Assembly: GCA_036172245.1 (NCBI GenBank)
Contig: JAYWIR010000042.1
Location: forward strand, 248,001 to 312,000
DNA length: 64,000 nt
Direction of reading: 5' to 3'
DNA from: Raillietiella orientalis
Taxonomy: Eukaryota
The notes below the pieces were generated by a model. The model was not told where the DNA came from. It saw only the letters and a list, made by a program, of their open reading frames with translations, and searched no databases. How positions within the stretch are numbered: the stretch's first letter is position 1; each line of letters starts with the position of its first letter. This document shows positions 1 to 64,000 of the stretch, piece after piece. A program made the translations under genes and the position numbers.

Positions 1-809
1 CGGTGCCTCCAGCTCGATCAAAGCTAAAGTGGGCCGCCCTGCTGGCGACCTTCCTACACAATCGTCGACGGCAGTCATTGCCGGGATGGTCGACGTGGAG
101 GAGGAAAGCGTTTTCGCCATACCAAGGAGGCATTCGCAACCGCTTCGAGAGGAGTGATGCGCAATGGTCCGAACCGGAATGCAGGATGCAAGCGGCTCCT
201 CAGGGCAACCGTGACCAGAACGAGCTCGAAGTCGGTGGCATCAGCACCCCCGTTCTCTCCCCCTCGCGTTTACCCCTGTCAGGACCACGCACGTCACCGT
301 CATGCTATCCCATACCGTTCCCTGTTTATTTATTCATTCCCTGGCTTTCTCTGCCCTTCCTCAGCTCCCTCCCTAGCTCTGCCCCCAGTGAGGTTCTTCC
401 CTTTCGTTCCAGGGCGGTCTCGCGTCGGTCCCTTCCTTGTTGCACGCATTTTACTTATTCATATTGGATAAAGGCGCGGACATCCGAGATGAAAAGGTCA
501 TCAACCAAATCCTTCACTGTGCTCTTGCGCTATCCATTTCTTTTCATTTTTGGTTCCCAATGAGTGCTGGACAAGCATCCGCACCCTCAGCGGAGGCTCA
601 CGAGGCTCATTGGCACCGTCCACGCCACCCGAGTGTGCGTGTGACTCTTCGAGTAATAGGTAGTGATCCCGGAAGGGGACCACCGTGTGATTCCAGGAAG
701 GGTCCGCAGAAAGGAGTCTGTTCTTCCCACGCCTGGGGAGGGAACCCCGAAGGGAACCCCTCACCCTGGCTATTTCCGATTTCCACCCTGACACGTCGGA
801 GTGTCTCTT

Positions 810-1540
810 AAAATGTAAAAAGGAAACTCACAAATTGTGGTGGGACGCGTGGTTATACCACGCTCCGCTTGTCCACAGACCTGCCGGGTCGCCGGTGTGC
901 AGACTGGCGGGCTTCCCTCGACGGCGGAGGATGGGAGAAAACAGACAGAAAGAGTAAACAAAAATAAATAAAAATCTTTGGGAGAATAGGGAAGGGATCC
1001 CTGTCCGCCGTAGGAAGTCTTCAGCATCCTTTCCAGGATGGGCCAGATAGGTCCATCCGAATAGCTCCCAGGTGAGACTCTCTGGCCGCCATCCGCAGAA
1101 AGCGAACTGAGAACCGGACGGCGTCCCTTCCGTCTCTCCCTCTGTCGGCTTCGCTCCAGGCCGCCTCCATCCCGCGGCAGAGCTATGCTGGGGTTGCGGC
1201 TGGCTGCAGGACGTCCCTCACGAAGAGGAGTCGTAAAACATCCCTGGAGTTGCTGCAGGGGGTTCCTAGAGTCACATCAAAGCATTCCCAAAGGGGTCGG
1301 AGGGTAATACCGTTCACAGGCAGGTGCGGCAGGGATTTCCGTTCTCCGCACCTGCTACAGTCCGAGTTCTTCCTCCCCAGAGTCCAGTGGTGTTGGCGGG
1401 AGCTGCAGGGGAGACCCCAGCGCAACAGCAGCAGAAGTGTCGACTCCCGTCACTTCAGGCGGAGGGAGCTGCTGTTCTTGAGCTCTAGAACCCACTTCAG
1501 GTCTCTGCTAGGAATGCCAGGCAGCTCGCCCCAGTTCTGA
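810..1540 (-). mobile_element. 3' end of a decayed Tx1/L1-like LINE (C-terminal zinc-finger region and 3' UTR)
   Basis: ELKNSSSLRLK*RESTLLLLLRWGLPCSSRQHHWTLGRKNSDCSRCGERKSLPHL...RDVLRLLFVRDV, with stops. Aligns with 56460-57140 at protein and DNA level. Confidence 0.65.
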
Positions 1541-1544
1541 AGTC

Positions 1545-1930
1545 CTAGTGGGAGGACACTCGGGATCGCAGCGTCTGGGAGCCTCACCTTGGTTGTCCCC
1601 GGAGGAAACCACTTCCTCATTCTCTGCGAAGGGACTCCCCGGAGAGCAGCCTCCCCTGATTTCTCCTCCGGAGGGAGCCCGCAAGAAAGCCGCTCCTTGT
1701 TTCCTCCTCTTTGGAGGGCCCCGAAGGAATGCTTTCCAATTTCTGAGAAGGGTCGCTCTCAGAAGGGAGCAGAGAGATTCTTCACTCTGGAGAAGTATCG
1801 AACCGTTCCAATCGAAGGACACGATGAAAGGTCTCCCCCCAAGGGGGGGATGGGATGGGAACCGGCACTCCTCGATTCCTGGAAGGACCCCGGAGGATCA
1901 ACTTCCAATCCCGACCAGTCAACAGCGCGT
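1545..1930 (-). mobile_element. Body of the SINE-like dispersed repeat
   Basis: The reverse complement (ggattggaagttgatcctccggggtccttccaggaatcgaggag...ctccagagtg...agaaattggaaagcattccttcgggg) matches 24880-25130 and 42850-43170. Confidence 0.7.
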
Positions 1931-2479
1931 GGTTACTGTCCGTTTCTAGGGCGTGGATTCTGAAGGAATTCTGACTCCCCGGAGAGCAGGGATCTCTGGC
2001 GATCCTGTGTTTCGGGGCAAACTTGGTCCTCCGCCCGGGATTTTCGGGGATCGCTGCGGCTTCATGAGCCGTGAGTTTTGTCTGCGGAGCAGGGTCCGAC
2101 GTGCATCCCAAGAAGAGCCCGAGGCTGGCTTCACCGCAGGTGATATCGCCTCTCCCCCCTCCTCATGCGACACGCGGGATGCGCAGGAGGGCGAGCTTTC
2201 CGAATGCCCTCAGACTAATCGGCTGCCGCGAGGTCACCACCTCCCCTGCCTGGAGCATGAGATCTCGGGAGGACACACTTCCTGCACCCCCAGCGGACGC
2301 ATGGGTAAGGCACCTTCCTCCGTTCCGGGAGAAGCGCAAATCTACAAATTCTGCGTAGGGATAGTAGAGCGCTGCCCTCTGGGGACTTACTAAATAACTC
2401 TGCGCACGTCGGCCTCCTTTTTCTTTCAACAGAGAAGTGACCTTGTAAACTCTGCGGCTCTTCCGGAGTCTGGAGGATC

Positions 2480-4320
2480 TTCTGCTGTCTTCTGGACCAG
2501 ACCAGCATCTTGCGACACCGCGAGGTCGAAAGCGGGAAACAGACGGAACGATCCCCATCGCGGCGACCGGATAAGGGTTGCGGAGTCTCGTGAGGACCCG
2601 TCACGGACGTCAAAGGGCCGTACGAGCGAGTACTGCCATCAGTTCACTGTCACGCACGCAGGACCATCCAGGGAGGGGAAGGGAGGGTCGAATGAGGGTG
2701 TGCGTCCCGATGCGCTCGCGCTGTGTGGACCAAGAAAGAATCCCTCCCGATGGATCTGCGCTTCCAGTCCCACAAACTCATGGAAGGCCGTGTCCTTCCT
2801 CCCCAGGTGTCGAAAGAGCGCTTTCCCTCCTTGGATTCTGCATCAAGCAGACGGTAGCAGCGGGCTGCGACCATCTGCAAAGCAGCCACTACAGATACGC
2901 GAGCATCCTCTGCCTGCGAGACGTGGGTCATGAGGAATTCGCAGGACCGCTCGCTGTTGCTGCACTCTGCACGCCGTATCCACCGCCCCTTTCGGGAGCC
3001 ACCAGTCTGAGAGGTAGATCCAGACGACTAGGAGCAGGTCGTACAGACAGACTTCCTGCCGACTTGGCCCTCGTTCCATCCACGTCGTCCGCGAATCGTG
3101 GGACCATTTTTGCCGGTGCGCGACTTCGCCTCAGCTTCAGGGAGATAGGGTGACTGTAGGTGCTTCGCGCCTCCGTGAGACTCCTTCAAAATCCAAGCCC
3201 CTTAACATCTTCGCGGCGATCCCGAGATTGGGGAAGGTCAAAAAATAAGAATAAAAAACACTTTCCTGTGGCTTGCACTAGGAACACCTCGTGATCTCTG
3301 GGGGCCACTGTTAGCCTAGTCCATCACCACCAACACTTCGCTTGGTTTGTGCTCTAAAGGCATTCGTAGAGCTTTTTGGTGCCTCGCAACGTGTTGCTAT
3401 GGCATCCCGCCTCTCTGTGTTGCTTTCGTGATCTCAGCAAAACAGTCGAGCTTCGACGCTTTCGCTTCCGAGACCTTAATGCATCCAGGCTGTTCCCTTC
3501 TTGGCTCCTAGGTTGCCAGTGGCAGCCTTTAAAGAAATTTCTCTGCATATCTTCAGGAAATATCCTTGCTGCTTTCTTCGAGAAAGGCCTCTTTGCCCTT
3601 CATCCGATTTCCTGTTTGGGCACTTCGCAGCCATCGAGGCGACCGCATTGGTGATCACGAACGGATGTCTCCCAAAAGCAGCGATTCCAATGGTCGGCCT
3701 CTACGGGAGACGCCGGTTCGAATGGTGTCCCCGCCATTCAATTGGACGGCCATCATGAGCAAGAAACTCCCTCCGCCTCAGAGCTACGTACGCAGCACGA
3801 AAAGAAGAGCAGCCCTCTCCGACCAGCCGGAAACGCAAGTCGCCGTCGCTATCACATCGAGCACAAAATGGCGCCGCCTCCAGCAATGGACCACAGAAAA
3901 TAGAGAGAGTGAGTGGGTCAAGCGCGCACCTCCTGTGGGAGCAATCCGCGAATCTTTCTGGGAGTGCAGTGAGAGACAAATGCACTCACGTGTGTTCCTA
4001 CGTGCCTGCGGCACTGCTCTCCTCTCGTGAACAACGCTCAAGAGGCAGATGTAGAAACCGGTCCTCTTGCAAATGCATTGGAAGGCTGAAGCGCTTTTAC
4101 AGGCGGAACATCGACGGTTTCGCGTGCTGTGCAGGACTTCCGGGACGGAGAACCCGGTGGAAAAATCCGCAAGAGAACAGTCTGCCTGAATCTGTCCCGA
4201 GACATGCTCCACGGGAATGCTCCACAAAAGGAAAGCTGCGGAAGAACTTCCCGAGATCAATGGCTTGGTATTTGGGAGTTTTTTCTAGCTCCCAGGGAGC
4301 TGGAATGAGGGCTGGGTGAT
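2480..4320 (+). mobile_element. Decayed LINE ORF2 (RT start and R1/I-group-like C-terminus)
   Basis: CVDQERIPPDG...ERALSLLGFCIK resembles C...IP..W...RPISLL...K. GHFAAIEATALVITNGCLP and KWRRLQQW...FLRACG...EH-RFRVLC resemble R1-type C-termini. Heavily degraded. Confidence 0.4.
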
Positions 4321-5739
4321 TGCTCTCCTAGCGGCCAAACGATGGAGTCTTTCTGCGCTGCACCCGAGGCGAACGGGAACCCTGATGCACCGTTCACCAC
4401 CCACACGCGGGTCCTGCAGGAGTTTCGCTCTTCTAAGAGCAGTGACTCACTTCAGAGAGGCTTCCGTGGTGTTTCCCTAGGTGGGCGTGACGCCTTTGAA
4501 CGAGCCTTTGAACGGCTTTGAAGCCATGACGACTTTGAACAGTGGGCAGCGGAACGCCCGAGAGTCAGAAGGGGTTCCATCTTCCTTCCTCTATCATTTC
4601 CTCCTCTTCCTACCAGTTTGAGTTGCAAGTCTTCCTGAGCTGGTGTATTCGAAAATTCTGCAGCCACAATTACTTCGGTATCCTTTTGCTAAGAAACGAG
4701 TGATCAGGGCGAGTCAAGATTATCTATTCTTCCACGGTCCGTATGTTTTCCTTGTTAATGAGCACCTCACCTTCCCCAGTGAGTGGAAGGGTGTATGGCA
4801 CTCTTTTGTGATGTTCTGTCTATGGAGACACACGAAAACTTCAGCCATTGTGGTTGTGTTTGCTTTTTTTCTTTTCCCTTTCTTTTTCCCTTTTCACGAG
4901 ACACGCCACGCTCTGCGTCTGGCTGATCTCGCGCCAAGCACGCAAGCTTCCGGCTTGACTCCTTAGCGTCAGCTGCGGAAGAGTTTCATTGTCGTCTTGA
5001 GGCCAACAGCCCTTCATCAAACTGCAGTGCTCCATCGAGGTCGCCGTGCTGCATGGATGCCACTGGGACACCACTCTCACGGAAGAGGGCCAGCCAGCAG
5101 TTCTCTTTCAAGGCGGCCAGCCCTGTGAAGGGACGGCCAGCATCTCGCGTGGCCTCCTGCTGAGGGGGGGTGCTGCCGTTGTGGGGAACCAGAAACTGGG
5201 AGACATGCGGCGAATGGGAACAAGGCGCTGACCGGGTAGAATCATAGCTCCTCCTCCTACGGCTGGAGTCGGCATCCGCGGCAGCTGGAACCCGCTGAGA
5301 AGTGGCGGCACCCTTTGCCTGCCGAAACCGGCTCTATCCAGAATTGTAGGGGCTTCAAAACGACTGCGAGGATCATGTCCCTTCGTTTTCTTTGTCGGGA
5401 AACTTTGAGGAAGTGTGAAGGGAGTTATCCATCGCTACTTTTTTCGGGTCTTCGTTCTACGGATCGCGGTTTTCATCTTTGAATTTCAGACATCTCCATC
5501 TAAAGAATCTGGTCCGCTCTGGTTGATACTCGCTACCAGGACTGTACTTCTTCGAAGCTCGCGAACTCGGCTCCTCGTGCAACACAATAGAAAGGGACAC
5601 CACGTCCGGAATGCTGGAAGAGGCGGACGCTGATCTTTGATCTCGGTTAATCGGGTTCAGAAAGGGGTTTCCAGGGAAATCGAAGCAGGCGTTCCTTCTG
5701 AAGCACTTCCAGATAGACCTTCACCTTGAATATCAGAGC

Positions 5740-6260
5740 CCACAGATCAGACTTCGAGGTCCGTGTCGAATTCCGCCTGATGTGGTGCTTCTTTCTGGGA
5801 ACAGTAGCAGCTGAAAGACCGTATCCGTCTTGTGGGCTTCGTGCTCACTCCCCATCTTTCCAATCCTAACCACCAGAGGGGCAGCCTCGCCTCCCCTTCT
5901 TTGGCTTCCCACCTCCTTCCGCTCGGCGCTTGCCCTTGAGCACCTCTTGGCAGCTGCGGGAATTCGCGAGCCACGGGGGTCTTGCTCTCGGTGCACACGG
6001 TGGAGCCAAGGCGACGCTCGCGAGCAGCCCAACCTTACGGGCTGCAATCCTGGCGGTTGCCAGCGGACCAGGGAAGCAGCCGTCAGGAACCAATGCGGAT
6101 GGCTACTGGGAGGGCATATCCACGGAAAGACTTCACTGGAGGCGCATAATGGAATACATCCCGCGAAGAAGCACGAGTTTTTCTCCACCGTCATCGTGTC
6201 CTTCCAGGAAAGAGAGAAGAACTCCGCCACGACCTCCCTCCCGGAGACTCCAGGTGCTAG
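5740..6260 (-). mobile_element. Decayed LINE RT fragment
   Basis: SWKDTMTVEK...GCIPLCASSEVF...QPPGLQPVR, then LWWLGLERWGVSTKPTRRIRSF...EFDT, in RT motif order across frameshifts. Confidence 0.4.
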
Positions 6261-9200
6261 TCGTCCGTCCGCCACCGCACAGCTGCCGTTGGGTGCGCTC
6301 TCTTCCCTGCACCGAGAGATGTCTGCACCAGTTTCCGCTCTTCAGTTTTAAATTTGTTTGTAAGCAAATTGACGTTCAGCTGGGTTCGCCCCCGCATCCC
6401 GTTTGAGGGAACGCATAAATAGCGTCCAATCACGTTGCCCTCATGTGGGAAGAGCGGTAAACAACCGCGTGTCGCTCCGGAGTTGTTGCTGCGTCGAAAG
6501 TGCAGTCGCGCCGATGTCCTTGGGCGCGGTGCTGGGATGCTGCCATCGTGGGCATTGGTCTCGCGGCTGGCAGAGGGGGAAGGTCGCTCCGGAGGACAGC
6601 GGAGATGGGGGGCGGCCGTGGAGACCGGTCACACCCCACAACCACTATACACCACACTGCGTTCCGCATGCGGGAGGAGATGCGTTCTCCTGCTTCGTGA
6701 GCTTGCACCCTGGCGTACCGGGTCGCTCGTCCGCCATGGAGCACCAAAGCAAGAAGACAGCCCGCATTCCGGCTCATGGCGGAGCGAGGAGCACTGCTGA
6801 GACCTGGCTGTGGACAAATCTCGCGGGGAAATGCGTGCCGGCGGGGCAGTGAGTCGACGAGTGCAGGGTGGGGAAGACGGCCCCCACGGCGGTTGCGGAT
6901 CTCCGAGACCTGTATGGGAAGGGACCCGGTAGTAGGAAACCCGGAATTCCGACGTTTCCAAAGGGAATTCCGGGAAGTCGAGGCGCTTTTGAGAGGGAAG
7001 ACGGAACTCTGGATCTTGGGGCTTCTGCCACCCGCGAAGCCTTCCATCGAGTGATCGGAATTGTCTCCCAAGCGCAGCGCTCCTCACCTCCCTGCCGATG
7101 CAGGAGTGTCGGTTGCCGCGGCGACCCGCTTCCTTCCCAGATGCGTATCCTCCTCCTCCTCCCCTCCTTCCTTCTCCAGCCGCAGCGGTTGTCCGGGGCG
7201 TGACAGGCGCCAATGTTTCACTGAGTGCTCCTGCGAGCTGGGATCGCAGCTCCAGGGACCTCGACCAAGGAAGGGGAAGGTCTACCAATGCTCCAATCTC
7301 TACACCACCGTTTCCAACGTGGCTCTTTTCCTAAAGCTCCACGAGCAGCGAAGGGAGGACGGCGAGTTGACGTCCCCCGGCTTCGGGGACTCCGTGCCGC
7401 GTCCCCTCCCTACTCCGACTGATGCGGGGGAGGGGGCACGGAAGCGATGATCCTCCGTCGGAGAGGCGCCTCGAGCACGAGAGACTCCCAGATGAGCAGC
7501 TGCTCCGCTTGGAGGACCTCCAAAATCCCCCTGGGGCAGCAAAACGCCCCCGGCCGAACCCGCCTCCTCGCAAGTCATGGTGGAAGGTCGGAGGGAATTC
7601 TCCTCCCAGACCCTAGGGGGACCCCGGCCTCTCATGCACACGACAGAGCCCATATCATCAGCTAACCACTCGCCCCTGCTGAGCCCCGGAGAGCACCGCC
7701 CAGGGGGGTCCCTCCTCCTGAATGCATATGACGCCGTCGTTAAGGTCCATCCTGCATCCTGTGCCGTCCTCGCCAAGCGTTCTTGTTCCCTGCTGATGCC
7801 AAGCTACTCATAGGAGGTACCGTGGCCCGTGTGAAGGGCTGGGAAGATCCTGCCTGAGCCAGCGGGCTGTGTGGGAACATCCAGGTGGGGAGGGAGGGCA
7901 AGCGCTCTCTCTGCCGGGATGCGGGCGGAGGGAGAGACATCCTCGGGGTGTCCGCGATCCTTCCAAGAGACCGCTTAGCTCCTGAGCGACATCAGTAAAG
8001 ACGGGGTCGCAGCTCGCATCCTGACCACGCCCGGATGCGCCGCTTCTGGAGCGCACTTCGGTGCCGCAGGGGGAAGCTGGAGCACGGGAGCGGAAGCGAG
8101 GGGGCGGCGGAGGCGTTCCTGGCAGACCCGAACGGGGTCAAGCCCGCCCGCCTCCACGCAGGATGACGAGAGAAAGGAAGATGCGATGGAGACTCCCGTA
8201 CGGTGCGGGGAGAACGGCCCTCGGCCCACCCGAAGGGTCCATTCCCCGACGAGAAACGTCTCTTCGGGACCGGGAGCGGCATCCCACGGACGTCCCTACC
8301 TTCGTTCCCCGCTCCCCCTTTCCTTCCACCCGCCGGGTCCTCCTAGTCTCGGGCCCCGCCCGCCTAGCAGCGGCCTCCACGAAGACAGAGCTGCTTTTTC
8401 CCTTCCCTCCCCCTTCCCTTCAGCCCGCTGGCTCCCGCGGGCGCTGCAGAGGCAGGGCAGGAATTTTGGCGGAGTTCGGGATGCCCTCGGGACTCGAGGC
8501 TGCTCTCAGGGAACGCTCCTTCAGCGGGAAGAGGAGTCGCGAGGTGAACGGGAGGGAGGCGGCGCGGGGGTGCTCTCAAGGCGATTCGCATGGAGGGGAC
8601 CGCATCGGGAATCCCTCAGGAAGCAGGTTCGGTGCCGTCCCTGCAAGTCGCGCGTCCTCCTCGCCGCATGCGCCCTTCCGCGCGCGTCATGATCGAGAAG
8701 GGGAAGAAGGAGAGGGGGGAAGAAGCCAGAACGGGAACCCGGTCCCACGCTCTCCTTACCCGGGGACGCCGTCGGAGCCAGAGAAGCGTTCGGGCGACTC
8801 GGGGACGAGGAGGGCTCGGTGGGCTGCACGCTGGGGTCACCGCCCGCCCGAGCTTACCCCGCGATTCCACTCCCTTCCTTGAGGGGTCCTCCTCTTCCCT
8901 CCCCCTCGAAAGTTCTTGTGAAGGGCAGGTGGAACCCGAATCGTCCGGGAGGTCAAGGATGCTTCACCCCCTTCCCTTTGCCACTCCCGCACCGGAGCCA
9001 GCCCTCTCCACGGCTCTCATCCCGCCCTCCAGCCTCCAGGGTCTTCCAGGGGCCCTCCTGGAGATCGGAAGGCTGTGAGACCTTCCCGCCCCCCTCCTCG
9101 GGTCTCGCACGGAGGGAGGAGGAAAACGAGGAACCGCAGTCCCCCCCCTTCACTCCTCGCAGTGGTCCGCCCGGTGGCTGCCGTGATCTCCAGGGCGGGA

Positions 9201-10899
9201 TGGGAGAGTGGGTGGACAGCCCCGCGGAGACCAACACGCCGCGTGCCGGCACGCGGGTAGGCGAGCGACTACCCGCGTGCTAGGAAATCTCCCCACGTGG
9301 CCCATGGCGAGTTCAGCGATGGGATGCAGCGAACGCGAAATCGTGGATATCCGCGTGGACAGCTCGCTTGCTGCGGGCGACCCCGAGGCCAGGGATCTTT
9401 CCAAGACGCTTTCTCGGACAATTCACGTGACGGGCCTCCTCATCCCCTCCTCCTCTTGGATCTCCACCTCTCGGGGGAAGTGGGAGGTTTCCACACCCTC
9501 TCTACGCGGCCGCGCCAGCGCCCTACTCTGCCCCTGCCGCCGATGGCGAGCAATGGCCAGGAGGGAAGAGGAGGCGGAAGTCGCGGCTCTGCCCCTCAAG
9601 GAAGGACCCTGGGAAAATCATCACTCCTATCTCCTGGAAAATACAGGCACGTACGATACTTTGGTTGATTCTGTTTTGCTCGATCAATATTCGTGCATGA
9701 ATTCAAAGATTTCCAAGCAGAATTATAAAGATAACGCCCTTCTTCCCCTTCCTTTCCCTGTGCGGTCCGTCAGACCCCGAGGGCTGACGACGCTCCTCCG
9801 GGAGAGATCACCCGCTCCGCGAGGCAACTTTCCCCTCTGAGGGCGGCTCTTGGCTGGATCCGGCGCTCCTCCCCTCAGGTACCTCTTGCGTTGCTCCTCT
9901 CTCTGAACTGAGGGCATTCTTGTTTGGAGGAACGCCCCTGGAACGGGGAAGACATTCTTCCCCCCCCCCCTCCCCGAGGCATCCTTTCTGTCCTCCCTCA
10001 GGCGATCGAATCCCGACCAGTGGCTCTCCCCAAGGGGTCTCTCCCTCCCTACCTCTGGCGGCTCCTGGGGGCTCCTTCCCCGGTTGGGACCTCCAGCGTT
10101 CCACCCTCGAGAAAGAGAATGCAGCCTGAACTACGCCACCCGGGAAGGTTCCCATGGATCCTCCTCCAGGGTCCGGTCATCCGAAGGGTGGGAGGTCACC
10201 GCTCCCGTCATCTCTCCCAACTCTTCGCTGCCACGCCCTCCGGCGCTCTCGCAGGTGGCAAAGAACTTTCTCCACCAGGCGTCGTCCGTAGCGGTCGCTG
10301 TTGTTGCCGCCCACGCGCGGTCTCAGGGTCCATCCTAGACGGGCGCTCCTTAAGCCCCCCCGACGTCGTAGGGCCTGAGACCACGGGATCGTGAGGGTTC
10401 CTCTTCTCCTCGGGCCAAGATTCCTCCTAGAGGAAGACGGGGAGCCCGGGAGGGACTCTCGTCTGCCGTTCCGGAGTCCTCGAGGGCACGCGCGAGTGTC
10501 CAGAAGTCACATGGATGCTGCTAGGAAGCACTGGACAAGATTGTCTCTGCCCCCTCTCGCGAGAAAGACCCCGGCAGCCGTTTCCCATCCTCAGAGGGGA
10601 GGGTCGCGCTGCCCGTTTGGAGGGCTGACCATTCCTCACGGACAGTCAAGGAGCGGGAGGTCGCGGACGGCAACCGAGTCCCCAGAGGCACCGCGACTAG
10701 CCAGCCTCCTGTGATCCCCTGAACCGCCTCGGAGAGGGCGGACCCTACGCGACCTGGGTGACCAGGCGCGCATTCCGACCTTTGAGCGGGCTCGAGGGGC
10801 CTTTGACCCACGGGGGTGCTCATCCCCGGACGGCACATCCCGCTGCCCAGGCTTCCGGGACTTCGAGTCTACCGCGGGCACGACCCGGCTTACGCCCCC

Positions 10900-13240
10900 T
10901 CCAGGCGGCGCCTTGGCACGCCTCCCGCGCTAGGTTCGTTCCAGGATAAACACGGCGCGCCCCTGCCTGCCGGAAGCCGGCCAGGCGCTTAAAATAGGCG
11001 GTCTTGCTTTTCTGGCGGCGGCGGAAGAGATGGGTGGGAAAAGCGCGCGTGCGCCCCCTCTGGATCCTTCCAGACTTCGGAGGGTTCCCTGGGAGACGCG
11101 CGTCGGCGCTACCCTCCCCCCTTCTCCCCTCCCCGTGTCGCCGCCACCGAGCGGCGTCGGCGTCTCCCGCGGGAGAGTCCGGCGGCGGCGGCGGCGGTTC
11201 CGCGCAGGGGCGGCCGCAGCGAGCCGGCCGGCAGCGTCGCCCGGCGCAGCCTTCGGGCGTGCGCGCACTCTCTGCCGGAGGACGAGGCGACCCGGGACGC
11301 CCTGGCTCCGCCGTGGGCGGCGGCGAGCGAACACGGTGAGTACCAAGCCGCGCCCCTGACCCGGCGCCCTTGGCGGTCCGCTCACTCTCCAAGGGGCGCG
11401 CAATTCCGCGGCGAGAGGTCCTTTCCGGATGCCCCCACGTGATGGACCTCCTTCCCATCCCCCCTCCTCCTCACGGACCTGCACCACTCGGAAGAAGGAG
11501 GGAGGGCTTTCCTGGGAAAAAGTCTTTTGGGGCCGTCGACGAGGAGAAACCGCTCTAGCCTGCGACCGCGTTGGCATTGCCCCGGGGAACCACGGAGGGC
11601 GCACCCTGTGCTCTGCCAGCCGATCGTCAGGCCACCAAGGTCACCGCAACGCTCGTGGCAGTCCGTAAAGTCTTTCCACCCCCTGTTTCAGGTGAGGACG
11701 CTGTGCGTCATTCCTTGAGGGATCTCAAACGGCGCATCCTCTCCTCCTTCACCTCGCCAGCGGACGCGCTTGCGTGCACCCGCCTGAGGGCTCCGACCAG
11801 GGGTCGACGCTGCCGTCGACGGACTCGCCTGCCGCAGCGCTGGCGCGCGAAGAGGTTGCCTTGGAACGGACGGTCTTTCCCCTCCCCCGAACACCTTGGG
11901 ATAAGCCTCGGGACGTACGGGGACGAAGCGTCGAGACCGGATGCGGCCTCCCGTTTCATCCCGGCGACATACTCTCCGGAATGACGGCCCTCGGGCGACT
12001 TGACGAGTCTGCCATGCGGAGAGAGGCCGCTGCTCACCCGTGTGGGTCGTCATCGCCGAGTGCCGCACTAGGGGTCTCGCAGGGGTGCCAAGCGCTCCCG
12101 CCGCGAGCAAAGAGAGGCCGGGCAGCTCGGAGCAGGTCCGCTCGTCACCCCTGGACTGACGATCGGAGGAAAGAACGTCACCATGATGACTCGCGGCATC
12201 ATACCGGCGTCCCCTGCTTACGACAGGAGGGGAAGAAAAGGAAGGGGGGGAGGGGGAGAAATCGATCTGCCTCGCTCTGTGATCACTGCGAGCGAGGAGG
12301 CAGAATCCGTTCGGATCAATTACGACCGGGTCCGATCTCTCCCCGCGGCTGGAAAGATGGTGTCCTCGGATTCCTCAAATATTAGTTTCTCTCTCTCTCT
12401 CTCCTCCCCCCCCCCTCCATTCCTTCTTCCCTCCAAAGATTGCGGTTGGAGCCAGTGAGACTCCGAGCTGGCTTGACCACGGGGGCGCGCGCGGAGGGTT
12501 CCCGGGGTTTCCCCGGGCTTCGGCCTGGAAGTCTGCGGTCCTGCTCCTCTGCGGGGGGGGACCACCGCTCCCGAAACTTCCAGCTCCACCGCCGCCGCGA
12601 AGGTCGACGGCGACGGCTGCCCACACGCCAACGCGCGCGGACCGAGTACCTCGGGGCCGGGAACTGCGGGGCCGTGCGGATCGGCAGCGCCGCGCGTCTC
12701 CGTCTTGCGGCGGCGACGAGGCAGCAGAGTAACGCGGACTCGCGCTGGAACCCGCATCGAGTCAGCAGCAGCCACCGGGCGGGGAAGAAGAAGTCTCTTT
12801 TCTCTCTTGTGCGTGCGTGCGTGCGTGGGAGTGAGCGCTTTCCCATCCTCCCTCCTCTCGCCCCCTCCCCCCTTCTTCCTCCCGCGCGCCGGGTCTTCCG
12901 CGAGCTCGGCGGTAGCCCCGTCGGTGTTCGGCTGCTGGTGTCCCCCGTAGTGTTCGCTTCCCCCGGGCACGGGTTCCATTGCAAGCGGCAGTGAGCAGTG
13001 CATTTCGGCAGCGCACTGTGCGTGCGCGCGCGTGCACGTGTACGTGTTTGTGAAATGGAAGACACGGCGGGGAAAACACTCTGACGGGAGCGGCACCTGC
13101 CCTAAAAATCCGATCCGGAAGAACAGCCCGGATCGCAGCCTGTGCTTTTGGAACTGTCGAGCACGCTGCTTGCCGCGACTTCCCTCTGACCCGAGGAACG
13201 ATGCAGTGACCTCGCACATGCTCCTTACGAAAAACTAACG
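10900..13240 (+). promoter_or_regulatory. GC/CpG-rich promoter-like region with two candidate 5' non-coding exons ending at 11335 and 13240
   Basis: Very GC-rich, GGC-run-rich sequence with no recognisable TE protein. Two perfect ACG|GTGAGT donors (GT at 11336 and 13241) lie upstream of the 21419 acceptor. Confidence 0.45.
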
Positions 13241-16200
13241 GTGAGTCTCGCATTGGTACAAGAGACGGTGGCTGAACGATTAAGGACTCCCTTCCTGGAT
13301 TCCATCCGCGCAGGCTTCCTCAAAACACGCGAAACGGCTGCTCTTTGGTCCATCTTTACGCGAGATCTCGAAGGGCGGAAAAGTTTCGCCTCCTCCCCCC
13401 ATCCCGGAATAAGGAGCTGTGGCTCGAGGGCCTTGCGGCGACGTCGCAAGGGTCAGCTCGCCCTGCGGATGCGTGTGGACGTGCAAGGCGCGGCAAATTG
13501 CGACGCGATGCAGTACATTAATCCACGAGGACGGAATCGTGTGCCCTCATGGCTTAATCAATGAATGGATGCATCGCTTCCTCTATTATTAATTGCTTTC
13601 GAGCTCCTCAGCCAGTCAGTCATTTGTTTCAGCATGATGATAAACAAGTTTAAAGATCACTTTTATTTTGTTCCGGAGAACTCGCTTGACAAGCAGCTGA
13701 CTTCTTCGTGTGCTAATTAACATCCGGCCCGAACACGTGGGATTAACGTGACGACATGTTTTCGTAACAATGAACATCGGAAAGGACTATCAAAGCGCGC
13801 GTCTTCTTCGCTGTCACGCGAATGCTGATTTTTCCTTTTTTCCAGAAGTTTACCCGAGAGAAAATACACATTCACACATAGGTATGTGTGAAAAAAAAAA
13901 AAAAAAGAAAAAAGAAAAACAAAGCAAGTGGATCAGACTCCCGGCAGGGTGTTTTTGATGCGATTTAAATGGATGTCACGCTGCTTTTCAATCCTTCCCC
14001 TAGATAAGCCCCGATGGAACAAAACCGAACTCAAGAAGATGACGGGATTCCAGAGACGCGTGACCTTTGCGGACAACTTGCCGTCCACAGGAGTGGAAAA
14101 TTTCCAGCCAGAATGCTAGGGCCGTGTCTATTTTCCCTGTGGACACGTGTGGATCGTTGAATTCGCGAACATCTGACAGATCGTCCTCATTACCATGGGC
14201 TTCGGTACTCGAAGAACGGTTCCCTCATGATGCATGCTGTTAATTAAAAGTCACCCGCTCTGAGCCAGCTGCGAATGCCAACGTTCTCTCCGTGCAAGAG
14301 CTGCTGCGGTGGAAGAATGTGCTCGGAACGGAAGTACTTGCGTCGTCTCCTTCCCCGAACATACCTTCAAGCGGGCTTACCATCGGTGTGCTTCGCGCAG
14401 CATCCCAATAATTCACTGCCGATGACGGTTTCGTTCGAACCCGTAATCGGACCCGGAGGCTGACGTGGACGCAAATCACAAAGTTTTTGTCACCGCAGTC
14501 GGAGAAATTGCTGGCGAACGACAGGGCGCGGAAAGGCTCGTCGCCGATTCCACGCTCTTCGCTGCTCTTCCAGCGCTCCGTGCTCTTTTGGGCGTGCAGC
14601 GGAGATCGCGTCTTTCATCGACACCTGCCACCGCTAGTAGGAACGTTCTTTCTCTTCTCCCCTCCCCTCGTCCTCCCCCTTTTTCCCTTTGTTTCGGCCT
14701 TCCCGGTCTTCCGTCTACCCTCTCCGGTGCTCGTCGAAGTTCCGTGTTCGTCCTCCCGCGATGGCCGCAAACGTACTTGAGCCGACGACGTTGTCGTTAT
14801 CCATTCTCCGAGCAGGCAGCATCCGGAGTGGACCAGGAGGGGTAATCCCGAGCTGTCAAAAGCCTACGGTCGTTCGAGAAGTTCGTGCGAAAGACGTCAC
14901 TCGGGAATGAAGCAGAAGGTACGACGTCCCGGCGAAAGAAAAATAAGGAAGAAGAAAAGAAGAGGAAAACGAAGATTCTGGAGGCAGAATATGGATCCTG
15001 AGGTGTGCATCCTCTCCCTCCCCTTCACACACACACCCCCTCCCCACCTTCCGCGCAGGTGGTTGCATCGTCCGTCCACAGAGTCGTCCCGTGGTCTCGT
15101 CCCTCTGCATAGGGAACACGTGGAAGAACGGGTTTCCTCAGTTTTTGGGGTTCTACGCGGAGGAGCGGGGGAGCAGCTCGCGGGTCCGGTCGAGGTTTTC
15201 CCGCTCTTGCGTGAGGAGATGCACGGAGAGTTGATAGGTCTCGTCCTAAAAATAACCCGCAACGAGTCGAGCTGTGTGTCGGTTCTACCACAGGAAGCGC
15301 ACAGGAAAAAAGATGGTATCGATTTCTCCTCCGATCGCTTTTTCTCTTCTTCCCAGCTCGACTTCACTTTTGTCATCACTCGCTGGCATCGTCGATGGAG
15401 GAAGATCAATAGAAGGGGGAGCGAAGGAGAGTCGATCTCCTCTGACTTCCTGGATGGGGAAGAGCGGCGTCGCGTGGTCGAGAGGGTGTGCGCGCGCTCT
15501 CTCATCCGGGGCTCACGTCGGGATCCCGCCTCCATCCTGCCCATCTCTTCCGAAGAGGCGACTCGTCCGCACCGGAGATCCGCTTCTGGCGCGAACGCCC
15601 TGCCCCCCGCTGGAAAATCGTGAAATCTCCAGAGAAATTCCATTTCGGGGCAGCAAAGCCACAGGGAGGAGCGTTCGGATGCCTGGGGGTGGGGTGGGGG
15701 TGGGGAGTCGAAGAGACCGGGCATCTTCCAGCCCCACGTGTGTTTCGCCCCCTCAGGGTCCTCGATGGCTTCTGGAGTGGGCAAAGACCATCTCGGGAGG
15801 AGCAAAGCTTCTGAGAGGACGTCCCGGCGCGATCCCCGCGTGCAGTCTAGGAGAGGGGGGTTCCTAGAAAGGCGTCCTCTGGGAACGTTCAAGAGCGTCG
15901 GGATGCCAGAGGCTTCTTCCGGTCACGTGGCAGCAGGCGAGACGCTGCTGTCTGGGAAAGGAAGCGCGAACTGAGCGCCGGGCGCGCTAGGGATGCAGAA
16001 ATAGAAATACAGGGACCGGGATAAACAGCGCATCAGCTGGTGCCCGGCTTTCGCCGCGAGCCACAGGTAAAACCAGGCCGGAGGATACGGCACTGCTGCG
16101 GAGCCATCGCTCGAAGCAGCTCTTGACGTCGCCTGGAACGGTGAAATGGAGAAGGGAATCGCCGGCGCCTCCCTTCCCCCCTCTTTCCTTTTGGTTGACT

Positions 16201-19200
16201 CCACTCCGGAGCAAAGGCTGCCGCCTTCGCCGCAAGCAGTGACGGCGCACCGGTGGCTCTTCCGGCCAGGACCGACGGCTCCACTGCGAGCTTGCCTGGA
16301 CGCTTGCGTTGATACCGGATCCCGCGACTTCTCGCCGCCTGGAGACGGCCAGGAGAGCCCTCGGTCCGAAAGAGGACTCCTCGCATCCGAAGGAGCAAGA
16401 GAGGAGGAACACACGCACGGAACGAAGCGAAAAAGAAAAAAACGTGGGATCTTCGTGGAATCTGGACAAATCCCGGAAGGTCTTGAAAAGCCCGCGCGGC
16501 CCTAGGAGTGAAGTGGTCCGGGAACGTGGAGGATGCTCATGAGATGCTTTGACGATGGAAGCGGAACGTAAACAAGGAGGAGGAGGATGTTTACCGAGAG
16601 CAGGGAGCCTTCCCGCGTGTGGAAGGAGGGGGGGGGGAGGGGAGACTTCGTCCGGGGAGGTGCGCCAGGGATAAGGGCAATCTGCCGAGAAGGAAAGCAA
16701 AGGGAAGGTGAGCGCCCATCTACCCTCACTGCCCGTCACTCGCATGTCCTCTGAGCAGGGCAGCAGGAGGAGCTGTCCTTCCTACCCCTCGCCCCACTCA
16801 CCCACCTGAGAATCTCCCTCATTTTTCCGCCTTCTCCGGAGTATATGTATATGTACCTGCTTCGGCGGAACATATACTCCTGGGTGCGACCGTGGCGGCA
16901 CGCATCCAGCCCCCCCTATCCAACAAGGGAGTTCGTGGTGCTCTACTTTTCTCAATGTCCTCTCCCGCCCTTCCGGGTGAGCACTTTCTCTGCCGATCTC
17001 CCGTCACTTCGGTGAGTCCGGGAGGAGGCATGAGGGGAGGAAGGGCTGGAGGCGGGAAAGGGTTGAGGGGTCGAGAGGCGGGGTATCCTGCCGCCTGTCC
17101 TTCCGTTCGGTTGCGGCCTGCGTGATTGGCCGCGAGGGCCAAAATGAGGAGGCCCTTCACCCGGAAGAAGAAGCGCGGCGCGTGTCGACTCCGCCCTGCG
17201 GTTCTGCCGGCGGCTCTCCTACGTAAGGTCGGCCAAGGACACCCTTGTTCGCTCTTCCCTCTGGTCGAGAACGCCCCTCCGTTGCTTCGGCCCGCGGTCA
17301 GCCGCCATCCTTTGCTTCTCTCTCCTTCATCTTGCTTTCTCCTTTTCTCTCCTCCCCTCTGCCGCCAACACCCGGATCTCTGCACCACCCAGGGTCCGTG
17401 GGAGTATCGGCTGCCGGAACTCCACCCTGCCTGGGAACAGAGAGACCGCGTTTAGGCTCGCCTTCCGACAACCCCTCTTGCGGAGGGAAGGGGCCGGGCT
17501 GATCCATCGGTCCAGAGCGTTCTCCTCTTTATCCCCGCGACTGTGACGCAGAGAGAGTGGTCTTCAAAAGTGGGGGTGAAGGAAGCCCATCTTCAGTGTT
17601 GGGGCTCAAGGCGAGGAAGGGGTGGCAGTGGGGACGAGGGAGGTCGGACAGATGAGGAACGGCAGCCGACGGTGGATGACCTCCCGTCGCCTAGCAACTC
17701 ACTAGTCAGTTTAGGGAAGAACTGACCTCTGAGGTGGGTTTTCGTAAGCATGGAGTCGTGCTCAGAAAAGCGAAGCAGGGCGCCGACCATGGGTCACCTT
17801 CTTCTATATCTGGAGACCCGCTTTAGGGAGGGGACAGGGTCAGCGGTGGGATTTTCCTCGGTCAGCGTGGCTGCGTCCTGCTTTCCAGAACGACGTGCCT
17901 TGGGAGCGGGTGCCATGGGGCGATCCTAGGGAGGGAGGCTGTTACGATTCGGTTCTGCTGATCCAGAAGCTCGTGATGACGGTCATACGATACCGTTCCT
18001 ATACCTCTCCTTCCTCTCCTCGAGAGAAGGACCGTGGGTCATGGTTTTCGGCCAATGGGCGGCATCGATCGCTCGTGCCAGGGTCACTTGTTTCGAATTC
18101 TCTCCCTAGAAAACAACTTTGGTATCGTTGTACAGGACGTCCTCCACGCGGTCATCTTCTCCAGGTCAGTCAGTGTAGCCCGCTAAAGACCAGACACAGA
18201 ATCTCTGACGCAGCTGACGAGCGCCAGAGATTCTGCTGCCGTTTCGTTTCGGACCACCACGGTTCGTGCGGACGCTCTGAGACCACCTCTGTGCTCTCTT
18301 TCTTTAAAGGAACGCGAGCGCGTGGCATCCAAGGGTGTCGATGTCTGCCTCGGAAAGGTGAACGCGAGCGGGAATGGCGGAGAAGAGGAGAGCGAAAGCC
18401 ATCTCCCTGCCGCCGGAGGAGCTTCGCGAATCCGTAACCAAGGGGATCTGCAGTCTCTGCATCACGTCGGCAGCGCGAAGGAATGCAGGAAGGGGGGATA
18501 GAAGGAAGGAGGGGGAGAAAGAAGTACAAACTCTGGTTAGCTCCCCTTGTATCGCGTTTGCAGTAGCATGTGCTCTTTTCTGTCGCCCTCTTTTCTCGCC
18601 GTAACTTCCACGACTTTCTAGACGGCGCTCCCCTTGCTGTAGTGAAAGAGGAGAACCTGCGACGGTGCAGCGGTAACTGCGCTCTTTCGACGACGAGTAT
18701 GAAGAATCTTCTCTGGATCGGCACGAGTGCGGCCGCTACTAGCCGTCGGCCTGCAGATGGCGCGCTCCTGAATCGTCGGCATCTCCACCCCACTTTGGGC
18801 GTTCCGTCGCGTGCTCCTTTCGCTCTTCGGACGGGCCGCTTCCAGCACCCCCATCCCACTCCAAACAGTCTCCCGCGGAGCGGGAAGCCTCCCGTGATCT
18901 TCTCCGCCTCCCCCATCTTCGGTAGGGACGTCTCTCGTTCAGACCGGAACGGCGCTGCTGTGTCGCCCTCTTTGGAAGATAGGGAAAGTCATTGAAAACG
19001 CCTTTTGGGGGAGGCAGTTAAGAGTGTCGCTCAGATTTAACCGGAGACAGGAGGGGAACCAATGTAACTCCTTCCCGTTCCTTTCCTAGAGAAGTTGTTT
19101 GCGTTTCGAAGTCAATCTAGTCGTGCTAGACCCTGATTGTACGTTTCTTTTTCCTCTCCTGAAACATCCACTGGTTTTCTTGATATATATTTTTTTCCTT

Positions 19201-19650
19201 TCCTTTCTTACTGTTGACAGCAGATGTGTATACGTTACACGTTCGTACATGCATGCACACGGCGAACTCTCATAATTTTTTCTCCTTTCCGGAGTGCACA
19301 TCAGATTACTGTCTGTTTCCAGGCGGTGCCAAGCATATATACCAAGAGAGAAACTGCCATCACGCGAAGACGAATTTTGAAATTGAGAAGCGTGCACTTC
19401 GTCAAGCTTCTCGGAAAGAACTCGGAAAGCGATAGCCAAACGATGGTTTTCCATACGGCGATTTCTAAAGGGTTCTCAGAAATTGCACACAGCTTGTAGA
19501 TCAAAGTTCGGTACTGCTGTGCGCAGATTGCATTACGAGGAGCAAGCTGTGCACGTGCATTCCGTGCGATCCTTAACGAGAACATATATTTTTAGGATGC
19601 TAAGTTTGAGCGAAATCAAACTTTAGAACGACAGAGTTACTCCACCCATC

Positions 19651-19877
19651 CAACAATGCAAGGGTCGATTTACCTTGACGACCAACAGTGTAGCGGCTGA
19701 TTTACCTTGACGACCAACAGTGCAACGGTTGCTTTACTATTGCGGCCAATCGATGCAACGGTTGATTTACCCTGACGGCCAACAATGCAACGGTTGATTT
19801 ACTCTCAATGCAACGGTTGATTTGCTCTGACAGCCAACAATGCAGCGGTTGATTTACTCTGACGGCCAATCAATGCA
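19651..19877. repeat. Minisatellite, ~7 diverged copies of a 32-bp unit (approx. CAACAATGCAACGGTTGATTTACYYTGACGRC)
   Basis: Directly visible head-to-tail units without spacers. Confidence 0.92.
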
Positions 19878-21489
19878 TCCATCTCGCGATTAACAGTGGG
19901 ACATTTACTGCATTGCATTTTTGTTGATTACATTCATGCGATTACACACAAATGCACAGGGGCGACTCCCACCTGTTCTCTTCAGCTCGTGCTCGTAACG
20001 GGGCCACATCGAGTTAAAATTCCCAACCAACATGGGAACCGCTGATTTGGACTTTGCTATCAACAGGAAGCAGTCGAGATGATTAAAGTAAGTTTGGTTG
20101 ATTAAAGTAAAGTTCCTTCAGCAGACCGCGAAATGCTAAGTGTTTGCTCGCTCCATTTCGAAGTCACCACTGTGTTATCGCATTCGAATAGCTAAGGATC
20201 GCTTCTGGTTCCATCATATTTCATTCCATTTGTGATTTTTTTTTTTTTTTTTTTAATGTCGTTTCGTTATGTTTCTGGATCCTCTTCGGAACTCTTGATT
20301 GGCTCTCTAAAAGAGTTGGAAGTAGTCCCTTCTGTGTGTGTGGAACTTTGCGACGGCAAGGCAATGCAGTCGTTCGCCTTTCAAGTTTGCTCCGCAGCAG
20401 GAATTCGAAAGACAACACTGACGTGGTGCGCTTTTTGTCTTCCAGAACTGGACTCCGGAAACATGCCGGAAGCGTTTCTTCGTTTCTCCGGAAGATCACA
20501 GAGCAGTTGAACAGAACAAGGAGAACCACTACACCACACGCTTCAAGGACCTCTTTACGATCTGCCTATTTGTGTAAGAAAGCCTCTCTCTAGATGAAAA
20601 TGACCGAGTGGAGCGGGAATAGGGTGGTTCACGTCGGTCTTCTTCGTCCCTCGTTTCGTTCGTCATCCGTGGTGCGGTCGGCACCGCGGGTCGTAAAGGA
20701 AACGCTTCCTCGAGAGAACCTTCAGCGGGTTGGTTGGCTGCAACTCTCTTAAGCGGGCGCGGAAGTGCACAGTCCAGGAACGGAGAAACGCACGCCAGGA
20801 AGCGGTGGTGCCGCACTTCCGGAAGTGCAAAAGCGTCATCTTCGTAACGAAGAAACCGACTTTTGCTTTAACGCGGGAGTCTGAGATGAAGGAGGGGGGC
20901 GTGCGCGGCGCCCTCCTAAATGAAAACCGTCCGCTATGGACGATTGGCACGCGGACACGCACGCGTTCCTGTGTGTCCTCTGGAGCGGCGGGGTTTTTGC
21001 GCAACCGAGCCAGGGAGAGCGCGGTCCCTAACGTGGGCATGGCACCCGGGATGGCCGAACAAACGAACGGGCTGCAAACGGTGCCGCACGTGGCTCGGCG
21101 AAGGAAGGCGACGCGCGAACGAGGAGGAAGAGAGAGCAGGAGATGGTGGTAACGGCCGCTTGCGGAAAGAATCTCTTGGGAAGCCGCGCGCCTCCCAGTC
21201 GGTTCGGGACGTTCCCAAGTGGGGCGGTCTCCGTCACCGAGGAGGATTCCTCGCAGCCTGGGATGTGGGATAAAAGGAGAAGGGGGTGGGGTGGCGCAAA
21301 GGTAGAGCAAGAAGCAGGCGCCGCTCGGTTGATGCTGGGTCCCTTCGGTGGGTGCACCGCTCGTTCGCTCCCCTCGGAGCCGTCCTACTCTGACGCTTCC
21401 CTTCTCGTTCCGTGCCAGGCTCTGGATGCAGCATCTCGGCTTCACCTGGAGTCGATCCAGACGATCAGCGGAGCCCACCGGAGTCGAAG

Positions 21490-21580
21490 ATGCCCAGCAG
21501 TGAAGACTTCGTCTTCGAGCTGCAGGCGCAGCTGCTGGAGAACTGCACCAAGCTGAACGCAACCGACCCGCTTCCCACAG
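21490..21580 (+). CDS. Receptor coding exon 1 (MPSSEDF...ENCTKLNATDPLPT). The exon probably starts at 21419
   Basis: Pyrimidine tract and AG at 21417-21418, ATG at 21490, donor CAG|GTGAGC at 21581. Supplies the first ECD cysteine and two N-glycosylation sequons, and phase 1 matches the next exon. Confidence 0.75.
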
Positions 21581-24500
21581 GTGAGCGGAGAGGGACCGGG
21601 AGGGAGGAGTTCGGGAGCCCTTCGTCTCCCCAGCGCTCTTTCGGGGCGGTGCCTCTGCCTGGCCGAGCGGGAGAGGAGCACCTGCCTGCGGCTCTCTCGC
21701 CCTAAACGGGAAATTCCGTGCTGAGATGCGGCTGAGGAAAGGGGTGAGGGGCACGGCCTCTCTGGCACGAGAGCACGTGGGTGCCCTTTTCTCCTACCCT
21801 CACGCTTCCCACTCATGTCGGTCTGGAGGGGAAGCCCGCAGGGGCAGTCGCACCCGCTCGACAAGCTGGCAGGCTCGACTCGACCCACCACGGAAGCAAA
21901 GAGTTGCCGGCTGTCGATTGCTCCCTGCTTCGTCTCGGAGCCTCTCCACTTCCGCCTCTGAATCCCACCCGTACCCCCACCTTGCTTCCTGCAGGTGCGG
22001 TCTCGGGCATCGCCTGTCATCGACCGCGGGCACCTTGTCGGTAGCTCTTGCCTTCTGCGTGGCGAAGGCAAGTGGACGTAGGTTCCTCCTCCTGCTGATA
22101 CTCCTCTTTGGGGGGAAGGAAGAGCAGTGGGCGGAGTCCGGAGTCAGATAGAGAAAGAAGAAAACCACCTCTCAGGAATGGGTGGTGCCTCTGGGCACCT
22201 TTCTGGGAGTACGGTGTCGCCTCCTCCTCCCGTCTCTCCCATATTCGCGAAGGATACTCCCACTGGGAAAGGGGGTCTCCGACGCTCATGGAGAAGGGGC
22301 ACTGGATGGTCCGCGGAGAGAGGAAGTGACCTGGGAGGCGGTCGCGACCTTAGGCAGCCCCAGCTCGAGGAGGTGTTTGGGGACTTGAGGGGCGACCACT
22401 CGTCCAGGATTCGGGGAGTCCACGGTGCGCTCAGGCGCGTCCCAAGGTGGGCTGAAGGAAGGGCTCGCTTCCCCCTTTGACGTCTCCCTCCGGAAGGCGG
22501 GAGGGGAGAGCACCCCGTCCATGAATGGACAGAGATCGCGTGTCCGTCCAGCTGCACGGGGGCGGGAGTAGGCGAGGTTTTTGCGTCTCATCCTGATAGG
22601 CGAACACGCGCTGCTGAGGGCACGGCAGGGGCGGTTCAGCCCAGTCGACGGCTACTCTATTGAGATGGATCCTGTATCCTTCCGCGGGGTGAGCTCGAGT
22701 CGGCGCGTAGGTTGACTCGCGGCCGGTCCGTCGCTTTTGGAGGCTCACTGGAGAAAGAGGGAAGTCCTCCATCCCGCCGCCCTTCCCCGGGCCTCCGCCC
22801 GCGGTCATTCAGCTGCTCGGAGGAACGCTCGCGTTGCGCGAGCTCTTTGTGTCCCTGCGCTGCTGGTCGACCGGTCTTCCCTCCTTCCCCCCCACTATAC
22901 GGGTTTTCCTTGAGCGAGCTCTGAGAATTGGATCACACACTCAGCCGTTCCCTTCAGCTTACATGAGACCGGCTGCGGAGGCACCCCTGACCGATTTTCC
23001 TTCGCGGCTGGAGACTGCAGAGCTTCCTCTAAGAGAACGCGCCGTCGTCCGACGCGCTCCAACCGTCGCCACGTGTGAGAGGCACCTGCGCAGGAGGACG
23101 TTTCTGGCTGACCGACCGGAGGCTTTCCCTCCATCCCGGAAGCACTGCTCCGCAGCTAGGAGGCACGCGCGTTCGGAAAAGCGCCCCGGACCGATGAAGC
23201 AGCTCGAAGGCGCGGGCAATGCCATAGTCAGGCGAACGCCTGCCCTTCTGGTGGGGGCTGATAGGGGAGGGGTGAGGACCCCGCGCCTTCCAGCAGCATC
23301 CGATCCGCTCCTCTCCTGCCGCTCTCCGTCCGCCTGGGAGAGAGCCCTGCGGAGGGATTGGAGACGTGGCTTCGCCGAGGGATGGACGCACTCCGGGGCA
23401 GACGCTGACCCGCTTCCCGTTGTTGCCCGTCGGACGATCGCGGAAGGGGTGAAGGGAGTGATTGGAGGACGCCCGGCTCCCGGAGGACCGTCTTGATGCG
23501 AGACTGTGCATCCTCGTTCAAAGGATGCGCCCCACCCCGGTCAGCTCGACCTCATGCGTTCCCTCCTCTCGCCCATGCTTGCGGGGGAGAGCCTCCACCG
23601 CCGTTCCGTCTCCCGGTTATCCTCCCCCTCCGGGGGAGGAGGTGGAAATCCCGGCTGAAACTTGGAGAGGTTCCAGGGGACCTTCTGAGACGTGGGGTAG
23701 TACCACTTCTGCTGCAGAACGTGGCTCTATTGCTCTCTTGCGACGTTCCCGCGATCCGCGGGCTGTCCTCTGACTCCCTCTTCCTGAGAGAGCTCGGGGC
23801 ACCCCAACTGCGTTGCGCGAAGGTCTGTTCGCATCCCGGAGGCTCGAGAAACTTGCGTTCTGAGCTGCAGCTGGACCTTGAGAGGAGGATTGGCCGACCA
23901 CGGAAAGGAAAGAGTGAGGAAAGGGAAGGCGACTCCCGGATGAGCTTCAGACGTCCTTTCGTTTTGCCGTCTTCAGGAAGGTTTTCAAGAGCACCCTCCA
24001 GCCATACCGGAGCACGTGGAGACCGTCATAGCGGACGGGTCCCCGTGTGGTACGAAGATCCTGTCGCTGCTGGGTCCACCGATGCCAGCGGGCGTGCTCA
24101 ATCTTTCTGGGATCGCGGAGTCCTTGTCCCTATGCGACCAAGAGCTGGACGACCCGGAGCTGCAGTCCGAAGCTGGAAGCCCATCGGGAAGGAGCGAGGC
24201 AGGAAAAAGGATGCGCGTTCTTGCGCTCTTTTCCTCTCGTTCCATTTGCTTGCCTGTTCGCTTCAGAACCCACAAGAGCGCTTGTTGCCCTACTGGAGAG
24301 AGGCACGAGACTGAGGGACAACGCCCATTGGCCTCACCGGAAGGCGGTGCGTTCCCGGCAGGAGAGGTCGGTTTCCGCCAAGGCGGTGATCACAGGAGTT
24401 GCCTCGCGCAAATTTGCTGGAGGCAGTCCGATGGGATCGTCAGCTGGGAAAGAGGCGAGCAGGGTTGCCAGGTGCCTCTTGCGCCAGACAGATGGGAATC

Positions 24501-27500
24501 AATAGCCGTAGGCATTTAAGACCCAGGAGTCAACGAGCCGTTTTGGATCCGATTGTCCCTGCGTATGCAACAACGTGTCCGAGTTCCCCTCATTTATCGG
24601 AAGAAGGGCAATGAGCTGACCATTTTCGACCTTTGCGCGGCAGCTGAAGACTTGAAGGAAGGTATGTTCTTCAAGACGCCGCGCTGGAGGCCACGGTACT
24701 GCCAAGAGCTGCGGGTTCGAATCCCACCCAGAGGAGGGTTGGCGCCAAGAAATGGGTGAGTCGTGGGTTTCGATTCCCCCCCCCCTCCTCGTCGATGGAC
24801 GACTATGGTTGACCTGTAGGCTTCGGGTGCGGCGCTGGTGGAAATCGGAAACCTTCGGACGCCCCCGTTGAGTGACCGGGATTAGAAGTTGACCCTCCAG
24901 GGTCCTTTCAGGAATCGAGGAGCCGCTTCGATTCGGGGTTCCCTCTTTGGTTGTGAAAATGGAACCGTCCCCTTGCCCGGGGAGGGACGTACCATGGAGC
25001 TGATGGATCGATACCTTCTCAGAGTGTCCAAGAAGAGTGCTGCTTTCTTCGGGGAGCGAAATTTGAGAGCATCCCTTCGGGGTTCTCTTCAGAGGAATAA
25101 AAGGAGTGGATCCTTTCCGGAGGGTCAATTCAGGGGATAAATCTTATGAACAGATCCTTTCTGGGTTCCCTTTGGAGATGAAATGAAGAGTTCTACCTCA
25201 CCTTCCCTCTTGAAGGTCCTTCCGGAGAGAATATGGAAGAGGTTCTCTTCGGGGTCCCCTTCCAAGCGTAAGAGGAAAAGACTGCCGTTCTCTGGAGCCC
25301 TTCCTGGATTCATGAGGTGGTCCCCTCCCGGGATACCCCGAGACTTGAAAAATAAGCAGCGAGACGGCCCGGAGCGACTCAGATCGGTAGACAACTCGGG
25401 TAACCCAGCCGTCTTAATGGCAGCGTGGATGCGGGATAAAAATCCTGCGGAAGAGTGCCTGTTCCGGTGCGAGGGAAGCAAAAAGGCTGCTGCAAGATGA
25501 TGATGAGGATCAGCTGGGAGTGTCCGTTGACGGCGGCGAGGTGTGAGGGAGGGGAGAGGAGCGGGCGCCGGGAGGTCACGAGTTTCGATCGCTCTATAGC
25601 GGCTTCCATCATCGGCCGATCGATCCCCATGGAGCGAAGGGACGCCGTGTCCTTGCGGACGAACCGCTGCAGGTTCCTCAGATCGAATGCGACCTTGAGA
25701 ATTCCCCACCCCCACCTCCAATGGGACATTCCGGAGCTAAGCAACCTCCCGCCGTCAGAGGAGCAGGGATGGAACGGGATACCGGCAAAAGAAAAGAAAA
25801 AATCCGCTCAAGATGGGGTCCTCGGTCCATCTCCGTGGTCAGCGTGGGACTCGGAAGGGAGTAATTTGAAGGGTGGGAAATGTCATCCGAAGAGTTCGTC
25901 CTTTCACGGAAAGTTATGCGTCGGGAGAGCTTTTAGGGAGTCTCTGAAGGGGAGGAAGAGTCACCAATAGGCAAGGCTCTCCTGGTCGAATGCGGCTTCC
26001 TAGCAGGGAGCTTTCGGGATCCTAGCGTCTTGCGCAGGCACCCCGAGCTGCCGTGCCGAAGGAAAGAGGCGGGGTGCGTCACCTCTCACCCCACCTCCGC
26101 TTACCCCCGCCGAATCCCTCCAGCTGCGAGCTCCCTGCCTCTCAGGGGCAGAGTCAGAGGCCGAAGACACGCAATCGCTCCTCCTCGTCCACTCCTGCAC
26201 CTCCCAGGGGTGTTGCGTGCTCAAGAAAAGCGTCTCCTTAGAGTGCGCGCCGGCCCATGCTTGGATTCTGCGCTAGGACTCCTTCCGTCGCTTCCACGGG
26301 CCTCTCCAGTTTTCGGGCTGCCTTGGACCCCTCCACACTCTTGCGTGGGTCGCTTCCGGATGCGACCCATGCTTCCCCCTCGGCGGGAAATTCTCCGTGC
26401 CTTCTTCCTTCCCTGGGCCGTCTGACTCCCGGATCCTCCTGGGAATGCTTCCTCTCGCATCCTGCTTGCGAGTGCTCCGTTCGCGAGCCCAGGGACGCCC
26501 ACTCGAACTCACAAGAGATACTCGGAGCAAAGCGCAGGAAGGGAAGGGTCAGCCCCAAATACACCCCATCTCCGCCCACCTCCCTCTCTCCTCCGTAGGA
26601 GATCACCGTACACGTTCTTTCTCCTCTCTTCGCAGCCCCCGTTCCCGCCCCTCCTCATGGAAGGGCCGCTTCTGGCTCCACCGAACCTCCTGTGTGGACG
26701 ATCCCTTATTTTGACGCGACCTCCTCTCGTGGGGCGCCCCCACGATTTAACTCTCGGAGGTAATCCCTGGAGATCTTCCTGCTCCCTCACTTCACTGCGC
26801 CTCCGTCTCCCTCACTCGGGAGACGGAGGCGGGAGGAGGCGAGCAAACTCCCTGCGGGATGAACGCTCGCGCGCGCCATAGCGGGTTCCGTGCTCGCCTG
26901 TCTTCCCTCCAGGACGAGCTGCTCGTCCTCCTCCCATCCTTCCCTCGTCCCTCGTTCCGCTCAGCTTCCTTCCCTCCTGCCACGCCTCCTGGGAAGCGGG
27001 AAACTCACGTCTGCTTCTCATCCTCCCCCTGGCCCCCTTTCCTCTGGACCGTCGCTCGAACAGCCCATTTCTGCACTCTTCCCCGCGGCCCCCGTCTCTG
27101 TCACTCGTGCCGCCGAACCGGGGACGTCTGTTCGGTCTTCCTCCAATCCTTCTACGGCTCCGGCGACTCCCCTTGAACGCTTCCGTGGTCAGCAGCGCAT
27201 AGCATCCCCGCGAGCGGCCGTCGGGCCGGGCAGAGGTCCGACGCATTCTCTTTCCCTTTGCGATGGACCCCGTCAAACCCGGGGGAGCGCTCCGAGGAGA
27301 TGGATGGCTGCTCGATCCGACGAGCGTTCCATGAGGGATGTTCGTTGACCCTGCCGCCGTGCAACCGGCGTCTCCCTCAACGTCCTTGATTCCCTCCCGG
27401 CCCTTCAACTCAGGAATTATCTCTGGGAGCAGCAGCCTCACTGTCTCCGAAAGCGGAAATTCGGATCGCCCCGACGAAGGGCGTCCCCGTCTGCCGCGTC

Positions 27501-30500
27501 CGCCCTTTTGCCCGGCGGTCCGAACGGACGCGCAATGACGGTTCCGTTCGGCTGGTTTCCGTCGCGCTGGTCCACGGGAGGAAGGGAGCAGGAATTCCTC
27601 CAGACGCCAACAGAAAGGCAGGATCTCTCGTCCCCTTGTTTGTTTACGAACCGCATCCCCTGCACCTCAGGGAATTCCGCTCTGCCGTCTCCTGCGAGAC
27701 GAAACTCGCCCATTTTTCTTTCTGGAGACAAAACAAATGAAACCTTTTTGGGCTGGAGCGGCGGCTTCCGGGTTCCAAGACGCGTGGATGCATCTTCCTC
27801 CTCCTCCGTCTGCGGGCACTCGTCCCCCCCTCCCCTCGTCTCGCGGATGCGGCTGCGGCTGCACGGAGGGATGCCGCTCGAGTTTCGCCGCGGAAGAAGC
27901 AGCTGACGACGGATGTCGTCTTGAAGCGACGATTAGCAGAGGGATCAACTCTTCCCTGGGTGAGAAAGACGGGAGAGGCTCCGAGTTCAGACGGCAGTCG
28001 GCTCTGTTTGCTCTTCCCTGAGCGGGTTCTTTCCCTCGTTCCTCTCCTTTCCCCGCGTCTCGCAGCCTGCTCTCCAGGAGGATTCGCTTCTCACCGCGAT
28101 GCATCGAGTTCTCGTTCCCCATTCTCGAAGGCGAAAGATGACGCAGTCGGCGAAGCCTCACCAATCAACAGCCACGTCCACTCGATGCCTCCCCCCGTTC
28201 TCTTTGATCTTAGCCAGAAGAACTCCGCCCTCTTTGGAGGCAGCAGTGGACAAGACCACGGCGCTTCCGCGTCAACGAAGCCGTACCGGGAAGCTCGAGA
28301 TGACCCCGGTCGACAGCGCCCCATGCAGCACCCGCGCCTGCAGGGCTGCAGACGTCCGGCGTCACCTCCTCGGAACTTTGGCTGTCCTAAAGCCCTAAGG
28401 ATCTCCTCCCGCTTTCCTGCACCACCGGCGCGCCTGTCCTGATCTTCCCAGCAAGGTTCTCATGGGAACCAGCCGCAGGTTCCCTCGGACTCAACACACA
28501 CGCAAGAAATCCAGCCGTGCGGTGCGTTCCTTCTCCCCCCCCCTCGGACGCATTCACGCAGCGTCCGCGAGTCTCATGGCGGATGTGGAACTTCCGGAGC
28601 AAGTTCCTTGCGACCACGTGTGGCGAGGGAACGCTTTCCCATCAAACTCCCAGGTGCGTGACCATCCCCTCCCCCTTCCGCCTTCCCTTCCCTTCGTCAG
28701 CTGAGATGTTTGGCTACCGGATTTTCTTTGCCTTCCTCCGGCATCTCAGGGGGACCTCACGGCGTGTTCTATTCTTCTCATACGGATCCGGTTGTAAACA
28801 GTCGCCTGTGCCAGGAGTTGAACTCTTCTTGCTCGTCGGAGTCGTCAGCGGCGCGCCATGGCTTGGCAAGAAAGAGTCGAGTGGCCGTTAGGATCCATCA
28901 GGTCTCGTAAAGGTAGAGAGGAACCGAAAGGAACTGAAACAGAAAATCCAAGATGTCTGATGCATCCATTCAGTCTCGGATGTGATCGGTTACGGTCGGT
29001 ATTTATGCACCTATATAATTCTGGTCAGCTGTTGAGGCAGACTTCGTTGAATCAGCTAAGGTGTTCTACCAAACTACCGTTTTCTCATTGGGTGCATCTG
29101 GAGTGCAGAATCAGCAATAGTAGACTTTTCAAAAGAGCAAAGATCACTCATTAAGCTTCCCACTTATCCTCCCTGATTCTTGTACCATTCAGCATGTTTC
29201 CTAACGAGAAGCTTAATGGACAGAAAGTTCTTATTCCGATCTTCCTGCGCAAGTGAAATCCATCCCCAACCAACGTTTTTGTGGATATGCTGAGTGATCC
29301 CGAGATTCGGGAGGTGGGCTGTCCAATCAAGCGGTGGCAAGTCCCCTCGGAGGCGCGTTGAAAGTCGGCCTAAGAGCCAGGAAACCGAATTCTGTCCCCC
29401 TCCCCCCCCGATGATGGGTTCGTTTCCGACGGTTTTCCAGGAGTGGAAGTGAACCAGAGAGAAAAAAACATTTGCGGTGATAGTCCCTTGGGAACTCTCG
29501 AAACAGTTCCGCGAACGGGGAGCACACACCACGCGTGACAAAACCTCATCAGAAGCTGGATGACCCCCCACGTTCATGTGTTTCGAACCGTCTCACCTGC
29601 GAACGCGTGGGAAGTCTCATTTGGCAGGATGGTCGCTTCGAGAAAATCAGTTGCCACAGATGCAAGGAAGTCTTTGCTTCGTAAGGAAGGAAATATCGGA
29701 TCTTGCAAGCGGGCACCCGCGCGCGAGGTTTGCTTTCTAAAGGTCGATTACTACCGGAGAAGTCCCCTCGGGTCGAATCGCTTGAGTCGTTGAACACACA
29801 CCGGAAATCCCTTTTTGTTCCTCGACGGTTATTGGACTCGAGGCTGCTCTTGGTACTTTCCGCCTTCTCCAGGAGCCGCAGCAGAAGGAGTCGTCCTCCG
29901 CACGCGTCCGAAGATTCGTTCCGGAGGAATTTCTGGGATCGTCAGCACCTCCCTCGAGCCATACCGTTTGGCGAAATCGCAAGCGAATCCAAGCACAGCC
30001 CACACATCATTGGGGAGTTCCGGTACTGCTGACGCAAAAATTCCCGCGCAAATTTGCTGCGCTTCCTGCAGATCTGCTGCTCGTGAAACCTCACCACCTT
30101 TCTGTTATCATCGGTTATCTTTCGCTCTTGTCGCTCTGTTCTCCAGGACCACAGTCCGGCCTGCCGCAGCACCGACTCCGCTCTTGCACGCAGCGGAGCC
30201 GTAAGAGATGTTCCTCCCTTGAACGATGAGCGTACTCGTGAAAGATCATTCGACCCGTTGATGCATGAAATAGCGTCCCCAGGGAAGGGTGCTAGGTTGT
30301 GTAAGCGTTCCTCCGGGTGGAATAGGGAAACTCGCGATCCTCCACTTGGGAGCAAGTTTGCGCTCGGATGTGCTCATGCTGCAGTGATTCTCGTGATTCT
30401 CGGATTCTCGAGAGTGCTGCTTTCTTCCAACCAGTTTCACGCTGGTTTAGGTGCTGGCGGCGCTATTCCCAGCAGGAAATTCAGAGTTAAGAACGGTTTA

Positions 30501-33500
30501 TTGAGGTGATGATCGCGTAATCCGTTCCCTGGAGATGGTCCCCGGGCAGAGCGATTCATTGCGGAATGAAAACCACGGTTGTCTACGTGTCAGCAGAATC
30601 GCGGAAGGAGGATAAGAAAGCATGAGGAGAAAAAAAAAAAAAAAAAAAAAAGGGAGGCACCGAGATTCGATGCGAGAGAGGCTTGGAGTGGTGAAAGTTT
30701 TGCGGGATATTTCGAGCTTCGAAGGCGGTTCGATCTTCCGAGGCGCAGCGTATTACTCACGCGAAAAGATCCACGGTGAGGAAGAGAATGTGTGCAGAAG
30801 AATGTTTTCTATGAAAATTTTCTTCCCACGCTGTATCATTTGTATCGATAGCTCAGTGAGCTTCCTTTGGATCTTTAACGGCATTTCCGGGTTATTATTT
30901 GCTTTCGCAGAGTTCTGAAGTTTCCAAGTTGGGAAAATGAGTTGCAGTTTCCGATGACACCATCGGCTAAAATCAAGGAAAGTAAAGGAACGGAGCGGAG
31001 AGAAGAATACCAAATTACCATAGTAGTTTTCTGGCATTTATCTGGGAAAAGCAGGCGTCTTCCAATACAGCAGCAATCCGTAAGAGGGTTCTGGAAAAAA
31101 AGAAAAGAGAAAACAAGGCTGCTGCTTGTCGATGGACGAATGGCACCAACCAAGACGAGGGAAAAGCAGACTCGGATAAAACACATCCATCTTTGGGTGA
31201 TGTTACTAACGTAACGAACGCTCACCGCGGTATCCCGGAAAAGGGGAAGAATCTGAAATTTGCTTCCCGGTTTGCTCCATTTCGAACAAAGAAGATTTTG
31301 GATCAGCTGTTTTCGCTATGCGTTCCTCTATGCGCTAAACCTTTGAAGCCTTATGGAAGAACAACATTAGGGTGTCCGGGAAGATTCCGAGATCTTCCTC
31401 GAGGGAGGTAGATTCATGACCTGCGATGTGATGCCAGGATATCTAAGGGAGGAAATAATTATGGAATACAATCCTTGTTCTCGACTAATTTCATAGAAGT
31501 TCGCTGTGGTTCTTTCGCGTGTAGAAGGACCCATGGAGGACACATTTGTGGACAGATTTACTCATTCTTCCTAGCAAATAACTCAACGGTCTTTCCAAAG
31601 ATAACCCAAAGAGTCCGTACACGCACGGTAGTACGTGCGTGTTCACATTCTTTTGGTTGTCCCCTGCTGCTGTCAGACTGGAGGGACGAACCCGACCTAC
31701 TTCAACAGTTTTAGAGCACACACCCGAAGTGACGAGGTCACAAAATCTACTACTTTTCCTGACCTGCGCCGTCAAAAGAGGCTGGGGTTTATCCGTTACC
31801 GCCAAAGAACCTTCTTATGCTAGAAGCTCAAGCATTGCACCTGATTCCCGATGCGGGATACGTGAAAGAGCGAATGGGGATAGTCGGGGTCTTGGCAAGG
31901 TACCCGTGAACTTCAAAGCTGGATAGCTTCTAAAAAAGTGTTGTGCCGAATCGTGTTCGCGGTTGTCAGCAGCTTTCTCAAAAGGGCGGCCTGAGCTGGT
32001 TGGAAAAGGGGGGGATGTAAGAGATTTCTTTGTGTGCAGCTGCACAAGAATACGAAGGAAGGAGTTGAGGCTGTTGGTATCGGACACAAGGGAGTCGAAT
32101 GCTTTGTCTCTATGGGATTTTTCCGCTAGTCAGATCTCTTTGGCATCGAGCTCTCCCTCGCTTGCTGTCTCTGAGCACTCTGCGAACCACATTTTGATGC
32201 GCGTCGCTCTTTGCCGTCTCAGAGGAACCAAATCCGTCCCAACGATTCAAAAGCCATCACAGGCTCGGTCTCCGCATTAAAAAAGGGATGGATGCTGCTT
32301 GTCAATGGAGCCCGTTAAAAACATAACTAAGGATAAGTTCTTCCATTTGCTTTCATCCAAAAATGATCTCTGTTAGAGGATTTCATTTTTTTAATTATAG
32401 CTTAAGAAGATGTTAAAATTACATTTTACTCAACTACAGTTGTGTTTTCCATATCTTGCCATCAGGGGTATGAGAAAGAAGAAATGGTGCAACTCACGAT
32501 TAGCCAGCCATCTGATCACCTTCCGAATGGTTCTCTTTCCAGACAAGCTGTACTGCCCGAGGATATTCGATGGATGGTCTTGCTGGAACCATACCGAATC
32601 CGGGAAATATGCGTTCGCTCCCTGCCCTCACTTCATCCAAGGCTTCCTGCCCGACAGTAAGTGCCAAGCAAGCTGATGGTTGTGTGCGTGATGGCTTCGC
32701 CGTGCGGTCAACCGGCAGTCTCCTCGGGCGGATGGAAAGGCGTGGTTCTTCGAGTGAAACCATCATTGGTTTTCGATGCGGTCAACAACGAGAAATGAAA
32801 GGGAAGCGTTGGGTTTTTTTTTTTCCCCCCCCCCATTTGCATCAGTCACCGCGTGTCCGGAAACCCAACGGCGAAGCTTTGGCTTCGCCTAATCTGCGTT
32901 CACGTGCAATCCGAGAACTGGAAACTGGTCATCGGAACAACTGATTCAGGTTCAGTTCGGAGGATGGGCGACCGCGCCCGATGCCGGATGAAATCGAGGA
33001 GACGAGTTTGCACCCTCATCTACCCCGAAACTGCGATGCGCTGGGTTCGTGAGAGGAGGTGATGTGATGGAGCGCAGATGTTGAACAGGATGGGCTCCGT
33101 CGCACTGTGTTCAACATCCAGGCGTTCACCGTCAGTTGCTAAATGGAGACGACCAAAAAAGTCGAAAGCAAAGCCGAAAGAATTTTGTAAATTGAAAGGG
33201 ATCCTTCCGAGAAGGGTGATCATTATTATCGGGAAAAAGCATCATATTAGTAGAAGTTGGTATATTATAGAGGGAAGATCGATTCATCCGAGTTATTGTA
33301 ATTAACGTCGAGCCAGCGAAGGTGCTGGGCCGAGAGCGCACAAGTGAGAATGGTAGCAGAAGTCCTCTTGAGAATAGTGTAGTACGAATGAATTATTTAT
33401 CGTTGTTACCTGGAAATGGTCCGTGGGGCATAATCATTTCTTCCCAAAAGACACGTTCACTTCAAACAGTGATAAAGCGCGAACACAACGCTCTTAATTC

Positions 33501-36500
33501 TTGGTAGCGATGACGCTGCGTTCAAAGGCATCAGCGGGTTGTTTGGTGAGCAGTCGTGAGAATAGCAGAATTTCTGTGGACACTCCGTGCAATGCGGTTG
33601 GATTTTTGATGCGTTCTTCGAAAACGGAAAGCCTTAGGGAGATGACATCAGAGATGCTACAGGGAAGAATTCGAATGTGTGAAGGCGCGCTCTTTGAACG
33701 AGAGTCTGCAAAACGGAGCTTCTCTCTTCTCTTTCTTGCCTGCCAGATGGGACACCCAGCAGCCACGTAGGGACTGGTTGCACGCAATGGCTGCCGGGAA
33801 GGCGCTCAAGTCCACGGGTTCGATGCTTGATGGACGCATTCCACTCATGGAAGGCGAAGGCGAAGTCTCTGAGCATCGTCACGCGGTTCGATGAGAAGAC
33901 TTCCAGACGAAGGGCAGGCACAACCGCGTGTGCACGTGTGACCGGAATAGGAGAGTCGTGTGCACATTTTGGCCGCCGTCCTGTGCATCACCATGATGGC
34001 TCGCAAGAACTTTCAACCGATTTTTGGTTCCTCAAGATGGATGCTTTCGGTGGATCTAGTCATTCGAGAGAGTTCTGCGAGAGAATGGTGAAATCGGCAC
34101 GTGACAGACGTTGATGGCTAGAACTAAGGATGACACAGATTTGTATCCAAAGAGTGAATGCTCCAAAGCATTTTTCCAGAAGAATGGACGAGGGATTCAG
34201 GGAGAAGTTATAGCACTTCACATCATTTAAGCATTATATGTAAGATCATATCAGGATTCGATTTGAGCATGTAACTTTTTGCAAAATAATGTAAATCACG
34301 TGACGTAGACGCACATGATGCGGTGTCCTAGTTGAGCAAAAATATCTATGCGACGCCTAAGACTGAGATCAAAAGTCTGATCAAGACGCGTCCTAATTTG
34401 GTTCTAGCTGCTCTTGATGATGTTTTTCAGTAGAACTTGATAATTCTTGTGCGAGATGAGATGAGCGGGACAGTGGATGTGGTCGGATGGTGAAAGAGAG
34501 AATGAAGGAGGCGAAGGATCTCTGATTCCATCTGACTTGCAATGGTTCTTTTCCGATTCAAATCATACAGTTTAAATTGCTCTGGCGTTAAATAGTCCTT
34601 AATAGTATCTGGCGTTCTGTTTAGATCAGTTGCATGAATCGCTATCTGAGCATTTTTGACCTTTTTTACGTACTGACGAGGAGAATTTGGTAAATGTTTA
34701 TCGCCATATAATGACTTAATTGACTCTCTGATCGAGTTTATAGCCTCATCTGCAATACAAAATCCCATCTATATGCATGGGTAGACAGACGAAGGATATT
34801 ATCGTGGTCACGGCATTTATTTGGTACAAACGAGGTGAGGATTAATGAGGTGTGGCTGAACTGTGAGAGAATAGTGAAGGGAAAGTAGGCAGCCTATGCA
34901 CCACCGCCACACTGGGATGAGTTTCGGACACCCTAGATCACAGAAGCAGGAAAGGAGCATCTCGCGGGCAAGGCATGCAAGGCGAGCGGAGCGGAGGACA
35001 GACACGAAGGTCAAAGCGAGGAAAAGGTCAGACTCCTGACTCCTGTTCCACGGGTGAGGTATAAAGCAGCCCGAAAGGGTGCCGTTTCGCAGTCCCGTGA
35101 CGTTTTGTCTTGGGTTCGCAGGACGGAGTGCCTGCGCGCGCCGCACGTCTTTCGTCTCGCTTTGAGACTCGCTCCAAGGGTGAGTGACGTTTCCCTCCTC
35201 CCCTTCTTCTGGGACCAGGAAGGGACATGGGAAGGATCTTCGGGTCACGGGAAGTGCTGATCTTCCGCTGAGGAATCACATGGTGGGGGAACGGGGCATC
35301 GAGTCAGTCGAGGGAGGAGGCGGCAGGTTAGGAAGGGCATGCATCGCTCTCCAGGCCCCTTCCTTGCCCTCCGAGGGTGGAGCGAGGGCAGTAACGAGAA
35401 GAGAGGGTTCGGGCGAGGGTTTTTGCGCAAATATGTCGCCTTTTGCTCTGGTGTGTGGAGGATCTCCAGCGTTCTGCAGCAGACGCCTTTCCTTCCGCAT
35501 TCAACTCAGGTCGCTCGTTGAGCGACCGCATTTCAGTGACCCAGTAAGTTTATTCGCAGATCGCTGATCCGCTCTGGATGGTCAAGGATGGTGCCGACTG
35601 CTCACCAATTCTCGGGAGCGTCGACATTGTTCGCGACGAGGAAGAGGATGAACAGCTGCGGACTCTGACGAGATGTCACAAGGAAGAGAACGGAAGACGG
35701 AAAAATGGGGAACTGTGGCCGAGAAAGAGCAACACGCAGGTGATTCTCGTTCCTCCATCGGGAGACTCAATCGAGTCGGCGGGACACCATTTTGCTCTTG
35801 CTCTTCGGGTTGAACCGAGCCCTGTCCATTGTAGGACAGTGAAGTTTTTCGACAGGAAAAAAGAAGCTGTTCTCTGGACCGAGCGATGAGAGGTGCAAGT
35901 ACATTCTCCGTCAAGTACCCTGCAAAGATAGCAGGTTATTCGGCATCGCGCTACTTCTGCTTCTGGAGAGAAGAAACGGTTAGGAGCGCGTGGCTGTAGT
36001 TTCGCCTTGGAGAACATTGAAACGCTTTTCTGACCCAACTTCAAGACCTCAAGCTTCGGACTCGTTGCGGATCCTCTTCGAAGTTTTCAGTGCAGCAGTA
36101 ACGATCGTCACTGAATCAAGGAAACGAATCGGAAGCCAAGTATTCATCCCTTGTGTTCATGTCTCGGTGCAGTCCGAGACTTTGAGTTCTTCCTGCTGCC
36201 TCCGAAGGCAGCCAGACTGACTGAACCCATCGGTACAACCGATACCCCACTCTTGAGGAGATCCTTCTTTTTCCATCACCTGTGTCTGACTCATTAAGGG
36301 CTCAGGGGACTTTTTCATATCAGATAATTCCATTAACACGGACGGACGTGCCAGTGGGCAAAGAAACAAAAGGAGGAAGAACATTGGGAAAAGAGGGTCC
36401 TTGGAATTTTTTTTCCGGCTGCTGTCTTGGTGTCTGGGAGTTTTTGCAACACCGTCCACTCCTTCTCAAGAATCCCGCGAAGAAATAGACAGAAGTGTGG

Positions 36501-39500
36501 AACACCGATCTCACTCCTAGGTCGCACCATTACAACTAACCGAACTGGACGCAAAGGGCAGTGCGGCACATAGACCGCTCCGAGCTCTGGTTGCGGCGAA
36601 GGGATGTCGAGCAGACTGCACGCTCTCCAAAGTGGAATCAAGAACCGTCAGGGGTAAAGTAGCTACTTCAGCTCTCATCGCTCATCCTGAGTTCGTTCAA
36701 GAGTTTTTGCGGAAGTCATTTTTGGTTCATCCGTGATCGCCTGCGACAGGTCGCAGCGCGTTAGCTCCGTCTTGCACGTGAAGGGGTGCAGCAGCCATGT
36801 TTGCTGAACAGCACTCTCGCGCTCTAACATGTCTCTCTGCCTTGAGCTTTCGAGGAAATTACCCCTCAGGAAGAGACTGCCGTTGGTCAGTTTTCATGGT
36901 TCGCTGAAGACCGCTTTCCTATTTTGCATTGTTCTGCATGAAGAAAGGACTTGCGAAAGGGATGGAAGGACCTCTTGGGCTTTCTCAAAGGTGCGCACCT
37001 ACAAGGAAAAAAAAAAAAAAAAAGCGCTGTTTGCTGCAGACGACTGCCGACTGTCTTTGATCCTTCGAAATAAGCACTGGCCTTGAGGGAGGAGGCGATT
37101 CGAAGGGGAAAAGTTGGGTTTAGAGCTTGTAGCGATGTTTCTGGTTTCGCGTTTTTTCGGCTTTTTTGGTCCACCATCACAGAAACTCTTTAGAAGATAT
37201 TCTTCTTACCACTCGTTCCCTTCTAGAACAATATTTGGGGAGTGGGTGGTCGAACCTGGACTCCTCTGTTGGCGTCTTCAGCAGGCCGAGAAGTTGGAGG
37301 AAGTGGACTTTCATGCCTCAGGGACCGGCCAGCTAGACGCTGTCTTCTTCTCTAAGACAGCCTCTTCTGCTTTCTCCGCCGCTTCCACGGGACAGCGCTC
37401 GTCTCCTTTGTGATTGAATGGTCCGTAACGACTTCAGGTCTCGTCTTGAAATCTGAGCTGATGGCTTCGAGAGTTGACTGAGTGGACGGAAAGGCGAAAG
37501 TTTTCCGGATGCAGAACACGGGCGGACGGAGCAATTCGCTGTCTAAGAAAAAAGAGCAAGACTCTTTCCCGAGGGGGAAGTTCCGCTTACCAGAAGGAGG
37601 GCTTTCGAAGCTTTCGAACAGGTGGCCAAATGCTCCGTCCACGCCGATCCGCAGAGTTCGACGCTCACGTGACGTCAGCGCCTCGTGTCGGCAGTCACTC
37701 AAAAGGAAGAAGGAAAAAAGGAGAATCCAATATTTCTCCTCTCACCCGGTTGAGCCGGGGGGGGTCCACTATTCCTCGAGAGAGAACCCCGCGGATTCGA
37801 CTTCCGCGAACCAAGAATCACGTTCATAGAATGGACTTCCGGTGACTTGGAAAGCACGCCTAGCGAACAGGAAGTGGCGCCGTTTCAGGCCAGGGAATCT
37901 CGTCTTTGCGGGGAGCCGGGGGGCTTTCTACGTGCCTTTCGCAGGTCACGCAGCTCCCCGTGGATCGTCGTGGAATTCCGGAGCCGCTTTCCGCATTGAG
38001 CTCGGTCTTCCGGAAGCTGTTAGCTCCTCCTCCCAGAACGGGAGGGCTCTCCCCTTGTCTGGAGTCTGCCGCGAGCTACGGCGTGATCCTAGCCACCTTT
38101 TGGCTTCTCGAGTAGCTCTGTCGTTTCCGAAGAAGCTGTAATGTTGCAGTGGAGAACGAAACTTTCCACTCTTAGTCCTCCTCCTTAGCGTGTCGCAAAG
38201 AAGGGACGCAGTTTTAAACGGGGAACGAATCAAATTTGTTATCAATTTTGCGTGCAGTTATTCCCCTTTCAGGCAGTTTGGGCCCACCCGACTCTCGCAT
38301 CTCGCGTATCTATTGTCAGACCATTGCTTCGTCGGCTGCCAATTTGCATCTCAGTTTGGCAATTCGGAACGATGCTCTACGCACACGCCGTTACTAGGTA
38401 ACAGCTTACCTCTGTTCCGCTTTTTAATGGCTGATGCAACTCGATGCGATTGCCCCAGGTTTATGTTTGCTTCGGGAAGAAGTGAGCCTAACTTCCCGAT
38501 TCTTCCCGTCGGTTTCAAGGGCATTGCAACACTTTTGGAGGATGGCGTCACTGTTTACAATTGTGGAATGCGCAGAAACACGGGTCGTGAAGCATTCTGG
38601 GCGCTTTCACGGGAGGATTTCTTCACCTTCTTGCGCTGCCTTTCCTTGAAGACGATGGGAATCCTCTAGGGCACGACCCTTTGGAAGTCACTGTGGTTTT
38701 CTTGCGTTTTTGGCTGCTGATTACTGTGTCTGTGGCGTCCGATTCACCTTTGTTTTGGCTGCTAACCAGTCGTCGCTATCATTCTTTTGCTCTTTTGCAA
38801 TAGCATTAGTACGAAAGTGACAAAAAGTGGAAAGAAAAGTGGCTCATCCTGTACGATTATCATTTCATTTTTTTTTTCCCACTGCCCTGCTCTCTCGTAC
38901 GTGTCCTTTTTTTTCCTGTTGAACACAGACATATTTTTGAATTTCTTGTCACTTTTCGCGATTTCTTGCCGCCGCCACGTGCTGATGGTATTGCAAAAGA
39001 GTTCCCACTATAGAACAGCGTCAGCAGCGTGGACAAAGGTGAATCGGACGCCACAGGCAATCAGTCCGGACTTCATGGCGAGGCAGGGCCGGTTTTAAGT
39101 CTCTCGCCCTCGAGGAAGATGTCATCATTGTAGGATTGTGAGCAATACGAGTACGATCGCAAATGCGTCCATCGGCATGAATGACCATCGCTTCCCTCCC
39201 CCCATCCTCCAGCCCTTGCGCGGGACAACCCCGAACGCCTTCGTGAGAGCTCCCAGTCGCGGCGGCTTCTTTTTCTCAAGCTGTTGGTCCGTGCTGACGA
39301 AGGCACTGCATTCGAAGAACCGGTTCCTTCTTACTCCTTGCACCAAGAGGCGCGCGCTCCTCGAACGGGAGCAGAAGTATTCTTCGCGTTTCTGTCCCCA
39401 GCACTCCCCGCACACCGTGGGTCACAGCTGAGGAGAGAGTCCACGTTGCGAGGTCATCCAGGCGACGGGCGAAGGAAGAGAAGACGGGGTGGGAACGTCC

Positions 39501-42500
39501 AGATTTCGAACGCGCTCGCCCCTGCCTCTGCGTTCCTTCCTCCCCTTCCTTATCGGGACGAGCTGCCGTCGTCGACTCTCGTGGATTCCGGCTCGCGCGC
39601 GTGCATCGTCCTGCGCGCTCCAGCGAAGTCTGTGAGTTCATCTTTGGCAGCATCGTGACTGCCGACATAGCACTGCGGACCCGTGGGGTTCGCCTGGGGG
39701 ATCTTTGCTTTCGAGAGTGGACGAAGTTCTTGGGAGCAACAGTGCCGCCATCCCACCACGTATTCCCAGAGACCTCTCTGCCGTCCATTTTTTTCTGTTG
39801 TTATTTCTTCCCCTCTGCGAACTGGCCGGCGCAGTGTCGCTCCACCTGCTTTACCCTCCAGCTGATGGCGCGCTTCTCCGTCCCTCTGACGAGCTCTCGC
39901 GGCGAGCTTCGGAGCCGTTTCCTATCATCCAGCATCCATTTTCTGTTTCATTCTCCTTCTCTCTCTTCCTCAGGCCTGGAGGGCACCCGGGGGAGGGGGA
40001 ACCTCTTTCAGTCCTGGCGTTCGCGTCTCGTGAGTAGGAGGAGCAGCTGACCTCCGCATGTGCTTCGCGTATTCCGCTCGATACTCCTCTTTAACTCGGA
40101 GGCACTTGAGACCATCTTTTCGCATCGCATGTGCACTCCAATGCGCCCACCAGCGTCCGCCTTCACCGGCCGCTTCGCCCAGAGGCTTCTGCCTGCTCCC
40201 ACGTTCCGTCCCGCGGCTGGGGAAGCCGCCAACTCCCGGGACCACCAGCTCCCTTTACGGGGACGCCTTCTTTCGGGAAGCCAGATTCACGGACGCGCGC
40301 GTACCCCAGGGGGAGCGGTCGGCGGCGGCAAGGCGGATCCGGCTAGAAGGAAGGGAGGGAGAGGGAGCGCGCACTCCGCTGCCGTACCGGACCTTCGATC
40401 GTTCCTGCCCTTCATCATCTCTTCCTCCTCAGAGTTCGGCCACAAGCTGTGCCAGGAAGACGGCACCTGGTTCCGGCATCCCGCCACCGGCGAGGCGTGG
40501 TCCAACTACACGTCCTGTATCGACCTGGATGACTGGAAGGTGGGTGCTCGCGCGGCTCCCGAAGAGGCGCGGAAGGCTCTCACAGCGCAGGGTCCGACGC
40601 AGTTCAGGCAGGACGTCAACAGGTTCTACATCATTGGCTACTCGGTGTCCTTGGCGGCACTCCTGATCGCCCTGGCGCTGTACTTCTACCTGAAGTAAGC
40701 CGGGAGGGGTTTGCTCTTTGTCTCCTGGAGATTTGGCATGCCCTTCGCCCTCCCCCTCTGTCAGGTCCCTGTGCTGCGCCAGAATAACCATACACAAGAA
40801 CCTGTTCGTGTCCTTCCTCCTGAACAACATCTGCTGGCTCATCTGGTACAAGGAGGTCCTGGAAAAGTCTTCCGTCATGCTGGAGAACAAGGTAGGGATT
40901 GAGGGTACGGCTATGGCCTTCCACCCCCAGCAGACTCTCTGCCCTCTGACCCCCCTCTCACTCAGAAGGCGGTTTCTCCCCGCGTGCTCCACCGTTAAGT
41001 CGCTCCAGCAGCGCGGCGTAGGCCACGCGATGCGGCTTTTTCTTCTTCTGCTGCTGCTGCGAGGGGGTTTCGCTGCTCCCTAGGGTTCTGTGATGCAGCG
41101 TGACCCCAGTTCCGGGGCGATTCTCCAGAGCCCACGGGGCGGCGGTTGAGGCGCTCGGAGATGGCGTCGCTTGGCCACCGCTGCCTGTCGGCGTTCCGCC
41201 GGCTTACCCCCCCCCCCCTCTCCTTGCACCATTTCCTTCTCTGAAAAGGACATCGTGGATCGAGGAGGGGAGTCTTCGTCGGGTTGCCCCGTTCTCCTGG
41301 CCCGAAGGCACAGCCATACCTTCCGGCAGGGTCGTGCGCGCGCTGCGGATGCAGATGGGAGGTGCAGTGTGGAGACTCTCTCAATGAAGGGTTTAGGAGA
41401 AGGTACGGCTCCAGGGAACTCGCCTCGCCTAGCCACCTGTGATCTTGTGGATGGATGGGGCGCTCTTTCCTCAGGTCTCCACTGACCTTGGCTGCCCCGG
41501 AGACCTCAGGGTCACTGCAGGGATGTCCTTGTCCTTTTCTTCACTCCCGTTCCTCCTCCTTTGCTGCCCCCCACGTGCCCCAGAACCGAGTTTGCGTCCC
41601 CTCCGCTCGTCCCGAGCATGCGTCTTCTAGAGCCCTTTCGGGACTCCTTCCCTTTCTCCTGGAGGTTCCCCCAGTGGTCACTCGTCGGTAAGCCAACTCC
41701 GATTCATCAAACGCGGGGACGGAGGAGGAACTACTGGTTAGTCGAGCGTCCTCTCGCGCGCTCAGAAACCTGTTCGTGGGAGTCAGAGGGTCCGGGTCGT
41801 CACCGTAGTGATGTGCAAACGGAAGGCGTCCTCGGACGCTGCCGTACTGCCCGCCTTGGCGGCTGCGGTCTCCGCGTCTGGCACCAGGCGTCGCAGGCTC
41901 GAATCCCATCCGGGAGAGCTCGCAGGTTTCGAGTCTCCCCTCCCCCTCCCTCCGCAGAACGGCGGCGCAGGTTGGCCTTTAAGCTTTGAGGGCGGCACCA
42001 GTGGAAGCAGCCAGAAACCCCCGGATACCCCGGTTGAGTGGCCCGCGTCGGAGGCTTGTGGTTAAGGCTTCCGCGTGTGGTACCAGGCTTCGCGGGTTCG
42101 AATACTTCGGGAGAAACTGACGCCACTGCGTCGTTGGGTTCCGAGTTTCTCCTGCAACGGCGCTGGTTGGCTTAATCATTCGGGCGTGGCACTGGCAGTG
42201 GATTAAGCCGGAGACCCTCAATGAAGGCCGGAACACTGGGAAATTGACCTTCGGTTCTTCTCAGGAATAAAGGAGTGGGGACTTCCCCCTCCGGTCGTGC
42301 AACGGAGAGCGGACCCCCGTCACCGGGGGAACCATATGATTTCAAGATGGAGCAGGATCCCTCACGGGCATCTCTCCAGTTGTTCAAAGGAGCGGACCCC
42401 TCTGTTGCGGGGGAACCCTCCGAGTCGCCGCCTCTTCACAGAGTGCACAAGGAAGCAAGCGAGAGCGATTCCCTGCGGGAAGCTGCAGCGCCTCTTCTGA

Positions 42501-45500
42501 GTTTCGGACGTGTCGCTTCCGGGTTCTCTTCAGAGGAGCGAACAGGAGCGGTTCCCTTGCGGGTTCTCTCCGGAGAAGAAATTCCTGCTAGCGGATCCTT
42601 TCCGGGTTCCTTTCGGAGAAGTTGAAATGGAGAGGATCACCCCCATTAGGGGAGTGTAACTCCGGAGAGAATGAGGAAGGAGATTCCCTTCGGAGTTCCC
42701 CGTCGGAGACAACCAGGGTAAGAGGTGCGATCCCCCCCGTCCGGGGATATCCCTTCCCAAGCGTGAGAGGAACGGACTCCGAGCTCTTCCTGGATTCAGA
42801 GGGCGGACCTCCATCCTGGGATGTCCCTATCCTGAAGAATTACAATGAATTTGGAAGTTGACCCCCTCTCCCTCCCGGGATTCCTCCGGGAATCAAGGAG
42901 TCGGGTCCATTCGTAGTTCCCCCTTCGGTTGGGAAAGTGGAGCTGCCTGACACCACTCCTCCGGGGGGTCGTCTCTCCAGAGTGCCAAGAAGCGCGAGCT
43001 GCTCAGGGAGTGACCCTTAAGAGAAATTGAAAAGCATCCCTTGGGGGTTCTCTCCAGTGGAAGAACAAGGAATGAATTCCTCGCGGTTTCTTTCTGGAGA
43101 AGAAATTATGGCGAGATCCTCTCCGGAGAGAAAGGGGATGAGGTAGTTCCCTTCGGGGACGGCCTCCGTGGTTCTTTCCCAAGAGAAAGGGGAAGCGACT
43201 CCTTCCTCCGGAGCCTTCCTAGACTCATAAAGTGGTCCCTCCGGGTCGCTCCCTAACTTGGAAAGTCACACTCACCCTCGGTCGGCGTGGACGGTATCAA
43301 AGAGCTTCGTGAGCCGCCAGGCGGCAACGCTGCCGTCCCGTATAGGTCGAAGGTCTTGCTCCTCGCGCGTGTTTTCCCCTGGGATCTTGAGAAGGCGTCA
43401 CTCAACAGATTTCCCATCAGCGTCGCGAGCGGTTGTAGGGGTGTCGCGGACGGAGGTCCGTGTTGCTGTTCTGCATCTTCGCGTCCGTCACGTGCAGCCC
43501 TCAAGACTCGAGGTGAGGAGGAGATGGTGGCGGCGAAACGAAAGAGGAGGAGGAGGGAGGAAGGAAAGAGCCCGGAGGTCGAGGTCTTCTTCCTTCTGAG
43601 AACGCCGCGAGGGGAGCTCCCTGCCGTCCTCGGGAGGAACAGCGCTACGCTCACGCGGCGGAAGGCTCAAAGGCAGCGGCACGGTCAGGTGGTCGCTTGG
43701 GTCAGCCGAGTGGCGGACGTTGCAGAGGAAGAGCCGCCACCTCGCAGCCCCGGTGGAAGAAAGACAGGTCCTGGATCACATGGCAGCAGCTCTCTCTCCA
43801 GAGCCGCTCCGCGTTCCTGCTCCAGGTCACGTCAGGAACCAGCTTCCGGAGAATCTTGGACGTAGACCACCTCCCTCAAGGAACTCCTCTGAGCATCTCT
43901 TCCCCTCCTTCTTCCTTCCTCCTCATCCCTGCGTCATCCCAGGCAACTTGGCTCGGGTCCGGCATGACCTGCCCGCCTTCTCGTTTTCGCTGCTGCTCTG
44001 TATGGAGAGCACGTCATCGACTCAAAGTCTGAAACGGCGCTTCCAACCTCCTGCGGGGGAGGGGCGCGTCACGCACGTTCCGGCATTCGCCGCTTCGGTT
44101 GCCGTACTGGCGGGCCGTCGCGCTCGCTGCTGATTTGCGACGTGGATCCGCCTCCCTGCGGGTTCGCGCGCCAGCAACCGTGATTGTGCCGCTTCGTTTT
44201 CCCCGTCAGTCCGCTGACCTCCGATGCCTTGCGGTTCTGCCCATCAGGACTCCTTACCTGCGGAGCTGAGGACCAGAGGCAGATCATTTCCCGAAGATCC
44301 TGAAGACCGTGAAGACGGAACTGACTCACGCGAGGTCGGACAGCCCAAGGGGGGAAGGGAAAGGAGGGGAGAGGGAATTTTCAGCACCCTTCTCAACGAT
44401 CGCTCAGAGATCGCGCAGACGCTCTCCCTGGCCTGCTGCATCTGCGCTCATCCCGACCTCGGCAAATCGCGCTCCAGCGAAGCTGGGGAAGCCGACGGAG
44501 GCTTTTCAGGCCAGAGCCTCAAGGAGCGCGACTCCCCTGGTAGCTGGTCGGATCGACCTCCCTGGGCTCTCTGTGGAGTCTTCCCGGAGTCCTTCGCGCC
44601 TTTTCTTCTGGCCGCCGGGAACTCAGCCTCGCCCGCTGGACTGCGGACGGCTCAAAAACGTTCTTCTCCTGCCCTTTCAGATCAGCTGCCAGGTGCTGCA
44701 CTTTGCTCTTCAGTACTTCCTGGTGTCCAACTATTTCTGGATGTTCTGTGAGGGTCTCTACCTTCATCTCATCCTCGTGGTGACGTTCATAACTGAACAG
44801 AAGGTGCTTCGGATCCTCTATGTCATCGGATGGTTCCTCCCGTCTGTCCTCGTGGCTGCGTACGTCATTCTGAGAGAGGTCGTCCTCCTGGATGCTGACC
44901 GGTTGGTGCCCTTTTCGCCTCTTCTCCCTCCCCCCTCCCCGCCCTCACAAGGGCCGCCCGAGGAGCGTCTGCAGAGGGTCTCCCCTCTTCCTCCTTTCCC
45001 GCCAACCTCGCGCGCACGCCTTCCGCCGCCGCCCTCCTCCCGTCTGGTTCGTCCTGGACGTCTCAGTCGCGATGAAGGAGTGCTCGCGACGTTCCCCTTC
45101 TAGAGTCCTGCGGCCGCAGGGAACGCTCTCGGGGCAGCCCGGGTTCGGCCACCTTCCCATTCTCCCCCCCTTCCTCCTTCCCTCCCTCATCAGGATCGCC
45201 AGGGTCGCTGGCTCATGGGACGACCACCTCCCGAAGGTGCCTCATAGAGACGAGCCCAGCCTCCTACGTCCTATCCGTTCCCGTGGTCATCTCCATGATT
45301 GCCAACTTCGGCTTCTCCATCAACGTGATCCGAATCCTGGTGGTGAAGCTGAGGTCCAGGAAGATGCCTTCCTCCGCGAGCGGCACGAAGAGGGCCATCC
45401 GCGCCACCCTCATTCTTATCCCCTTGCTGGGGCTCCAGTACTTCATCACCCCCTTCCGCCCCAGCCAGGGCAGCAAGGCGGAGGTCATGTACGAGTACTT

Positions 45501-46048
45501 CGCGGCCACGGTGGCGTCCTACCAGGTAACCGGGGGGTTTCCTTTCCCTCGGAGCGGGGGGGAGGCGCACTTGTGGGTCGCCCAACCTCGCTCCTGTGTC
45601 TCCTCCGAAGGGCCTCTGCGTCGCCCTGCTGTTCTGCATCTTCAACGGAGAGGTAGCCTCCCAGGGGCCGTCTCCAAGAGCGTCCTCCCTCACTCCCCTC
45701 TGCCCTCAGGTCCTGTCCTGTCTCCGGAACAAGGTGCGCCTCTGGATCTTTGTCCGAAAGATCTCGGCCAAGGATCCCAGCTTCGTCGCGGTGAGTCCCA
45801 GAACGCGCGCGCCCTCGAGTCACCTTTTCAATTCATCCCTGTTCCCTCCCCTTTCCCTCGACCCTCTTTGCCCTGCGCCGATGGCAATTTTCCTACACAT
45901 CACCCATCCACCCGCTCGTCTTTGCCCATCCAAGTCTCCCGGAAGCAGTGCGACCTTAGCCGACATCCCCGGCGGTCGGCCACTCCAAGCCCCGTTTCTT
46001 TCCGAGCGGAGGGGGAGAGGGGGTCGTAGCCTCGGAAAAACGGGTTGA
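21490..46048 (+). CDS. Dh31-R: Calcitonin/DH31-receptor-like class B1 GPCR, whole gene span. Join 21490-21580, 32543-32656, 40433-40539, 40603-40694, 40765-40891, 44681-44901, 45237-45525, 45611-45652, 45710-(45790 or 46048)
   Basis: Exons join in phase (1,1,0,2,0,2,0,0) at GT-AG sites into one open frame. It has a six-Cys hormone-binding domain (CPRIFDGWSCW, PCP, C-DGTWFRHP, WSNYTSC) and class B 7TM motifs (ITIHKNLF, NYFWMFCEGLYLH, IGW-LP, RATLILIPLLGLQY, SYQG-VALLFCIFNGEV). The family is secure. Orthology (Dh31-R versus hector-type or another paralogue) and the 3' end are not. Confidence 0.9.
23600..24600 (+). mobile_element. Decayed LINE RT fragment
   Basis: LLLSCDVPAIRGLSSDSLFLRELGAP, then IADGSPCGTKILSLL (GVPQG-like), then AVLDPIVPAYA. 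Confidence 0.35.
24680..25330 (+). mobile_element. tRNA-headed SINE-like repeat (head unit and body)
   Basis: B-box GGGTTCGAATCCC at about 24713-24725, then ~150 bp similar to 41910-42044, then the shared body. Confidence 0.65.
25400..25745 (-). mobile_element. Decayed LINE RT fragment
   Basis: GILKVAFDLRN...LRSMGIDRPMMEAAI...AVNGHS matches the D..KAFD / L..MGI / VNG..S series. Confidence 0.4.
29160..29580 (-). mobile_element. Decayed Tc1-like transposase C-terminal half
   Basis: GTITANVF...QNSVSW...LDWTAHLPNLGITQHI (like WP..SPDLNPIEH)...WISLAQED...FLSI...KNQGG. Confidence 0.5.
30860..31410 (+). mobile_element. Decayed pogo/Tigger-like DDE transposase
   Basis: IFNGISGL (like IFN-DE-GL), QITIVVFWHLSGKSRRLP, RLLLVDG and VPLCAKPLKPYG (like QPLD) occur in the expected order. 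Confidence 0.4.
32543..32656 (+). CDS. Receptor exon 2 (DKLYCPRIFDGWSCWNHTESGKYAFAPCPHFIQGFLPD)
   Basis: ttctctttccag acceptor, gtaagt donor, class B hormone-binding domain signature. Confidence 0.93.
33490..33920 (-). mobile_element. Possible decayed LINE ORF2 C-terminal region
   Basis: TSPYVAAGCPIWQ...IRILPCSISD resembles the post-RT RP-L-Y--P-W region. Weak. Confidence 0.28.
34514..34778 (-). pseudogene. topA: Bacterial DNA topoisomerase I fragment (Rickettsiales/Wolbachia-like), probable nuclear insertion in a receptor intron
   Basis: Minus strand reads MHIDG/FCIADEAINSIRESIKSLYGDKHLPNSPRQYVKKVKNAQIAIHATDLNRTPDTIKDYLTPEQFKLYDLNRKRTIASQMESEIL. This follows the type IA topoisomerase segment YMRTD...KNAQEAHEAIRPT...LY-LIW-RT-ASQM, with a +1 frameshift, a 3-codon deletion and substitutions. 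AT-rich compared with most of the gene. Confidence 0.9.
35600..36300 (-). mobile_element. Decayed LINE ORF2 (end of RT)
   Basis: CYLCRVLDGECTCTSH...FTVLQWTGLG resembles KYLGV-LD--L-F--H...L....WG. Confidence 0.4.
38190..38670 (+). mobile_element. Decayed LINE RT (CR1/L2/Jockey-like)
   Basis: CSYSPF...SQFGNSERCSTHTPLL...RFMFASGRSEPNFPILPVGFKGIATLL follows the RPIS...QFGFR..ST...D..KAFD...GI series. Confidence 0.55.
40433..40539 (+). CDS. Receptor exon 3 (KFGHKLCQEDGTWFRHPATGEAWSNYTSCIDLDDWK)
   Basis: cttcctcctcag acceptor, AAG|gtgggt donor. The WFRHP...WSNYT-C motif is typical of calcitonin-type receptors. Confidence 0.92.
40603..40694 (+). CDS. Receptor exon 4, TM1 (FRQDVNRFYIIGYSVSLAALLIALALYFYL)
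   Basis: gacgcag acceptor, AA|gtaagc donor, GYSVSL TM1 motif. Confidence 0.88.
40765..40891 (+). CDS. Receptor exon 5, ICL1-TM2-ECL1 (SLCCARITIHKNLFVSFLLNNICWLIWY...ENK)
   Basis: ccctctgtcag acceptor, AAG|gtaggg donor, R-TIHKNLF motif. Confidence 0.93.
41845..43250 (+). mobile_element. tRNA-headed SINE-like repeat with duplicated head units and duplicated body, in a receptor intron
   Basis: Heads at ~41845 (GGCTCGAATCCC) and ~42045 (A-box-like GTGGTTAAGG, B-box GGGTTCGAATAC). Bodies at ~42236-42830 and ~42850-43250. Confidence 0.7.
44681..44901 (+). CDS. Receptor exon 6, TM3-TM4 (ISCQVLHF...NYFWMFCEGLYLH...IGWFLP...DAD)
   Basis: gccctttcag acceptor, CG|gttggt donor, canonical TM3 motif. 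Confidence 0.93.
45237..45525 (+). CDS. Receptor exon 7, ECL2-TM5-TM6-ECL3 (CLIETSPASYVLSVP...RATLILIPLLGLQY...ASYQ)
   Basis: The ccgaag acceptor at 45235-45236 is the nearby AG that keeps the frame and places the ECL2 Cys. Donor CAG|gtaacc. Confidence 0.88.
45611..45652 (+). CDS. Receptor exon 8, 42-nt TM7 exon (GLCVALLFCIFNGE)
   Basis: cctccgaag acceptor, GAG|gtagcc donor. Matches the 14-codon TM7 exon known in class B1 genes. Confidence 0.92.
45710..46048 (+). CDS. Receptor exon 9, helix 8 and C-tail (VLSCLRNKVRLW...). It may end at a donor at 45790 or read on to TGA at 46046-46048
   Basis: tgccctcag acceptor gives NGE|V. A strong GCG|gtgagt donor lies at 45791, and the frame also stays open to 46048. 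Confidence 0.65.
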   Translation, partial: VLSCLRNKVRLWIFVRKISAKDPSFVAVSPRTRAPSSHLFNSSLFPPLSLDPLCPAPMAIFLHITHPPARLCPSKSPGSSATLADIPGGRPLQAPFLSERRGRGGRSLGKTG

Positions 46049-46519
46049 AAGTCCTTTCCGGGTTTTTCGAGGGTCTCTTTCAAGCACCTCTATGGCATTC
46101 TGGAATGCGTGGAAGGGGTCCATGTCCCGAGAGTTGGTGTCCTTACAGGCGCCTTCCCCTTTGGGAATGAGGATGATGGGGAGGGGCACCTGAGGAGGAA
46201 AGGGCCACGGCGCTTTGCTCTCTGATTTTCCCATACTCCTTTCTCCTGCATCCTCCAGCCGCCGCTTGCCAGAGATCCTCCGGCTGGGGAGGAAGGGAGA
46301 CGGAGCACTTGCGGTGTGCATGAGAGAAGGCCAACCAGCTACCCCGAGGGGCTCCGAAGGTGGTCGAGAGATGAGGGGGAGCCAAAGGGGATGGTCGAAT
46401 CGTTCCCTGAGGGTGAGATGCGTGGTTCTTGTCGAGACCAAGGTCAAGGGGCTACGCGTGTCTGGCACAACCCAAGCGCGCCCTTCGCTCCGCCCACCCA
46501 GCGTTTCTTCCAGCAGGTC

Positions 46520-47370
46520 TTCCTCTAAGAGACCTGCCGCGATGTAAACTGGACGGAGACCTGATATTCTGACCTGATCATAAGGCCCCCTCCGCATTCT
46601 TTGTTGCCCGTTCTGAGTGTTCGTCGCATCGGATCGTTTGTTTGAGTCGCATCTTTTGTTTCTTCCTCCGGGAGTAGAATGAAGTTCTTAAGGGCTCGAA
46701 TTGCTGAAACAGGTGCTGGCACATGCCTGTCAAGTTCCCTCGTTCTTCGTATCGACTTGAGGAATTTTGGACCAACTGTCTCATATGGAACTGCCTGCGC
46801 CTTGTGAGTGGGTTCTGCGCTCAGGGCGAGTGTGCACGGCCTTCTCTCGCGAAACGCCGAGCGTTCCAAGGCAACACGCAAGAGCACTGAGTGGATATGC
46901 CCAGGTCTCTTCTTGCAAAGATGTTGGCCGTTGCGAGTGATGGAGAAGCTGCTTTGGGAGAGCGACGTTTGGCAAGAAAGCGGCTGCGGCCGCTCTCCTC
47001 TCTCCCGCCCACCCCTACGATCTAGCCTCCCGCCGAACCGACCCTCACGTCGCTCCGGATGGCCTCCTCGATCGCTCTGCTCGTTATCCGAGAGCTGTGC
47101 GGGTGGGGTGTCTCGCAGCTACGGCCGGTGATGTTCGGGTCCTCCTCAGGTGGCTCCGTTCAGCTGTTTTGCTGGGTGGCGCGTTTAGTAAGTCGCTTTT
47201 TGCGGAATCCCAGGTTTCATAAGCAGATTCTCACGTTTGAGAACGGACAGTTTTATCCTGCCTGCTTTGAAGAAGTTAGTGAGGGAACCATCATGGGTGT
47301 GTGGCCTCTCAGCTGCTGTTGTCCCTGGTGAAACACCAGTGCTTGCGGAGTCTCTCTGTCCATGTCTGAA
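46520..47370 (-). mobile_element. Decayed Tx1/L1-like ORF2 fragment
   Basis: STGVSPG (like GV-QG), then PAPVSAIRALKNFI and MRRTLRTGNKECGGGLMI (GGL motif). Confidence 0.38.
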
Positions 47371-47661
47371 AAGCAAAAAGAATGTGTGATGCTGACAGAA
47401 GCGGCATCATTCTACTTCCACCTGGGGACCGTTCTGGGTTTCCCTCGAATGGCGCAACGGAAAGAGTGGGCATTTTGGGATGAATGGAATGACTCAGAGA
47501 AGTAAATGTCTGAGGAGAGAAAGCGGATGTTGACGGCGCAGCACTCGCCGGAGTCAGCATCTTGTAACAAACGCGACTGTCTAAACAAACTATTGGACAC
47601 GAGGAGGATATCAACGTTGTATCAGTCACCACATCCCTGTTGAGTATCCAATGTACTGAAT

Positions 47662-47842
47662 CGTGCACTGTTGTTTCGTGTCGCTTCTGCGCCGCGCCAT
47701 TGTTGAGTGATGTTGTCTTGAAGCGTGCCATTGTTGTTTCGTGTCTCTGCTGCGCCACGCCATTGTTGAGTGATGTTGTTGTCTTGAAGCGTGCCATTGT
47801 TGTTTCGTGTCGTTGCTTGTTCACGTTATTGTTGAGTGATGT
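47662..47842. repeat. Tandem repeat, ~3 copies of a 63/66-bp unit
   Basis: The marker ttgtttcgtgtc recurs at 47671, 47734 and 47800, with an internal gccattgttg sub-repeat. Confidence 0.92.
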
Positions 47843-49439
47843 CAGTATTGTGCTGCCTCTTCCTTGTCATGCTTCCTCCGTCACATTTTGCTCTGTCGCA
47901 ATGGAGTAGTGGTGTTACGTCACGTGATACACCTGGACGCAGCGCCGTGGTCGTAGCAGGTGCAGGAAAAGTACAAACTCCGCAAGCTACAAACTCAGCA
48001 TTCGAGACCCTAATTAAAAGTTAATTCAAGGGAGAATCGTTTGGATGTTAATGAATATACTGATGGTCGCCTAAGAGACCACACAGAAAAGAGGCAGCAA
48101 AGAACCTGGAGAAAAAAAGGAAAAAAAAAAATCATCAAAAATATGGCCTCGGCAAACTTGTCACATGACGACCGTAACCTTTAATCCTGGAGGCTTGAAG
48201 GAATTAAATTAAGGAAAAAAGAGGGAAAGATATGCGTAGCTTTCAAGGCTACACGAGTTCTAGGAAGGAAATACGTCTGCGTTTGAGTCCAGTCCTCGAA
48301 GCAAAAAGACGAAGGGCTCCTTCAGTTGCTGCTGCTGTTGTTGTTGTTTGATTACATCGAGTTTTCGTCCTGGATACAGTTCTGTCCTCGATGGGACTGT
48401 GCGTCACGAGAAGGAGGACGGGAAGAGTGCAGAGGGACTGGTCTAGTGACCAGCTTTCGTCACCTCGTCCGGTCCCTGGGTTTTTAAGAATCATCTGGCA
48501 GTGGCGAGCAGCTGTTCTGTCCTTCTTTTCGGTTCTTGAGGGTGCGCCTGAGGGCGAGGTCGGATGAGGAGGAGGGCGATTGAGATGGGGGATGGGACGG
48601 ACTACCTGAGCTTTGAGGATTTAGCCGGGGTGCTTACTCCGACTTAATCTTTGACCGAGAACCCACCACTGAGCACCCCCCCCCCTCGAAGCAAGCAGTG
48701 CTTCCGCCTTCCGTACGGCTGGTACTTTCCTCTGCTTGAGACACCCCCCAAAAGCAGAAGAACACGTACCATCCTCCCCGGTCTTTGCACTCCGCCTCCT
48801 GAGCCACCTGCGAAAAGGCTGTCTCCTGAAAGCCGATTTCGTTTCTTCGGCGGAATGCAGCTTCAGGGATTAGGATTAGAAGGGGAGCGGGTAGCCGAGT
48901 CCTCCGGGAAGTCTCTTCTCCTTCATCCTCTCGCGGCGAATCCCGCTGGAAGCGGGACTGCCTCACACTTCCCTGCGACCTGCGGACCCCATGCGCGCGT
49001 GCGCCTCGGACCCCAACCCGGTGGATCCGGGTGTTCTGCGCAATATCCGCGTCTTCATCATCTCTAGTTGATGCTCTCGCAGCTGCCTTCTTTCCAGACG
49101 GGAGGAGGGCGCTTCTTGCGCGTGTGAACCAGGTCCGACCACACCGCCACGCGGAGTGGTCACTCTTGGTTGGTTACGACGGAAGCTCCCGGGTCCTACA
49201 TCCTCCCCCTCTTCCCTCCTCTCCACCCTCCACACCTCCGGGACGGAAGGACGGCGACCACGACTCCCCCTCTGCTGCTGCCTCCAGCTCTGGAGCTCGT
49301 TGTCTCTGCGGAGGGGAGAGGATGGCTCTCTCTCCAGGCTCCTTAGCTCATGCTCATTCCAGAAGGAGAGCCGCAACCCCCTCTTTCCCAAGGGAACACG
49401 GATTACCGAGATCTGAAGGAGGAAGGGTGCGCGCGGAAG

Positions 49440-49620
49440 AAGAGAACCATGCGAGCTCGGCGAGGGAGGAGCCCCATTGGCTTACTGAGCTCCAGAAGTA
49501 TCAGAATAAAGCATCCTTTATCATCTGAATCCTTCCCGATATGCTTTGACGGCATCCAGAGACGCCTCTTCTGCAACCCGCACCGTGAACGAATGCACTC
49601 TCCGGGACTCGCCTTCTTTT
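49440..49620 (-). mobile_element. Decayed L2/CR1-like RT fragment
   Basis: DDKGCFILILLELSK resembles D-G----L-LLDLSKAFD. Confidence 0.35.
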
Positions 49621-51379
49621 TCAGGCCGCCTCTCTCTCCCAGGAGATCGACTCTCGGTTCCCCCCCCCCCCCTTGCAGGAGGGAAGGGAGAGATGGGAGA
49701 TGCTCTACAAGCCACCTCAACCCGTCGTTTGGCAGCTTCCGGGTTTTTTCAGGTGGCTGCGACGCGCGTGATGTTCCTGTTCCAGGGTCCCGATCCAAGC
49801 ATCCAGCCATCTCCGGAATCCGTGCATGGGCGAGGGTTCCTCCGCGTCTCTTCGGACGGGTTCCTCTTTTTTCCAGAAATCATCCGCCTCCGGGAAGTTG
49901 ACAGCGACTATTCTGGTGGGTATCAAGCCCATCCGTCGTGATCCGCTGTCTCCGGGGCGGCTGTAAGCCGCCGAGCCTTTCCGGGAAGAGGACTCTCCCT
50001 TCTGCGCGACAGGCGCGTCTCAGGGACTGCCCTCTCAAGGCGAGGAAGAAAGGAGAAAAAAGGAATGCCAGCAAAGATGAGACTCCCGCAGCTGTTTCTC
50101 CCAATCAGGAATATGAAGAGAGCAGAACATCTGGCTCCGCGGTTCCCTCCCATATTAAAAGTCCTGAGCCGTCCCTGGCGACAGGCTGCAGGCGGCAGCG
50201 GCTCCTCTCGCGCTCCGAACCAGCGGCATCCTGGCGGCAGCGCGGGATTCGCTCGCAACCGGACGCTGGAGGTGTCCTCCCTAGCAGCTTCCGTCGATGT
50301 AGGAGAGAACAGGGAAATCCGCCAGGAAATTCTTCACCGGGTCCTGCAGGTTCCCGGCCGATTTGCCTCAGGAGGACCGGCTAGGAAGGGATGAGGGCGA
50401 CGGCCCGTGGAGATCAGATCGTCCCCCCTTCCCCCCTCCTGCATTTGACAGAGGTCGGGACTGGGCAGAACGCGTCGTCGGCTCCTTGCGGCTGGGATTC
50501 GCGAAGATGGCCGTCCGGAAAATCTCCCCGCGATGGTCCCCGAGAGGTCAGCGGGTTGATCGGGAACGTTGGATCTTGCAAGGGGAGGAGACCCCGTAGG
50601 TCCCTACCCGGAAATCTCGGAAGGCACTCCACACTCGTCAGGTCTTCCACCTGCCCGAGGCGGGGTGACCGTGTTCTGGCGTCCTTGGGTTCGCTGAAGT
50701 AGCCGCGGGTCCTCTCCCATCGCGCGCTTGGGCGCCTGTTTTAACTTGCAACAATAAGCGCGCAAACAATAACAATAGCAGTAATGACGACGATAATGCA
50801 GGCAAGCAGATCCGTTCCGTTATTTTATTGCAACATCCGAAGAATTCCGGATCAGAGAAGCCAGCTGCCTCGCCAGCGAGCACCGCCTCGGAGGACACCA
50901 AATAAAGGGATGGAAAAGTTTATGGCTTTTTATGTATGGGAGGAGGGATCAAGACAGAACCGACATTCCTGCGGCGTCCTTCTCGTCCTGGAAAGTTCTG
51001 TCCTCGAATCCACTAGGTGGGACCATCTGGTTGCCTGATCAAGAAGGAGGCCATCATGGTGATGGCGGCGTTCCCGTCACGTTGTGTTCTTCCGGCTGCG
51101 CGCCGCGCCCCTCGAACATGCTGCAGAGGCGGCGGAGAGTGGGCGGACACTGTTGAGAAACAGAAACGTGCGCCGCTTAAGAAGAAGGGTCGTTGGCCGG
51201 GAGTGGCACAACCGTTGGAAGACGTTCCTACACACACACCTCGGAGGGCAGCACCATTCACAAGCACGTGCGGGGCAACTTCCTCTTGGGGGGTGAGCGA
51301 GCGCTGCAAGAGAGAAAGAACTGACAGCATCGCTGAATGTCCTTCGCGGAAGCCTCGAGGCCTTTCGTGGGCATTTAGA

Positions 51380-52430
51380 GATCGTCTAGCAGCGTGGACG
51401 TTGCTGCATCTTCCGTTTGCGCCGCCCAATCACCAAGAAGCCTGCTGGTGTTTGCGATGTCGCACTCCACCTCCCACCTCGCTGGTTGGCCACTTCGATT
51501 GCTCTCCAGTAGGAAAAAGACTGCCGCATCAAGGAAGCTCCGGAAGGCGAAGCCACCGTTTCGCGGATCCTGTGCGACGGCTTCGGGGCTGCATCCGCCG
51601 AGGTTGCGGTATCACAAGGAAGTAGCACGCACCCACACACTCGCTGTCCCCTGCTCCCAGGCATTATGGCTTTGTAGGAGGGCACGAAATGCAGGCGTTT
51701 TTCTCCATAGAAGTGACCGTATGACCACATCTCCACCTCGGCAAAACAGCTGGCCTAGACGGGTTTGGGAGTTTCCGATCCCGAGAAACTCGGTGTTGGG
51801 ATACTTACCGCCTCTCGAGCGCAAGATTTGTTCCAGAAGCCAGCTATGAAAAAGCGGCCTCGGGCATCACCAGTGGACGGGAATCTGAGGAAATTTCATG
51901 TCTTGAGCAATCGAAGGAGGAGAGGCAAGTCAGAAGCATCCAGGTGATGGGAGAAGCGTCCGGACGATCCAAGGCAAAATGAACGTTCCAGAGAAAAGCA
52001 CTCGAGGTAACACCTGGAAACTCGAAGTTTGGCGCGCAGACGAGAAAGGGAATCATTTCCGGCCTGAGCGCAGCTCGTCTCAAGGCATTAGGGGCATTCA
52101 AGGTGGAGAAGGGAAGACCTGGATTGGGCAGTTTCGGGATCCGGAACATTTTCTGCTCTACAGCGAGCGCCTTCTCTTGGAGGATTTCCGGTTCCTTCAA
52201 TGACGCTTGACCTTTTTCTCCTTGCGGGAGTACTGCCTTCTAGGACAGCTCTGATCGCCTCGCTCTGAGGCGAGGAGGATGGAAAGAATTGTCAAGTAAC
52301 ATTCTCAACGGGTGAGTCAGCAGCCCGACGGTGATCGCAGGGAAGTGTGACGAGTTGGCGACGCAGACCAAGGGGTGCTTTTTGGCAGTCCTCAACTGGA
52401 CTTTTCCAGGAACGCACTTAAATTTCAAAC
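51380..52430 (-). mobile_element. Decayed CR1/L2-like ORF2
   Basis: HPLVCV...PPRLRARRS, FPGVTSSAFLWNVHF, EFLGI, SYKAIMP and SFSYWRAIEV appear in RT and post-RT order. Confidence 0.45.
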
Positions 52431-53439
52431 CTGATCTGTTGCTCCAGGATGAGAAGAAAGTGGTAAACCTTGCATTCCCTCACGAGCAGTCATCGACGAG
52501 GCCATGAGAGACAAGATAGAAGCATCGAGTACTCTACACTTTGCCTTTCAAAGAATGACCACGATCTCAAGAGCAGTTGCAGGAGCATCTCTGAGATTGT
52601 GAGCTCCGAGAAACAGTGAAATGGTTAAAGAAGTGACGAATCTTTGGAGACGGTGAGAGCGCGTCCGAAGGCAAAGAAGAAGAAAAAATGCGTGCAATTT
52701 GCCCTCGAAGCGTCAGATGGAAGAGGCATGGGAACCACAGGAAGGGCTATAGGGAAAAGACAGGAGAAGAAGCTGGAGGAGTCTTTCTCCACCTCTTTGT
52801 ACCTCCCTTTTGAAGAATGCCTCATGTACCAAAATTCAAAGAGGTTGATAATCCTTCCTCGTTTCTTCCCCTGCAGATTCCCGTGGTGGTGGGGCTCTGC
52901 CGAACCTCTTTCGATCCCAGAGAAGTTCGCATTTCCACTTGCTGCCCAGTTCGTGCCCCACTTTTCTGGTCACTCTGCTGCTGCTGCTATCTTGGAGCAC
53001 TTCAGTTTTCAGACTGCTGATTTTTTTTTTCTTTCTGCGGACTTGAAGAACTTCATCTTTCCGACGATCCTCAACCCTTTCAAGCTGTGACTGGCATTCC
53101 AGCAGCTTTTAAACGCCTACTGGCGCTGCTGCTGATCACTGACTCGACTACTTTTCAAAGGGCAGAGCAACTGTGATGCAGCAATTTCTTTGGTTGCATC
53201 TTCCGTTTGATCAGACTCTCGGGAAGTACGGCACAACGTACCAGGTTTCCTTGAGCTACCTAAACTCCCGGTGGTCGTGGTCTAGGAATGCTCTTGGCCT
53301 CTAGCCCCCCTCTTGATCGTTTTTGTCGGAAAACTTTTCTCCGGTTCTCATTTTAAGACAATTTTCAAAATGACTTCTCTGTTCGATGGAAAGTGTCAGC
53401 ATCAGTTGTTTTCCTGGCTCTTCTTGAGTATCTTTGCTT

Positions 53440-54370
53440 CTTCAGGTCAGTGAAGCATCTGCGATAGTTTGGGGCTCCCAGCATGAGAGCGAGGCACTCT
53501 TAGCGGATTGCATAGTTGGTCAGATCCCGTAGCTCTCTTCCAAGTGTGGCACAGGATCCCAGATTCTTTCTCAAAATATCCAAAGCTAGGGAAGCTTTTA
53601 CCCCGTTCTCTTCTCACAGGTCCGTAGGCTGCCATGAGCTTTCTGGACGTTCTACGCCGTTCTGCTTTTCTTTTTCCCTATTGCAAACCTCTTGAATTTC
53701 GAGTGCCATTTTTTAGTCTCCTGAGAGTCTTTCACCGCCATCTCCACTTGTGGTTCCACTAGAGGGGATCAGATCACTTATCTGGCCAAGAAGAGGTCGC
53801 AGGTACCTGCTTTAAAGGATTCACCGCTCTGCAACTCGCATGCGCATATCGGAGGAAAGCATTCTTGCGCGAAGTACAAGTACTTTTCGATTGTGCTCGA
53901 AGTACTTTTCGATTCCTTTAGAACCTTGGATTGATTTCCGCCGTTGTTGGAAGCCCCATCCGAGTTGCGATCGCAGCAGTTTTCATTGCCCGAGCACCTT
54001 CCGCGCGGTGAGCTTACAATCACCTTTCGTTGTTCTTCTCGCTGAAGAACCCATAGCATCACACATTGGATGCATCTCTGAATGCGCAACTGATAACAGC
54101 TACTCTTAAAGAACAAAAGCAGCAACAGCTTGGGATGAGCAGTTTTTGTGACTCACCGCTGCGTGAACTGAAGAACAGATGATGACATTGCCTCGGCTAA
54201 ACAGAGGGTGCCCTATAAAAAAAATGATATCAGAAGCTTCCTCGAATGAAGCGTAGTTGCCATGGTATCCAAACTCAAGATGATTTATCTCCTTCGAAAC
54301 TTTTGCGACTGGAGAAACCGCAAGAGTTGTTTCTCTGGAGGAAATTTTCTCTCCAGAAGGAATCATCCCT
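53440..54370 (-). mobile_element. Decayed CR1-like ORF2
   Basis: LWVLQREEQRKVIV, YLYFAQEC (like LFADD) and AYGPVRR...WKRAT (like Y--LVRP...QRRAT). Confidence 0.55.
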
Positions 54371-55199
54371 CCTGGTCACTTGTGTATGAGGTCAGTTTGC
54401 GAGGGAGACTGCGCGAGTAAACCAGTGAGCAGGAGAACTTCTCCCTGGCGAGGTTCTCCTGACGATGCTGCAAGGTGGTCGACGTGGATTGAATCTTTGG
54501 AACGACAACGGCCCGTTTCCGTCTTGATGTGATCACTTCCGGAGCGTTCTGTTCTTCAAAAATAAACAAAGGAAGACTTGGGGGGTGCGGGGGTGGAAAA
54601 CGAAAGTCCACGGGGAAGGTTCACCGGAAAGCAGGATCCGGATGAGCAGGGAATCCGGAACGAAAGAAAGGAAACAATGAATAGATAAAAAAGATGAGCG
54701 GGACCGTTTTGGCAGAGTCCGTTCCTCTACAGCCTCCTCGAGGTTGGGCCAGCACCCCAGAGACTTCTCGGTGCAGGTGGGTCCACCTCGCCGCAACTCA
54801 CGCACGAAGGCGACTCTTAGACGGGGGCGACTCTGGATGTTGCTGCAGTTCCTCCAAAGAGATTGGCGCCCGACTGCCGTGAGGAGGAACGAGCGGCGAA
54901 AGCAAATGGCTCTCTTGCATGCGACCTGTGCGGTGTGATGAGAGTTGAGTTTTCCTTTCCATCATGACACGGATTCACTGTTGATTGGTGGATAGCTGGT
55001 CGCTGGTTGGTCCGAAAGGATTGGGAGAGATGAAGATTAAGAGCTTGATTTGTGGTTTTGTGGTTTCGTGATGGATGAGGAGTCACTCCTGCCTGTTGTG
55101 ATGGATTATGGTGTATCTGCTTGATAGGAGCAGAAGACGGAGGGTTTGGTAGGTAAGGTCAGGTTAAGTGTTCTCTTCCTGCTTTCTGATCAGGAATGA

Positions 55200-55620
55200 A
55201 GGGGGGGGGGAAGGATAATGAGTTCGTGAGCGATTCATGCGTGAGGAACGACGTTATTATTAGCCACAAAATGGATGTTTCTTGTGGTGCAGCTGTAGAT
55301 GTGAAACAAACTGAACCAGCCCTGGTTATGTCACAGCGATGTCATGCATCAAAGGGTATTTTTGGGTCTGAAAGATTTTATAGGACTTGGGGTGTGTGGT
55401 GTTCAGCCAGCAGCTGCTTGGCATGTGAGTGAAGGAAAATTCCACCAGCAAGGGTTCGAGAGGCTGCTCTCGCGCTTCAAATATTTCATGTTTCAGTGCG
55501 GGCGAGGAGTCTGGAGGACGCACGAGCAAACTGTCCATCATCAAACCAAATGCAGATGGAAGCAGAGTCTTTCCTACGGTTTGCTAACAAGAGCTGGAAG
55601 AGCTTCTTTTTTTTAAAAAA
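55200..55620 (+). mobile_element. Decayed CR1-like RT fragment
   Basis: NDVIISHK... and FERLLSRFKYFMFQCGRGVW resemble H-RLL-KL--YGI-G---W. Confidence 0.35.
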
Positions 55621-56459
55621 AAAAAAAAAAAAAACCTTCCTTTCTGAGCATCCAGATTCCAAGAGCAAAAGAGATAAATCGATTTCACCTCAAAGCAAAG
55701 AGATGCCATGATTCTGTTAGTCAGCTGCTTTCAAGGAGGCGGTTTCCAATCGAGCCAGTTGCCGAGTTCTGGAACAATCCGACCTTACGGGGGTGTGATG
55801 CATCTGCAGGTCTCCCAATCTTCCAGGAAACTACTTCAGGAAACTCGAGTTGAAACTCCGTGAAATGAGGCTGAAGAACGTAACCGACTCCCAGTTGGAA
55901 CACACATGTGTTCTGGTAAACCGAGAGCAAATGGCACGGTGTTCCAGTTGGAGAAGCCATCTATGGAACCCAGACCTGAACCACTCGGCAGAAACCCGTC
56001 CTCATGAGTGTCTCCTCCTCGAGCACGAAAACGCCTGAATTTAACAGAAGTTTCTGTAAAGTAAATTCTAAAATAGCCATCCCTCTTCGAAAGAGCAGCT
56101 GCATTTTAATTGAGCAGCGGGTTTTTTGTTAGTTTTTCTTTCTTGGTAAGCATCCTGCCCCCAAAGAAGGAACCCCCTGGGTTCATTTGGCCAGCGACTG
56201 ACCTGATTCATCTTGCCTTATTAATTATTGGCGCCTCGATTAGTCCTCGCTCCTGTGACTGCACTGGATGATGAATGTGGCTCTTCAAGGGGGCACATGT
56301 GATCAGAAACTTTCCGACATGATACTTCTCCGCAGTGAAATCACCACACCACCAAAAAGCGCAAATCCTCCGGCTGTCCCTTGCGTCATTCGGGGCACGT
56401 TGAGTTGGTTCCACGCATCATGAATACAGTTTGGTTTGTCACCCGGTCACGCTGGGACG

Positions 56460-57140
56460 TTCATTATAAAAGAATAATAAACATACATGTGTAGGGCCAT
56501 CGGCCCTACATTGTCCGAAAATGCTCAGGACCTGCCGTGTGACTGGCACGCCTGCCGAAGAGGTTCGCCTCGGCAACGGAAGGGGAGGGAAGAGGCAAAC
56601 AAAATTTAAAATAAATAAATGAAACTCTGGGGGGCACGGGAAGGGATCGCTTTTCGCTAGAGGGCGTCCTCTGCATCCTTTCCAGGATGCGGGCGAGTTC
56701 CATCCGAGCATGGTGCCATCTTGCTGCCGTCCGCAGGAAGCGCAGGGCGAAGCAGATGGCGTCCCTATCGCGCCGTCCTCCTCTCGCGTAGCTCCAGGTC
56801 ACCACAATCCCACGTAGACGGCAAAAAGCTGCTGCTAGGGATGCGGCAGGCGTACGGACATCGCGTACAAAGAGGTGCTTAAACACATCTCTGGGATTGT
56901 CCATCGATGCACCAAAGGCCCTTGCGTAGCCTAAACACAGGGGCTGGAGGGCAACTCAGTCTAGAAGCAGGTGCGGGATGGATTCGCGTTCCCCACACCT
57001 ACAACAGCTGGAGTCCTCAGCCCCCCGGGTTTAGTGAGACCGGTAGGCATTGCACGGAGTATCCTAGTGCAACAGCAGAAGTGCCGACTCCTGCCAATTC
57101 AGGGGGAGGGCCCGGTCGTTCTTCAGCTGAACACGGTTTG
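56460..57140 (-). mobile_element. 3' end of a decayed Tx1/L1-like LINE, diverged relative of 810-1540
   Basis: QLKNDRALPLNWQESALLLLH*DTPCNAYRSH*TRGAEDSSCCRCGERESIPHLLLD*...RDVFKHLFVRDV. This is a CX2CX7HX4C finger with the last Cys changed to a stop. It shares gcatcctttccaggatg, gggaagggatc and aaataaataaa blocks with the first copy. Confidence 0.7.
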
Positions 57141-57229
57141 TGTGCTCATTCGAAAGCTCACCAACAGGATAGCCCCTGTTCCTTTAGCATTCACAAAGGA
57201 TTTCAAAACAATTGAATCTAGGAAGAACA

Positions 57230-58480
57230 TATCGGCGTGATTGGTTGCACAGTTCAACTCCAGGAATATTCCCGAAGACTTGCTTCATGTTTCCTATTTT
57301 AATCAAGGGCTTCACTAAAGATGCACCGAGGAAGCCGCGCGATAATTTCTTGCGTGTGCGAATAGAAACCTTGGAACCTGCCGAATAGATACGTCTTTTC
57401 TCTAAGTCTTTTGCTGTCCTTTTTGCTTGTCTGTTTAAATACATCTTGAGCGTACAGAAGCATCAGCATCTTTTCGATCATTCTGAACACCTTCCTTAAC
57501 CAAAAAAGATTCCGAAGTTAAGCGCTCCAGGAGACCAGCGTTTCTGGTCGTCGCCAAGACATTAGACAGTCTCTCAGGAACTGCAAGTGCAATCTATCAT
57601 AAAAGAATAGAAATATGTGTTTGGGGATGCACAATCTATCACATGGGAATCTGCAACTCGATGCACGTGATCGTAGCAGAAAAATATGGAAAGAAATGGA
57701 AATGAATTTCTATCATCGCTCTAACACAGTCCCATCGACCTACGTTAGTTCCCTAGAATACGTCTTCAAAATTTTGGAATGAAAGAATCCAAATATAAAT
57801 TACATTATGGCCTTAGATCAGAACAAAACATAGTTGAAAGATCCATGGGCAGCAAAAAGGTTTAGCTGCTGTGAAAACAAGATTCTGCATTCTGATGGTC
57901 GAATAATCTTCCTTGAGATGGACGTTCCTGAATCCTACAGAATCCGGCACTCTAATCCGTTCCGTATGTGGAAGACCAGAACCTTTGCCTCTCGAACAGG
58001 TCGTCATCTCGAAGGATGCGATTTCAGATTCAGCTGCAGGAGAAAAGGGAAATGAGAGTTCTTTTTCTCTTTGAAAAAAGGAACCAAGCATTGCAACAAC
58101 CCTCGGAGGAAGAGATGCGATTGCACGTAAGATTTTTAAATCATGGAAAGTGGCCGAAAAACTCAGCGGACACAAGGACTCCAAGAGAGATAGCATGAAA
58201 TAAGAAAGACGGAGTACATAAGGTGACGTGCACGCGGGATTTTTTTTTTTTTCTTGATTAATTTCTCGGGATAATCCGAGCTATGTTTCACGTAGGGAAC
58301 CCAACCTTGTTCGTTGCAAAATGACAAACCTCGAGAATACAACATCCCTTACATGAAAGGAGTCATTGATCTCTGGAACCTGAACGCTGTTTCCGTTCAT
58401 GGGCACCCAGACGGCTCGCACCTTATTCAGAGGAGATAACGGCAAAGTTGTGGTCACACGCTGCTCATGAATGTTTGAAA
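57230..58480. mobile_element. Possible decayed Polinton/Maverick remnant (integrase C-terminus, ATPase N-terminus, small basic protein)
   Basis: Minus 58210-58480: NIH...LPLSPLNKVRAVWVPMNG...FHVRDVVFSR / EQGWVP / LMYSV, like c-integrase N--H---P--V--N---VW...F-VGD-VR...KGY-P...Y. Plus 57920-58170 is weakly ATPase-like. Minus 57290-57550 has KVSIRTRKKLSRGFLGASLVKPL. Confidence 0.35.
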
Positions 58481-58599
58481 GGGTGGAACGGAAACCTCCA
58501 AAAAACAAGGAGAGGCAAAAAGAAAGATCTCCACAGACGAAAGAGAAAAGCCACTAAGGGAAGGATGAAAGTTCCGTCTTACCACTCGGGACGAAATGG

Positions 58600-58900
58600 T
58601 CATGAAAATCTACCAGGCTTCTTGAGGTGCAGGAAGACATGGTAGTCACTGGGCGCGAGGCCAAGACCGTAAGGTGGGTGATCAAAAAGTCCCCATTTGA
58701 ACTTCTGAACAGCAGTGTGTGGAAGATGCACGCTGTCGCGGGGAAGAACAATTCCTGATCTGAACGTTCCACGTCGTCGGTTCTGAATGGCACTCCGCAG
58801 TGTTGAGAGTGTTTCTACACAGTAGACTTGCGAAGTGGTAGTTGTTCCTGGTTCCCTAAAGTCCACCAAAAGCACGCTCTTTTGGTCCCACACGCTGCTG
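58600..58900 (-). mobile_element. Mariner transposase fragment (catalytic domain)
   Basis: WDQKSVLLVDFREPGTT...YC-ETL--LRSAIQNRRRG...HPPYGLGLAPSDYHVFLHLKK. Confidence 0.88.
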
Positions 58901-58919
58901 TTCGCGCATTCCAGACAAT

Positions 58920-59275
58920 TCGGAAATTCAAGTGGTAACTTTCTGATCACCCACCTTACGGTCCTGACCTCGCGCCTAGTGACTACCACGTCTTCCTGAG
59001 CCTCAAGAAGTGGCTCAGCGACTCGAGGGGGAAAGGGAGGAGTTGAAAACTGCGGTGCTGCTGACCTGGCTGAGCTCCCAGGCGACGGAATTCGCTGCAG
59101 AGGATTTCGAAAAGCTTCTTCCACGGTATCAAAAGTGTTTGGGGGAGAAAAAATGGTGACCACAGAGAAAAAGGACACGAGGATGTATGTGTTTAGAACC
59201 ACTGTTGCCTTTTTGTTTCTTATGTTTGTTCTTTTTATATATCCGATCGTTCTTACTTTTGAAATGCGCCTCGTA
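58920..59275 (+). mobile_element. Mariner 3' end with terminal inverted repeat
   Basis: HPPYGPDLAPSDYHVFLSLKKWL...ELKTAV...WLSSQATEF...FEKLLPRYQKCL. Ends in cttacttttgaaatgcgcctcg followed by TA at 59274-59275, a mariner-type TIR and TA target. Confidence 0.88.
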
Positions 59276-59789
59276 GATAGAACGAGCCGGTCGCAAATTG
59301 GAATCCTGCAATTCTTTGCCACACTCGGAGGCCCTTGATGCCTCTCAAATTTCACTCCAAGGTACGCACTGAAGCACCTCCGCAAAGACTGCCACTGAAA
59401 CAAAGAAGCGAAAAATTCACCATCTTCTGCTAGGCTGACTGAACTTTCACCTGAAATGCAGCGTGCTCCGGGTTAGCAAACCTCCCTGATGTATCCTAGT
59501 AACGCGTCCGACTGCTCATGAGAATGGGTCTCCCTCTACTTTAGAACGCTCTTACAATGAATGGTGGGAAAGTCTATCTGCCAGGGCAAGAACTGATTTC
59601 CCCAGATCACGGAGATCACCTTTGCCATGACTTATGTTGAGCGATGCAGAGGGTCATCTTCTATCCTCAAGTAGGCAAGGTAGTCTCTTTGTTCATTTCT
59701 GAGAAGCGATATTTTGTTTTCGAACAAATTATTTTATACCGCATCCTGCAACTTTTGATCTCCTGATTTCTAAGTTCATGAGTCGAGAG

Positions 59790-60700
59790 CTAGATCACCC
59801 ATCCAACCATAGGGGCACCCATAGCAAGAGCTTTTTAATTCTTGTCCGAGCTTGAATTTGCCATAAAGAAAGATCACTTAAGACGAAGAACATAACGTAC
59901 AGGACAATCCCATTTGGAGCTCCACTCTTTCCACTCCAGATACTCTTAGCATCCATACCATCTTAACGGGAGAAGCTGCCCATTGCGGAGGAACGGCAAT
60001 TCATTCCAGTCGGACGGTCAACTCAAATATTGGCGGACATAATGGAACAGAGGTTCATGGTTGGATCCTGGCAGAATGTACTCAAGGCTAGGGTTATATC
60101 CAGGTCGCAATGAGCAACACTCATTCCTTCTAAGGAGCTCTTCGTTCACCTCGACATTCCAAAGACAAACAGAAAACCCTTGGGGCTGATTCGTTCCGGG
60201 ACCTGATCTTTCGAGCGACCAGAAAATACTTGGAAAAAAAAAAAAAGTACTCCGGAAAGTTACTTGAAAGGCTGGTAAGTCAGTCGGGAAGCCTGCCAGA
60301 AAAACACGCGGAAGACTAGATCTTGTGTGTGCAAATGAAATGGTACTGAGGGTGTGGAGATATGAGTGCAACATATTCTGATGACTACGCCAATCAGGGT
60401 CAGCTGCGGAGACATGACAGTAAAGGGCGGCAGCTCCTGTCGAAGAGACTGATGGGAAACAAAAGCTCACTCTGGTTGGGAATTCACATTCCAAGGGAGA
60501 GGAATGCTTCCAGTTTCATCGGCCGTATCTGTGGTAACGTTTCAAGTGCCTGCACGGTCGGTTTCCATGAGAAGATCGCCCATCTCAACGCGCGAACGGG
60601 AAGCTTCAGTAGTCTACAGAAGTCCATCTGCCGCTGTCTTTCGATTGAATGAGCTCTTTGAAAGCAGACTTTCATCTGAAAGAAACGCATCGCACAGATG
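59790..60700 (+). mobile_element. Decayed CR1/L2-like ORF2
   Basis: PSNHRG, GHNGTEVHGWI and LWLGIHIPRERNASSFIGRICGNVS (like YLGI-I---L-W--HI--IC-K-S). Confidence 0.45.
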
Positions 60701-61929
60701 CATACCCTATGATTTCCACCTAGGAAGTGTTGCAGGATAGAGCGGCTACACAATGAAGATGAACAAGAGGCGAAAAGGCATCTCACAAGAGGCGTAGAAG
60801 GACGTCCATTCGTTGTGTGCGCTCGCTATCTTAGGTAACACCAGCATAATGCGAAGAGGATTAAAGATGTGATCCAGCCACCAGATGATTTCGCTCCCGA
60901 ATTTTTTGCGGTTCCACTCACCGCCCAAGTTTTCGAGAGAAAGTCTAAGCGCTAAAAGAAAACAAACAGAAGGGCTGTGCGAAAGCGAGAAATCTCTCTC
61001 GCCCTCGGAGCAGAGAAGGCACTCTCAAAGAAGGAACCCAGTTCGCAACGTACCTCTTGCCTCCACAGAAGACAACGGGATATGCAGCTCCAAGCGAAAG
61101 TCTTGGCACGTTCAGCTCGCCAAACTTCAGCTGCAAGACTCACTCTGTGTACGACGCTCCGACATCGGGAAGCCTGTGGTTGCTCACGGGATCTCCACTA
61201 TCCTCTTTCTTGACCTCGACGATATTCGAGCATCCTATGATGTCCTGCCTTAACGAGAAGCAGTCGAGGGTCCTGCATCTCGGCCATACCCAGTGGCACA
61301 ATTGGAAGGTTTTCACAGCAGCGAATCGAATCGTACTGAGAGCGAATGCGGAAATTGGCGTTTGAAAGGAATAGCGTGCTGAAGAGAACATCAAGTCCAC
61401 TTCTAAGTGATCAGGGCTCTAACCACACTCTCATGGCTGAATTGACCTTCTAAATCCTTGCTTTTTTGTTGGGCGCGGGGGATCACAACCGAGCGTTCCG
61501 GATTCTTTTTTTTTGCAAGTGCATGTGAGAGAGAAGTGATACATCGGTGAGAGCACATTGCAAGCGCTGGAGATGACGAATTCAGACGTCTGGGATTCTC
61601 GCAGCAACCGAAACTTCAGTGTTCAAAAGTTCAGGCGGGTGCAGCGGTACCATTAGGACGAGAAAGCGATTCTCAGCAGCAACTGCAGATGTGTTCCGTT
61701 CAGTTCTTATTCAATACTGCTGGATCCTAGATTAGTCCTCTACCGTGAAAAAATTGTCCGTCTGTCTGGAATCAAAGAATTTGAATCATTCAGAGTTCCG
61801 TACTCGATATCCAGACATATCAAGAGAATCTTCAAGGAGAAACTCCTGGAGAGAGGGGGGGGAATGACCATAATTTTCATGGGATGAAGCCGCTAAAAGT
61901 TGGAAGAACTCCAAGCACACCGATTGGCT

Positions 61930-62900
61930 GTTGTGCGTTGTAATCAATTTGATCTGCATCAGAAAACTACTCAGCTTTGAGGAGACCATAGGTGACCAAA
62001 AGCACGGTTTCTATGCACGTCCGAATGTATGCAAATCATTAGGAAAACAGAGTTCTCGTTCAAGTGCTGGATTTGCTCTCGCGCTGATGCAGGGATTATC
62101 AGGATTTCACTTTGGTTCTTGGGTCTAGACACATTAATTTGTACAGAGGCTATCCCAAGAACCAGGAAAGCAGGCAGAAGGACTGAAGGAAGGATCCTGA
62201 AGAATGAGTATAGTCACATGATTTCTGCTGTTCACACCACTCGAATGAAAAGGATCTTCATCCGAAAAATGAAAACGCATCCCTGGAGTTTTGTTCATAG
62301 GGCTCAGATCAGTGCTTCGGATTTTCCCATCACATAAAAGGAGATTTGAAATCACTCGAGGAAAAACAGAATTCTGCCCCTGGATGTTTCGTATGTGGAG
62401 ACACAGGACGGCCGCAGTCAGTCAGGGCACTGAGCTTGATGATGGGCAGCCAGGGAGAAAGAAAAAAACGTGCTAAAGTTTTCGATACAATGGAGCACAC
62501 AGTCACAAGGTTCCGAGAAGATCTTGCAAGGAGAGAGGCAACCAGCAACTTCCATGCATTAGAAACGTGGTCCCACTCAGTACCCATGCTGCAAGAGCGA
62601 GATCGTCCTGCCCTTCCAATTTCGTGATTCCGGTGGACAGTTTCGGCGATTCTCATACATCATGCTCTTGCTAGACTATTCCCCTATTTCCCGCGGTGGT
62701 GAGCCTCTTCTTCGTCCGCTTCAACTATGATCACCCATGCCACAATACCGCTGAAGATACAGTGCATCACCGTCGTGGTGGTGATGCTAACGTTCTCCAA
62801 GAAAAAAAGCAGGCCTCCAAGCTGGTCCACGCGAAGAGTTTTTTGGAAGTGTCTTATACCATCCGGCAAAAAAACAAAGAATGAAAGCAGTTTTCAATTC
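61930..62900 (+). mobile_element. Decayed CR1-like ORF2
   Basis: IGDQKHGFYARP (like QHGF), CFVCGDT (like LFADDT) and PLKIQCITVV...STRRVFWK. Confidence 0.45.
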
Positions 62901-63458
62901 GAGAAAAACTGCAGTCATACAAACGCAACGAGCATCTTTATCTGAAGAAAGATTTGCTGGGCATCAATCCCTAGACATCGGGAAATAGCGCTTGCCACTT
63001 TCATATGAACGAAAGATGCAAAAACTCCTGAAGTTTTCATTTGGGGAGAATGGAAGGCTCCGATTCTGTGGGAAGAAGGAAAGACTAGAGAAGACCCATT
63101 AAAGGAGATGGACTGAAGAGGAACACTCAGAACAAAGAGGAAACGGAAACTTAGCTAAACAACTCTTTCGTGACCAAAAAGTGGTACACACAATGGTAAA
63201 CGGCCATAAGAAGAATCGAAAAACACGCCTCAGGCACGCCAAAGAACCTTCTAGAGTTAGAGGGGAGAAGACTAACCCCGGTTATCCCATGCTATGGATC
63301 TACTTTGAATCTACTCCATGGAGCAACATGAAATGAAGACTTGAGTCGCCGAGTGCATGGATCCTCAGATGTTTGTGGACCTACCTTTCAGATCCGAGGA
63401 GAGAATACCCAAGATCAACCCGTTCAGGAATGGGATTTTCGGGCATCGAAACTGACCT

Positions 63459-63600
63459 GCGTTGGCGGGCGTGGTGGCTACGGCCTCCGCGTGCGCTATC
63501 AAGCGCTGAGGGTTCGAATACCCGTAAAGGATCGACGCCGCGTCGGAACATCAGACCCAGCATTCCTCACGCTGGAGAGGATGGAGTGGCAGCTCCAGTT
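63459..63600 (+). mobile_element. tRNA-like head of the same SINE-like family
   Basis: gcgttggcgggcgtggtggctacggcctccgcgtgcgctatcaagcgctgagggttcgaatac aligns with 42045-42105. Confidence 0.55.
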
Positions 63601-64000
63601 GAGAAGGCTAGCCCTAGAGGCGAAGTTTTCGATGACCCATTGGTGCATCCCAGACAGACTCCTGGCCAAGCGAGCAGCCGGCGCCGAGGGACTCGGGACG
63701 TTCCTCGCGCATGGCCAGAGAGGTTGCCCCGATGCGGGTTCCAACTCGGGCAAATGGTTGCCTGGGTCCAGCAGAACAGATGGATTTCCTGCCTCCCCGC
63801 CAACTGTAGTGCCTAGAAACAGCAAACAGTTCAGGAGTGGACGAAAGGAAATGGCACGAGCCTGGAACCAACGCGATGCCTGCGATTCTCGAACTGCGCT
63901 CGCTGCTCGTTGCAGGAAATCATGGACTGCCCACGGAAGACCACCTGCGGGCGGGACACCTCGCTTGCGGCCACGCCGGGCACCATGTGATAAAGTGGAA

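Follow-up and report, generated by a model that had tools for sequence, protein, structure and literature searches.

The window, that is, the whole 64-kb stretch of DNA that was analyzed, contained no N and carried a predicted gene with the architecture of class B1 GPCRs, an N-terminal HRM domain followed by a 7tm_2 domain, encoded across several exons (Table 1). The HRM domain was split over the exons at 32543–32656 (acceptor ...tttccag, donor gtaagt) and 40433–40539 (acceptor ...cctcag, donor gtgggt), with ag/gt sites and a consistent phase, and thus the intronic position in an animal GPCR gene that had been proposed for the fragment described below was borne out. The best named matches of the exon region at 45217–45525 were insect calcitonin/CGRP-type receptors (e.g., Rhodnius, Cimex), with 41–47% identity and a query coverage above 90%; only 10 proteins were matched by this receptor exon, at no more than 47% identity and over most of its length. 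The host gene is therefore a class-B GPCR, probably of the calcitonin/DH31-like type, the subfamily being taken from the best matches.

A stretch of bacterial topA, the gene of a type IA DNA topoisomerase, was detected antisense within this intron. When 71 topA loci were compared with the whole window by blastn, 32 alignments were obtained, every one of them within 34514–34779; in the best of these, to locus L001, 275 columns were aligned at 87.3% identity (25 mismatches and 3 gap openings; E-value 4e-91). The 266 bp correspond to about 89 of the approximately 816 codons of topA, running from the active-site motif YMRTD to ...ASQMESAIL. Their minus-strand translation matched the NCBIfam profile topA_bact (TIGR01051) at positions 317–404 of 632 with an E-value of 2.9e-19, and 13 of its 14 PDB matches were DNA topoisomerase I chains (best E-value 3e-12). 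Once again in agreement with the sequence-only reading, which had described an AT-rich minus-strand segment of about 265 bp, the GC content of the segment was 36.5% vs. 55.7% for the whole window; the mean for the homologous bacterial segments was 35.3% (24 of 26 sequences, with L022 and L054 left out).

The remaining parts of topA were sought in the 64-kb window by blastn and tblastx, and none was found. Of the architecture of a functional TopA (Toprim, Topoisom_bac and C-terminal zinc-finger domains) only this fragment was present, and its Pfam score was 19.5 bits, under the cut-off of 35.1 bits; the full-length TopA relatives showed four Pfam domains each. A 113-codon ATG-initiated frame stays open through the fragment and continues beyond the bacterial portion into unrelated intron DNA.

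Table 1. Positions of the receptor exons, the Wolbachia-like fragments and the associated sequence features in the 64-kb window.
Feature	Position	Strand	Evidence or remark
pstS fragment (phosphate ABC transporter substrate-binding protein), second Wolbachia fragment	9638..9732	+	blastn, tblastx
Exon, first half of HRM domain, class-B GPCR	32543..32656	+	Pfam HRM, E 7.7e-10, profile 2-36 of 66
Intron, 7,776 bp, topA fragment antisense within	32657..40432	+	Canonical splice sites, matching phase
Possible third Wolbachia-like scrap, weak	33357..33412	-	Start of a conserved 156-aa Wolbachia ORF
Direct repeat, left copy, AGGCGAAGGAT	34509..34519		Repeat family D7
Wolbachia topA fragment, decayed (type IA DNA topoisomerase)	34514..34779	-	blastn, NCBIfam, protein identity
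9-bp in-frame deletion, three QEAHEA codons lost	34645..34646	-	Alignment
+1 frameshift, one extra base in GGG(A)TTT run	34763..34766	-	Pairwise alignment to L001
Filler, seven bases, from topA homology to right repeat copy	34780..34786		Alignment
Direct repeat, right copy, AGACGAAGGAT	34787..34797		Repeat family D7; 7 nt past last topA-homologous base
Exon, second half of HRM domain	40433..40539	+	Pfam HRM, E 8.9e-5, profile 36-64 of 66
Exon region, part of 7tm_2 (secretin-family)	44678..44872	+	Pfam 7tm_2, E 1.5e-19, profile 74-138 of 250
Exon region, 7tm_2 profile positions 142-246	45217..45525	+	Pfam 7tm_2, E 1.8e-14

The topA Fragment Carries Multiple Lesions

The alignment confirmed all of the lesions that had been listed from the sequence, namely the changes of MRTD to MHID, RPT to HAT and IW to NR, the codons lost from QEAHEA and the +1 base. 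Only the identity of this extra base, previously given as G, is ambiguous: it may be A or G according to the donor glycine codon, which was GGG in 16/26, GGA in 7/26 and GGT in 3/26. The 9 bp that were deleted are flanked in Wolbachia by two GAAGCG direct repeats, and the QEAHEA motif from which they were lost is invariant in 24 of the 26 bacterial sequences. The substitutions R>H, T>I, P>A and W>R hit residues that are invariant across all 26 bacterial sequences compared. The codon of the catalytic tyrosine, expected within 34780–34786, was not recognizable with confidence, and the intact frame with YMRTD and QEAHEAIRPT of a functional TopA was not found. Since it retains only about 89 of approximately 816 codons, with a frameshift, a 9-bp deletion and invariant residues replaced, the fragment is unable to encode a topoisomerase.

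The insert carried 16 bases that were not seen in any of 23 Wolbachia, and 13 of them were non-synonymous. These substitutions were distributed over codon positions 1:2:3 as 6:7:3, a distribution compatible with uniformity (chi-square p = 0.44), while the same count in living strains gave 21:12:36; the contrast between the two was modest and involved 16 sites only (Fisher p = 0.024). This pattern points to relaxed constraint and, together with the lesions, agrees with the earlier view that this is not a working gene. The terminal branch of the insert in the maximum-likelihood (ML) tree was 0.096 vs. a median of 0.045. The direction of substitution on this branch was AT>GC in 7 cases, GC>AT in 5 and other in 4, and therefore no clear drift toward the GC content of the host was observed. 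An unsampled donor lineage, rather than decay in the host, may account for part of the 13% divergence and likewise for some “unique” bases among the 16.

Origin of the topA Fragment

The best 23 protein matches of the fragment, with 67–82% identity, comprised 15 named Wolbachia, 6 without organism name and 2 carrying the labels of insect hosts (Callosobruchus chinensis and Rhagoletis zephyria). Wolbachia TopA was on top with 82% identity, as predicted for the BLAST comparison, and Anaplasma was next with 57%. At the DNA level the fragment matched 57 of 60 Wolbachia-genus genomes with 70–87% identity; outside Wolbachia the values were 68% for Ehrlichia and 70% for an Anaplasmataceae MAG.

A TopA phylogeny, which had been set beforehand as a check, was built on 279 columns, and in the ML tree the insert was nested in a 22-row crown Wolbachia clade with support of 87/96. 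Its placement with the three deepest rows of the tree (L022 Ehrlichia, L054 Anaplasmataceae MAG and L055, titled Wolbachia) was rejected (p-AU 0.033), and so was its placement with the B-like clade (p-AU 0.013). The C/J-like and D-like placements were not rejected (p-AU 0.32 and 0.11), and the F-like affinity of the insert reached a bootstrap of 59%, the clade groups having been named after the tree was seen; the nearest clade is one that we take to be supergroup F. These results indicate that the 266-bp insert derives from a crown-group Wolbachia topA, which reinforces the donor assignment made from the wording of the translation, and weakly suggest that the donor was nearest, among the sampled Wolbachia, to the F-like clade.

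A Second Wolbachia-Like Fragment in the Window

Scanning for further fragments of the same donor, carried out within the window, revealed a piece of pstS, an unlinked Wolbachia gene, located 25 kb upstream of the topA fragment. It comprises 95 bp, about 32 codons with the frame still open, and is surrounded by GC-rich non-coding DNA; with homology over these 95 bp only, the full-length coding sequence of a functional PstS (about 340 aa) was not present. In the comparison with one whole Wolbachia genome by blastn and tblastx, the identity was 81% over 95 bp (E-value 2e-17), and the match fell in a 344-aa ORF of that genome. The fragment matched 50 of the 60 Wolbachia-genus genomes at 73–86% identity, with identical query coordinates each time. 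At the protein level, 23 genomes of the genus gave E-values of at most 9e-9 vs. at least 1.4e-4 for 7 other genomes of the family. The divergence of the pstS piece resembles that of topA, with an identity of 81–86%, and G029, G043 and G045 were among the best genomes for both pieces (topA 87%, pstS 86%). This fragment and the repeat bracketing the topA piece are new findings beyond the sequence-only reading.

Additionally, the AT-rich left flank of the topA piece (33000–34513) gave a single weak match of 56 nt against the 60 genus genomes, which was not counted as established. This possible third scrap was matched in 2 of the 60 genomes, with 46/57 identical positions, 4 gaps and an E-value of 5e-5 against G023; at the orthologous site of the F-like genomes the identity was 75–77% over 52 columns only, in 3 of 5. 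When all 64 kb were compared with five Wolbachia genomes at the DNA level and with one whole genome by blastn and tblastx, only topA and pstS were detected. A Pfam scan of the 150 ORFs of 70 aa or more around pstS (positions 1–15363) gave no match, and the Rfam search of the window produced no family above its gathering score. A carrier repeat or transposon was sought by self-blast of 32700–36500, with no match elsewhere in the window, and the self-blast of 8800–10600 gave one weak GC-rich match in the window. Two, perhaps three, fragments of unlinked genes lie within 25 kb, about equally diverged.

Sequence Signature of the Junctions

In the assembly, the topA fragment is contiguous with host DNA on both sides, between exons of one GPCR gene. 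It is bracketed by an 11-nt direct repeat in which 10 of 11 positions match. The last 6 nt of the left copy (34514–34519) are also the last Wolbachia-homologous bases, and this overlap is a possible microhomology. Of 4000 random placements, 30 showed a repeat that matched at 10/11 or better and lay no farther than 20 nt from both junctions (P = 0.0075), and therefore the flanking repeat could have arisen by chance in about 1 case in 130. The pstS fragment has no comparable flanking repeat, its best being 7/11. A search of the metagenome contigs for a 41-nt string over the left junction gave no exact match.

Discussion

The topA piece is very probably a nuclear Wolbachia insert (nuwt) that has decayed as neutral, non-functional intron sequence. 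The past infection and lateral transfer into the host lineage, already proposed on first reading, are supported by the decayed Wolbachia topA and by the second Wolbachia fragment, pstS. According to the proposed mechanism, the host lineage would have been infected at the time of transfer by a Wolbachia nearest to the F-like clade among those sampled, and Wolbachia DNA freed in germline cells would have been end-joined into a chromosomal double-strand break. End joining at a break is suggested by the junctions, with their microhomology of 6 nt, a filler of 7 nt and 11 flanking nt that are directly duplicated at 10/11 positions. Neutral rates in invertebrates are 1e-9 to 1e-8 per site per year and, with 6% of lineage-specific change, the transfer would be old, with an age on the order of millions to tens of millions of years. 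The insert would be without present function. The finding is thus a real and ordinary nuwt, an event of a well-documented kind.

Arthropod assemblies are often contaminated with Wolbachia, and the junctions are known from the assembly alone, so that an artefact, in which reads of an infecting Wolbachia were mis-joined into a host contig and the fragment is not chromosomal, had to be considered; it is very improbable. A chimera would hold a living gene, but this piece is frameshifted, has lost 9 bp and differs at residues that are otherwise invariant, and even the closest of the 60 Wolbachia-genus genomes is no nearer than 87%. Moreover, it amounts to only 266 bp with host-like DNA on either side in 64 kb free of N, it is flanked by a direct repeat, and a second diverged and unlinked fragment lies 25 kb away; with two separated fragments, the artefact needs two independent internal mis-joins. 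The short, decayed piece in GC-rich DNA and its distant companion therefore uphold the initial argument against simple contamination. A donor other than Wolbachia, either another member of the Anaplasmataceae or Rickettsiales or some unknown relative, would be in keeping with a DNA identity of 87% at most to the sampled genomes and with the poorly resolved position within the genus. It is nevertheless exceedingly unlikely, given protein identities of 67–82% to Wolbachia vs. 57% to Anaplasma, the DNA identities of only 70% and 68% to the Anaplasmataceae MAG and Ehrlichia, the rejected placement with the deepest rows (p-AU 0.033) and the pstS matches, which are far stronger in the genus (E-values of at most 9e-9) than in the rest of the family (at least 1.4e-4).

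The host might also have co-opted the piece, for instance by using it to regulate the receptor gene, by expressing a small peptide from it or by deriving antisense or small RNAs from it in the manner of a piRNA-type locus. The fragment lies antisense within a transcribed gene, and expression of something is possible because the 113-codon ATG-initiated frame is open across it; in another host, transcription of some Wolbachia-like fragments has been described (PMC4046930). Signs of constraint are, however, lacking, with an even spread over codon positions and 13 of 16 changes non-synonymous, the open frame leaves the bacterial part for unrelated intron sequence, and no Rfam family was found in the window. 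The authors of that work, on a nematode, considered a function of such transcripts improbable (PMC4046930). Co-option is thus highly unlikely, and a neutrally decaying nuwt is preferred.

As in Drosophila ananassae and Brugia malayi, Wolbachia DNA would here reside in the nuclear genome of a host. The well-studied nuwts are large, duplicated inserts of recent date that hardly differ from the resident symbiont, whereas the pieces found here, in a GC-rich host, are of 266 and 95 bp, 13–19% diverged and broken. A closer likeness is offered by Dictyocaulus viviparus, in which nuclear contigs hold degraded Wolbachia-like pieces, broken by frameshifts, stops and indels, that were read as traces of a past infection; functional roles for them were judged unlikely by the authors (PMC4046930). 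The genome of that nematode is given there as 34.5% GC (PMC4046930), and therefore its fragments blend in compositionally, whereas those described here form AT-rich islands in DNA of 56% GC; on our side this comparison rests on one 64-kb window.

NUMTs are pieces of mitochondrial DNA captured when a double-strand break is closed by end joining, a process marked by microhomology and filler bases; they then decay neutrally and often lie in introns. They share the mechanism of capture proposed here, but the donor in the present case would be a facultative bacterial symbiont and not an organelle. Wolbachia-type TopA was also found in eukaryote-labelled records with 76–80% identity to the fragment; unlike it, the TopA proteins of Callosobruchus chinensis and Rhagoletis zephyria are full-length (803–816 aa) with intact domains. 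The search for orthologous inserts elsewhere among proteins of the same length retrieved only P0131, a 98-aa JGI protein with a different TopA scrap of about 46 residues flanked by unrelated sequence. Its break points differ from those of the fragment and it lacks the 9-bp deletion, and therefore it is not the same insertion. The metagenome locus reached through P0131 (L176) proved to be an ordinary Wolbachia contig with an intact topA.

Nothing points to a new function, and the insert is otherwise one further case of a known phenomenon. The fragments would mark the former presence of Wolbachia in the germline of a GC-rich animal lineage and may be useful as a datable marker, and the signature of the junctions (microhomology, filler and flanking duplication) would be a small, concrete datum on the entry of bacterial DNA into animal chromosomes. 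It is conceivable, although rather doubtful, that fossils of an ancient or extinct infection, by a Wolbachia nearest to the F-like clade, are dense throughout the genome of a GC-rich protostome lineage missing from present protein databases, and that the window is a sample of them; the fragments would then be remnants of a single large and ancient insertion, since shattered and diluted by host sequence. In that case, the host genome could serve to reconstruct and date a lost symbiosis, as for Dictyocaulus. Short and decayed inserts of this type also call for caution in practice, since contamination filters that strip “bacterial” hits would delete a real host intron at this locus.

Identification of the topA Fragment

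The whole window was compared by blastn with 71 topA loci taken from bacterial genomes, and every one of the 32 alignments obtained fell inside a single 266-bp segment (see table). The top alignment, to the bacterial locus L001 (E 4e-91), spanned 275 columns at 87.3% identity and had 25 mismatches and 3 gap openings. The translated fragment matched NCBIfam topA_bact (E 2.9e-19, profile positions 317–404 of 632) and 13 of its 14 PDB matches were solved topoisomerase I chains, confirming the minus-strand bacterial topA of the sequence-only reading; the Pfam Topoisom_bac score was 19.5 bits, under the 35.1-bit threshold. The fragment covers ~89 of ~816 codons, and the rest of topA and its 2-kb neighbourhood were absent from the window in both the blastn search against the topA loci and the whole-genome comparison. 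The GC content of the segment is 36.5% vs. 55.7% for the window (48 and 56% in the 1-kb flanks), and there are no Ns in the window.

Features of the window
Feature	Position	Strand	Evidence
Bacterial topA piece, 266 bp	34514–34779	minus	blastn, NCBIfam topA_bact, PDB matches
Receptor exon, HRM profile positions 2–36	32543–32656	plus	acceptor ...tttccag, donor gtaagt
Receptor exon, HRM profile positions 36–64	40433–40539	plus	acceptor ...cctcag, donor gtgggt
7tm_2 exons, downstream of the HRM exons	~44.7 kb and 45.2–45.5 kb	plus	Pfam 7tm_2
Wolbachia piece, presumed pstS, 95 bp	9638–9732	plus	blastn and tblastx vs. a complete Wolbachia genome
Possible third scrap, 56 nt	33357–33412	minus	match to one Wolbachia genome
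Mariner-type transposase remnant	58600–59472	minus	Pfam Transposase_1, partial DDE domain, E 9.2e-6

The proposed location between receptor exons was also borne out. Since the fragment is flanked by two spliced HRM exons, the first of which has a one-base overhang that gives an in-frame join with the second, it lies antisense within a 7,776-bp intron. The nearest named proteins to the receptor were insect calcitonin/CGRP-type receptors (41–47% identity, only 10 proteins passing).

In a protein search with the fragment, 328 of 417 candidates were under E ≤ 1e-3. The best 23 proteins (67–82% identity) included 15 named Wolbachia, six without an organism name and two filed under insects (Callosobruchus chinensis and Rhagoletis zephyria), and the next match was Anaplasma, at 57%. 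At the DNA level the piece was matched in 57 of the 60 genomes of the genus holding a Wolbachia-titled record, with 70–87% identity, the top four (G002, G029, G043, and G045) all reaching 87%. A maximum-likelihood (ML) tree of 27 rows and 279 columns placed the insert within a crown clade of 22 rows, itself supported at 87/96, where it is the weakly supported sister (59%) of a 7-row clade that includes bedbug-, louse- and Mansonella-associated strains and is presumably supergroup F. In AU tests, for which the clade groups were named only once the tree had been seen, grouping with the three deepest rows (L022 from Ehrlichia, L054 from an Anaplasmataceae MAG, and L055, titled Wolbachia) was rejected (p 0.033), as was grouping with a B-like clade (p 0.013), and C/J-like (p 0.32) and D-like (p 0.11) positions were not. 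The BLAST and TopA phylogeny suggested as checks on a Wolbachia donor thus both supported it; by these identities, tree and tests the donor is Wolbachia, and its F-like supergroup is only a lead.

Decay and Junctions of the Fragment

Taking L001 as reference, the changes MRTD to MHID, RPT to HAT and IW to NR were all seen as first reported, together with the loss of three QEAHEA codons, corresponding to 9 bases missing between 34646 and 34645. Slippage is suggested for this loss, because in Wolbachia the deleted stretch sits between two GAAGCG repeats. The reported extra G held as an extra, frameshifting base near 34763, in a GGG(A)TTT run, but not in its identity, which is A or G according to the glycine codon of the donor. 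Sixteen insert bases were absent from all of the 23 Wolbachia sequences compared. These were distributed 6:7:3 over codon positions 1:2:3 (13 amino-acid-changing), which is compatible with uniformity (p = 0.44) and contrasts with the equivalent count summed over the 23 living strains (21:12:36; Fisher p = 0.024). The terminal branch of the insert in the ML tree was 0.096 (median 0.045). By its sequence, the piece has the pattern of DNA freed from protein-level selection and, being also truncated, frameshifted and deleted, it agrees with the earlier view of a non-working gene.

An 11-nt direct repeat (10/11) surrounds the piece, AGGCGAAGGAT at 34509–34519 and AGACGAAGGAT at 34787–34797. Of 4000 random placements of a 266-bp mock insert in the window, 30 had a repeat of 10/11 or better lying no farther than 20 nt from each end (P = 0.0075). 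The left copy includes the final six Wolbachia-homologous bases, and 7 unassigned bases separate the other end of the homology from the right copy. The junctions would combine microhomology with filler and a short duplication of flanking sequence, the kind of trace left by end-joining repair.

A Second Wolbachia Fragment

The scan for other fragments of the same donor, also suggested with the sequence-only reading, was carried out in the window by blastn and tblastx against a single complete Wolbachia genome of 1,145,387 bp. It returned the topA piece and a second fragment, new relative to that reading, with 81% identity over 95 ungapped bases (E 2e-17). Its counterpart lies in a 344-aa ORF that we take, from reading its sequence, to be PstS. 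The fragment was matched by 50 of the 60 genus genomes (73–86%), with identical query coordinates each time, and at the protein level by 30 of 61 genomes, 23 of the genus with E ≤ 9.1e-9 and seven others of the family with only E ≥ 1.4e-4. G029, G043, and G045 were among the top genomes for both fragments (topA 87%, pstS 86%). The two pieces are 25 kb apart in the window and ~307 kb apart in the Wolbachia-genus genome G001. The pstS piece has 6 unique bases (codon positions 3:1:2), its length being too small for a decay test, and no flanking repeat of the topA kind (best 7/11). In the GC-rich DNA around it (1–15363), 150 ORFs reach 70 aa or more, none of them with a Pfam match.

No further Wolbachia DNA was found when the entire window was searched at the DNA level against five Wolbachia genomes. 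The 56-nt stretch listed in the table resembles the beginning of a conserved Wolbachia ORF of 156 aa in one genome (46/57 identical, 4 gaps, E 5e-5). The match is weaker (75–77%) in the genomes nearest to the two pieces, and the stretch could be a third scrap or a chance resemblance.

Origin and Age

The topA piece is very probably a nuclear Wolbachia insert (nuwt), captured at a germline break and decaying neutrally since. Wolbachia DNA would have been joined into the break by end-joining repair, leaving the microhomology, filler and duplication, and would have decayed neutrally afterwards. Chimeric assembly of Wolbachia pieces into a host contig is unlikely, since it requires two internal mis-joins of short pieces, both at least 13% diverged from all of the 60 genomes and one of them frameshifted and deleted. 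Co-option of the fragment by the host is very unlikely, its sole favourable point being a 113-codon frame open across the fragment, which shows no trace of constraint. A donor other than Wolbachia is the most improbable, given the fall in protein identity at Anaplasma, the closeness of the best topA locus, the poor pstS matches of the family outgroups and the rejected placement with the three deepest rows.

For the nuclear insert, the 16 lineage-specific changes in 266 bp amount to 6%. Invertebrate neutral rates of 1e-9 to 1e-8 per site per year would put its age at millions to tens of millions of years, a rough estimate because an unsampled donor may account for some of the change.

Nuwts are well documented, with classic references reportedly on Callosobruchus and on widespread transfer into many hosts, and the topA and pstS pieces are a further case of this known phenomenon. 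The nearest parallel is that of the Wolbachia "genomic fossils" of Dictyocaulus viviparus, which are degraded, with frameshifts and stops, lie in some cases within or adjoining nematode genes, and were judged non-functional by the authors (PMC4046930). The host composition of the window differs from that case, and here 64 kb were inspected.

Outside the window, the 98-aa JGI protein P0131 contains ~46 residues of Wolbachia-type TopA with unrelated sequence on either side. Its break points are unlike those of the topA piece and it is without the 9-bp deletion. It has the look of a separate insertion, in another record.

Additionally, CpG observed/expected was 0.90 over the 64-kb window, giving no sign of CpG depletion. 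Positions 1–28000 are very GC-rich (often 60–69% per kb) and contain numerous long but spurious open frames, and the transposase remnant sits in a 290-codon open frame.
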